Part shown: in pieces, positions 1-64,000 of the stretch
How positions within the stretch are numbered: the stretch's first letter is position 1
Layout: each line of letters opens with the position of its first letter
From: Heteronotia binoei
Lineage: Eukaryota
DNA length: 64,000 nucleotides
Assembly: GCF_032191835.1 (NCBI RefSeq)
Contig: NC_083236.1
Coordinates: forward strand, 1,860,001-1,924,000
Direction of reading: 5' to 3'
The notes under the pieces: generated by a model
Told to the model about the DNA's origin: nothing
What the model saw: only the letters and a program-made list of their open reading frames with translations
Database searches by the model: none
Program-made: the position numbers and the translations under genes

Positions 1-2995
1 ATGAAGAATCAGACTTGAAAGAATACATAATAAAAATAATTGCAGAATTTTTAGAGGAAGATCCTGAAGGGAATAGAAATATGTATGACTATATGTATAG
101 AGTAAATTCACTCTATGCAAAAAAGAATAATCTGCCAAGAGATGTGGTCATAAGATTTATGACAAAAGAAATGGTGGGAAAGATCATGAATAAAAACATT
201 GAAAAATCATTGACAATGGGAGGCAGTAGAGTAAGAATTATGAAAGAACTGCCAAGACAAGTGTTAACTGACAGAAAGGCATATAAAAAATTGACAGAAA
301 AACTACGTGACAATGGAATGAGGTATAGATGGATAATATCTGAAGGTTTGAGCTTTGAACTTCAAGGGAAAAAGGATTACAATCACAAATACACAGGAAC
401 TGCGTAGATTTTATGAAGAAAATAAAGAATTTGCACCATGATGGATTACAAATTGATACCTTGGAATGTAAATGGACTAAATTCACCACAAAAAAGAAAG
501 GCAACATTTCATTGGATAAAAAAACAAAATTGTAATATAGTATGTTTGCAAAAAGTGCATATTAGACAAAAGGATTGTAAATTCTTATGGAATAAACAAT
601 TGGGATTAGAATTTTTTACATTGGCTGAACAGAAGAAGAGAGGAGTAGTCTTTTATATTAAACAAGAATTAGACCCGAAATTGGTATTTAAAGATAAAGA
701 TGGAAGATATATAGCGGTAGAAATTACTTTGAATGCCAAAAAAATGTTGTTATTGGGACTTTATGCTCCAAATGGTGCTAAAGACATTTTCTTTAAAAAT
801 ATTACACAACATCTTGATGAAGTGACCTATGAGCAAATTTTATTGATGGGGGAACAATTCAGAATACGATAAATAGATCTGGGAAGAAAAAAAGGATAAA
901 GAAGGGAAATTGCCAAAGTGTTTTTTTGAATTTGTTAAACAGGAGAGTTTGGAAGATATATGGAGGAAGTTTAATCCTGAAGTACGGGACTATACCTTTT
1001 TTTCAGCCATAGTTCTTTATCTAGATTAAAATAGCACCCTTAACTGATTATATGGAAAAAGTTTTGAATAATCCAATTGAAAAAATAGAAATTGAAGTAG
1101 CGATTAATGCAATGAAAATTGGAAAGGCTCCTGGACCAGATGGATTTACAGCAAAATTTTTTAAAACGTTTAAAAAAGAATTAATATCTAAACTTCAAAA
1201 ATTAATGAATGTGATAAAAATAAATGGGAAAATACCAAATACATAGAAGGAAGCAGTAATTTTGTTGATTCCAAAGGAAGATAGAGATGTCACTAATGTA
1301 AAGAACTATAGACCAATCTCATTATTAAACGATTAAAATACACAAGAATTTTAACAGACTGGCTTTAACAATATTTAATAAACTTTATAAAGGAAGACCA
1401 AGCGGGTTTTCTCCCTAAAAAGCAAATAAGAGACAATATTAGAACTGTTGTAAATATTGTAGAATACTATGAAAGACTTCCAGAGAAGGAAGTTGCATTA
1501 TTCTTTGCGGACGCAGAGAAAGCTTTTGATAATTTGAATTGGGACTTTATGTTTTCAGTAATGGAGAAAATAGGCAACAGGGCTGCCACGTTCAGAGCGG
1601 GGCTCATCTAACACGCCTTCGAGAGTCTTCCCCAATTGCTTAACTGACTGTCTCTGCTTCTCCAGGGCAGTCACCTCGGCCTCAAGGGTACGAACTCGTT
1701 CCCTGAGGACCAGGAGCTCCTTACATCGAGCACACACCCAAGACTTCTGTCCTGTGGGCAGATAGTCATACATTTGACAAACTTACCTTATTGTGAGAAC
1801 AAGGAAATCAGGGATCTGGGTTCCTGGTACTTAGGGAGCCCCTAGCCGAAGAGCCACAGGCCAAGAGTCCTTAGCTCTCGCCCTTCGTCTCGTGAGACAG
1901 GATAGGAAAAAGGGATGTCATATAATCAATTACTAAAAATACAAGGCAGTAAAATAGAATTGAATGCTGAAGAGTTGAATAATAAATATGATTGGTTTCA
2001 AATGCAAGAAATAAAAAGTTTGGTGGAAAGCGATGTTAAAACTGAAGGAATAAGACAAGAACAAACAGAAATGGAAAAAGTTCTGCTTGGAGATAATGAA
2101 AAATCAATTTTGAGAATCTTTAAGTTACTGTTAAAATGGTCTACGGAAGATGAAGTAGTGAAATCTCAAATGATTAAGTGGGCAATTAATGTAAATAAAG
2201 AAATACAGATGGACACATGGGAATATTTGTGGAAGAACTCTATGAAACTCTCAACATGTCAGAGTATTAAAGAAAACTGTTTTAAGATGATGTACAGATG
2301 GTATATGACTCCTAAGAAGTTTGCAAAGATGAACAATAAGATGCCAGATAGATGTTGGAAATGTAAAAAACACGAAGGTTCTTTCTACCATATGTGGCGG
2401 ACTTGTGAAAGAGCGAAAAAGTACTGGCAGATGATTCAACAAGAGATTTCTAAGATCTTGGGATACGAATTTAACAAAGTTGCAGAGACTTTTCTGTGTG
2501 GATTACAAATGGAAGAATTTCCAAAAGAAGATAGAACTTTAATTTGGTACTTGCTCTCAGCTGCTAGAACATTGTATGCACAGTTGTGGAAGCAAGAAAA
2601 AATACCAGAGAAATGGGATTGGATTGTAAAAGTTATGACATGGAGTGAAATAGACAAGTTAACAAGAACCTTAAGAGACTATGCTTTAGAAGTATTTAAG
2701 ATGGAGTGGAAAAAGTTCAGAATATATGTAGAAAAAGAGTGGAAAATAAAAGGACATTGGACAATTTTTAATAATGACTAAGTACAAGAGGGAGGAGGAT
2801 ATGAATTTTGGTTCTTATTAATTAAGGGTACCTTTTATATTAAGATTTTAAGTGTATAACCCCGGTGGGGGTCAAGTAATGGGGGGAGGGGTGGGTAGAA
2901 AATAATATATGGGATAGATTAAAAGAAAAGTAATTATTAATGAAGTAAGAAATTGAAATTTATTACCATATGTTACTAATAAAATTGGTTGAAAA
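1..2995 (+). mobile_element. L1-clade LINE, internally deleted: ORF1 C-terminus (to 407), ORF2 endonuclease from 438, RT fragment, ORF2 C-terminus 1915-2781, 3' UTR
   Basis: ORF1 DYMYRVNS..LPRDVVIRF; APE motif WNVNGLNSPQKR; KAPGPDGF; DAEKAFD; C-terminal CWKC..GSFYHMWRTC; G-rich 3' UTR; AATAAA at 2978-2983. Confidence 0.92.
1573..1900 (-). mobile_element. CR1 LINE 5' UTR/ORF1 fragment inside the L1
   Basis: MYDYLPTGQKSWVCARCKELLVLRERVRTLEAEV resembles the zinc-finger/leucine-zipper N-terminus of squamate CR1 ORF1. Confidence 0.7.
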
Positions 2996-3000
2996 CGAAA

Positions 3001-4580
3001 CAAGATGACAAAGTCCTACACCACGACCTGGGACTTCTGCGATTGACTGCCTGGAAAATCAGTTTCTAGATTTTCCCACAGAAGTCTGACATGTTCTTCT
3101 CAATGCCAGAAAGCCTTCCATTAGAAAATCCTACTCTCAAAAGTGGAAGCGCTTTGCAGCATATGCTGCTCAACATAACTTCCTTTCTGAATCATCCTCT
3201 ATAGCTCAGATTCTGACCTACATTTTGTTTCTGTCAAACTCAGGCCTGACCTACTCCTCTCTAAAGGTTCACCTGGCCGCTATTTCAGCCCTTCATCCAC
3301 ACATTGAAGGACGCACTGTCTTCTCTCATTCCACAACACAAGCCTTCCTAAAGGGCATTCTGCATCTTCAACCTCCAGTTCGCCAACTGCAACCCACATG
3401 GAGGTTGTCTCTTATCCTGAGACAACTGATGAAACCCTCTTTTGAGCCAATGGCATCCATTCCAGCGCATCTCTTGTCTTGGAAGATGGCGTTGTTGGTG
3501 GCACTCACATCCAGCAGGGGAGTCAGCGATGTTTGTGCCTTTCGGACAGACCCCCCATACACTGTCTTCCACCATGACAGAGTGGTTTTACGCCCTGACC
3601 CAGCCTTCCTGCCAAAAGTCGTTTCACCTTATCACCTGGGAAAGTCGACCACCCTGCCGTCCTTCTTTCAAAAACTTAGTGATGCCGGGCAACGGACCCT
3701 ACACAATCTTGACGTATGTAGGGCCCTTGCTTTCTACATTGACAGGACACATCCCTTCTGTAAGGACTCTAGACTTTTTGTGGCTTATGGAACACATAAC
3801 CAGGGATACAAAATCTCAACCCAGAGGTTTTCAAAGTGGGTTGTAGTCGCCATTGCCTTATGCTACCAGTTGGCTAAACAACCCGTCCCTGAACACTTGC
3901 GAGCTCGTTCCACACAAGCTGTCCCCACATCATCAGCCTTCTGTAGAGGCATACTGATGGAGGACATCTGTGCCGCTGTGGTCTGGTGTTCTCCATCTAC
4001 ATTTGCCACGCACTACGCCCTAGACGTTTGTGCTCAGCGTGACATATCCTTTGGGGAGGCTATACTTCGCTCCATTTTTGACTGACACCTCCAGCTCCAT
4101 GCCTGTGAGTACAATATTTCTTATTACTTTTACGCAAGTTTAACATGTATTCTCCTATTACAGAACCAGCACCTGCCTCCATGCACTTCAGTTTACCAGT
4201 CACCCATGTGTGGGACTGCACAGAGATCACGATGAAGATAAACAGGTTGCTTACCTGTAACTGATGATCTTTGAGTGGTCATCTGTGTAGTCACACACGC
4301 CCGCCCAGCCTTCCCCGCTGCTGGCTTATTCTCTTCTTTACTCACAGTTTTCTCTACACAGAGGCTAGAAGAAACTGGGTGGGTGGAACGCCTCCCCCTC
4401 ACTCCAAGCATACACAGTGGATGCCTGCTCCCCAGATCGAGCGGGAATGCGCACCAAAACAAACGCCTAGGCTAGCTTTGAATTCTCTGAGGTTGGGTTC
4501 AATTCCAGGCGGAAAACCCATGTGTGTAACTGCACAGATGACCACTCGAAGATCTTCAGTTGCAGGTAAGCAACCTGTTT
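3001..4580 (+). mobile_element. DIRS1-type retrotransposon, 3' part (copy A): end of MT domain, tyrosine recombinase, ICR, right terminus
   Basis: YR ORF 3225-4085; ICR about 4203-4300 with circle-junction point at 4239|4240, complementary to the right end (about 4519-4580). Confidence 0.92.
3225..4085 (+). pseudogene. DIRS tyrosine recombinase (copy A), catalytic motifs decayed
   Basis: FLPKVVS and HY motifs present; RxxE region reads SSRGVSD; HSTR reads RSTQ. Confidence 0.85.
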
Positions 4581-6129
4581 TTCCCCACTAGGATGTAGGA
4601 GCTGCTGCAGCTGACTAGCATTTCATTGGTCTGTGCAAATCCCTGCAGATAAATTCAGGGCAGAGGAATCTCAATGCTACCTGACTAAAAAAAAAAAAAT
4701 TCTCTGGGCTCCTCAGCAAAATCGACAGTGGCTCGCTTGGTCCATAGTTTGGATAAATCTGAAGATGTCTACATGTGCATGTGGAGTGACTGTTGAAGGT
4801 AATCTGATGCAGTGTAGGAAATCCAGTTTCTGATATCTTGTTTGTACACAGTTGTGATAAATTATTCTGGTCCTTTAATTTGGCAAGATAAATATTACTG
4901 GAGTTAATAGGTAGAGTTAACAATACAAAATAAACCTATAAACTCTTAAGTGCTGTTTCTCATTTGAACAGTTGAGGTTTTCCATTGATCTGTAGGCAAG
5001 TATTGTGGAACTGACATTACCCTGGAGGTACACTTTAAAAAAAAAATCCTGCAGTGGTCACTGGTGAAAGAGGTTGCAGGTTTTCAAAGTATTTCAGATG
5101 AAGCCTTCAAAAAGCCTGAACGTATCCCTGGAATCATGGGAAGTACAGAGACAATTCACTTGTACACATCTGGGTGTGACTGCTGGGGGGGGGGGCTTTG
5201 TTTCCACAACCCTGGGGCTGTTTTGGAACTGTGATACATGTTTTATTTATTTGTTTCATGGAAAAAAGGATGGGTGCTTAGGAACTGCAGGAGTACAAAC
5301 TTAGTTATTTTAAAAGCAGAAGAGCAGCACAGGACTCAGCTCTCATCCTCCCCGCTAAATTTTCTTGTAATAGAGAAATTGACAGTTATCAAAAATGCTG
5401 GCCATCTAGCCTAATCACTTTCTCCACTCTTACTGAATAGTGTGAAACTAGAGGAAACTGCTGGAGTTAGGAATGAAAATAATAACACAGCTCTGCCAGG
5501 GAAAGGACTGGAGACTGACTTAAAAAAAAAAATGAAAGCTGAGAATTCAGAGAACCTTGTTAAACAATCATTTCAGCACTACAGCAATATTTCACTATTC
5601 TAGGGGAGTTTTATTTTTTAAAAAACCCACTGAAATCACTCAACTTTGGTGGGGGGAGTTTAATGATGATAGCCCAGTCATTGAAAAGTGGGCTAGAAGT
5701 GAGTGGAACAACAACACAACTGAGAGAAACATTATGCACTAGGAAAACACTGTCCCAAAACCTGCTTCCAGAAAAACATTGGAGAACAAGTGGTCTCGAA
5801 AAAGCCAGGGGAAAAAAACTAGGAGAAAACAAGAACAAGAACAACCAAAGTGATGTGAAAGCTAAAGGCAGAAAAATGGATGAGGAAATCAGGAGATAGA
5901 ACGAAGCAGGATGAGGCCAGAATGAACAGGAAAAAAACACCTAGAAAAAAGCTTTATTCCTCCCCCCACATCCCATGTGTGCTAGTTGGGAAGTTACTAT
6001 TGTGAAGCTGGCTCAGTCCTCATCTGTGGGGGGAGGCAGCAAACAGGAACTTGCTCCACAGAAAGAATATTCTGCATGGAGCCTGATTTGTGTCTGAAAA
6101 GAGAGGGAACTCACATTCTTAAAAAAATC

Positions 6130-6345
6130 TACTTCATTTATACACCATCTTTTCCCTCAGTTGGTCGGGGACCCAAAGTGCCTTATATTGTTCTCCTGCC
6201 ATCCATGTTTATCCTTGTAACAAACCTGTGGTCCCCTGCAGGTTATGCTGAAAGTGTGTCACCCAGCAATTTCTCATGGCAGGGTGGAGATTGGAACCCT
6301 GATCTCCCGAATTCTAGCCTGACACTATACTCGGGCTGGCTCTCA
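6130..6345 (-). repeat. Old tRNA-derived SINE
   Basis: Reverse complement gives gagagccagcccgagtatagtgtcaggctagaattcgggagatcagggttccaatc, a tRNA-like head. Confidence 0.55.
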
Positions 6346-6744
6346 CAAACAAAGCTCTGGGTCTCTGACTGTTTCAGGTTGGTTTGTGAGCATTTGTTGC
6401 TTATTACCTGCTCTGCCCTGTTCATTTACCCTGGGATCTGATGCATGTTCTGGGCTGCCTCAGCAGAGGCCTTGTCAGTGAAGAATAGGACAGATCTCCA
6501 CATTTCATTACCACAGTAATCCGCTGGTGTAAAATTCTTCTGGTGCTTATGGGCCATTCCTGAGGTTGCCACTGGAATCACAGTGCTGGAATGACCGATC
6601 CTTAAAATTCAGGTGAGACCTGAAGATCTCCTAGAATTACAAGTGGTCTCCAGGCAGTAGAGATCAGTTCCTTTGAATAAAATGACTGCTTTGGAGGATG
6701 TATTTTATGGCATTGTTCCCTGCTGTGGTCTCCCACCTCCTCAA

Positions 6745-7030
6745 AGAACCAGTTTGGTGCAGTGGTTAAGTGCACAGACTCTAATCTGGGACAACTGGGT
6801 CTGATTCCCCCACTCCTGCACAAGCAGCTGCTGGGTGATCTTGGGTCAGCCACAAGTTCTCAGCAGAGCTGTTCTCTCAATAGAGCTCTCTCAGTCCTGC
6901 CTCCTTCACAGTGTGTCTGTTGTGGGGAGAGGAAGGGAAAGGAGATTGTAAGCCACTCCCAAACTTTGAGTGAAGAGCAGGGTGTAAATCCAGTCTCCTC
7001 CTCCTCTTCTTCATCTCCACTTCCTCCTCC
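6745..7030 (+). repeat. tRNA-derived SINE (Squam3-like) with (TCC/TTC)n tail
   Basis: Box A-like tggtgcagtggttaag; box B-like gtctgattccc; body matches the copies at 29045 and 30523. Confidence 0.8.
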
Positions 7031-7359
7031 TTCTTGCCTGTTCTCCTCATGCTCCACCTCCAAAATCTCCAGGTATTTCCAAACCTAGCCTTTCCAGTGC
7101 ATAAAACATTACAGTTCTCTTACAGGGCATGTTACGTGATGCTTTTCTGTACAGCATGACTCACATTTAGAAGCTAAACTGGTACACAGAGCTCCATTGC
7201 TAAGCATATGAATAATATAACACTTCAAAAGAAACTTGAAATGTATTATTGACATGTCTGATTTGCATATGTGCAGTTTCTAGAAGGGAGGGGGGGATTT
7301 TAAAGTTCGGTCATTCCAGCACTGTGATTCCGTTAATGTATCGTTTTTCATTTCTGCAG

Positions 7360-7425
7360 GGAAATGATGTTCGGATTATCCTTGGACAGTTTAATGAGGA
7401 AATGGCAGCAAAAGTGTTCTGCTGT
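7360..7425 (+). CDS. GABBR2: GABA-B receptor subunit 2, internal exon ([22 protein letters not shown])
   Basis: tttctgcag acceptor and gtaagt donor; 66 nt, phase 0; peptide matches the GABBR2 Venus-flytrap segment [18 protein letters not shown]. Confidence 0.95.
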
Positions 7426-8760
7426 GTAAGTAAAAACAACAAAAAAGTAGTATTATCTGATCAGTGTCCTTCCCCAAGCAGTGAGATGTTTTAGTTGTGG
7501 AGCTGCTGGGCTTAATTTCCTTTGATGTGAGGGCACTGGAGGCTTGTGATATCATTGTACTATTTGCTTTATTTATAAGCAGAGCCTAGTGGAAAGAAAA
7601 AGGCACTCCCAGAGCAGGTAGCAAATTCAGTGATTTCAGCATCAGTTTCCCAGAAACCAGCAATTGCAGCCAGTTCCAGAGATGGCCCCGAATCAAATTG
7701 TCTTCCTCCCAGACATGAACACACCGTGCAACATAATTGCTGTAGAACCCTGTCCGTGCGAGTGAATTCCCTATTCAGGAAATCATCCACTGACATTAAG
7801 AATCAATATTCTTTCATTGGTCCTGGACTACCTGCAAGAAGAATTCATAGTGATCAAGCAGGCTGGACCAGAGTAGCATTTTAAACATATATTTGGACAA
7901 CTCAAGATATGTTAAGTCTGTCTGAAAACTGAAATTTGTTCAGTCTGCAGTGACAGTTCCCTGATATAAGAGAGCACTTCAGCATAATTTAAAGCATTAA
8001 ATTAAAATGTAGTGTATGCTTAATAGTAAACTTGTAGAGCTAAAGTAGGTGTGTCAAATGTCCAGCCTGTGGGTTAGAACTGGCCCGCCCAGGGCTTTAA
8101 TCAGGCCCATGGGGCTCTTTTTTCCTCCTCTCCCACTCCTGTCCTCACCTTTTGAAGCTCCAAGACTGCTGAAGTTCCCTGCTTTTTCTGCCTTGTCTTT
8201 GCTGACTGCAGCAGGAAGCAAACCTGCAAAGAAATGTAGAGTGGATTTTCCATTAAGGACTCTGCACCCTCTGAGCCCAGAGACCTTAATGGAAAATCCT
8301 TTCCACATTTTCCTTGCAACTTTGTCTGTGCTGCAGTGTGTTTCACTTCCCAGCGTTCCTATGGCCAGCTGAAGCTGTTGCTTCCTGGAGTGGTGTCCTT
8401 GCAAATAAAGGGTTGATATTTGGAGCCCCTGTTGTCTCTGCTGAATGGGCATGAGGACTGCTGCCTAGTGAGTAGTCTACCCTGGGAACCCACAGCCAAA
8501 GGGGGATATTATCATTGTCAACCTGAGTATACCCAGGGTGGGGAGACAAGCTTGCAATGCCCAGCCATTTCATGTTTTCCTAGACAGAGATTTTATATTT
8601 TTAGTTTCTGCTGTGATCCTTGTGCTTTTTCTCAATGTTTTATTTTTAAAATTGCATAGCCAATAGTAGAAGCTTCCACCTCACAGTGGCACTCTCAGAA
8701 AATAATTTATTTAGCCCTGCTCAGAAAAAAAAATTCTGAATTTAACACTATCCTCTAAGT

Positions 8761-9149
8761 CAGCTAGCAACTTTTCCATGTCGGACTGCCCAGGTACCAG
8801 GATGATGCAAACAGGGTCGCGCTTACCTGTAACTGTAGATCATTAGTGGTCACCTGTGCAGTCATGCACCCCTCCCTTCCTGCCCTGCTGGGAGCTCTTA
8901 GCTAAATCTGACGACTACATCTCAATCCAGCGGCCCAGACGAGGACCGAGGGAAGGGCACTCTGCCCCTTCCTTATCATGCTGGAAAAGATGGGAAAGAG
9001 GGTGGGGGATGGGGAGAGCGCCTTCAGATGTCTTTTGGGCTTTGAGAACTTTTCTGTTGTGGGCCTGCACGTGCACCCTGCCAATGTGTGACTGCATGGG
9101 GATCACTGGACCACTGTAACAACAGTTACAGGCAAGCGTAACCCTGTTT
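8761..9149 (+). mobile_element. Degenerate DIRS right-terminus remnant (ICR plus right end)
   Basis: aaacagggtcgcgcttacctgtaactg (about 8810-8836) is complementary to cagttacaggcaagcgtaaccctgttt (9123-9149); spacing matches the other DIRS copies. Confidence 0.7.
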
Positions 9150-10167
9150 TGTTTGTATGTTTGCCTTTAGGGTTTTTAAATTTGGAAGTTTTGCTTTGAT
9201 GTTAAATTGTGAGGATGAGTCTTCACCAAACATGAATTGAGGAATAAAATGACCAACGTAATGCAAGTAAATTAGAGCCATTTATAAAGCAACAGATGAA
9301 ATGATGTCCTGCAACCAGTGTCAGTGGGTGGCATTCCGTGCTCTCGGTTCACCCGGGGGGCCACAGCTTTACCCAAAATGCTGCATTGCACTTTAGCACA
9401 TTTATTTCCAGTTTATCTAGGGTCTGTTTGTTATACTTTCCAGAATTAAGCAGGCTACCCATCTCCCTGGACACCCCAAACTTTTAGCTGTCACTGTCCT
9501 CCTGGCTTGTGTGAGGAGCCTGAGGAAAAGAGATTGCTGGGTATTGGTAGGTGAGACATGGTAGTCCAGCAGGACCTCAGCTGGGTGTAACTGGCCAGTC
9601 CATGATGAGGAGACGACATGCCAGAGAGGGAAAAGGGTTGCTCTGCCTTTTGCTTAACATGTGTGAAAGGGAGGGAGCAGAATTATGCTTGTGGTCCAGA
9701 GACCCCATGCTTTTATGAATCAAGTTTTGGCTGTCATGCTTAGATCTTCTTCGTGGTCTCTGTGCTTCACACCCATGGGATATAGCACCTGCGCCGATCC
9801 CTGAATTGGTATCTGAAAAGCCCGGGATTTTTCCGCGCTCGGCGCCAATGGGCATGCACAGGCGTCCCAGTACGCATGCCCACCGGCGCCAGTGCGGGGA
9901 TCCCGCCAGTTCCTTTCTGACCGCTGCACAGAGAGGTTTGCCTTTCATGTCCCCAGTCGGTGAGATATTGTTTTTTTGCCTTTATCGTTGTAAATAGCCC
10001 GTTTGTTGTTTTTCTTAGCGTAGATAGTTAGTTAGATATAAAAAAAAAAAGTTTGTGTGTGTGTCTGTCGGACTGCCCTCCAGGGCCTCCCCCCCCCCCC
10101 GTTTGTTTTTCCCCAAAGTTTTTTTCCCCTCAGAGGACTCTGAGCGGGTTTTTAGCGACTGGAGTCT

Positions 10168-12190
10168 ATGGAAAGTCGCTGGGGGGGTTTCAAACGCTGC
10201 CGTTCCTGCGGGAAGAAGATTGCCCCCCCAGATGGCCATTCTCTGTGTCTTCTCTGCTTGGATGAAGCGCACCGTGTGGAGTCCTGCCCACATTGCCTCC
10301 GCTTCTCGAAGCAAACGAGGAAGAACCGGGAGGCGTGGCTTTCGGCAGCTCTAACCGAATCGGCACTCCGCCCTCAAAAATCGGCATCGAGCCCATTGGC
10401 ATTGACCATGGCAGACACCCCGGCTCCAACGGTCACATCGGGCGATGTGACCCCGGTCATGACCGAAATGCCCATCGAGCGAGGCTCCTCCCCAAAACGA
10501 TCCCATGACAGATCAGTGGAAATGCCCGCTAAGAAGCGTCGGGATGACTCGGGGACCCGAGCATCCGCTCCGAAGAAGGCCAAGGAAAAGTGGAAGAGGC
10601 CCCGCACTCCATTGCCATCATGCGATGTTTTGGCACCGATTGCCCCGCCAAGGAAGATCCTGGCGTCCCCGTGCCATAGCCCATCGGCATCGAGAGGCAG
10701 TACTCAACAACACCGTCTCTCGATGTCCAAGCAGGAGATCGACCTCACCCAGCGATCCTCGTCATCTGGGTCGCGGCGTCGCAGTAGGAGCGGGTCGATT
10801 TCAGAAGTGGAGGCTTCGGCGCCGATGGATCTGTCTCCCCCGATGGAAGCCAGAGGCAGACGGGAGCTAGAGCCCTCCATGGCACCACACCGTTTCCCAC
10901 CGCTACCATCGTGGGAGCAGCGTCAATGGCTGCCCTCCTATCCGTATCCATACCCTCCTTATCAGTGGTATTCACCGAGGGAATTTGCGGAATGGGATCA
11001 ACAGTCCGAGGCGTCCTGCATGTCAAGGCTGTCACACCATTCCCGAAGACCATCGGCATCGATCTGCTTGCTGATCTGAAAATCGACGCCGATCCTTTCT
11101 GAGCACCAGGAGTCTTCTTCATCGGACTCTGAGAGCGGTGCCGACACCCAGGAAGGCGCTTTGGAGCCTTCGCCAAGGTCCCAGACAACCAAAGATCTCC
11201 CGATTTCGCCATCGGAGGATCTGAAGTCCTATGGTGACCTAGTGAAGAGGATGGCAACCTCCCTCTCCCTGCCTGTGATGCAACCACAACCCGTCATGGA
11301 TGATAGTCTTTGACATTATGCAGAGGGACACATCCACAGCAATTGCTTTGCCAGTCACCAAAGTGATTCTGCAGGCAGTGAAGGAGCCCTGGAAGAAACC
11401 ATCTTTGACTCCAGTGTCATCCAGAAGGCTGGACCATATGTACAGGGTCCAGAAGACGGGGGCTGAGTTCCTTTTCACCCATCCGAAACCGAACTCAGTG
11501 GTCATCTCTTCTTCCTCCAAGGCACAAAAGGTCCACTCATCCCCACCTGACAAGGAGGGAAAGAAGTTGGACAATATGGGAAGAAAGGTTTACTCTGCAG
11601 GGGCCCTAGGAGTAAAGGTATCTAACTATGCGGCTTGCATGGCTGGATACCAGTACTCCGTATGGGAACAACTCACCCCTCTCCTCTCTTCCCTGGGCAA
11701 GGACAAAAAGGCTGCTGTCAGGAAGCTGCAGAAAGAAGGCTTTGCTGTGGCCAAGCAGCAATTGGCTGCAGCAAAGCACATGGTGGACGTGTCGGCAAAG
11801 GCAATCACGTCCGCTGTGTGCATTCGTCGGCACTCCTGGCTACGATCAACAGCCCTGAAGCAGGATACTAGGGCTTTTGTCGAGGACTTGCCAATCGAGG
11901 GGGATGGCCTGTTTAGCACCACCACAAACGGTGCACTGCAGGAGATAGACAAGAGCCTGAAGACCTCTAGGAACCTGGGTGCGCAGGCCACCTCCAGGGC
12001 TCCTAAGGCGAAGCAGTGGCACAAACAGTGGGCCAAGAAGCCTTTCCAAAAATTTTCACCTGAACAGCAATGGCGACCTCGCTCCACCCAGCCTGACAAA
12101 TCATCGTACTCAGGCAACAACAGGAACCGCTATGGTTCTCAGACCACCGGCAAATCCAAGGGTGCTCGCCCTCAAAAGCAGGGCCTTTGA
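10168..12190 (+). pseudogene. DIRS B gag-like ORF1 (N-terminal Cys/His finger, C-terminal LAP2alpha-like domain); one stop, one frameshift
   Basis: CRSC..HSLCLLC..H..SCPHC; DIMQRDTS..RRHSWLRS. Confidence 0.85.
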
Positions 12191-14060
12191 CTTTCTCGTG
12201 GCACGCGTCATCGCCCCTACTACAACATTTATCTGCCTCCGCCCTTTTCCTACCTGCCTAGGAGTTGATCTTTTCAGACAAGAGGCCTACAAAATAGAGT
12301 TTGCGCAGATTCCAAACCAATCCGTGGTGATCACCACTCCCCCTTCCTTACCTCTTCTGGCGGAGGTGCACAACCTCCTACAGAAACAAGCCATAGAGAG
12401 AGTTCCGATGGAGGCCAGGACGGGAGGTTTTTACTCTCACTACTTCCTGGTCCCCAAGAGGGACGGGGGCTTAAGACCAATTATGGATCTTCGGAATCTG
12501 AACAAATTCATTCTGTACCAGAAGTTCAGAATGGCCACGCTGCAAATAATCCTGCCCCTCATCAACCAAGGGGACTGGATGGCGACCCTGGACCTCAAGG
12601 ATGCTTATTTCCATGTCAGCATCCATCCTTCGTTCAGGCGTTTCCTCAGGTTTGCAGTGGGTTCCCAGCACTTCCAGTTCAAATCCCTTCCTTTCAGCCT
12701 GTTCACTGCACCTCGGGTGTTTACGAAGATGATGAGCATTGTGGTTGCCCATCTCCATCTCCAGGGAGTTGTTGTCTTTCCATACATCGATGACTGGCTT
12801 TTTGTGGCGAAGTCGAGGGAAAGTTTGTCAACGCACATTGCCATCACTCTACGTCTTATCGACACCTTGGGGTTGCAGGTCAATTTGGAGAAATCTCACC
12901 TTACTCCGTCAAGGACAGTGCAGTTCATAGGGGCTTTGCTGGATACAAACCAGCATCGTGCATACCTGCCTTCGCAGAAGGCAAAGGACATTGTCGGTCT
13001 GGTACAACTGCTTCAGAGGCGAAAGTGGGGCACAGCACAGCAGCTTCAGCGGATGCTGGGGCTGATGTCGGCGACGACAAGCGTGCTACTTTTCACAAAA
13101 CAGAATGAGAGGCCTACAGTTGTGGTTTCTTCGCCAGTTTCGTCCACTCAGATACTCACCTCGAAAGAGGTTCACCATCCCATCCAGGACTCTTCAGACG
13201 CTACAGTGGTGGGAGTCAGAGAACAACATCTGCCAGAGAGCTCCCTTCCATCTGCCAACTCCTACTGTGACTATCACCACAGATGCTTCCTTGTGGGGTT
13301 GGGGGGCTCACATGGAAGGCCTGTGTGTGGGGGGGCCAGTGGCCGCCAAAACTGACTCAGTTCCACATAAACTACCTGGAACTGCTGGAGGTTCACTTTG
13401 CCCTACGCTCTTTCCGCCCCTTAGTGGCGGGGAAGACTGTAGTGCTGCTTACGGACAATACCACTGCCCTGTACTACATCAACAGGCAGGGAGGGACAGT
13501 GTCTCGTCGGCTCTGCGCATTGGCGATGGATCTCTGGTTGGAGTGTCTCCAGTACGACATCTTCGTGAAGGCGGCACATCTTCCAGGGGTCCTCAACATT
13601 CAGGCAGACTCCCTCAGCAGGGGTGGGGCTTCCCCACACGAGTGGGAACTGCAGTGGCGTTTTCTGAAGCCCGTATTCCAGCTTTGGGGGTAGCCGCAGC
13701 TGGATGTCTTTGCCACAGCCGAGAACAAGAAATGTCCCATGTTCTGTTCCAGAGGGGGAGTGGATCCAGCCTCTCTGGGAGACGGGCTCCTGCTTCCTTT
13801 GGAGGGTCAGTTCATCTACATGTTCCCGCCTCTGCCGTTGTTGACAAGGGTGGTCAACAAGATAGCAAGGGAGAGACCACGCTGCATCCTGGTGACTCCC
13901 TGGTGGCCTCGACAGAACTGGTTCTCGATCTTGTTCCAACTGTCGAGGGGGGTCTTCTAACAGTTCCCGGCAGAACCGGACCTCCTGTCAGCTCAGGGCG
14001 GGCATGTATTCCATCACAATGTGCCCCATCTGAAGCTGACAGCATGGTTCATCAACCAGT
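12191..14060 (+). pseudogene. DIRS B RT-RNase H-methyltransferase ORF, disrupted
   Basis: LDLKDAYFH, PYIDDW, TDASLWGWG, HINYLEL, TDNTT, ADSLSR, LDVFA, YMFPP. Confidence 0.9.
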
Positions 14061-15096
14061 AGGGTTCTCTGACAGGGTCCAGCAAGTTCTTATGAACAGC
14101 AGGAAACCGTCCACCGGTGCTTCCTATGACAGGAAGTGGCGGAGATTTACTAAGTTTTTGGTTGACCCGTCGGTCTCACCTAGCAGGGTGGGGTTGTCGG
14201 CAATTTTTAATTTTTTGTTGTCCCTAGTGGATGCAGGCCTGGTTTTCTCCTCCGTCAAAGTTTATTTGGCGGCAATATCTGCCTTCCATGATCCGGTGGA
14301 GGGGTACTCCGTTTTCGCACACCCTCAGTCCCAAAAATTTTTGAAGGGGTTGTTTAGACTGCACCCACGATCAAGATCACCCCCACAGTTGTGGGACTTG
14401 ACTTTAGTGCTGGACAAACTAACTCGTCGCCCCTTTGAGCCGATGGCCACGTGCTCTTTGCAGCTCCTGTCATGGAAGACTGCATTTTTTGTTGCCATTA
14501 CATCAGCACGTCATGTTGGGGAGCTCACGGCGATGCGGTGTGATTATCTTTATCTTGTTTTTCGAGAGGCTGGGGTTTCCCTGGCTCCAGACATTAGTTT
14601 TCTTCCGAAGGTGGTTTCTCAGTTTCACCTCAATTTAGAAGTTTGGTTGCCCACTTTTTACCCTTCCTCGGACGAGGAACGTAGGTTGCATGCTCTGGAT
14701 GTTAAGCGTGCTTTGTTGTTTTATTTGAAACGTTCAAAGATTTTTTGTAAGGACAAGCAGCTTTTTGCTTCGTATGCTGCTCCCAAGACAGGTTCCAGGA
14801 TTTCGTCTCAGAGGCTCTCAAAATGGCTCACTGAGATGATTAAGCTCTGTTATTTGTTGGCGAAGAAGCCGTTACCTGGGCCTGTTCGTGGACACTCCAC
14901 AAGAGCGATGGCCACATCGGTGGCGTTCCTGAGAGGCGTGTCCCTTTCTGATGTCTGCAAGGCTACCACCTGGTCTTCTCCGCATGCCTTCATGAAGCAC
15001 TACGCGCTGGACGTGCATGCTCAGCAGAGGACTCGGTTTGGAACTGTGGTGCTGCAAGCTGTTTCTTCCCGCCTCCAGGTATGTCTTGCTTGCTAG
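14057..15096 (+). pseudogene. DIRS B tyrosine recombinase
   Basis: SARHVGEL (catalytic R apparently mutated to H), GHSTRA, TWSS..F.KHY. Confidence 0.88.
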
Positions 15097-15739
15097 TCTC
15101 CCATTGGTGTGAAGCACAGAGACCATGAAGAAGATAGACAGGTTGCTTACCTGTAACTGTAGATCCTCGAGTGGTCATCTGTGCATTCACACTACCCGCC
15201 CTCCTTCCCCACTGCTCACGGTCTCCCTCCAGTAGGGGCTTCCAGCAGTCAGGAAGGAACTGACGGGATCCCCGTGCTGGCGCCGGTGGGCATGCGTACT
15301 GGGACGCCTGCGCATGCCCATTGGCGCCGAGCGCGGAAAAATCCCGGGCTTTTCAGATACCGATTCGGGGATCGGCGCAGGAGCTCTATCCCATGGGTGT
15401 GAATGCACAGATGACCACTTGAAGATCTACAGTTACAGGTAAGCAACCTGTCTTTATAGGAAGTGCTGACTACCAAAACTTCCCTTTTATGCTAAACCCA
15501 ATAATTACAAAGATATTTGTGTTACTGCATAACTTGCACCTTGGGTATTCTGCGAATGTTCTGAATTGCATAAACATAGATGTCCAGAAATGGGAGGTTT
15601 AGTTATTAAAATTGGTCTCTTTTTAAATGTGTACTTTTGTAAGACAGGGTTGTTTTCAAGTGCAGCAATTTTTTTAATAAGCAAAATACTTCCCTCCCCA
15701 GCAGTAATATTGCTTCCCCTTTTTATGTTTTCATTGTAG

Positions 15740-15940
15740 GCATATAATGAAAATATGTATGGCAGTAAGTATCAGTGGATCATTCCTGGGTGGTACCAGA
15801 GTTACTGGTGGGAACAGGTTATTCCGAAGCTGAATACATCACACTGTCTTACTAGAGACCTCCTCAAAGCCATGGAAGGTTACATTGGAGTGGATTTTGA
15901 ACCTCTCAGTTCCAAAGCGATAAAAACCATTTCAGGAAAG
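15740..15940 (+). CDS. GABBR2: GABBR2 internal exon ([19 protein letters not shown]...[16 protein letters not shown])
   Basis: tcattgtag acceptor and gtgagt donor; 201 nt, in frame with the previous exon; contains [14 protein letters not shown] and [16 protein letters not shown]. Confidence 0.96.
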
Positions 15941-16020
15941 GTGAGTCTGTTTTACTATCTACCATTTTGGAAATGTACAGATATTTCCCAGATATACTGT
16001 ATTTTTACTGTAAAATTGTC

Positions 16021-16988
16021 TAGGATGGGCATGAATTGGGAAAATGCGGTTCGTGTCAGTTTGTGCTTCGTGGCTAAACTACAAACCAAACTCGTTTGTT
16101 TGCAAACCAGACTGATTCCTCATTTGTGGCTATGCAAACCCCATTTAAAGAGACTGCAGTACCTTTAAGCAAAGTTTGCAGAAAGCCCAAAAAGCAGCTG
16201 AGAGACAGGGAGCAACCTCCTCCTTGCTGCTCAGTTGTTTTGGGTTGTTTTGTACAGTCCCTTTAAACTTTAAAGGGGCCACAAAAGGCTCTTTAAAGTT
16301 TAAAGAGATTGCACAAGATAGCCCGAAACAGGTGAGTGATGGGAGTGCCTTTCTGTTGCTCAGCTGTTTTTTGGCTGTCTTCTGGAATGTCTTTCAAGTT
16401 TAAAGGGACTGCAGAAGACAGCCTAAAACAGCTCAATTGGTGTTGTGTTTTTTGAAGGGAACAGAAAATAAAGAGTTTAAAGGGACTCAGAATTCCTTTA
16501 GAATCATGGAATCATAATGTTGGAAGTTACCTCCAGCTAATCCAACCCTCTGCGCAATGCAGAAAATTCACAAGTACCCTCTCCCTACACACACACCCAG
16601 TGACCCCTGCTCCAAACCCACAAGATGGCAAAATATGGGGGGGGAACCCTCTCCAGGATCCTTGGAAAAACTGGTCTGGAAAGAATTGCTGCCTGACCGC
16701 GCCTCCCCTCTAAAGTGGCAATCAGCATTTCCCTATGCATGTAAGAAGGGGCCATGAGAACTATTCACTGATGCAGTCCTTCTTGCCCTCCTCATAAGCT
16801 GCCTAAGTTTACAGAATCAGCACTGCTGTCAGATGGCCATCTAGCCTCTGTTTGAAAGCCTCCATAGAAGGAGAGCCCACCACCTCCCAAGGAAGCCTGC
16901 TTTCTGATCTATCCCTGAATCATCACTGCTTTAAAAGTTTGTGGAAGTTCGTGACAGTCGACCCATCATGAAGTTTTGTTCATCCCTA
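16021..16988. mobile_element. Probable MITE with degenerate TAGGGATG termini, interrupted by CR1
   Basis: taggatgggcatgaa at the left and gttcatcccta at the right; no TSD confirmed. Confidence 0.4.
16498..16900 (-). mobile_element. CR1 LINE 3' end fragment
   Basis: agaatcatggaatcata tail; gaaggagagcccaccacctcccaaggaagcctg is typical of the CR1 3' end. Confidence 0.6.
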
Positions 16989-17587
16989 AAACTGAGTGAA
17001 TCAACATTTGTGGATGTTATAAACCAGCCCTAACAAGAACTTCTTGCACAGATATTTTTATGTTGTACAGTAAAACATTCTGATGTGAAATGATGACTAA
17101 GCTGTGAGTTGGATCCACCTTGCCCAGTTCCCCTCCCTGTGACACTTCCCATCCCTCGTGGCTTTTGTCCATAAAGCTCCCATTATCCGAAACATAACCT
17201 CTTGGATGGTCAACGGGGATGCATTCCTTCTTTCACACTCGTGGAAAAACTAGTAATAGCCAACTCCTGACATTTCCATTAAGAATTGCTGAGAGACACT
17301 AAATGAAATAATTGTTGAAGCCATCAGGCACCAGAATGAAATTTCTAGGCACCATGGCAACCTTGCGCCTGGGGTTTTTTGAGCTGTGGATTAATGTGTA
17401 TATGTAAGACAGTGGCTGTATCATGTAACGATGTCTGTGCCTTGCTTTCACTGCTCTGACACTGCTTTTTCCAAGAAGGAGATTCTGTATGCCTCAGTCG
17501 ACATTTATTGAGGTGTGTTTATTTGTGGAATTTACTGCTGAGGAGCTCATGTAGACAGTCTACTAATGTGACCATCATAATGTAGGA

Positions 17588-18216
17588 CAGGGGTGTGGAA
17601 CCTTTTTTCTGCCAAGGGCCATATGGATATTTATAACATCATTCATGGGCCATAAAAAATTATCAACTTAAAAAACAGTGCTCCGCCGAGGGAGAATGAT
17701 TCAGGCCAGCAGAATTAATGCAAATAATTGTTTTTCTATTTGAAGTCATGTGGGGAGAGCCTAATCTGACACACACACACACATACCAGGCCCGCCACCC
17801 TAGGCAAATTCAGGGCTTTTTTGTAGAAAAAGCCCATCAGGAACTCAGTAGCATATTGACTACATCCTCTAATATTAGCATATTAGATCACACACTCATT
17901 AGCATATCAGGCCACACCATCTGGGATAATCAAGTGCAAACTGAACTGTGACAGTAACTTTTCCAGGTCCTGCAGCAATTCTGGCCAGCTGGCCAGGCCC
18001 CAGGAGGCTGCCGCACAGTACATCTGGGCCCTGTGATCCCTGCCTGGCCCTGGGGAGGCTGCTGCACAGAGCAGCTGGGCCCCACGATCCTCGCTGGCCA
18101 GCCAGACCCCAGGGAGGTTGCCACATGGCTCGGTTCAGTCCAGCAATTTCCAAGGGCCACACCAAGTGACCTCGAGGGCTGTATACGGCCTTCGGGACAG
18201 AGGTTCCCCACCCCTG
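17588..18216. mobile_element. hAT-superfamily non-autonomous DNA transposon (MITE)
   Basis: 16-bp TIRs CAGGGGTG(T/G)GGAACCT with 1 mismatch; 8-bp TSD ATGTAGGA at 17580-17587 and 18217-18224. Confidence 0.9.
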
Positions 18217-18743
18217 ATGTAGGATAAAAATTCTTGTCTGGAACATAGTGGCAGAATTGAGGAGTAAAGTGTGCTGCAGGCCAAGGGTCAGCAGTTTCTT
18301 CTCCCAGAACTTGCTATGACTTTGTTCTTGCCCTGCTCATGCCAACAGGCCCCGCAAGTAGTTCCTTTGTCCCAGCTGGCATGCAGTGCCATCTCAGGCA
18401 GGTCTGCTCAGAGGGTGGGCGGGCGGGTGCTTATTCCCAGGACAGGGCTCCTAGGATTCCACTGGGAGGGTCTGAATCCCTTGCAGGAGGCAGGAGGGAT
18501 TGCCTCTGGAATGTCAGAGGCAGCAAAGGAAGCTCAATCCAGCACAGAGCTGCAGTGACCCTATACTGGATGGAAGCAGGTACTTTGCTGGAGCGACTAG
18601 ATGATGTGAGCTGAACTATGCCTATCTGGAAGAAATGCTGAAAATCTAAAAAACTTTCACAGTCTTGAGGGCAAAGCTGTTCGCTGATTTCTGGTTTAAA
18701 TAGTAGATGGTCCAATGAACCAGCTTTCCTTTCTTTTTGGCAG

Positions 18744-18980
18744 ACTCCACAGCAGTATGAAAATGAATATAATGAAAGGAGGGGGACTGTTGAGTCCAGT
18801 AAGTTCCATGGCTTTGCTTATGATGGCATCTGGGTCATTGCCAAGACTCTGCAGCGAGCTATGAAGTACCTGAACGCCACCAACAAAAACCAAAAGATCG
18901 AGGACTTCAACTACACCAACAAAGAGCTTGGGAAAATTTTTCTGGATGCAATGAATGAGACAAACTTTTTTGGTGTCACG
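18744..18980 (+). CDS. GABBR2: GABBR2 internal exon ([10 protein letters not shown]...[22 protein letters not shown]...[10 protein letters not shown])
   Basis: tttttggcag acceptor and gtaagc donor; 237 nt, phase 0; contains [16 protein letters not shown] and [11 protein letters not shown]. Not in the ORF track. Confidence 0.96.
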
Positions 18981-20860
18981 GTAAGCACTGGATTTTAAAT
19001 GACCTGCTAACTACAGATTTAGAAAAGAATAAACAAACAATGAGCATGAATTACAGAAGGCTGAAAGGACCAAGTCTTTCCTTTCATACGTTATATTTTA
19101 ATAATTGACACATTAAAATAATAATATGGTGAGTACATGTTTGCAGCCAGGGAGCCAGTACTGGGTATGGCTGTCTGTCAAGTGTACATTCGGTGGTAAA
19201 CCTTTGCATGCTAACATGTGAAAGTTCAGCCACCTGATTGGAAGCAGTCATAGTAGGGTTTGTACCACTTTGTACCTTGACCTCATACTACTGAGGAGTA
19301 TGAAAACGTCTTTCTGTGGGGAGTGATTTTCATCTCATTGTAATATAGTGAATTACTTATGTGGATTATCTCTGTCATGTTACAGTTTTCTGCGCCCTCA
19401 CTTCATCTCGGTTTATGTGACAGCAAAGTTGGCATCTGAGTTTATTTACAGCTCTGGTACTAGTGTCCATGTTCAAATTAGATGTTGTATTATGCATGAG
19501 ATGTTGTTTAAGATTTTAACATTGATTGGGTCAATATGTCAGGAGAAAGAGACTGAGTTTCTATATACTCTCAATTACTGTGCCCTGGATCTGATGGTAA
19601 CTGAACCTACCAGAGATGAGGTGATTCTGGACTTGGTTCTAAGTAAGGATCTGGTGAGAGATGTACATGTGATACCACCAGTTGGGAATAATGACCATAA
19701 TGCTATAAAATTTAACATTTATGTAAATAAGGAGTTGCCTCTAAAGACTAATGCAGCCACATTTAACTTTAGAAGTGTAACTTTTTTTAAATGGGCGTGT
19801 GAGGAAGAAACTGAAAGGAAAGGTAAGGAGGGTCAAATCCCTTTGGGAAGTTTGGAGACTATTTAAAACTACAATACTGAAAAACCATAGAGAATGTATA
19901 CCATAGATTAGAAAAGGTATGATTAGGTATTTAAAAAGGCCTGCATGGTTAATGAACAAAGTAATAAAAGCCGTAAAACATAAGATGGGTTCCTTCAAGC
20001 AGTGGAAGGCTAGTTCAAGTGAGGTCAATAAAAGGGAGCACAGGATTTGGCAAATTAAATGCAAGTCAGTAATCAAACAGGCAAAAAGAGACTATGAGGA
20101 ACATATCACACACACACAAGAAGACTAATAATAAAAATTTCTTTAAATACATTAGAAGCAGAAAATCAGCCAGGGAGGCAATGGGACCCTTGAATGGCCA
20201 AGAAGTAAAAGGATTACTAAAAGATGATATTGAAATGGCAGAGAAGCTGAATGCTTTTTTTTTCTTTTTTTTGGGGGGGGGGGGGTGGTGCGGCCTCTGT
20301 CTCCACTATCAAAGATGAGAGATGTTTGTCCACTCCAGAACTGCAGATTTCAGGAGGGGTGCTGAAAGACCAGAGTCAGATTGAGGTGATGAGAGAGGAG
20401 GCTGTACAAGTGATAGACAAATTAAAAACTGACAAATCATCAGGGCCAGGTGGCATACATCAAAGACTTCTGAAAGAACTCAAATGTGGATCTCCTGACA
20501 AAAATTTGCAATCTGTCACTAAAATCTGCCTCCATACCTGAGAACTGGAAGATAGCTAATGTAATCCCCATCTTTTAAAAAGATTCCAGAGGAGATATGG
20601 AAAATTACAGGCTGATTAGTCTAACATAGATACTGGGTAAGTTGGTGGGATCTGTTATTAAAGATATAATTAGTTTATTAAATATAGTAAGGAAAGATCT
20701 TGTCTTACTAAGCTTTTAGAGTCCTTTGAGGGAGTGAACAGACATGTGGACAGGGGTGACCCAATAGATGTTGTTTACCTAGACTTCCAGAAAGCTTTTG
20801 ATAAAGTTCCTCACTGAAGGCTCCAGAGTAAGCTCAGCAGTCATGGGATAAGAGGACAAG

Positions 20861-21152
20861 ATGGAGTGGAAAAAGTTCAGAAGATACGTAGAAAAAGAGT
20901 GGAAAATAAAAGGACATTGGACAATTTTTGATAATGACTAAGTACAAGAGGGAGGAGGAAAATAATTTTGGTTCTTATTAATTAAGGGTACCTTTAATAT
21001 TAAGATTTTAAGTATATAACTCCGGCGGGGGTCAAGTAATGGGGGGAGGGGTGGGTAGAAAGTAATATATGGGATAGATAAAAAAGTAATTATTAATGAT
21101 GTAAGAAATTGAAATTTATTACCATATGTTACTAATAAAATTGTTTGAAGCA
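20861..21152 (+). mobile_element. 5'-truncated L1 3' end, same family as the L1 at 1-2995
   Basis: Roughly 90% or more identical to 2701-2993; flanked by the repeat AAGAGGACAAGATG (20850-20863 and 21153-21166). Confidence 0.9.
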
Positions 21153-21163
21153 AAGAGGACAAG

Positions 21164-21765
21164 ATGACAAAGCAGAACTGTTCCGCCAGGCCTCTGATGG
21201 AAGCATCTAATAGATGAGGATGACATTTCCATCTGATTGACCCTTCTGCTTCCTCTCTCTCCTGCCTCTTCCCAGTTTGGATACTGTATTGCTGTGTGCC
21301 ATGTATTCAACTCAGTTTGTTATTATTGGTTTTATTATGAACATAAGAGAAGCCATGTTGGATCAGGCCAATGGCCCATCCAGCCCAACACTCTTGTCTC
21401 GCACAGTGGCCAAAAAAATTATATATACACACATATACATATATATATACACACATTGTGGCATCTCTGCTCCATATTTTTATCTAACCCCTTCTTGAAG
21501 CTGGCTATCCTTATAGCCGCTACCACCTCATGTGGCAGTGAATTCCACATGTTAATCACCCTTTGGATGAAGAAGTACTTCCTTTTATCCGTTTTAACCC
21601 GACTGCTCAACAATTTCATCGAATGCCCATGAGTGATTACTTTTGAGAATTGTTTTAATATTGAATTATGGTTCTTGTTATTATAAGTTGTAACTCATTG
21701 TCATTGAGAGCCTTGTGGTGGAAGGAGAGGGTGAGTAATAAATTGAGGGGGAAAAATAAATAAAG
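21164..21765 (+). mobile_element. Probable L2 3' end fragment with a nested CR1
   Basis: Encodes KAELFRQA (L2 ORF2 C-terminus-like); ends in aaataaataaa. Confidence 0.5.
21340..21633 (-). mobile_element. CR1 3' end
   Basis: gaacataagagaagccatgttggatcaggcc tail; MKLLSSRVKTDKRKYFFIQRVINMWNSLP. Confidence 0.9.
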
Positions 21766-22385
21766 TCCTCTTGTGGATTAAAACCTGGTTAATTAACAGG
21801 AAACAGATTGAATGCTGGAGGCTGGGAAGCCATGGGGTACCACAGGGCTTGGTACAGAGTCCGGTACTTTTTAGCTTGTTCATTAATGATTCAAAGTTGG
21901 GAGTAAGCAGTGAAGTGGCCGAGTCTGCAGATGACACTAACTTGTTCAGGGTGGTGAGGATCAGGGAGGATCCAGAGGGATCTGGCGATTGGACATCAAT
22001 GTGACAAATGAGGTTCAGTGTGAGCAAGTGCAAAGTAATGCACTTTTGAACCCAAAACACTAACTTTTGGGTGTGATCACATTAGCAGTTTGGCCCAATA
22101 TAGCCACCCTTCCCCTCCATATTAAATGGGCACAATAATGTGCACATCTGGATCTCGTGCCCTCTTGTCCTTACCTCATGCTAAGATGACTCCTATGCAG
22201 ATCCAGTAGTCACCAGCAAATTCCAGTGGCTTCCCCAGCGAAGTGCTTCCATGGCAGGTTTCCGGTTGTTTGATAGCTATGGGTGCAGATGTATTAATTG
22301 TCAAAGCAATGGTGGGGATACTCCATTCATTTCCTCCTCCCAAGCATGGAGTTAATGAACAGCATCCTTTTCTTAGGGATCAAGG

Positions 22386-25300
22386 TGTCAAGCATGCGAT
22401 TTTCAAATGAACGAGTCAAGTAGATACAAAACTACGTTTATTGCTAAATAAAAACTACGTTTATTGCTAAATAAAAACGTTTATTGCTAAATAAAAACTA
22501 CGTTATCAGTATCTCGTCCTTGCTTTCCCAGATGGCCTACACTCCCATTTAGGAATGTATGGGAAGGTGTTACTGGCAGGGAAGTGTTTCCACTTGATCA
22601 AATAATACAACACTCCACGCTTAAATTTTGCATCTAAAATTTCTTGCACTTCATGATGACTCTGATTCCCAATCTGGATAGGTTGTGGAGCTGGCGGTCG
22701 AGGGTGCCAAGGGGTACCACCTAGGTCTCTGCGCGGAAGACTGCAATGAAATACAGGGTATATTTTACTAAACAGTTTGGGTAATTCCAGTTCCACAGTC
22801 ACTTTGTTGATTACCCACTTGATAAGCCAGCTTCTTAGAAGGTTGATTCAGGCGTAAGTTTTTGGTCGATACAAACACTGTATCCCCCACCTTGAAATCC
22901 CACACTAGAACATGTGATTTGTCATATTGTTTTTTATAAGCTTCCTTGGCCACTTCCAAGTTCTCCTGTATGAGCTTCCAACTCTCTCCTAATTTTCCCC
23001 ACCATTGCTCAAAAGTTGTGGGATCTCTAGGCCCCTCTCCCCCCCGGCAATAACGGGACACGCTTGCCCTCGTATCCATTCACTGTCTGGAAAGGCGACG
23101 CCTTGGTTGAGATGTGAACACTATTGTTATACCCATACTCAGCAAACGGCAGCAGATCCACCCAGTTGGATTGTTGGTGATTCACATAACACCGTAAATA
23201 CTGCTCTAGAAGCGCATTCACTCGTTCCGTCTGGCCGTCCGTCTGGGGATGGTAAGCTGAGCTCAAGCCTTGTTCTATACCATCAATTTGCAAAACTCCC
23301 GCCAAAAGTTGGCAACGAATTGCGGGCCACAGTCACTAATTATCTTATCTGGGAATGAGTAGATTTTCACAATGTGATGGAAAAACAAGTATGCCAGTTT
23401 TTTGGCCGTAGGCAGTTGTGCACATGGAATGAAATGTGCTTGCTTTGAAAATGTGTCCACTACTACCAGAATTAGAGTTTTCCTTGCGAGATGGGCAATT
23501 CTACTATAAAGTCCATGGACATCACGGACCAGGGGCGTGTCGCTGTTTCCAAAGGTTTCAATAGACCAGGAGGCTTTCCCCCCTCCATTTGGCCATTAGG
23601 CAGATGGAGAAGGATGCCACAAATTTGGATATGTCCTTTTTCATAGAGGGCCACCAGAACTGTCTATTGATCAAATGTAGTGTCTTCATGTACCCAAAAT
23701 GCCCCGCCAGTTTATTGGAATGGCAAAATTGTAAAACCTCCACGTGGAGGCTTGTAGGAACATATAATTTACCATCCTTGTACCAGTACCCATCCTCCCC
23801 TTTCTGCACTTCACCTGGCCGATCTCCCTCCTCGTTTTCAGTTTCTGTGGCTAGTCGCTTCCCTCCCCACTTCTCTGTATGAAGGTTCTGCTTGGACCGG
23901 GCCCAGGTAGTTACCATGCCTGCCACTTGGGTGGGAGAGATCAGAGAGTCTACTACCTCCTCCCTCTGACTTGTGCTGGGGAAGTCGCGAAAGGGCGTCT
24001 GCCAAAAAGTTTTTAGTTCCTGGTATGTGCTTCAGACTGAAATCAAATTTCGAACAGAACCCCGCCCACCGAATCTGCTTTTCAGTGAGCTTATGGCGAC
24101 CTGTAAGTGCTTCCAAATTTTTGTGATCAGTCCAAATTTCAAATGGTACTTTGGCTCCTTCTAGCCATGATCTCCAGGTCTTTAGCGCGTAAGTCACTGG
24201 AAATGCCTCATCCCATACAGACCAGTTTCGTTGCTCATGGGAAAATTTTTTAGAAATTTAACCACAGGGTTTCAATTGCTCCTCCTCATCCCTCTGCATG
24301 AGGATAGCTCCTACCGTGACGTCAGTGGTGTCACATTGAACAATGAAGGGCTTCAGCTCATTGGGGTGACTCAAGACAGGTTCACTTGTAAATAGTCTTT
24401 TAAGCTTGGTAAATGCCTCCTGACACCTAGGCGCCCAATTCAATTTTGCCTGCGGTTTTTTGGCGTCAGGACCCCTCCCTTTAGTTTTCAACAGTTCAGT
24501 AAGGGGTAACATCGTCTGGGCGAACCCCTGAATGAAATTACAGTAAAAATTGGTGAACCCGAGAAATGACTGGAGCTGTCTACATGTCCTCAGGGGAGCT
24601 CAATCTAATACCGCTTGGACCTTACTCGGATCCATGGCCAGTCCCTTCCCAGACACTCTGAAACCCAAGTAATCAAGTTTGGTCCAGTGGAACTCACATT
24701 TAGACAACTTAGCATACAATTTGTGCTTTTGGAACGTGCTGAGGACCTCTCGCACCAGTTTCACATGTGATTTGAGATCCTCTGAATAGATAATGATGTC
24801 ATCCAGGTACACCACCACCGCCTTATACAAATACTCTCTCAACACTTAATGTATAAAGTTCATAAAGACTCCTGGGGCCCCTTGGAGGCCAAACGGCATC
24901 ACCAAGTATTCAAATTGTCCCATAGGGGTATTGAAGGCTGTTTTCCATTCGTCCCCCTCTTTTATGCGCACTCTGAAGTACACATCTCTTAGGTCCAACT
25001 TGGTAAAAATCTGCCCCTCCGATACCGTACTGAGTAAGTCCTTGATGAGGGGTATCGGGTAGGCATTAAATCCCATTAATACCGCAAAAATCAGTACATA
25101 GTCTGAGCGAGCCATCCTTCTTCTTCTGAAAGAGGACGGGGGCTGCATGGGGGGCTGTAGCAGGCCGTATGAAGCCCCTTTTCAGGTTTTTAACTAGGAA
25201 TTTGCGTAGTTCCATCTTTTCAGCCCACCCCATCGAGTACAGCTTTGCTTTCAGTATGTTTGCCCCGGGATCAACTCAATGGCACAATCTGTCTCTCTAT

Positions 25301-27341
25301 GGGGAGGGGGTTCGTCCGCTCCCTGCTCACTGAACACCCCCGTAAGTCCCGATATGCTTTGGGGATCGCTTGAACTTCCTCCACCGTTAAGCAAACCTTT
25401 TCATTCCGGGGCGGGGGGTTAGGTCCCCACTCCCTTTTCCACTGATGAGTTTGACATTTCACATCAGTGAATTCTATTGTCGGATCTCCCCATCGGGTGT
25501 CTGGCTCATGCTTCGCTAACCAACCCACCCCCAACACCACATCATATGAGGAAGAGGGAGCTATTACGGAGGCCTCTTTGTCCCAATGATCCTCAATGCC
25601 CACTGGGACCAACTGAGTTTCCAAAATACAAGGTTCCCCCTTCATCACCGACCCATCCATCTGTTCAAATTGAATAGGATGGGGCAAGGAAGCTGTGGGG
25701 AGTCCCAGAGCATCCACCAATTTAGGGGTGATTATGTCCCTCGTGCACCCCGAGTCAATCATGGCCTTCACATGGATGAACCGTCTAAGCTTGCAGTTTA
25801 GCAAAGTCAATGGAACAAAAATAACAACCCGGTTATTCTCACCCTGAGCAGTGCCAGTGATTCTGCGACCTGCTGGTTGGTACCATTTAGAGCAGGTCGA
25901 TCTCGTTTCCTGCCGGCTCGTCCTCCCAGGACATCTCACTCAGCTCGTCGATGATGATGGTCTCCTCCTCCAGAGTCGAACTTGCCGCCACGCTGCTCTT
26001 CGCCGCATCCTTAGGGTGGCTGGTTGACTTCTTCGGCGTTGGGGTGCTTGTCTTTGTAGCGGCCGACGCTGGTCGCGGGGGATTGGGACAGTTGATGACC
26101 AGGTGGTTTGGGTCACCACAGAGAAAGCATTTGTGGGTTGACGGGGATCTTCCTGCTCCTCCCCCCACCTGGGTCTTCTTCACCTCCGTTTTCACCCCGG
26201 CTTTCCGGTCACGACTTCCCTTGCCGCTCTGCTGCTGTCATTGTAAAGCCACTCTTTTCATGTTAATCTCTACTTCGCCAGCCAGTTGTATCCACCCTAT
26301 CAGGGTGGTCAGCCTCGCTTGCTACAGGGCCCGAACCAGTACACTCGCGTTCAGCCCGCTGGTGAAATGCTCGATCTTCATCAGCTCGCTCCAACCTCTC
26401 ACCTTAGCTGCATTGGAGCGGAACTCGGCTGCGTACTCGCGGATTGACTTAGATCCTTGCTGGATGACCCTCAGGGTGGCCAGTGCACGGGTCTCCTGCA
26501 GGGGATCTTCATACTTGGTCAGTAGCACCTGGAGGAAGGTGGCAACATTGTCCAGCTCTGGGCTCATTGCCTCGTACAAGCTCACATACCAGCGCTTAGC
26601 TGCCCCCTTTAGCTTCGACCCAAGGTAATCGACCCTGCGGAATTTGTCTGGGAAGGTGTTCCCCCAGTAGTGCATGTAGCTGTTGGCCTGGATGGTGAAG
26701 TACTCCACTTCTTCTGGGTCCCCATCAAAAGTGGCTTCCTACTCCCTTCCTTGCCCCCCTTCTTGGGGAAGAGGCACCCCCATTGGTTGTGCCCTGGGCA
26801 GGATCACGGAGGGTCTAGCCGCGGGTGGTTGTGGGATTCCTCTTGGGTCTCTCGGTCTCATGATTCGATTGACCTGCTTACTGAATTCTTTGGCCATGAG
26901 GGTGGCAGTTGCTTGCATCTCATCCCACAACCTCTTGGCAACCCCCTTGACCTCTTTCCTCACCATCAAGCGGAATTCTCAGGTCACTTCATCTTCTTCT
27001 TTCCCCTGACCCGACGGTTCTTGGGGTCCTTCCACCTCCACCTCCAACAAGGGGGCTTCGGCTTTCGTGCATGCATGCGTTAGCAGTGGCGCCACACTCC
27101 TCCCTGGGCTCCCAGATGGCCTACACTCCCATGTAGGAATGTATGGGAAGGTGTTACTTCTTCTCTTCTCACTATTAGTTTCGTTTCTCACTATTCTATT
27201 ATCCCAAGCAATAAAGCAAGTAGGGGGGAAGGGAACAAATAACAGAACCAAGCCACACTGACTCCCCATGATGTTTCACAGACCAGTTTCAAAGAGAGCC
27301 ATAAAACCATAAATCACCAATAAGTTTTACCATGCTTGACA
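22386..27341 (-). mobile_element. Ty3/gypsy chromovirus (copy G1), degenerate, both LTRs truncated
   Basis: Termini TGTCAAGCATG...CATGCTTGACA; 5-bp TSD CAAGG (22381-22385 and 27342-27346); gag with CFLCGDPNHLVINC; protease IDSG; RT YLDD; integrase; partial chromodomain YLIKWKHFP. Confidence 0.93.
22430..22505. repeat. Tandem repeat of about 23 bp (AAAACTACGTTTATTGCTAAATA), 3 copies, in the G1 LTR
   Basis: Seen directly; the third unit is 3 bp shorter. Confidence 0.9.
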
Positions 27342-29044
27342 CAAGGAACACGATGTAATATATTGCATTGCAATCACTATTCTGATATACTATTCTGAAA
27401 AATAAATACACTAAAATACAGAGGATGTATTCTCGGTGGGAATGCATATGTAAAGACTGAATGAGTTTAGCATATGTTAATAGATAAGAAACGAATAGCC
27501 CTGTGAGTCCTGGGTGTGTGTGTTTGTTCTGAATGTTGTAATAACTTGTAATTCAGCATAACAACTAAGAAGGTCACTGTTGCACATCTGTCTCCTGTTT
27601 GGACATACTTATTGCCTTGGTAAGGGAATTTTACTTGTACGTTTAGGACCTAATTGGGAAAGTATATATTGGCAATATTACTATTTACAGTATATGTAAT
27701 TGCTGCTGACATAAGGTCAGATACATCTGTTTAGTTTAGTTTTCCTTCTCTTTTTGGATGAATCAGGGACCCATTGCTTTTTAGTAGGTTTGGGGTACAC
27801 CATGAAAACATCTGAAGGTTATATGGCAGTCTAGACCCTCAACCAAATTGAAGATTTCTAGGCAGGCAGAGCAAGGGCAGTCATCTCTGAAGTCTGAGTG
27901 GACTCTGCCAGAATTGTTTGGGATGGAACCAGATGTTTCTGCTGTTTCCTGGTTGTCTCTGCAGGCCCCAGCATGAAGACATATGGAAGCTGAACCAAGT
28001 AAATAGGAAAAAATACTTCTGAGCTTACAGGTATTTTTACAGCTACTGCAGAAAGGAAAGTAAAAACTGATCTGAAAATAAATCTTTCTGGGGTGCATGC
28101 CTGTAACAAAAATTATCTGTTGGAGAGCTCCTCCCCCAATTAAATGGAGACCTTTTCAGTGCCTAATGAGCTTTCCAAGCAGAAGGGCTATAAATATTTT
28201 ATGGGCTTCCTAGTTCAGTTTCTTGTAAAGGTTGGTCAGGAAGTGCATCTGTTTTAAAATTTGCAAGAAGTGGGAAGCCTTTTAAATAGCCACATTAATG
28301 TACACAGTTCCCTAGTGTGTTACCATGGCTTGTCTTTTTGTCTGCAAGTAAACAACACAGCTTCTATACTGACATTTCTTTGCTTGGAGGATCTGACTGT
28401 CACAAATTCCTTCTAACAAGCATAATCCAGAAGAAAAGAAAGTCCCCATACTGGCATGCACTGAGAGAAATAGGACATGTACCTGGACAATCAGAAAAAT
28501 CCCCTCTCCCCCCTCCCCCGGCTGTGCTCTAGTTTTGTGGTGATTCTGGGCTGAAGTTGAGCAACATCTAGGAGGACTTGGCCAAAAGCAGAAGGCAGCC
28601 AGGAGCGACACCTGACTGTATGGGTGCTACAGAACCTTGGAGAGCTCCCTGGGATAGCAGGATGCAAACCACTGTGAAGTTCAGCTTCCCTCCTCTGCAA
28701 TGCCAGATGACTTGTTGAGCCACACAAGGCATTTAAAAGAACAATGCTGCCATTGGGAAATGCCCTTTTCAGGAACACTGAAGACAGCAAACGATCTGGG
28801 ATGGTTGGTGCACTAATTCCCCGGAGGTCTGAGTTGCCGTTCCCACATTCGGAGCCTGGTAACTCCTGCTCAGAGAGCTCTGTGGAAAGTCTCTGCTGGA
28901 TTCTGAAAGTGATGGGCTCCAATACCTCCTGGAGACCAGTGGATCCGCTAGGAGCCTGAGGCCTCTCCCTGAATGCTGCCTGCACTCGTCTTGCTAGCAA
29001 TAAATGAGAGGAAAATGCATAGAACATCTGTATTTTGAGCAGAG

Positions 29045-29268
29045 TGACTTCCAATCTCCTTTCCCTTCCTCTCCCCACAACAGACAGCCTGTGAGGTAGG
29101 TGGGGCTGAGAGAGCTCTGACAGAAACTGCTCTTGAGAGGAACAGCACTGATATAACTATGGCTGACCCAAGGTCACACCAACAGTTGCATGTGGAGGTC
29201 TGGGGAATCAGACCTGGTTCTCCCAGATTAGAGTACTCACTCTTAACCACTGCACCAAACTAGCTTTC
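29045..29268 (-). repeat. tRNA-derived SINE (Squam3-like)
   Basis: Reverse complement begins gaaagctagtttggtgcagtggttaag; homologous to 6745-7030. Confidence 0.8.
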
Positions 29269-30522
29269 ATAAATAGAAATATACTTGGTGGTTTTTAACA
29301 GTAATCTTTGACTCATAGAGTCCCTCTCTTTTATGAGATTGGCACAAGTCCTTCCTTGCCTTTCTTACCTTGTTGTATCCACAGTCCTTAAAGCTCATGG
29401 TGATGTGCTGTTGTGACAAGTAGTATCACTCCTCAGGACCAGTCTTGCTGTGTGAAATGAGGCCACTGCAATGTAGGAATACGCCCATACTCTGCCTTGT
29501 TCCCTAGTTTCGCCTAGAGGCATATTTTGCTGGGTATTTCTGCAGCAAGGGGAGGTTATTGTAAAAGCATTTCTATTTTGGAACATAGAAATGGAGTAAC
29601 TGACAGCTTTTTGCTATAATAAATTTTAAATGATTTGGACAGCAGCTTCAAAACTAGCTGCTTTCAGTGCATCTCCACTCCAAGTTCCTTATTCGATAAT
29701 TTTTGGCAGAAAATAATTGTAAACACTTCAAAGATCTCTGTAAACACATACTCCATTTAATTGTTTAGAAGCTAAAAATATTTAAAGTTAATTTTATAAA
29801 TATTTTGAACTCCTCCTTGGCCAAATTTTTCAGTGTGATACTATGATAGATGTCAGACAGGTATTTTGTTTCCTGACAGGACTTTTAAAGTGGCAGTGTG
29901 GGAAATCCTTTAAACTGCAGTACCTGAAGACAAGGGACACATCCTGTTCAGATTGCCAAACCACACAGTTGTTTCTGGGATTTATCTTCTTATTTCAGCA
30001 CTTTATATGGTGATAACCTGGAATCTTGATAAACAGACGTTTAATCCTACAATATGAAGTATTCCATGCAATGCAATTTGCTTATCTATCTGCTTCACAC
30101 TCAAGAATTTGCAGGTAATCTGGGAGACCAAACCAGCCAGGTTGATGAAGCCAGAAATAAGGGGGTGCAGAAGGAGGGCCCAGGGTGCAGGCAGGTGTGA
30201 ATGCTATATCTGCACATGAGGCTGTTTCATGAGCTCAGTCTATAGTATTTATTCATGATAGCATTCTGAACATGCTGTTACTACAGTCTAAATTTTGCAT
30301 TTGTTGCTATTTCATAGAGCCCAAATGTTTCTAGAGTGTTACATGGTAGCATAAGCGAAGGACAAGATCCTGCACGTAGAGTTTGTCATTAATGCTTAAC
30401 TGCTTGGGTCTGCTATGGCGGGAAGGGAAGAAGAGGCCAGGCTAGCATTTGCTTCCTGTGTGCAGCAAACAGGCACAAAGGGACTGCACAAAATACAGAC
30501 ATTCTACTTTATCACATTTATA

Positions 30523-30800
30523 AGAAGAAGAAGATATTGGATTTATATCCCGCCCTCCACTCCGAAGAGTCTCAGAGCGGCTCACAATCTCCTTTATCTC
30601 CCTCCCCCACAACAGACACCCTGTGAGGTGGGTGGGGCTGGAGAGGGCTCTCCCAGCAGCTGCCCTTTCAAGGACAACTTCTGCCAGGGCTATGGCTGAC
30701 CCAAGGCCATTCCAGCAGGTGCAAGTGGAGGAGTGGGGAATCAAACCCGGTTCTCCCAGATAAGAGTCCGCACACTTAACCACTACACCAAACTGACTCT
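30523..30800 (-). repeat. tRNA-derived SINE (Squam3-like), young copy with (TTC)n tail
   Basis: Head gagagtcagtttggtgtagtggttaag; box B ggtttgattccc; L2-like tail. Confidence 0.85.
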
Positions 30801-30825
30801 CCAAACTACCCCCCTTTGCTCTCAT

Positions 30826-30905
30826 ATTAGCGGCCCCGTGGCACAGAGTGGTAAAGCAGCAGTACTGCAGTACTGTGGTTTGAATTCTGCTCACGACCTG
30901 AAGCT
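30826..30905 (+). repeat. Sauria SINE head fragment
   Basis: ggccccgtggcacagagtggtaaagcagcagtactgcag...ctgctcacgacctga. Confidence 0.65.
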
Positions 30906-31469
30906 CTGACCTCAAACCAGACCTTCCCTCAAAGGTTTGGTCCAAATATCAGATCCAACGTTTTCATATATTGGGCTTGCTGTGTCTTGAGAGAGGCCCT
31001 TGGCAACCGAAGAGACTACAGACTCCAGCAAGGTAATCTCAGCATGAGGTCCCCAAAAACAGTCAGCCTAGGTGTCTCCAGCACCATGCTCACAGCTGTC
31101 TCAGACACACAACCAACTGAGGAAGTAGGTGGCCAGTAAACCAGCTGAATGCTTAATCTGTCCTTAGACTCCAGGATAAGGGGCAGACTCATGCCAGTGA
31201 TCCGTCTCTGGGAATCTGCAAAAAGGGAAAACCATATGGAGGATGAGAACCGATCCTCTTGCCTGCCCTCGAATGCTGGGGTGATGAAGGGCCATATAAC
31301 CAAGCAGAGTTAATTGGGACAGAACACCATACGATTTTCTTTCAGTCAAGGCACCGTTATGCAAGCCAACTTTTTCTTTCTCCAGCAATCCTCGTTCATA
31401 TGGCATTGCACAATAATAAAGAAGATATTCACTTTAATGGCATTTATGGCAAGGTGTGTTTTGACCTGT

Positions 31470-31560
31470 GTGGCCCAGGCTAGTCTGATCCTGTCAGACT
31501 TTAGGAGTTAAACTTGGCCAGCCCTGCTTTGTACTTGGATGGGAGAGCCCCTAGGAAGTC
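31470..31560 (+). repeat. 5S rRNA-derived SINE or 5S pseudogene fragment
   Basis: gtacttggatgggaga matches the 5S internal control region box C; upstream sequence loosely matches 5S; too diverged to be a functional 5S gene. Confidence 0.65.
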
Positions 31561-32521
31561 ACAACCTGACAGAGCATACAGAGAGAAGCCACCCCTGCAC
31601 GGGCACAAGCAAAATGTGGGGGCTTTTGAAAAAAGTGTCCTGATGACCACTTAGACAGCACTTCTTTTAGCAATCGTAATTCTTTCTCTCTCTCTTTTTA
31701 TAATAATGCTTTTGTAATCATTATTATATAGGGAATGGGTTACTGGGAAAAAGGGGGTATTATAATCAGATTATCATTTATCATCAACAGCTATTATATC
31801 TTGTCTTTGTTGAGGACACAGTTCTGATATGTGATACATCACAAAATTATATCTTTTCCACTTAATTTCTTAACAGCAGTTTCTCGGAGTGTCAATATTC
31901 TATTCTTATTTAAAAAGCAATTGTAATTCTTGCTGTCCTTGTCAGGAGGGGGAATGCATTCATTTGCATATCTATTTTATGATTTGTGGGAATTCTGTAT
32001 TTTCTTTAAGGGAAGACTGAAACTTGTAAGGAATGATTAAATTTGAAAGCATTGGTTTCCCTCTAATGTGATTAGATTGCTAGGTCCTTCAGCAAGAATT
32101 TCCCACAAGTTGCAGAGAAATGGTAACATGAGTTGGCAGGCCAATTTGGGGAGGAGAGAGGGAGGAAAGGAGGCAAGTGGCCCTCCTTGATGACTTATAT
32201 TTTGTGTTCAGAGTGCTGGAGGCTTTAAAATGTCCATATTCCTGCTGTAATGGGGAAGAGATTTCTTATTTTCTGTCTGTGTGGGTAAGGAAAAAGGGAA
32301 CTCTTCTGCATTGGCTGGCATGGGTGTATATAAGCAGAGTAGGGGGTTTTTTTGGCGGGAGGGGAAGAGGAGTTGCATTATGAAGGAGAGGATGCTGCAG
32401 AGGAAATCCTGCTAAATGCCAACATGTCTTTACCCTTTTTATATCTTCAAATGGCAGCCTGGCATTTTGCAGGTTTAATTCTGCAACCTCTTCACCATCA
32501 CCACTAAACATAAAGAATCAG

Positions 32522-32527
<6 letters not shown>

Positions 32528-32552
<25 letters not shown>

Positions 32553-32562
32553 GCACACACAC
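32528..32562. repeat. (CT)n(CA)n microsatellite
   Basis: Seen directly. Confidence 0.9.
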
Positions 32563-32822
32563 AATCCTTTTGCTATTTCTTATGAGAAAGTCCACACATC
32601 AAGGGTCAGTCCCCATCAAGGGTGGCATCTTTCACTTCTGGTCTTTCCTTCTAGCTCGGTAAATTCCATGACATTCCCATAGTGCAGACTTGGAGAGACC
32701 ATAGAAGCCATTGTTTTGTTAATTCTCCTCAGAGCTTTCACAGGCTTTTCCAAACAATCAGTTTGTAGACACATTCCACTACCTCACAGGGAGCTGCTTT
32801 TTTGGCTGAGGAAAAATTTCAG

Positions 32823-35800
32823 ATCTTCTTCGTGGTCTCTGTGCAGTCCCACACATGGGTTTTCCCGCCAGGATGAACCCGACCTCGGAGATTTTAAAAG
32901 CTAGCCTAGGCGTTATTTTTGGTGCGCGTTCCCTCCTGCTCTGGGGAGCAGGCATCCACTGCGCATGCCTGGAGCGAGGGGAAGGCGCTCCACCCACCCA
33001 GTTTCTTTCTAACCGCCGCCCGGGATAGTCTTACCTCACTGCGTCTCCTTCGTCTACTAGCTTTTGCCTACCTTATTTCTTCCGACCGACCTTCAGTCTT
33101 CTATCGTCCTTTGCTTTTCGTCCTTCTTCTTACTGGTATCGTAAAAAAAAAACCCAACCCCCCCAAAAAAGATAACTTTACCCGCTTTCTATCACCTCAT
33201 TTCTTTCCCTTCTCCTACCCCACCTCCCCCCCCCCGGGCGTATGGACGGAAAGGACGCTAAAATCACTTTTAAAAAGTGCACGTGTTGCGGAGCAAAAAT
33301 CCCCACATCCGACAGCCACTCGCTGTGCCTGTTCTGTGTGGGGGAAGGCCACAGAACGGACGTCTGCACCCACTGCACTCAATTCGGAAAACAGGCCAGA
33401 AAAAATCGCACCGCAAGACTGAAAAGCCACCTTTTGGAATCCGCCCTTCGACCCACCATGTCGCATTCCACTGGACCCCAAAGATCGCCACCCTCCCTAA
33501 CTCCGCAAGGAGACGTAGCGAAACCGGCAGCTTCAGTGGCCTTGGCTCCCAGTAAGCCTAAGTCCAGCAAACATACAAAGAAATCACATGACTCCAAGAA
33601 GAAACACTTGGATTCGTCATCATCTAAGGCCCATAAGGAGCCAAGAAAAACATCGGACTCGACTCCATCGGATCCTAAGGCACCTGAGTCCGTGGTTTCT
33701 ATGGCGACTACCACTCTGAGATCGCCCCCGACTCCTGCACAACGATCACTACCGATAGACAGGATTGAAGAAGAGGTTATCAGAATCCAGTCTCGCTTGC
33801 CTTTCATCCACGAATCCATGCCGGAAGACTTCCTCGCCGAAGAGCCAATAGAGCTCTCAACCCAAATGCAAGGGCACCAGATCGATATGCGTTCCTTCCG
33901 TGACATATCCGCTCCTAAGAAACTTAAGAGCATCACCTTCTCACCGCCACACCGGCTAGCTTCTCGCCATCGGGAACCGTACACCCATCGGTACCGTGAG
34001 AGATCCCCTAGCAGGGAAAGGGAAAGGTACCTCCATACACACTGGTACCATGAAAGGTCTCCAAGTCGAGAAGGGGACCGCTACCGCTACTATAGCCGAT
34101 CCCGATCCCCTTCTAGGTCACCACATGGCCGTTACTATGTGACCTCGAGATCTCCCTCAGTAGACTATCGTCACCAATACTCCGACCATCACTATTCTTG
34201 GTACTGTACCGAACGGTACCAAGAGGCACAACCTCGACTCCATGAGGACTCTTCTCAATATCAGGAAGCAGTCCATTCACATATGAAACTTGCCTCAACG
34301 ACTCCGTCGACATCGACTTCTAAACATTAACCAACTCAACCAAAACCAAAATCTACTTCTACGGTACCCGTTCTGCCTGCACATGATGTCCCTGAGGAGG
34401 ATTCTGAAGCCGAAACATCGGAGTCATCACATTCAGTCTCCTCTCCAGCATCACCTGCATCGGATATTGCTAAACCAGCTGAGTTGTCTCCCTCTGAAGG
34501 AGCAAAAACCTATCTGGACTTAATCTCTAACATGGCCACCACTCTTAACATCAAACTAACAACTGATGCCCCGAAGATATCTGATGTGGTCCATGACCTT
34601 GTCCACTCCGATCTGCCTGCTGGATCTTTTCTACCAATGCTGCCGGTCCCCCTTGAAGCCCTGAAAGAAGCCTGGGATAAGCCAGCTTCCATTCCTCTGA
34701 TGTCTAAACGAATAGAATTGTTATACAAGATCCATGCACCAGAATCTAAATTCTTGTTTAATCATCCTGCCCCAAACTCGATGATGTACATTCATCCTCC
34801 AAGTCTAAGCAAACACGTCACCCCGTACCTCCTGAGAAAGAAGGAAGGAAACTGGACACACTAGGTAGAAAACTATATTCGATCTCAAGAGCGACAGCCA
34901 AGATCAACAACTACCTTGCTTACTTCGCTGCCTACTCCTACAATATCTCTTCTCAACTGAGCTCTCTGATAACAGCATTACCAGAAACCTCCCAGAAACA
35001 AGCCTCTAAACTATTACAGGAGCTCAACAGGATAAGCAAACAGCAGATCAATACAGTGCGACACTCCGTCGGATGCTCTTCCAAGGCAATGGCTGCTTTT
35101 GTTGCATTACGCAGACATGCTTAGCTACGTTCATCCTCGTTACAGCCAGACATAAAATTCAAGATCGAAGACCTTCCCTTCAACGGGCAAGGCTTATTCA
35201 ATGCTACCACTGACGACATCTTGACCACAGTAGATGATAGCCGTAAAAGAGCCAAGAGGCTTGGTGTAAATCAACAACAGCCTCAAACTTACAGACAAAG
35301 GCCATGGAAGACACCGGCCTACAAGCGCCCTCGCTCGCCCAGGCAGACCGACTACTGGAAGCGTAAGGCCCCACCAACTAAGCAACCATTCCACCAACGT
35401 CAACGACCCCAACCAGCCAAGAAGACCGCCACGGCTACTAAACAGTCTCTTTGACTTCCCCAGCCTACCAACACAGTACTACCATCCTACTGCACCCAGA
35501 CTTCTACCATTCTACCCTATGTGGAGGTCAATAACAACGGACTCTTGGGTTCTAACTATCATTCACAGAGGCTACTCAATAGAGTTCGCTTCGCCCCCCA
35601 AAAACCATCACTTCATACCTACATCTCCCTCCCCTCCAAGAGGAAATTGCTGCTCTGCTGGCCAAAGCGGCCATAGAACCAGTTCCACCTCAATACCACC
35701 ACACGGGGTTCTATTCCCGATATTTCCTAGTCCCAAAGAGGGATGGAGGACAACATCTGATACTAGATCTGCGCAAACTCAACAAATTTATCCAACACAA

Positions 35801-38800
35801 AAAATTCCGCATGATTACTCTGCAGTCCATTCTGCCTCTAATCCCCAAGAACGCCTGGATGGCCCTCATCAACCTTCAGGATGCATATTTCCATCTCACA
35901 ATTAACCACTGTCACAAAAGATTCCTACAGTTTGCTGTCGGGAACGACCATTATCAGTTCCGAGCACTTCCATTTGGCCTATCTACGGCACCGAGAATTT
36001 TCACAAAATGCATGGCAGTGGTAGCTGCATCTCTTTGTCAGCAGAGGATTGCAATTTACCCGTACATAGACGACTGGCTTATAGTAAGCCCTTCAAGGGA
36101 AGAACTGGAACAGGACATTTCGACCACCTTATAGCTCCTGTCAAATCTAGGATTGCAAGTCAACAGCCAGAAATCCAACCTCACTCCTACCCAAGACATT
36201 CAATTCATAGGAGCGCATCTATCCATGGTGGATCACAAGGCTTACCTACCTACAGACAGAATTATCAGCATCCAATCATTGGCTGCCACTATAATCTCTC
36301 AACCAACTCAAACAGCCCTCACCTTCCAGCGCATGTTAGGCCTCATGGCAGCCACAACCGCTGTTTCACCCCATGCAAGACTTCGCATGAGACCCCTACA
36401 ACTTTGGTTCGTTCGCACGTTCTACCCACAATGTCACTCACAACAAACCCTTTTAACGGTTCCACGACACATACTGCCACCACTGGACTGGTGGGCAGTA
36501 CAAGACCATCTCTTCACAGGAATGCCATTCCTACGGCAACCTCCATCAGCCTTCATCACTACAGACGCTTCGAGATGGGGTTGGGGAGCCCATTTCGATA
36601 CACTGACAGTGCAAGGACAGTGGACGGCATACGAGAAATCTCTCCACATCAATTGCCTAGAACTCCTGGCAGTACACAGAGCCCTCAAGTCCTTCCTACC
36701 ATCGCTTCACGGTCGCCATGTCCAGGTAACATCAGACAATGTGGCGACTGTGTTCTACATCAACCGGCAAGGAGGGACTGCATCCACTTTTCTCTGCAAA
36801 AGAGCTCTAGCTCTCTGGTATTGGAGTATTGCACACTACATACACCTTACGACTGTGCACTTACCAGGAGTCCAAAACACCTGAGCAGACACCCTGAGCA
36901 GACAATTGGTCAACGACCATGAGTGGTCACTTCACAAATCATACCTCCAACCAGTCTTCTTGAAGTTCGGAACCCCCCTTATCGATGTGTTTGCCTCCCC
37001 GGACAATACCCAATGCACTCAATTCTATATGTGAGGCCCCCCTTCGAACCAGTCTGCGGGAGATGCCTTCCTCCAACAATGGAATGGACCACTTCATTTC
37101 CTCTTTCCACCCATTCCATTGATAACGAGGATACTCCAGAAGATGCAATTAGACCAAACCAACTGCATTCTGGTCACACCATGGTGGCCCCGCCAACCGT
37201 GGTTTACAACACTTCTCCTTCTCTCCAACAATGTATTCCATCGGTTTCCCCCCAATGCGGGACATCCTTTCACGGCAGAATGGCAAAGTCCTGCACCACG
37301 ACCCAGGTCGCCTTTGACCAACTGCATGGAGAATCAATTTTTGGAATTCCCTGAGTGAGTTAGACATGTTCTGCTGAATGCAAGAAAACCATCTACTAGG
37401 AAGTCTTACACTCTGAAGTGGAGACAATTCACCACCTATGCGGCTAATCACAACTTTCATCCTCTGTCATCCTCCATGTCACAGATCCTATCCTATACTC
37501 TCTCCCTCTCTGAAAATGGACTTACTTATTCCTCACTCAAGGTGCATTTAGCAGCCATTTCAGCCTTCCATCCTCACATAGAAGGACACACGGTGTTTTC
37601 CCATCCTGCTGCAAAATCCTTTCTAAAGGGCATCTTACATCTCCATCCCCCAATCCGCCAATTGTACACTACCTGGAGCTTATCTTTGGTCCTAAGCCAA
37701 CTGATGAAACCTCCCTTTGAGCCCATGGCATCTATACCATTACATCTTCTATCGTGGAAGACAGCACTGCTTGTGGCGCTGGGAAGAGAGTCAGTGACAT
37801 ATGCGCATTTCGAGCAGATACTCCCTATACCGTTTTTCACCACGATAGGGTAGTCCTTCGACCAGACCCCACCTTTCTCCCAAAGGTAGTGTCACCATTC
37901 CATCTACAAAGAACAACCACATTACCTTCTTTCTTTCAGAATCCCACAGATAGAGGCCAAAAAGCCCTTCATAATCTGGATGTACGCAGAGCCCTTGCAT
38001 ACTACATAGACAGAACTAGTTCTTTCCACAAGGACTCGAGACTCTTTATTGCATATGGCTCTCATAAAAGAGGATAAAGAATATCGACTCAGAGACTCTC
38101 GAAATGGCTGGTTGTTACCATTGCGTTATGCTACAAATTGGCAAAGCAACCTGCCCCAGAGCATTTACGAGCTCACTCTACGAGAGCTTTGTCTACATCC
38201 TCAGCCTTTTCCAGAGGCGTACCCATGGAAGACGTCTGTGCTGCCGCAGTCTGGTCCTCCACATCGACGTTCGCCACGCACTACGCAATCGACGTCCGTG
38301 CACAGCAAGACTCATCCTTTGGCCAGGCTGTACTCCGCTCCATCTTCGATTGAAGCTTACAGCCTCACCATTGGTAAGTGCCCTCTTACCGTATTACCTA
38401 ACTGTCATCTTGACTGATATGCATTAATCTATGAAGTTCCTTTTCAGGACCAGCACCCACCTCCGTGCAATTCAGCTTATCCGTCACCCATGTGTGGGAC
38501 TGCACAGAGACCACAAAGAAGATAAACAGGTTTCTTACCTGTAACTGATGATCTTTGAGTGGTCATCTGTGTAGTCACACACGCCCGCCCAGCCATCCCC
38601 GCTGCTGGTTATTTAGTTTAACCTACACTTCTCTTACCACTAGGCAGCGGCGGGAAAGAAACTGGGTGGGTGGAGCGCCTTCACCTCGCTCCAGGCATGC
38701 GCAGTGGATGCCTGCTCCCCAGAGCGGGAGGGAACGCGCACCAAAAATAACGCCTAGGCTAGCTTTTAAAATCTCCAAGGTCGGGTTCGTCCTGGCGGGA

Positions 38801-38867
38801 AAACCCATGTGTGTGACTGCACAGATGACCACTCGAAGATCATCAGTTACAGGTAAGAAACCTGTTT
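32823..38867 (+). mobile_element. Full-length DIRS1-type retrotransposon (copy C), same subfamily group as A
   Basis: Left end ATCTTCTTCGTGG; ITRs about 32823-33018 and 38645-38840; ICR about 38487-38585 (junction 38523|38524); gag 33242-35454, RT-RH-MT about 35455-37390, YR about 37390-38353, all with lesions. Confidence 0.95.
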
Positions 38868-38885
38868 TACTTTTCCCAGCAAGAC

Positions 38886-39037
38886 NNNNNNNNNNNNNNN
38901 NNNNNNNNNNNNNNNNNNNNNNNNNNNNNNNNNNNNNNNNNNNNNNNNNNNNNNNNNNNNNNNNNNNNNNNNNNNNNNNNNNNNNNNNNNNNNNNNNNNN
39001 NNNNNNNNNNNNNNNNNNNNNNNNNNNNNNNNNNNNN
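38886..39037. other. Assembly gap (152 N)
   Basis: Run of N. Confidence 1.
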
Positions 39038-42000
39038 ACCCTGCCGGAGCAGGCTCAGGGCGGCTAACAACATCATTCAGTTATACAAAAAACAAAGTTA
39101 CATTTAACATTAAAATTCTGATAAGTTTAAAATTAATTAATTAATTAGTAATAAAAGTGCTAATGCTATTTGTTCTTTTATGATGGCGGTAATCATTAGC
39201 AATTACTTTCTTCGTCAGCGAAAGCCAGTCGGAAGAGGAAGGTCTTGCAGGCCCTGCGGAACTGTTCAAGGTCCCGCAGGGCCCGCATTTCCTTTGGAAG
39301 TTGGTTCCATAGGTTCGGGGCTACAGAGGAGAAGGCCCGATTGCGGGTGCATTGCAGCTTCACCTCTCTTGGTCCGGGGGTGGTCAACAAGTTTTTTCCA
39401 GCTGACCTCAGTGCTCTCTGGGGTTCATATGGGGAAAGACGGTCCCTAAGGTAGACAGGTCCTCGACCATATAGGGCTTTAAAGGTAATGACCAGCACTT
39501 TGTAACGAACCCGGTATATAACTGGTAGCCAGTGCAGTTCGCACAGTCCAGGCTGTATGTGCTCCCATTTAGGGAGCCCCAGCAACAGTCTGGCCGCTGC
39601 ATTCTGCACCAGCTGCAGCTTCCGGGTTCGGTACAGAGGCAGCCCCATGTAGAGGGCATTACAGTAATCCAGTCTCGAGGTGACCGTTGCGTGAAGTACC
39701 ATTGCCAGATCTTGGCGCTCTAGGAAGGGAGCTAGCTGCCTTGCCCGCCTCAGGTGGAAAAAGGCTGACTTGGCAGTGGCTGCAATCTGGGCCTCCATTG
39801 ATAATGAAGGCTCCAGTAGAACTCCCAGACTCCTAATCGGTGCGCCGCTTTCAGCGGCGCCCCGTCGAAGACCGGAAGAGGTATTTCCCCTTCCCGGGCG
39901 CCCCGACTCAGGCAAAGGACTTCTGTCTTCGCTGGATTCAGTTTCAGCCCGCTCCCCCTCAACCAAGTTGCCATATCCTGCAAGGCCCGGTCTAAATTCT
40001 CAGGGACGCAGTCAGGCCGTCCATCCATCAGCAGATAGAGTTGGGTGTCATCTGCATATTGATGGCACCCAAGTCCATATCTCCTGGCAATCTGGGCAAG
40101 AGGGCGCATATAGATATTGAATAACATTGGTGAGAGAACTGCCCCCTGAGGCACTCCACAATCCAGTGTGCATCTCCGGGACCGCTCGCCACCAATTGCC
40201 ACCCTTTGTCCCCGATCCTCGAGGAAGGAGGAGAGCCATTGTAAGGCAGACCCCCTCACCCCTATATCGGCGAGGCGGCGGGTCAGTAGCCGATGGTCGA
40301 CCGTGTCGAACGCGGCCGACAGATCTAACAACATCAGCACCGCCACACCGCCCCGATCCAGGTGCCGTTAGAGATCATCTACCAGGGCGACCAGTACTGT
40401 CTCCATCCCATAACCCAGGCAAAAGCCGGACTGGCAAGGGTCTAGGATGGAAGCGTCATCCAGAAAGCTCTGTAACTGCGACGCCACTGCCCTCTCTATT
40501 ATTTTACCTAAAAACGGTAAATTAGAGACCGGTCGGTAGTTTGCCAATTCGGCCGGATCTGCTGTACTTTTTTTCAAGAGTGGTCGGACCAAGGCCTCTT
40601 TCAGGGATGATGGAAAGCGCCCCTCCGAGAGGGATCTATCTATTTATGATGTCCCGTAGAGGACAGTCAAGCTCCCTCAGGCAGGATTTAATTAGCCAGG
40701 AGGGGCATGGGTCCAGGTCACAAGTTGTAGGGTGCACAGAGGAGAGAATTCCATCAACTTCCTCCAGGCTGAGCGGGTCGAAATGATCCAGAGTTAAATC
40801 AGAAGACAGGCATGGGGCCTCGGGCTCATGTACTGTATCTAAGGTGATGGGCAGGTCCTGGCGGAGCGACGTGATTTTGTCTGCAAAAAATTTCGCAAAA
40901 GCCTCACAGCCTATTTCTAATTCTCTAACGTTTGGTCAGCCCTGGGGCAGTGTAGTTAAATGTCCAATTATTTTAAACAATTGTGCCGGGCGCGAATTTG
41001 CAGACGCAATCTTGGCCGTGAAGTACTTCTTCTTCGCGGCCTTGACTGCCATCTCATACGACCTCATAAACGTTCTGTAGGATGTTCTCGCCGCTTCGCC
41101 ACGAGTGCGCTGCCACTGCCTCTCTAGTCGTCGGAGTCCTTGTTTCAACCGGTGTAGCTCCAGGGTATACCCAGGAGCCAGCCTTGAACGAGGGCGCAGA
41201 GGACGTCGGGGTGCGATCTCGTTGATTGCCCCAGATAGCCGGTCTTGCCAGGCATCAACCAGGGCATCAAGGGAATCGCAAGGGGGCCAAGGATCCCGAA
41301 GAGCCGTTTGGAACCGTTCCGGGTCCATCAGGCTCCGCGGGCGAGCCAAAATAGGCTCTCCGCCCTTACAGGGTTGTGGTAGCGTCTCCATACGAGCCTT
41401 GAGGGCTAAGTGATCCAACCATGGTATCGCCTCCGTTGCGATTTCGTTCACTTTAATCCCGGCCGCAAAGATCAGATCTAGTGTGTGCCCAGCCTGATGC
41501 GTGGGAGTCGTAACAAATTGGGAGAGTCCCAGTGTCGCCATGGAAGACACTAGGTCCATCGCCTGAGTGGAAGCCGCGTCATCGGCGTGGACATTGAAGT
41601 CACCCAGGACCAGAAGCCCTGGGTACTCCAACGCCCAGCCGGACACCGCCTCCATCAGGGATGGTAAGGCGCTGGCCGGTGCGTTAGGTGGATGGTACAC
41701 CAGCCAGATCGCCAACCTCTCCCCAACATCCAACGCAAGGCCGACACATTCAACACCGTCGATCTTTGGGGCCGGGAGAGCCCGGAAGGAGTAAGCCTCC
41801 CGTATGAATACCGCCCCCCCCGCCCGCTAGTCCACGACTGGTGGAAGACCGAGTAACCCGGGGGAGTCATCTGGGAGAGTGCCATTGTCTCTCCCTCTTG
41901 AACCCAGGTCTCGGTCACGCAAGCCAGGTCTGCATCCTGCCGAAGCAGGAAGTCCCTAATGGTCTCGATCTTATTATTTATAGACCTGGCGTTGCATAAC

Positions 42001-42180
42001 ACCAGTGTCGGACGCAGGCAATTTCTCTTGGTCCCCCTACTTGTCACCGTTGGGATGGGAAGTAGACTAGAAGGGGGCCGAGCACTGTTTTGTCTCTGTC
42101 TCCTTCTCTCATATCTCCGTCCATTCCCACCGTCATATCTTCCCCTCCCCAGGAGCACTGGAATCCCCTGACCGGTCATC
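39038..42180 (-). mobile_element. L2-clade LINE; ORF2 (APE plus RT) nearly complete, with frameshifts
   Basis: LCNARSINNK, VTETW, GDFNVH, LLDLSAAFDTVDH, GVPQG, YADDTQLY, RLDYCNAL; 3' end gttagccgccctgagcctgc runs into the gap. Confidence 0.92.
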
Positions 42181-43410
42181 CCAAGCCTATTCTTTGATGG
42201 TTATATTAAGTTCGGCTGACTAATTTACATGCACAGCACAGATCCCTGGCCCACCCCCGTCCTCAGTTCCCAATTGTCTAGATCACCAAAATCTTTCCTA
42301 ATTGATTAGTAAATAAATAATTCTTACTTAGCACAGTACTAAAACCTAATTCTTAAAATTTAAAGTGCTAACATAAATAAATAATCAATAAATTAATTAA
42401 TCCTATATGCATTTAAATACATAGAATACACAATAATAATCCAATTTCTAATCAATTTAAAATTTCTAATCCAATTTCTAATCAATTTAAAATTAATTCA
42501 TTGTTAATAATTCTAATAGGTGATCAATAGTTAATTAAGCAACAAAGATGAAATTAAGGAGGTGAGGTAGGGTGTAGTTCTTAAAGTGCTGGTGTAAAAT
42601 TTTTTAAAAACGAATGTCCAGGTTTTAGGTTGGCTGGAAAGGTTTTATGGTTGGCTGGAAAGAAGTGGGAAGTCCCACTGGACAGGAGGGTGCATTTCAT
42701 GAGGAAAATGTAAGGGCATTAGAGGTGCAATAGAATGAGCTTTAATTTAAATTTGAGCCTATATTGATTAAAAAAACCACCCTGGTTATGTTATTATTGA
42801 GGTTTTCAGTTATTATTTCTGGCCTCAGATTACTTGATTAGTTAATTAATTCCTTATGTGAAGAATATTACCAGTGCAATACTTATTTCTGTCAGTGTTA
42901 AAAAATATTTAAAAACCCATGGGAATGTGGTAGCTCAAAGTTCACCATATGCTTTTACTAAGCAAACCATTCCCTGTTTTCTTCAAAGGCTCACATTAAG
43001 TGCAAATCTTCTTCGTGGTCTCTGTGCATCACACTGACGGGGATAAGGTGCCGGCGCCGATCTCGATCGGTAAACTTCAAAGCTGTGGATTTCCGCGCCG
43101 ACATCCCAGTGTGCATGCCCGAAGCCCCACTGCGCATGCTCACTGAGACGGGGGCGGACATCCCACCAGTTCTCTTCTGACCGCCGCACTTATCAGTCGA
43201 TCTTTTCTGCTACGGTCAGTGAACTTTGTTTCTATGAAGATTTATTGGTATAGTTAGTTATAGTTAGTTATAGTATTAGTGTAGTAGTTATAATAATTAT
43301 TAGTAGTTAGTTAGATAGCTGTTAGTTGCGGGAGAGTGGGGTTAGTAAATTTCCCGCCCTTTGGGACCCCCCCTCTCCCTGTTTTCCACCCGTCTTCTCG
43401 TTACCCTCGC

Positions 43411-45303
43411 ATGGAAAGACGGTGGAGATTTTTCAGACGGTGCTCCAAGTGTGGGAGTAAAATTGCCCCACCAGACGGACATTCGCTGTGCCTGTTGTGC
43501 TTAGGAGAGCAGCATAGACCGGAATCCTGTGTGCATTGCGCCAGGTTCTCAAAACAGACCAAGAAGAACAGAGCAGCAAGACTTGCATCGGCTCTCATGG
43601 AACAGGCACTCTCCCCTCGAAGAATGTCTTCGGAGCAGGCTGAGCACCCTATTGGCCCCACAGACCCGTTAACATTGAGATCAGTCGACACCGAGCGGCC
43701 CCCTTCCGACACCGATCGCCCTAGTAAGCGCTCGGGCTCGGCTGTTGTCTCAGAATCCTCAACGCCTGCAAAACGACATAAGGAGGATAAGGGGATGCAT
43801 GTGGAGAAGGGGAAGAAAGCCAAGAGAGCGGAGAAGCCGAAACACAGCAAATCCGCATCTCAAACTTCTCTGATGTCACCATCGGACCCGACGGCACCAG
43901 TCGTTCCACCATTGAAGCTTTTCGCTTCGCCCACCCGTCGGCCAAGCCCTCCGATCGCCGGATCCGGAGACCCCTCGCTCTTGAAGCTCACCCTTTCGAG
44001 GTCGATGGCAGGAACCTCATCAGGATCAATCCCCGAGAAGTCGCTCCCCTCGGTACCGAGAAGTGGATCGCTCTCCGCACCGCCCAGTGGCTCAGATTCC
44101 ATGGGATCAACGTCAGTGGCAGTATTTATATGGGGCATGCCCCATGCAGCCATCTTTTCCATGGCTCCCTCCAAGGCAGCTGGACTGGGACCAATTGTCC
44201 AAGACTTCCTATCGGTCCCGAACGTCGTACAGACCCCGCAATGTGCCCCATCGGCGTCAGTGTTGAAACCACCCGAGGTCGAACATCTAGGTTGTCCACA
44301 AGAGCCTGCGCAGCGCACCTCTTCGGAAAGAGCAAAAGCTGCACCCGCAGACCCTGGGTCACCACCACTTCACTGCCCATCAGAGCATTCAGATTCCCCT
44401 GGGGCGTCGCCTAAGTCCCTGGAAGGATCATCCCCCAAAGAGCATGAAGCCTCTTCACCGGGGGAACCCTCTCCACCACTGAAGACTACAGAGGAGCAGC
44501 CCATCTCGCCCTCTGTGGATTTGAAATCATACGGAGACCTCATAAAAAGAATGGCTCAGACGTTATCTCTCCCTATGGTACAGCCACAACCAGTTGTCAC
44601 AGATAATGTCTTGGACATTGTCCAAAGGGACACGTCTACAGCGGTTGCTCTACCACTCACCAATGTGATGCTACACACAGCAAAGTCTTCTTGGGACAAG
44701 CCAGCATCCACGCCTGTTTCTTCACGTTGGCTGGACCACATGTATCGCATCCAGGAGTCCACTGCAGATTTTCTCCACACCCATCCTAAGCCAAATTCGG
44801 TCGTGGTGTCATCGTCCTCTAAGGCGAAGAAGACACACTCTACGCCGCCTGATAAGGAAGGCAGGAAACTGGACTCTATGGGACGGAGACTCTACTCAGC
44901 GGGCTCCCTCGGGGTCAAGATTGCCAATTATACAGCATGCATGGGCCGCTATCAATATGCCCTTTGGGACCAGGTCTTGACCATTTTGAATACCCTTCCG
45001 GAGCAGAGCAGGAATGCCCTCAAGAAAATCCAAAAAGAGGGAATGACCCTGGCTAAACAGCAGCTGAGCTCAGCTAAGCACTCAGGGGATACCTGTGCTA
45101 AGACCCTGACCACAGTCATTTCATTAAGACGCCATTCCTGGTTGAGATCTACGGCCCTTCAATCTGACACGCAGGCCTATATCGAAGACCTCCCATTTGG
45201 CGGCACTGGTCTTTTCAGCTCGAACACAGATTCTGTTTTGCAAGAAATGGACAAAAGCATCAAAATGTCCAGAAACCTGGAGGCCTCTGCATCTCGCCCT
45301 CAG
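43411..45303 (+). pseudogene. DIRS D gag-like ORF1, interrupted by the gypsy element; its tail resumes at 50202-50390
   Basis: CSKC..HSLCLLC..H..SCVHC; LAP2alpha-like C-terminus RRHSWLRS; ends KKHKQGL* after the insertion. Confidence 0.88.
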
Positions 45304-45576
45304 TGTCAAGTCTGCTGTATTTTGATCAATCTATCTTCTAGCTCTGGTTCAGAAGTGAAGGAGTCTGGGTAGTTCACACTGAATACCGAATGCTGCTAGC
45401 AACTTTCCTTCCCAAGCCAACTTTCCTTCCTTCCTTCCCGAGCCAACCGCCACCCGTCGCTCCCGCGGGAGGCACGGTTCCCCAAGCACCGGCGGCACCC
45501 CCCCCCGCTCCGGCTAGGCAACGAGACTTGGGGGGGGCGGGAACTGGATGCCACGTTCGACGGGGACTCGGAGGAA

Positions 45577-46410
45577 GTGAACTACTTCGCAATCCAAGCG
45601 AACAGCTACATGTACTATTGGGGAGACCTGTTCCCAGACAAGATGAGTCGAGTCGATTATCTGGGGTCGAAGCTGCGGGGCGCGGCCAAGAAATGGTATG
45701 TGAGCCTGTGTGAGACCAACAGCCCGCTCCTGCACTTCGTGAATACGTTCGTGCAAGCCCTACCGACCCAGTACGAGGACCCCTTGCAGGAGGCCCGAGC
45801 GCTGTCGGCGCTACGGAACATGAAGCATGGGGCCCGATCCATCCGGGAATACGCGGCAAACTTTCAGGCCAACGCCGCCAGGGCCCGGAACTGGAACGAA
45901 GTAATGAAAATTGAGCACTTCACCAACGGGCTGAACCCTAGCATCCTGGATCGGGCGCTCACCCAAGCCAGCCCGGACACGCTAGTGGGGTGGATCCAGT
46001 TGGCGGGAGAAGTGGAGACCAACCTGAAGCGAGTAGCAATGCTGCGCCAAGCGCTCGCCACTGGTAAAGGGGCGCTCAAAACCACCCCCGGGAAGGTCGA
46101 GCCGCCCAAAGCCAAAAAGCCGCCGGTGGCTGCTCCGGCGGGGCCCCGCTGTTGCTTCCGGTGTGGGGACCCAAGTCACCTCGCCTCCAACTGCCCTCAG
46201 CCTCCCGCAGGAACCACTCCGGCGCAGGGGTCGACCAGGCCGGGCACCCCAGGCCCCAAGAAACCCTCTGGCCGCCCTAAGGATGTGGCGAAGAGCAGCG
46301 CGCTAAAGGTACAGGAGGAGCTGCAGGAAGAAGAGGTCCGTCTATCCGCAGAATTGGAAGACCTCGCGTGGGAAGAGGAACCGGCGGGAAACGACTCCGA
46401 CCTGCTCTGA
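45577..46410 (+). CDS. G2 gag (capsid plus CCHC knuckle), N-terminus deleted
   Basis: YLGSKLRGAAKKWY; CFRCGDPSHLASNC. Confidence 0.85.
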   Translation: MNYFAIQANSYMYYWGDLFPDKMSRVDYLGSKLRGAAKKWYVSLCETNSPLLHFVNTFVQALPTQYEDPLQEARALSALRNMKHGARSIREYAANFQANAARARNWNEVMKIEHFTNGLNPSILDRALTQASPDTLVGWIQLAGEVETNLKRVAMLRQALATGKGALKTTPGKVEPPKAKKPPVAAPAGPRCCFRCGDPSHLASNCPQPPAGTTPAQGSTRPGTPGPKKPSGRPKDVAKSSALKVQEELQEEEVRLSAELEDLAWEEEPAGNDSDLL

Positions 46411-49400
46411 ACGGTGCCAACCAGCAGGTCGAGCGGGAAAAGGCACCACTAACGGTGAGAGCCATGGGAAGACTGTACTTTGTGATGGTAAAACTGTTGA
46501 ACCCCAAATTGAAAAGATTCCTACAGATTCGAGCCCTCGTAGACTCGGGGTGCAACCGGGAGCTGATCTCCCCCAAGGTGGTGGAGGCCCTGGGACTAAA
46601 GCTCTCGCAGCTGCCCCACCCCATGCTGTTTGAGCAGATGGATGAGTCGGTGATGGGGGGGGGGGAACCCTGTACGCAGGAAACAGAGCCATGCCCCTTG
46701 GGGATTGAGGGTCATTGGGATCTGGAGACTTTTGTCATTGCCCAGGCTTGCGGCTACCCCGTAGTGTTGGGAGTGGGGTGGTTGGAAAAACACGAGCCCC
46801 TCATTCGCTGGAAGGCACAGACCATTAGGTTCCCCGACCCAGATTTTAGCGGGCACTTATGGAACACGGCGTGGGGGCCGCGAGCGCCCGCCGCCCGAGA
46901 GAGGGCGTGCGTCCTGGTAGAGGAGGTGCACCATGTCCCGAGCGCCTACCGCGACCTGATGGAAGTATTTAGCGAGCGGGAGGCCAATCAATTACCCCCC
47001 CATCGGAACATGGACTGTGCCATAGAGCTGATCCCCAGGGAAAGTCTACCCCGGGCCAAACTCTACCAGATGGGGTGGGCCGAGAAAAAGGAACTGCGCA
47101 AATTCTTAGACTTGAACTTGGAGAGGGGTTTCATCAGATCCGCCACGGCCCCCCATGCGGCCCCGGTTTTGTTTAGAAAGAAGGATAATACGCTTAGACT
47201 TTGCACGGATTTTCGCAGGATAAACGCGATATCGATGTCTAATGCCTACCCCATCCCCCTCTTCAAAGACTTGCTGAACACAGTGGCGGGAGGGAAGATC
47301 TTTACAAAACTCGACTTGAGAGACGCGTACTTCCGGGTGCGCATCAAAGAGGGGGATGAGTGGAAGACGGCGTTTAACACTCCAATGGGACAATTTGAGT
47401 ATTTAGTTATGCCGTTTGGGTTGCAAGGGGCGCCTGGGGTGTTCATGAACTTTATCAATGATGTGTTGAGAAAATTTCTGTACAAGGGGATGGTGGTGTA
47501 CCTGGATGACATCATTATTTACTCGCAGGATGAGCAGTCCCATGTAAAATTGGTAAGGGAGGTACTGACCACCCTGCTAGAGCACCAACTGTATGCGAAA
47601 CTGTCTAAATGTGGGTTTCACCGCACTGAATTGGACTACCTCGGATTCCGAGTGTCTAAAGATGGACTAGCCATAGACCCCGCAAAAGTTCAGGTGGTCT
47701 TAGAGTGGGCCCCCCGAGGACATGTAGACAGCTCCAATCTTTTCTCGGGTTCGCAAATTTTTACAGGGGATTCATTGAGGGGTTCGCCCAGATCGCCCTG
47801 CCCCTGACTGACCTCCTCAAGACAAAGGGGAAGGGTGAGGACGCGAAGCGACCCGGGGCCAAGCTAAACTGGACGCCCACCTGCCAGGCGGCTTTCGACC
47901 GGCTCAAGCAACTGTTCACTAGCGAGCCGGTCCTGAGCCACCCGGATGAGCAAAAGGGCTTCGTGGTGCAATGCGACGCTTCCGACATCGCCGTAGGAGC
48001 CATTCTCATGCAGAGGGATGGGGAGGGGAAACTGCGACCCTGTGCCTACATCTCGCGGAAGTTCTCTGACGAGCAGAGAAATTGGTCGGTGTGGGACAAG
48101 GAGGCTTTCGCAGTCATGTTTGCATTAAAAACCTAGAGATCGTGGCTAGAGGGAGCTAAAGTGCCATTCGAGATATGGCCCGATCACAAAAACCTCGAAG
48201 CACTAACTGGGAAAAGGAAACTAAGCGAAAAGCAAATCAGGTGGGCGGGGTTCTTTTCCAAGTTCGATTTCACCCTAAAACACATCCCAGGGACCCGGAA
48301 TTTCTTAGCCGACGCCTTGTCCAGGCTCTTGCAACACGAAAGCCAGAGGGAGGAGGTGGTTGACTCGCTAGTATCCCCCACGCAAGTGGCGGCCATGGTC
48401 ACCACCCGCTCACAGAAAAGGAGGGAGCTGGACGGGCTCAGCCGCGAACGCATCGCCTTGGAGACCGAGAGGGAGGGAGGTGGGCGGCCCGAGGGGGTGC
48501 AGAAGGGAAAAGACGGGTTGTGGTACAAAGAGGAAAAACTCTATGTCCCGATGTCACTGAGAAGGGAAATCTTGCAACTTTGCCATTCATCCAAGCTGGC
48601 TGGGCATTTTGGCTATGTAAAAACCCTGCACTTAGTGAACCGACAGTTTTGGTGGCCGTCCCTACGAAAGGACGTGTCGGAATTTGTGACCGGCTGCCCG
48701 GTGTGCATAATGGCGAAGAAGAGGGGAGGGAAGCCCCCAGGTCTGTTGCAGCCACTGGAAATGGCCAAACGCCCCTGGTCCATTGTGTCCATGGATTTCA
48801 TAGTGGAACTTCCCTCTTCAAGGGGGAAAACAGTCATCCTGGTGGTGGTAGACACGTTTTCAAAGCAAGCCCATTTCATCCCCTGTACCCAATTACCCAC
48901 AGCCAAGAAACTGGCAACCCTATTCTTTGATCACGTGGCCAAACACCACTCAATCCCTGACAAAGTCATTAGTGACCGTGGGCCTCAGTTCATTGCCACC
49001 TTCTGGCGGGAGTTCTGCAAATTGTTAGGGATGGAGCAAGGGCTGAGCTCAGCATACCACCCCCAGACGGACGGACAGACAGAGAGAGTGAACGGGGTGC
49101 TGGAACAATATTTGCGGTGCTTTGTGAGCCAACGCCAGTCCGACTGGGTAGATCTCCTCCCCTTTGCGGAGTATGCCTATAACAACAGTACACACAGCTC
49201 CACCAAGACTTCTCCCTTTTCGACAGTGTTTGGGTATGAGGGAAAACCGATCCCGATGCTGCCAGGGGGGGGGGGAGACCCAGGCACAGGCTCTGCCTTC
49301 GAGCAATGGTGGCAGGGACCCAGCCAGTGCTGGCCGTCCATCCAAGAGAACTTGAAAGCGGCCAAAGAGGCTTACAAGAGGCAATACGACAAGTCTCATG

Positions 49401-49750
49401 TGCCAGTCTGGGAACTAAAGGTTGGGGACTCAGTGTTCCTGTCAACGAAAAATCTGCCTCTCGCCCAGCCCTCCAGGAAACTGTCTTTTAAATTCCTGGG
49501 GCCCTTTAAGATCAAGCGAATAATTAACCCAGTGACTGTAGAGTTGGATTTGCCTCCTGCCCTTGGTAAAATCCACCCTGTGTTTCATTGCAGCCTGCTC
49601 CGTCGAAGCCCGGAACCGTCCAGTTGGCACCCTCAAGAATCAACATCCCTCCCTGTCAAAGGGGAGTGTCGGAGCCTCTCGGGCCCCGAGATACTGAGCC
49701 GTAAACGGGAGCAACCCCTCGTTCGAGGCCGCGCCGTAGAGGGGGCTTAG
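46368..49750 (+). pseudogene. G2 pol (PR-RT-RH-IN) in the -1 frame relative to gag; one frameshift near 47710 and one TAG at 48134
   Basis: LVDSG, KLDLRDAYF, YLDDIII, CDASD, DALSR, HHCC, SDRGPQF, GQTERVN. Confidence 0.92.
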
Positions 49751-50996
49751 GGGGGGCAGTATGTCAAGTCTGCTGTATTTTGATCAATCTATCTTCTAGC
49801 TCTGGTTCAGAAGTGAAGGAGTCTGGGTAGTTCACACTGAATACCGAATGCTGCTAGCAACTTTCCTTCCCCCCTCATAGCTATGCCGTTGTTATGTAGC
49901 CTGCTTTGAAATGCTGATATGTGAACAAGATAATGGAGCCTTCTCAGGCTGGGTGTCTGTGGGAGTGTGAAGCGCCAAGGCCTTGGCTTGGGAACGAGGG
50001 AGTAACATTCTAGTGCGAAGATATACTGCATAGAGTGCCCCACCCGTAGGAATCCTTTGATCTATACCTTAAATGCTTGGTTAATATCTATGTACCCCAG
50101 TCCTTCAATCTCTATCATGGTCTTCAGTTCTGCTTTCAATAAACTAGCAACTTTGTTTCAACCAAAGACTCGTTATTGAATCCAGCCGACTTGACACTCA
50201 GGCGAAGCGACAATGGCCAAAGCCGTGGCAGAAGAAGCCTTACTCCAAATCCCCAGATCTACCATGGCGTCCAAAATCTACAGCAGCGTTTTCAAGGCCA
50301 CCATACCCAGCCAAGCCAAAGTACTCATCGCCTTCTTCCCAGTCGTCTCGACAGAAGGGCCCCAAGAAGCACAAGCAGGGTCTTTGACTGCCTACCGTCT
50401 TTACGCCACCCTGCCTATACGGACCTTACCCGCCTTTCCCGTTTTTCCCCAGCATGGTCCCAATTTACATCGGACCAATGGGTCTTATCCATAATCTGGC
50501 AGGGTTATGTGATAGAGTTCAGTCAAAACCCACCTACTCCGATGTTCGTATACACCAGGCCTTCAAGAAACCTACAGGAAGAGGTACAGTCCCTCCTCCT
50601 CAAATAAGCCATCGAAAAGGTCCCCACAAACCAAAAAAGCCTAGGTTTCTACTCCCGCTATTCTGCAGTCCCAAAACAGGACGGAGGTCTTCGGCCTATT
50701 ACGGACCTTCAGGCTCTGAATGTGTTCATCAAGTACAACAAATTTCGGATGACCTCGCTGCCCTACATTCTCCCTCTTCTCGGTCACGGGGTTTGGATGG
50801 CTACGCTGGATCTGAAAGACGCGTATTTCCATATCTCCATCCATTCCCTCCACCGGAAGTTCCTACGCTTTACGATTGGAGATGATCACTTCCAGTACAG
50901 GGCTTTACCCTTTGGCCTATGCACAGCCCCCAGGGTTTTTACCAAAACAATGGTAGTCATCACCGCCCATCTGAGATTGAAGGGGATAACCCTGTT

Positions 50997-51401
50997 AAGA
51001 ACATAAGAGAAGCCATGTTAGATCAGGCCAATGACCCATCAAGTCCAACACTCTGTATCACACAGTGGCAAAAAAAAATTATATATACACACACACTGTG
51101 GCTAATAGCCACTGATGGACCTCTGCTCCATATTTTTATCTAAACCCCTCTTGAAGCTGGCTATGCTTGTGGCCGCCACCACCTCCTGTGGCAGTGTCTG
51201 CTCAGCAATTTCATCGAATGCCCACGAGTTCTTGTATTGTGAGAAAGGGAGAAAAGTACTTCTTTCTCTACTTTCTCCATCCCATGCATTATCTTGTAAA
51301 CCTCTATCATGTCACCCCGCAGTCGACGTTTCTCCAAGCTAAAGAGTCCCAAGCGTTTCAGCCTTTCTTCATAGGGAAAGTGTTCCAGCCCTTTAATCAT
51401 T
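50997..51401 (-). mobile_element. CR1 3' end inside the DIRS D RT
   Basis: aagaacataag tail; YEERLKRLGLFSLEKRRLRGDMIEVYKIM. Confidence 0.92.
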
Positions 51402-52411
51402 CGACTCTCCTTCTTGCCTGCTGACTGCTCCTCCAGATGTCCTGTCATCTCTCACCTGGTGGGAACAGAAACATCACCTGACAGAGGGCGCACCCTTTCA
51501 CAGACCATCCCCATCCCTCACAATCACAATGGAGCTCACATGAGGGGCCTTTGCCCTCTACTTCATTAGAGTTCCTACGTTCTGCTTTTTTTAGCCAGCT
51601 CCCCGTTTGGCTTTTTAGGAATTCCTCAAGTTTGAGAGTGGAATCAATCCTGTATCTGGTGTTAGACACATTAAACAATATTCCCTCTGGCATGAGCCAC
51701 CTATAAGGTATTCCCTTTTCCTGTAAAATGACTGCTAACTTCTTGTAATCTACCCTTTTATTTCTTATTGACCATGGAATTTCATACATGATCTTTATCT
51801 TTGTCCCTTTTATTATGAGCGGTTGTTCTTTTGTAGCCATCCAGACCCTCTCCTTGGTCCTTTTCCTCACAAATTTCAGATGTATTTCCCTCGGGAGATC
51901 ATTCTTCCTTGCATAAAATGAGTTTACTCTATATACGTAATCGAATTCTGATTCTATTTCCTCCCTCTTCATGTTCAATATTTCCTCCATAGCTTCTGCT
52001 AGGATTGTATACAAGTTCTCATTTTTTTCCTCTGGGATGTTCAGCTCGATTCATTTCTAACCTTGATAACTTTCTATCTAAATCCATTTGTTTTACCTCT
52101 ATCTCTTCTACCCGTGAATCAGTTAGTTTTTGATTATTTTCAGTCGATTTAGTGATTTTAAGTAATCCATCGATTTCCTTTTTAGTATCTTTAGATTGAG
52201 TCTCTAACCCTGCCAACTTGCTAGCTAGCCCCTGCATTTGGTCGCTTAGCGCTTTCTGGGCTTGACCTAAGGTTTCCACAAATGTCTGCTGTAGTTCTTT
52301 TAAAGTATCTTGCGATAGTGCTGATCCCACCGCTTTGGGTTGACCAGGGGAAAATTTAGATTTAGGCTGTTGAGACATCTCTCAAACTAAAATACCACAG
52401 TATGGACACTT

Positions 52412-52868
52412 TTTTAGATAAGGCCAGCTCATTAGCAGAGATTGCAATGTTCCGTGTGTCCTTGAGCTCTGCACTCAACTCTGTAAAAGCGTCCCTCAGT
52501 GATTTAATTTCAGATCTCATCTGGTCCTGGGACGACATTATTAAAGTCTGGAAAGCTGATATCTGTTCAGATAATTCTTTAATTGTCTTAGCCATGATGA
52601 TTATTTTCCGGAGTTACCCGCGACCGTTGAGTAATTAACCAGGGCGTTGCCTCGTTAATTTGATAGTAAAAGTTGTTGTCTTACCCTCTGGGACCCCAGA
52701 AAGGAATTCTTATGATCTTCAGACCTTCGTAAGTAAGCTCGTTCTTCAAATAGACTTGCCAAAGAGCTATTTACATTCTTTTGAGCTATTTAAAATTCCA
52801 GTTCGAAGGGGAGGACGAGCACACAGTCGGCTTAGTTAACGCATGCGTACAACCCCCCCCCCCCCCCC
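52412..52868 (-). mobile_element. 5' end of a second L1-like family (G-run, 5' UTR, first about 61 ORF1 codons), inserted in the 5' UTR of the inverted L1
   Basis: 14-bp TSD CAGTATGGACACTT (52398-52411 and 52869-52882); coiled-coil ORF MAKTIKELSEQISAFQ... Confidence 0.8.
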
Positions 52869-54142
52869 CAGTATGGACACTTAAACAGATAAACACAAAA
52901 CCAGGAACAGTAATGGACAACCACAGTACCAAATAGGAGCAAAAGTACTAAAAGTACCAAAACCAGGAGTGCAAACAGAAGGATGTCAGCAGCACTGCAT
53001 AGGCTATAACCTATTAAATTATAACAGTAGTATTAATTAATTGATGCCTTGCTGCCACTATTGCCTCCTAGCTACTAAGCACCCTAGTAACTGGATCACT
53101 GTCCCCTTTAATTTTCTTTCCTTTCTTGCCTCGTCGTCGTCTTCTCGCTGTATGAGTCCTTGCCGTCCTCCACCCCTCTCCGTCGCTCCACCCCTTCGTA
53201 TACCGACGTTCCTGTTCTGCGTTAAGCCGTGAGTCCTCGTGACTTTGCCACACCTTCAGTAACTGTATAACACAGCAATCACCAAATAACCAGTTCTGCC
53301 ACTCCGTCAAGTCCGCTAACAGCTGGTCCCACTCACAGACGTCCTCCAACACCAAAGTAGTCAGCGTGTAATCGACACACACATTTCCCCCTATCTCATT
53401 CTACACACGCTTGTCCCCGCTTTGCTTTTCCCAAGCTCACCACCAAACGACCCCACGTAAGCAGTCCTTTGTTCTCAGCAAAGCAGGGCAGCTTCTCACT
53501 CAGCCTTCCCTAAGGAGGCACCATCAAAGAAAAAGTTTCAAGCATTGCGGCTCAAATTACTTGTTTCTGCTGCCTGAACGCCGCCTCCACGCCCACCTCG
53601 ATTGCTTCAGCTGCTTCAGCAGAGCCTCTCCCCCGCTCGAACGGGTGAAGCTGTTACTCTTTGCGCTTACTTAGCGGCACAAAAACAAAACAAAGAAAAA
53701 AAATAAAGATAAAGAAGTCGTCAAACCCGCTTTGCACTCAGGGAACGCCTTCTGCATTCAGCCCTGTTCTCCGGAAGGCTGGAGCTAACTCGTCCAACGA
53801 CGACGCCGGCTTCGGAATAAAGGTAAATGGAGAAGGCCAGAGATTCTGGTCGCTCCCCTCGCCCCTTCTATGTGCACGCTCCACAACTGGAGTCAAGCAC
53901 GGGCTAAATTAGCCCCCCAAAAGCCTTTGTTCGGCTTTGTCTCTAACAGAGCTTTAGAGACGCCGCCGCATCACCCTGCCAGGAACCGGAAACCCCCCAG
54001 TGGCAGTGGATATAGATCTGAGTGAACAAGAGGAGGGAGAGGTACGAACTGGAACAGGAGACGCTCCATTTTTAAGGGAAACCAGACAACAGAAAAAAAA
54101 AAGAACACAACAATCAGAAGTTAAGGACTGGTAAAATCTACC

Positions 54143-57100
54143 ATGTCCACGCAACTCAAAATATTGTCGCTAAATGTAAATGGATTAAACTCTCCTCAAA
54201 AAAGGAAACGAGTCTTTTCACAACTTAATAAATTTAAGGCAGATATCATATGCCTACAGGAAACACATATAAAACAAAAAAACGAAGCATTGCTTCAAAA
54301 TAAGAGGTTAGGGAAGGCAATAATCTCTTCAGAGAAAGACAAGAAAAAAAAGAGGTTTGGTTACATACATCATAGAAGACATACAGGCGAAACTGGTTTT
54401 TGAGGCCGAAGACGCAAGATATCAGGGAATTCAAATTACTAAGGGACAACAAAAATTCTTCCTCATAAATATATATGCACCCAATGGAAATCAGGGAACC
54501 TTTTATAAGAAGCTGCAGTGGGCGGTTGATGCTCATAAGTTGGATAGCATTTGCATAATTGGAGATTTTAACGCTGTGACCTGCCCAAAAGTAGATAAGG
54601 AATATGGTAAGGAAAGATTGAAACATAGACATTCTGCATGTAAAGTTCTTCCAGATGGGTTTTTCAGAATGGCGGATGAATATGTTTTAGTGGATGCCTG
54701 GCGAACTCTAAATCCAAACAAGAAAGACTTTACCTTTTTTTCAAACAAACACAGCTCTTGGTCTCGGATTGATATGTGCTGGGTCTCAGCTTCATTAATG
54801 AAAGAGGTAGAAGAAGTGGAAATTCAGCCCAGAACAGTCGCAGATCACAGCCCACTTATGATTTACATTAAAGGAGAAAGGAAAAGGCAAGGCTGGAGAA
54901 TGAACCCGAGATTGATGAACAATAAGAAATTTATACAGTATGTTGAAAAAGAAATGAAAGATTTCTTTCATTGGAATATTAGGGAAGAAACAACATTTAT
55001 GACGGTCTGGGAGGCAAGCAAAGCTTTCTTTAGAGGCTTAGTAATAAGCTTCAATGCACAAAAGAAACGGGAAGAAAGTAGAAAGTTAAAGGAAATGACC
55101 GAAGCAATAAAAGGCAGAGAAAAACAACTGAAAGAAAATCCAACGATACAGCAGATAAAGGATGAGATCAAAATTCTTCAGCATAAGAGCCACCTACTTT
55201 TTCTGGAGGAGATGGAGAAAAAAATACGATTTGCCAAACAATATTTTTTCGAAAATGCCAATAAGCCTGGAAGATGGCTCGCATACAAAATTAGGAAAGA
55301 ACGAGATAATAAAATTATTAAAATCTTGAAAGATAAAGAGGGAGTGCATAAACACACACAAGAAGAAATGAAAGCGATAATAAAGGACTTTTATACTCAA
55401 CTTTATGGATCTAGGGAAATGGATAAAAAACAACAAGAAGACTATCTGATGAGAAAGTCATTGTCAAAATTAACACCAGAACAACAGGAGGGACTGAATC
55501 GTCCAATAGCGGTGTATGAAATTGAAGAAGTTTGGAGTAAACTGAAGAAAAACAAAGCTGCTGGTCCAGATGGTATTCCAGCGGAATACTATATTGTATT
55601 TAAAGAGATTATAATTAATCATTTAAAAAAGGTCCTTGAAGAGGTCTGGTCGAAAGCAGATATTTTGGATTCTTGGAAATTGGCGAATATAGCACTTATT
55701 CCTAAAACAACTCAAGGGTCAGATGAGGTTAAGAACTACAGGCCAATTTCACTACTCAATGTGGACTATAAAATCTATTCAGCTATTCTGGCCAATAGGT
55801 TAAAAAAGGTACTAAACAAACTGATACATACGGATCAAACTGGGTTTCTCCCAAAAAGACATATGAGTACGAACTTAAGAACTATACTAAATGTTCTAGA
55901 GTATTATGAAATTTCTGGGAAGAAGAAATTAGCTCTGTTTTTTATAGATGCGGAAAAAGCATTTGACAACCTAAATTGGGAGTTTTTGTTTGGTCAATTA
56001 AGGATGATGGATTTTGGAGAAGATTTTATTCGGAATGTGAAAGCAATATACAAGGATCAAAGGGCAAAGATAATTGTGAACGGAGACCTCACTGAAGAAA
56101 TTAATCTAAGGAAAGGTACTAGACAGGGATGCCCACTTTCCCCTTTACTTTTTGTCTTATCCCTGGAAATATTACTGGAGTCCCTAAGAAATAATGATAA
56201 AATCAAGGGTTTAGAGATTAAAGATGAAATCTACAAAGTGCTGGCTTATGCAGATGACCTGGTTTTAATTGTACAAGACCCAATAGAATCAACTGAGGAG
56301 GTTTTAAAGGAATTAAATGAATACGGGCAGGTTGCAGGGCTAAAGGTTAATTATAACAAGTCAAAGGTTATAACAAAAAATATGTCTACTTATGATATCC
56401 AGGTTGTTGAAAAACGAACGTGTTTCCAGAGGGAATCGAAAATTAAATATTTAGGGATAATGCTGAGTAATAAATGTAGCAAAATATATGAACTTAATTA
56501 TGAACCTCTTTTAAAAGAACTTGAAGATAAGTTAAAGCAATGGCGAATTTTACAACTTTCTTTTATGGGCAGAATTGCTTTAATTAAGATGTATATATTA
56601 CCCAAGGTGTTATTCTTATTTCAATCGGTTAACTTCGCAGCTAGGAAAGTCTTTTTTGTTAAGTTAGAACAAATGATTAGATCCTTTATATGGTTGGACA
56701 AGAAACCGAGGATTAGAGGGAAAATTCTAATGGATACCAAGGATAATGGAGGCCTAGGAAAGCTATCATATAGCATGTGGTACACTCTGGTTGATTGATT
56801 GGATAGGACTCGAAAATAAAAGAATATTAGTGTTGGAAGGTTTTAATTTGTTAAATGGTTGGCATTTTAATTTATGGTATGCTCAGAAAACTCAGAAATA
56901 CTTTGTTAATCACCTGATTCGTAAGGGGATTTATAATGTGTGGTTGAAGTTTAAAAGGAAAATTTATAACAAAGTCCCAAGATGGATATCGCCGAATGAG
57001 GCCTCAATACAGCCACAGCTAAGGGATTATGCAAAGATAATTAGATACCAGGATTTACTAGATGGGAACGACAGAATAAGAGGGAAAGATGACTTGGAGG

Positions 57101-57867
57101 AGAAAGGTATAAAATTAGATTGGTGGTCTATGACACAGGTAATGGCTAAATTTAACAAGGATAAGCTTTTGGGGTTTACCAATTCTAGATTTGATTTTGA
57201 TAAAATTTTGCAAAATAAGGTAGATAAAATAATCAAAAAAACATACAACTACATGATCCAGATGAAATTAGAGGATGAAACCGTCAAAGAAGTAATGCTG
57301 AAATGGTCTAAAAACCTGGCAAAAAATATAGATTTAGAAACTTGGTCGTTATTCTGGAAATTAAATTACAAGGTTATTAAGCCGATTAATTTCAGGGAAA
57401 ATTTTTTTAAGTTATTTCATAGATGGTATGTCACCCCTGCTCAACTAAATAAGATCAACCCGACTACTCCACCAAAATGTTGGAAATGCGGGACAATGAT
57501 AGGCTCATTTTTTCACCTTTGGTGGACCTGCACAGTGGCAAAGAAATTCTGGGTTAAAATTTACGAAATGCTGAAAAAGATGTTAAATATAAACTGGCAG
57601 TTTAAACCCGAAATTATGCTACTCTCTTTAATGCGAAAGGAAGTCCCCAGAGAGGATGAACATTTGATAATATATGTACTAACAGCGGCAAGAATCGTAT
57701 ATGCTAAGCACTGGAGACAGAAAGAATGTCCAGAAATAGAGGAGGTTGTAGATAAAGTTTTACAAGCTGCGGAGATGGATATTCTATCCAATATGTTGAA
57801 AGGGGCATTAAAACAAGAAACAACAAATAAATGGGAGAAGTTTTATAAATGGTTAAAAAAAGAATGA
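54143..57867 (+). pseudogene. L1 ORF2 (APE, RT, Cys-rich C-terminus), apparently full length, two frameshifts (about 54350 and about 56780)
   Basis: LNVNGLNSPQKR, GDFNA, DAEKAFD, GTRQGCPLSP, YADD, CWKC..H.WWTC. Confidence 0.93.
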
Positions 57868-58236
57868 GGTACACAGGTTTGCAGATATGAGATAGATACA
57901 AGGTATTGTCATACTAAATAATATTCACTACTTATTTTTTGTTATAGTAAATATAGATAAAAACCGGATACGAAGATATGTGATGTTAAATTGATTTAAT
58001 ACTGCATTCAGTCTCAAGTGGAAGAACAGAGATGGGTTACAGCTCTGATTATAGTTTTGTTTTTATTTACTCATTTCAGTCAATGTAAGCCTATCTGAAG
58101 GCGAACAGTAATGGATATATTGTATTGTAAATTTTTGGTTTGAAATAAATGTTTCGTAAGTCTGAAAAAAAAATGAGGGGCCTTTGCGTAGGGGACCGAT
58201 GGCCCAGCCATCATGCCCACCACCATATAAACTTTT

Positions 58237-58920
58237 TTGGAGTTACTGGCCATTTTCCACTCCATCCAGTCCTTCCAGACCCTTCTAAGGGGCAAGACGG
58301 TAGCACTCATGACAGACAACACAACTGCCATAGCATACATAAACAGGCAGGGAGGTACAGTATCCCGCAGACTCTGCAAACTTGCCATGATCATCTGGGA
58401 GATGTGCAGGTCATTGGGGGTGTCGTTCCTGGCAACTCACCTCCCGGGGGACCTAAATGTCTGTGCAGACTTCTTCAGCCGAGGGGGAGCTTCGCTTCAC
58501 GAGTGGGAACTCAACTGGGAGTTCCTGCAACCCGTCTTCCATCGATGGGGGACTCCTGCACTGGATGTCTTTGCCACACGCAGCAACAGAAAATGTGAAC
58601 TATTCTGCTGCAGAGCAGGAGCGAACCCGATGTCCCTCAGGGATGGTCTCCTCATCCCGTGGAATTATCACCGGGTGTACCTGTTCCCCCCCCCCATTCC
58701 CCTGATTACCAGGGTGGTGCAGAAGATCTTGAGGGAAAGGCCAGTGGGCATCCTAGTAACGCCGTGGTGGCCGAGGCAGCACTGGTTCTCCCTGGTTCTG
58801 TGTCTCACCAACGGCAGGTTTCACCACTTCCCTCAGGTTCCAAACCTCCTGCTCTCTCATCAGGGGCAGGTTGTGCACCACGATGTTCCACATCTAAAGC
58901 TGACTGTGTGGCGCCTGTAA
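58237..58920 (+). CDS. DIRS D RNase H C-terminal part plus MT domain, uninterrupted
   Basis: LELLAI, TDNTT, ADFFSR, LDVFA, YLFPP, PWWP. Confidence 0.85.
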   Translation: MELLAIFHSIQSFQTLLRGKTVALMTDNTTAIAYINRQGGTVSRRLCKLAMIIWEMCRSLGVSFLATHLPGDLNVCADFFSRGGASLHEWELNWEFLQPVFHRWGTPALDVFATRSNRKCELFCCRAGANPMSLRDGLLIPWNYHRVYLFPPPIPLITRVVQKILRERPVGILVTPWWPRQHWFSLVLCLTNGRFHHFPQVPNLLLSHQGQVVHHDVPHLKLTVWRL

Positions 58921-59942
58921 AATCTCAGCTATCTGAGAGAGCTCAGCTCATCATACTAAACAGCAGAAAACCCTCTACCCGGAAATCGTATTTGTACACA
59001 TGGTCGAAATTCGTCCAATTTTCCGCGGACTATGCCTCAGAGCCGGGGGTGGCAGGATTGCGTATAATTTTTGACTTTATGCTTTCTCTGGTGGATCAAG
59101 GCTTAACAGTGTCCTCGGTGCATGTTTACTTGGCAGCCATCTCGGCTGAGCACTCCCAGATTGATGGACATTCCGTCTTCACCCACCCTGATACCAAGAG
59201 GTTTCTCAAGGGCATTGCTAGACTGTATCCTGCGGTGCGGGTACCTGCCCCAGCTTGGGACTTGTCCCTGGTTCTTCGGGCTCTAGCGGGGAAGCCTTTC
59301 AAACCAATGGCCACCTGCTCTCACCAGCTACTGACTTGGAAGACAGCCTTCCTGGTAGCTGTTACATCTGCCAGACGTGTAGGCGAGCTGGCGGCACTTC
59401 GATGCGATGCTCCTTATTTGTGTTTCACTGCTGAGGGTGTGGTACTTCGTCTTGATATCACCTTTTTACCCAAGGTGATCTTGTCTTTTTACCTTAATAC
59501 TGAGATCTGCTTGCCGATTTACTTCCCCAATTCGACTAATGAGTCTGAGCGTAGGTTGCATGCCTTGGACGTGAAGAGGGCGCTGCTCTTCTATCTGCAT
59601 CGTTCTAATCCCTCTCGGAGGGACTCCAGACTTTTCGTTTCTTATGCAACCGCCTCTTTAGGGCAGAGGATATCGTCTCAGAGGCTGTCGAAGTGGATTA
59701 CGGACACCATCCGGCTTTGTTATCTTCTGAGTAAAACGCCTCTCCCAGGACCGATCTGGGCCCATTCCACGCGGGCGATGGCAACCTCGGCAGCGTTTAT
59801 GAAAGCTGTTCCTCTTCAGGACATTTGCAAGGCTGCCACCTGGTCTTCCGTGCATATCTTCGTGAATCACTATGCGCTGGACTTGCGGCTACGCCAAGAC
59901 TCTTCGGAGGGCCGTGCTGTGCTTCAGTCTGTCTCCTGCTGA
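58659..59942 (+). CDS. DIRS D tyrosine recombinase, open, with catalytic motifs intact
   Basis: SARRVGEL, AHSTRA, TWSS..F.NHY. Confidence 0.88.
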   Translation: MELSPGVPVPPPHSPDYQGGAEDLEGKASGHPSNAVVAEAALVLPGSVSHQRQVSPLPSGSKPPALSSGAGCAPRCSTSKADCVAPVKSQLSERAQLIILNSRKPSTRKSYLYTWSKFVQFSADYASEPGVAGLRIIFDFMLSLVDQGLTVSSVHVYLAAISAEHSQIDGHSVFTHPDTKRFLKGIARLYPAVRVPAPAWDLSLVLRALAGKPFKPMATCSHQLLTWKTAFLVAVTSARRVGELAALRCDAPYLCFTAEGVVLRLDITFLPKVILSFYLNTEICLPIYFPNSTNESERRLHALDVKRALLFYLHRSNPSRRDSRLFVSYATASLGQRISSQRLSKWITDTIRLCYLLSKTPLPGPIWAHSTRAMATSAAFMKAVPLQDICKAATWSSVHIFVNHYALDLRLRQDSSEGRAVLQSVSC

Positions 59943-60967
59943 TGGACCGTCGCACCCTCCTCCAGGTAGGATTTGAGCTTGTTAGTCTCCCATCAGTGTG
60001 ATGCACAGAGACCACAAAGAAGATAAACAGGTTTCTTACCTGTAACTGATGATCTTCAAGTGGTCATCTGTGCAGTCACACTACCCGCCCTCCTTCCCCT
60101 CTGCTGCCGGTCCATCTTTGGGGCTTATGCAGCGGCCAGAAGGAACTGGCGGGATGTCCGCCCCCGTCTCAGTGAGCATGCGCAGTGGGGCTTCTGGGCA
60201 TGCGCACTGGGACGTCGGCGCGGAAATCCACAGCTTTGAAGTTTACTGATCGAGATCGGCGCTGGCGCCTTATCCCCATCAGTGTGACTGCACAGATGAC
60301 CACTCGAAGATCATCAGTTACAGGTAAGAAACCTGTTTTAGATGCTGCTTTGATCTCTCATGCTTGACAATTAATGAGCAATTATAATATTTACTAAGTT
60401 TCTGCTATGTAATATTAACCAATTCTTGAAAAATATGATTTTGTTCCTTTGTGTTATACATGGAAAATATAACTCACTCTACCCAGCACATTTCTAAATG
60501 ATGCCATTTCCCCCAAACAGCTCCTGTTCCCCTGTGCCGCCTGCAGGGTCCTTTCAGGATCTGAAGGCAGTCCACTACTTCTTCACTCGTGGTTTCCTTC
60601 TTTTCTTTTTCTTTTTTACTATCTGATTGCTTCTCATAATTACGTTCCATCTAGCAAAGCCCCAAACACTGCATTTCTATGACATTCATTCCATACCCAA
60701 AGCTCGGTTGTTCTTCAAGAACCCTTTTCTACATCCAAAGCAAGTAGAAGTTTTTAAACTAAACAATAACATTAAAACATAGTTAATTGACATGAGATCT
60801 CTTCGTGCAGTCTATTTTTAGGTTGAAATCTAATATTATAAAGCGTACCTAAAAATGTACTCTTTGTTATATTCAGGTTTTTGAAAATATTTAGTCTGCA
60901 ACTTGAGATTGACTGTTGCCCTGTTAAGCAATATACTTTTCACGTTCCAGATGGCAAGTTCCAGTTT

Positions 60968-61403
60968 CAATGAATTTGCTGAGCTGTCAGGTTAAAACGG
61001 ATAAAAGGAAGTACTTCTTTACCCAAAGGGTGATTAACATGTGGAATTCACTGCCACAGGAGGTGGTGGCGGCTACAAGCATAGCCAGCTTCAAGAGGGG
61101 TTTGGATATAAATATGAAGCAGAGGTCCATCCCTGGCTGGAAGAAGAAGAGGATGTATAGACTAAGGGGGGTGGGTTGGGGGGAAATATGTAAAATGGAT
61201 ATCAGAAAGTGTGTAGAGAAATGGATAATGAATAATAATAATAAAATATACATATAAATAAAAAAGAAGCAGAGGTCCATCAGTGGCTATTAGCCACAGT
61301 ATCTATATATATGTGTGTGTGTATACACACACACACACATATATTGGCCACTGTGTGACACAGAGTGTTGGACTGGATGAGCCATGGCTTCTTAAGTTCT
61401 CAG
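60968..61403 (+). mobile_element. CR1 3' end
   Basis: VKTDKRKYFFTQRVINMWNSLPQEVV; ends ttcttaagttct. Confidence 0.88.
61132..61265 (+). mobile_element. Very short retroposed 3' UTR stub, probably L1, inside the CR1
   Basis: 16-bp TSD GAAGCAGAGGTCCATC (61116-61131 and 61266-61281); G-rich tract; AATAAA and A tail. Confidence 0.75.
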
Positions 61404-61814
61404 TTGCTGTAAGTATGGATTGGTGCAAATGGTAATCTACATTGTGTGGTCTAAAGGATGGTTTTAAAGTTTTTGCTGAAGCTCCAGAGAGTCCATATCT
61501 GTCAAGCAATTGGATCTCAAAGTAATCAGTCCTTGATTTGAAACAAAGTATGATTTATTGATAATCCAGGATTGAGCTAAGGATTGGAACTGATACACAG
61601 TAACAGTGAAAGGCATACTTAAAGGTGGCACATCAAAGGGTTTTCTAAACAAAGCTACATTCTCTAAACAATGCTGTATTCACGTGTGAAGATTCACATG
61701 GCAACTCCTTATCTCCCCTGTGGTTTCCTTCCCTGGGAGCAGGCCTGAGAACCTGTCCCTGGAGGTGCTTATCTTCAAAGAGCGTATTCCTGCATTTGTT
61801 AGTGAAAGCGAGAG

Positions 61815-63770
61815 AGGCGAAAGAGGCCGCCCAGAAAAAGGACCCTTGGGGGGGAAACAAGCTGATAGTCGAGGCGGAGGCCGAGGGAAAAGACCGGCCG
61901 AACGGATTAACAAAGGGGGAAGGAGGGTTCTGGTACCACGAGGGGAAACTGTATGTCCCAAAATCCTTAAGGGTGGAGGTGCTACAACATTGTCACACCA
62001 ACAAACTAGCCGGGCATTTTGGATATGTAAAAACCCTCCACCTAGTGCATCAGCAGTTCTGGTGGCCACAAATGAAAAAAGACATTTCAGAATTCATACA
62101 AACGTGCCACTTGCATCATGGCAAAAAAGGAGGGGGGAAAGGTGCCGGGACTCTTACAGCCCCTCGCCACCACAGAGCGGCCCTGGTTGGTAGTGTCAAT
62201 GGACTTTATTGTGGAACTGCCTCCCTCTAGGGGCCGGACTGTAATACTGGTGGTGGTGGACACTTTCTCAAAGCAAGCCCATTTCATTCCTTGCCGAAAG
62301 CTCCCCACAGCAAAGGAATTGGCTTATCTCTTCTTTTTACACGTGGTCCGGGTCCACTTGTTCCTCGATAAGGTCATTAGCGACCGCGGGCCACAATTCA
62401 TTGCCAACTTCTGGCGGGAGTTTTGCAAGCTCACCGGGATGGAGCAGGGACTAAGCTCTGCCTACCACCCGCAGATGGACGGTCAGAGTGAGCGGGTGAA
62501 TGGGCTTTTAGAGCAATACTTGCGGTGCTACATAAGCTTTCAGCAGTCTAACTGGGTGGAGCTTCTACCCTTCGCAGAATACGGATATAATAACAGCCTC
62601 CACAGCTCTACCAAAGTGTCCCCCTTCCAAGCTGTGCATGGCTATGAAGGGAAGCCCTTCCCCTCTCTACCCGGAGGCGGGGACCAACCGCTCTCCGCGG
62701 ACTGCCAACAATGGTGAGGAAAGTTAGAAAAATCCTGGAAAATCATCCAAGAGAACTTGAAGGAAGCAAAAAAGGACTACAAAGACCAATTTGACAAAAA
62801 GCACAGCCCGGGGTGGGATTTCAAGGAGGGAGAGAATATATTCCTGTCCACAAAAAACCTCCCATTACCCCAGACCTCCAGAAAGCTGGCCTATCGCTTC
62901 CTAGGCCCCTTCAAGATAAAAAGAGTGATCAACAAAGTGACTGTAGAACTGGACTTGCCCAAACTGTTCAGTAAAATACACCCTGTTTTCCATTGCAGTC
63001 TTATCCGTTGGGATCCGGGTGGTTCAAAATGGCATCCTCGGAGCCCCGAGCCGGAACCTATTCTGGTGAAGGGCCAGAAACATCATGAAATGAAGGAGAT
63101 CCTCGACTCTAAAATGCATAGGGGGGGTTTACACTACTTAGTACGCTGGCGCTACTTTCCGCCCAGCTGCGACGAGTGGGTAAAATCCTCTGATATCAAC
63201 GCTCCTCAATTACTCAAGCAATTTTCCCTACTGCACCCAGAAAAACCCCGAGCAAGAGCTTAGGGGGGCAGTATGTCAGGCAATGTTCAATTGAAGTCAG
63301 TTATATTTTTTAATTGTAACTAATCCATGCTTACTAACCCCCATGCCTAATAAAATGCTAACCTACTAACACTTGCACGCTGCAAATGAAGGAGGGGTGG
63401 GAAAGGAGGTTGCCAGAACTCCAAAGGGCAGCCCAGCCTTTGAAGTGCAGAATACCAGGCTAGCTGCCCTGGCGCCTCCCGAGCGAGAGCAAGGACACCA
63501 CCGAGAGGGAGGATGTAACTATCCCTAGCGAAAGATAAGCGGCATGTGAAAGTAGCAATTGCGGGGACGACTGTAGATTTATTATGAGAAGTAATTTAAC
63601 GCCCCAGTCTTTGAAGTATATTCATAAATACCAATGGCTCAGACTATACGTTATCAGTTTCAATAGTTCTATGTGGAGAGTAACATTGTTGTAATCAATA
63701 AATGAAACTTAGTTTCTTAACCAAGTCGCCTTTGATCATTTTGGGGACTTCAATGAACCCTTTGCTGACA
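61815..63770 (+). mobile_element. Ty3/gypsy chromovirus 3' fragment (copy G3): integrase, chromodomain, polypurine tract and 3' LTR 63274-63770
   Basis: SDRGPQF, GQSERVN; chromodomain YLVRWRYFPPSCDEW; ttaggggggcagta followed by TGTCAG...CTGACA; left boundary approximate. Confidence 0.9.
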
Positions 63771-64000
63771 TGTAGAAGCACCAGAACTTTCATTGACACA
63801 GGTGGTTAAGTAGTCTTGGTTCCTTCAAACGGTTTCCTTTCCAGAAGTCTCCTTCCCTGGGAGTATCATGCAGATATTCTAATTGCCAGAGCCTAAAAAG
63901 AGCATGTGAATTCGAATAGCTCTTCATGCCAGATGTGCATGGTAACTTTTCTAAATATGTCCTATGAAAAGAGAAATCTCCCTGTGGGGACTGTACAGAT

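What the first reader, a model, noticed from the sequence alone, without database searches (positions are those of the whole stretch)
38374..38447. Apparent spliceosomal intron inside a DIRS1 retrotransposon, between the recombinase stop and the ICR
In copy C, 20 nt after the YR stop (38351-38353), there is TG|GTAAGT...branch-like CTAAC/TTAAT...GTTCCTTTTCAG|GACCAGCACCCACCTCC, a 74-nt segment. Copy A has the same layout in the same place with unrelated internal sequence, so only the splice signals and the downstream flank are conserved. Copy D lacks the segment and reads TGA-TG|GACCGTCGCACCCTCCTCC (59940-59963), which resembles the spliced C junction TTG|GACC; this suggests precise intron loss or gain. 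Copy B has a deletion here and is uninformative. A sense-strand intron should be purged by reverse transcription unless the replicated RNA stays unspliced, so this implies separate spliced and unspliced DIRS RNAs (inference). The junction is under 50 nt from the YR stop, so by the 50-55 nt rule a YR mRNA would escape NMD, whereas spliced RNAs ending translation at the gag or RT stop would not. That could act as an expression switch (inference). I cannot confirm whether this has been described before.
Basis: partly seen in the sequence, partly recalled or inferred. Interest (0 to 1): 0.82.

Follow-up and report, generated by a model that had tools for sequence, protein, structure and literature searches.

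The report
Candidate retained intron in DIRS retrotransposon
Two long-diverged copies of one reptile DIRS retrotransposon family carry a short stretch just after the recombinase gene that keeps full splicing signals while its interior has randomised, so it looks like a real retained intron, but no spliced RNA has been seen.

Summary
Copy C has a 74-nt GTAAGT...CAG segment (38374-38447) 20 nt after the recombinase (YR) stop. Copy A has a 59-nt GTGAGT...CAG segment (4105-4163) 19 nt after its stop.

For an intron:
- A and C are separate lineages that diverged under purifying selection (pN 0.15, synonymous sites saturated).
- The interiors are no more alike than shuffles. Both keep a consensus donor, a TTAAY branch-like motif exactly 20 nt before the 3' end, a pyrimidine tract plus CAG, and low G+C.
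- The 3' end abuts a conserved motif.
- In random spacers this layout occurs in under 1 in 10,000.

Against:
- No spliced junction was seen.
- An RNA-library contig 93% like C runs through the segment unspliced.
- Eight other DIRS families lack the segment but have a donor-like GGTNNG at the same place with no consistent acceptor, so donor-likeness may have another cause.
- Only two genomic copies exist.

"Precise loss in D" is not testable. D and B are different families (about 48% YR identity), and the tree is a polytomy.

Verdict: candidate retained 3'-UTR intron, about 0.5. The closest analogue is the 75-bp Penelope intron.

The scan holds sibling notes on copy A and other DIRS splice-like motifs in this genome. 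None was followed up.

The parts
32823..33020 (+). Left inverted terminal repeat of element C
   Evidence: Inverted repeat I1 (183 nt, 95%) with 38643-38825. Its outer 38 nt are complementary to 38486-38523.
38351..38353 (+). Stop codon (TGA) of the tyrosine recombinase ORF, copy C (ORF degraded by 4 upstream stops)
   Evidence: The C-terminal AHSTRA and W..F..HY motifs align with other DIRS recombinases.
38354..38373 (+). 20-nt 3'-UTR tail between the stop and the donor, not conserved with copy A
   Evidence: 9 of 20 identical to A, z 1.6 against shuffles.
38374..38447 (+). Candidate intron, copy C, 74 nt. Donor G|GTAAGT at 38374-38379; TTAAT at 38424-38428 with A38427 20 nt before the 3' end; pyrimidine tract 38437-38445; AG at 38446-38447.
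   Evidence: G+C is 0.38 against 0.50-0.58 in the flanks. The interior is unlike A. No stable fold (z -0.75). X1 RNA-library contigs cover it colinearly.
38448..38485 (+). Conserved C-rich 'module 2' (GACCAGCACCCACCTCC plus 21 nt). It is the orthologue of the motif that follows the stop directly in other DIRS families, but its GGTNNG has decayed to GTGCAA.
   Evidence: 79% identical to A, z 9.5. Summed similarity to 8 other families gives z 10.
38486..38582 (+). Internal complementary region (ICR) of element C
   Evidence: 38486-38523 is complementary to the left end and 38519-38582 to the right end. 96% identical to A.
38643..38872 (+). Right inverted terminal repeat of element C, ending ACAGGTAAGAAACCTGT...
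4083..4085 (+). Stop codon (TGA) of the recombinase ORF, copy A. The frame is open for 286 aa, but the HxxR motif reads RSTQ.
4105..4163 (+). Candidate intron, copy A, 59 nt. Donor T|GTGAGT at 4105-4110; TTAAC at 4140-4144 with A4143 20 nt before the 3' end; pyrimidine-rich 4150-4161; AG at 4162-4163.
   Evidence: G+C is 0.29. Picked up by the window-wide intron-like scan.
4164..4201 (+). Conserved module 2 of copy A (AACCAGCACCTGCCTCC...). Its GGTNNG has decayed to ATGCAC.
4202..4298 (+). ICR of copy A
   Evidence: 93 of 97 identical to C.
59940..59970 (+). Copy D (a different DIRS family): stop TGA, then TG, then GACCGTCGCACCCTCCTCC, A, GGTAGG. No segment is present.
15064..15096 (+). Copy B (a different DIRS family): C-rich motif, then A, then GGTATG at 15078-15083. 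No segment is present, and the ORF runs on to TAG at 15094-15096.

Best explanation
The segment is a short U2-type (GT-AG) spliceosomal intron in the 3' UTR of one lineage of DIRS1-like retrotransposons, the A/C family. It lies 19-20 nt after the recombinase stop and 38 nt before the ICR.

Selection has kept its donor, branch site, pyrimidine tract and acceptor while the interior drifted freely.

Because it persists through retrotransposition, splicing must be partial or the copied RNA must be the unspliced one (inferred). The spliced RNA would then serve as messenger, perhaps gaining export or translation from the exon-junction complex, as proposed for the 75-bp Penelope intron (inferred by analogy, PMC2377424).

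Shown: the anatomy, the pattern of conservation, and the persistence of the segment in two lineages and in a third relative.

Not shown: that it is ever spliced.
For: 1. Both copies have GTRAGT, TTAAY with its A exactly 20 nt before the 3' end, a pyrimidine tract plus CAG, and low G+C.
2. A and C diverged under purifying selection to saturation: 194 codons, 73% amino-acid identity, pN 0.15, pS 0.81, third positions 60% different. Shared non-coding features therefore reflect constraint rather than recency.
3. The interior is indistinguishable from shuffles (z 0.14), while the motif starting at the first base after the AG scores z 9.5 and the ITR z 21.
4. In shuffled spacers, acceptor and donor occur together in 6-8 per 100,000.
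5. The stop-to-donor distance is kept at 19 and 20 nt although that stretch is not conserved.
6. A third relative, 93% like C, also carries the segment: X1 record 7 lies colinear over 37867-38513.
7. There is a precedent. The Penelope 75-bp intron is retained through transposition, has splice sites conserved between elements 67% identical, and is needed for expression (PMC2377424).
Against: - No spliced junction 38373/38448 appears among the joints listed for three RNA libraries. In X1, depth inside the segment (20.9) is close to depth just upstream (24.9), so most of the signal is unspliced. The table hid 36 low-depth joints, and contigs drop rare forms.
- No intron-less copy of the same family is known.
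- Copy A is only 59 nt, short for a vertebrate intron.
- Eight related families have a donor-like GGTNNG after the stop with no consistent acceptor. The donor may therefore be conserved for a non-splicing reason.
- There are only two genomic copies, both defective.
Confidence: 0.48

Rival explanations
1. The segment is an unspliced, lineage-specific spacer whose ends carry motifs conserved for other reasons. The GTRAGT is the A/C version of the GGTNNG motif that follows the recombinase stop in all related DIRS families. That motif could be a U1-binding site acting on 3'-end processing, or a signal in cDNA or recombination. The pyrimidine-CAG end would belong to the conserved C-rich module.
For: - GGTNNG (G-1, G+1, T+2, G+5) follows the C-rich motif in 8 of 8 other families, 15-25 nt before the ICR, where no intron fits. 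Acceptor-like sites downstream are inconsistent or absent.
- In A/C the orthologous copy has decayed (GTGCAA, ATGCAC) while a new GTRAGT sits upstream. This looks like relocation of one motif.
- The right terminus and the ICR carry the same GGTAAG/CTTACC inside a palindrome ACAGGT-N5-ACCTGT, so GGTAAG has non-splicing uses in these elements.
- The RNA-library contig is unspliced.
Against: - The pyrimidine tract, CAG and TTAAY at -20 have no counterpart in the other families, where coding sequence occupies that position.
- An acceptor abutting module 2 occurs in only 0.7% of shuffles per copy, yet is present in both saturated lineages.
- Position-wise, the conservation of the generic motif is itself what a 5' splice site shows.
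- One family in organism A seems to read AGGACC there (loose end at 38484), so the generic motif is not universal.
Confidence: 0.3
2. The splice signals are real but are used in other combinations. For example, the 38374 donor could join acceptors after the ICR (38617, 38643) or host exons when the element sits in a gene. Alternatively, the 38447 acceptor could be used from upstream donors. In that case the 74-nt unit is not the functional intron.
For: - Pyrimidine-AG sites lie between the ICR and the right ITR in A (4347, 4361) and C (38643).
- An X2 RNA contig has a joint whose downstream side starts at 38449, one base from the acceptor boundary (table 5c).
- Earlier notes of the scan propose ICR-bracketing GT..AG pairs.
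Against: - Post-ICR acceptors are not conserved across families.
- The X2 joint comes from 38868, which is not a donor. It carries 6 extra letters and has depth 3.9, so it may be an assembly chimera.
- The branch-like motif at -20 and the tract fit the 38447 acceptor paired with the near donor.
Confidence: 0.12
3. The resemblance is chance. An AT-rich, fast-evolving spacer happens to begin with GTRAGT and end with CAG in two related copies.
For: - There are only two copies.
- About one in six GTRAGT sites in the window has some acceptor-like partner 50-110 nt away.
Against: - Joint probability is 6-8 per 100,000 per copy in shuffles.
- The interior is saturated, so shared ancestry cannot carry the signals.
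- The branch-motif distance is the same, and the stop-to-donor distance differs by one base (19 and 20 nt), in both copies.
Confidence: 0.1

Closest known systems
The 75-bp intron of Penelope (Penelope-like elements, Drosophila virilis)
   Same: - It is a short UTR intron (75 bp against 74 bp) carried by a retroelement and retained through transposition.
- Donor and acceptor are conserved between elements about 67% identical, while both spliced and unspliced RNAs exist.
- Retention is explained by a benefit of splicing for expression (PMC2377424).
   Different: - Penelope's intron is in the 5' UTR, 46 bp after the transcription start, in a different retroelement class (GIY-YIG, target-primed).
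- Its splicing has been shown by RT-PCR.
- Here the intron is in the 3' UTR of a tyrosine-recombinase element, and splicing is unshown.
Spliced and unspliced RNA pools of LTR retroelements (BARE1 of barley; retroviral subgenomic RNAs)
   Same: One element makes an unspliced RNA that is copied and a spliced RNA that is translated, so the intron survives in the genome copies (PMC3735527).
   Different: In those elements splicing removes coding sequence to change which protein is made. Here the removed piece is non-coding and no ORF changes.
DIRS1-like retrotransposons as described (ITRs, ICR, gag / RT-RH-MT / YR)
   Same: Elements A and C have the ITR-ICR architecture, and their YR is related to reptile DIRS recombinases.
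   Different: - The DIRS1 overview (PMC3266345) and the Xenopus DIRS study (PMC9210276) contain no mention of introns; for the overview the term 'splic' was also searched and absent.
- In Dictyostelium, an artificial intron placed in DIRS-1 is spliced out and lost in new copies (PMC7192593).
- Eight related families lack the segment.
Mirtrons (short hairpin introns)
   Same: Length class of 59-74 nt.
   Different: No hairpin. Fold z-scores are -0.75 and -0.08.

Membership tests
U2-type GT-AG spliceosomal intron | 5' splice site matching MAG|GTRAGT | tested here: met
   C has TTG|GTAAGT and A has CCT|GTGAGT.
U2-type GT-AG spliceosomal intron | Branch-point motif yUnAy 18-40 nt before the 3' end | tested here: met
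   TTAAT (A at 38427) and TTAAC (A at 4143), each exactly 20 nt before the last intron base.
U2-type GT-AG spliceosomal intron | Pyrimidine tract followed by YAG | tested here: met
   C has ttccttttCAG and A has ttctcctattaCAG. This occurs in 0.7% of shuffles at that position.
U2-type GT-AG spliceosomal intron | Length compatible with vertebrate splicing | tested here: inconclusive
   74 nt in C is near the lower end of vertebrate introns. 59 nt in A is unusually short (own knowledge). A is a dead copy and may carry deletions.
U2-type GT-AG spliceosomal intron | Removal from RNA: reads joining the two exons that are absent from DNA | tested here: inconclusive
   No run holds the locus (best share 0.10). 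Contigs of three RNA libraries laid at 80% likeness show an unspliced relative and no listed 38373/38448 joint, but 36 joints were not shown.
U2-type GT-AG spliceosomal intron | Signals conserved while the interior drifts | tested here: met
   Interior z 0.14 and flank z 9.5, with synonymous sites saturated. Based on two sequences only.
DIRS1-like retrotransposon | Inverted terminal repeats plus an internal region complementary to both termini | tested here: met
   I1 is 183 nt at 95%, and I2 and I3 link 38486-38582 to both ends.
DIRS1-like retrotransposon | Tyrosine recombinase in place of a DDE integrase | tested here: met
   - The best relatives are reptile proteins that their sources name 'Tyr recombinase' or 'core-binding' domain proteins.
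- AHSTRA and HY motifs align.
- Pfam and PDB sequence searches found nothing.
DIRS1-like retrotransposon | Reverse transcriptase / RNase H upstream of the recombinase | tested here: met
   RVT_1 in copy B (E 3.7e-22). C 35682-36395 is 54% identical to it. Copy A lacks this part.
Intron-retaining retroelement (Penelope type) | Intron present in many transposed copies together with spliced transcripts | not testable with these tools
   Only two genomic copies and one RNA-library contig are available. No collection held closer relatives.

The most novel reading that the evidence does not exclude
Vertebrate DIRS elements as a group place a functional 5' splice site or U1-binding site within about 30 nt after the recombinase stop: GGTNNG in 8 of 8 other families, GTRAGT in A/C. 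The A/C lineage has turned it into a complete, selectively retained 3'-UTR intron. Splicing then sorts transcripts into a messenger pool and an unspliced replication pool. The junction is kept under 50 nt from the stop, so the recombinase message escapes nonsense-mediated decay.
Probability: 0.2. Interest if true: 0.75.

Novelty: new variant of a known kind. Interest (0 to 1): 0.55.

Why it matters
Retroelements copied from RNA should lose introns, so a conserved one shows how the element separates the RNA it translates from the RNA it copies. That has been worked out for retroviruses, BARE and Penelope, but nothing is known for tyrosine-recombinase retrotransposons, whose expression and priming are largely unexplored.

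A retained 3'-UTR intron in DIRS would give a simple handle on that question: one RT-PCR amplicon. It would also be a second, independent case of the Penelope-type 'intron kept because splicing helps expression'. In addition, it would bear on annotation, because such signals can create chimeric host transcripts when elements sit in genes.

Tried and rejected
- **Hairpin intron (mirtron) or structured RNA.** Fold z-scores were -0.75 and -0.08, and Rfam gave no match. Rejected.
- **Segment copied from the ICR or the ITR end.** Marginal for C (p about 0.02) and absent for A. Not supported.
- **Tandem duplication of the 'C-rich + GGTAAG' module creating GT...CAG by accident.** Module 2 is clearly the orthologue (z 8-10). 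The stretch from the stop to the end of the segment resembles the generic module only marginally (z 1.7-2.1). Left open.
- **Segment as a repeat or TE fragment.** No other match in the window.
- **'ICR-removing intron' from the generic donor.** Acceptors after the ICR are inconsistent across ten elements.
- **Search for more family members.**
  - Three word-based protein searches and one exhaustive search gave nothing above 51% identity.
  - Exact-pattern scans of metagenome, viral and prokaryote collections found nothing.
  - One contig look-up failed for lack of a slot.
  - L007 proved to be a different architecture.
- **Intron loss in D.** Rejected as untestable, because D is another family and the tree is a polytomy.

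Full report
**1. What is there**

The window holds several DIRS1-like retrotransposons.

Element C spans 32823-38872.
- Its left ITR is 32823-33020 and its right ITR is 38643-38872.
- The internal complementary region (ICR) is 38486-38582. Its first part pairs with the left end and its second part with the right end.
- The coding capacity is degraded, with four stops in the recombinase region alone.

Copy A is a 3' part only (about 3021-4575). Its recombinase frame is open for 286 aa, but the HxxR motif reads RSTQ.

Copies B (10168-15450) and D (3' part 58173-60340) are also DIRS elements.

- In C, TGA lies at 38351-38353. A 20-nt tail follows, then G|GTAAGT at 38374. The segment ends ttccttttCAG at 38447.
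- In A, TGA lies at 4083-4085. A 19-nt tail follows, then GTGAGT at 4105. The segment ends at CAG 4163.

**2. A and C are one family; B and D are not**

- A and C share 73% nucleotide identity over the 3' region, and 72-79% amino-acid identity in the recombinase.
- A's recombinase is only 48% identical to those of B and D. It is equally far from every protein found in two very large collections, where the best match is 51%.
- A recombinase tree puts A+C together (100/100) on a long stem, in an unresolved polytomy with six other lineages.

Comparing C with D is therefore a comparison across families, not between copies.

**3. The generic architecture**

I read the stop-to-ICR interval in eight other families: B, D, an ENA contig (L001), Gopherus (L002) and four further reptile assemblies (L003-L006).

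- All eight lack the segment.
- Each shows the stop, 0-15 nt, a C-rich motif (for example CACCCNCCTCC), a donor-like GGTNNG (G-1, G+1, T+2 and G+5 invariant in 8 of 8), about 15-25 nt, and then the ICR.
- The ICR core lies 66-95 nt after the stop in the six fetched loci, against about 165-180 nt in A and C.
- The 38 nt after the segment in A and C ('module 2') are the clear orthologue of this generic module (z 7.7 and 10.2).
- Their GGTNNG has decayed to ATGCAC and GTGCAA.

A/C thus carry about 80-95 extra bases between the stop and the module, and the only consensus donor now sits in the extra part.

**4. The evolutionary signature**

Over 194 aligned codons, A and C have pN 0.15 and pS 0.81. 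Codon positions 1, 2 and 3 differ at 20%, 13% and 60%. The two lineages therefore separated long ago and evolved as functional elements, and neutral sites are saturated.

Against that background:

| Region | A-versus-C similarity |
|---|---|
| Stop-to-donor tail | z 1.6 (not significant) |
| Segment interior | z 0.14 (like shuffles) |
| Module 2 | z 9.5 (79% identity) |
| ICR | 96% identity |
| ITR | z 21 |

Both lineages nevertheless keep:
- GTRAGT at the 5' end;
- TTAAY with its adenine exactly 20 nt before the 3' end (38427 and 4143);
- a pyrimidine tract plus CAG abutting the first base of module 2;
- low G+C (0.38 and 0.29, against 0.50-0.63 in the flanks);
- a stop-to-donor distance of 20 and 19 nt.

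In 400,000 shuffles of each spacer, an acceptor at that exact place occurs in 0.7%, a suitable donor in 0.5-1.1%, and both in 6-8 per 100,000. A strict scan of the whole window on both strands finds seven intron-like layouts, and only the two from the donor in A have a branch motif. C was missed by that scan only because of an AG 12 nt before its 3' end.

This is the pattern expected of an intron under selection. It matches what was reported for the Penelope intron, whose splice sites are conserved between elements 67% identical (PMC2377424).

**5. RNA evidence**

No public run holds the locus. The best share of sampled words is 0.10, so the source species could not be examined.

I laid the contigs of three RNA libraries (X1-X3) and one DNA run (X13) on 33000-38880 at 80% likeness.
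- Organisms A and B carry relatives of the whole element.
- One X1 contig (664 nt, depth 18, about 93% alike) lies colinear over 37867-38513 and so contains the segment.
- Two X1 contigs cover 38383-38384.
- X1 depth there (20.9) is close to that at 38304 (24.9).
- No 38373/38448 joint is among the 15 joints listed. However, the list is ranked by depth and filled by the DNA run, 36 joints are hidden, and contigs drop minor forms.

The unspliced form therefore exists in an RNA library, although it could be pre-mRNA or DNA carry-over. Efficient splicing is unlikely. Partial splicing is neither shown nor excluded.

**6. Weighing**

For a real intron: the full signal set, its conservation at saturation, the exact abutment on a conserved module, the low G+C, and the Penelope precedent.

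Against:
- There are no junction reads.
- There are no processed (intron-less) copies of the same family.
- Only two copies are available.
- A's segment is 59 nt.
- The donor-like motif is generic in DIRS elements that have no acceptor to pair with.
- GGTAAG/CTTACC also sits inside a palindrome at the right terminus and in the ICR, so it plainly has non-splicing roles in these elements.

My confidences are about 0.48 for a functional retained intron and 0.30 for an unspliced spacer with motifs kept for other reasons. I give 0.12 to signals used in other combinations and 0.10 to chance.

**7.

- 'Separate spliced and unspliced RNAs' follows logically if the intron is real, and it has precedents (PMC2377424, PMC3735527).
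- The artificial intron in Dictyostelium DIRS-1 shows what happens otherwise: it is spliced out and lost from new copies (PMC7192593).
- The 50-55 nt NMD argument fits the conserved 19-20 nt distance, but it is untested. RNAs on which ribosomes stop at gag already have multi-kilobase 3' UTRs.
- 'Precise loss in D' should be dropped. Parsimony over the polytomy favours a single gain on the A/C stem, but the root is not resolved.

**8. Novelty**

Two DIRS surveys (PMC3266345, PMC9210276) contain no occurrence of 'intron', and PMC3266345 none of 'splic' either. My full-text searches found no report of a natural intron in a DIRS element. The older Goodwin and Poulter papers are not in the library, so prior description cannot be fully excluded.

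Intron-bearing retroelements are known. This would be a new variant of that kind, in a new element class and at a new position.

Noticed in passing
window 59965-59970, 15078-15083; L001 4020-4026; L002 4210-4216; L003 4793-4799; L004-L006 17-31 nt after the stop: Every other DIRS family examined (8 of 8) has a donor-like GGTNNG (G-1, G+1, T+2, G+5 invariant) right after a C-rich motif, between the recombinase stop and the ICR. None has a consistent acceptor downstream. In A/C the orthologous site has decayed. Its function is unknown.
   Followed up: partly
window 38846-38862 and 38526-38542 (also 4242-4258, 15138-15154, 60027-60043): The 'CAG|GTAAG donor' at each DIRS right end lies inside a palindrome ACAGGT-N5-ACCTGT, which is mirrored in the ICR. 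This offers a non-splicing reading (a recombinase or cDNA-pairing site) of that motif.
   Followed up: partly
window 38868 -> 38449 (read-laying table 5c, run X2): An RNA-library contig (depth 3.9) joins the element's right end, then six extra letters (TACACA), to position 38449, one base past the candidate acceptor boundary. It may be an assembly chimera or a diverged relative. Unexplained.
   Followed up: no
window 3900-3925 (copy A recombinase): Copy A keeps a 286-aa open frame, but the conserved AHSTRA (HxxR) motif reads ARSTQA. The recombinase is probably inactive despite the open frame.
   Followed up: partly
window 8775-9140: A fifth DIRS fragment, 5'-truncated inside its ICR, with a right ITR ending ...cagttacaggcaagcg. 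It is uninformative for the segment.
   Followed up: no
window 33030-33035 and 38633-38638: In element C, a CTTACC lies about 10 nt inside each ITR inner boundary, in the same orientation. It is absent at the corresponding place in A.
   Followed up: no
window 1915-2781, 57091-57864, 20858-20938: The ORF just upstream of copy A's recombinase is not a DIRS gag. It matches an ORF inside the L1-like insertion that interrupts copy D (35% over 259 aa), so copy A is probably truncated by another element.
   Followed up: no
   Followed up: no
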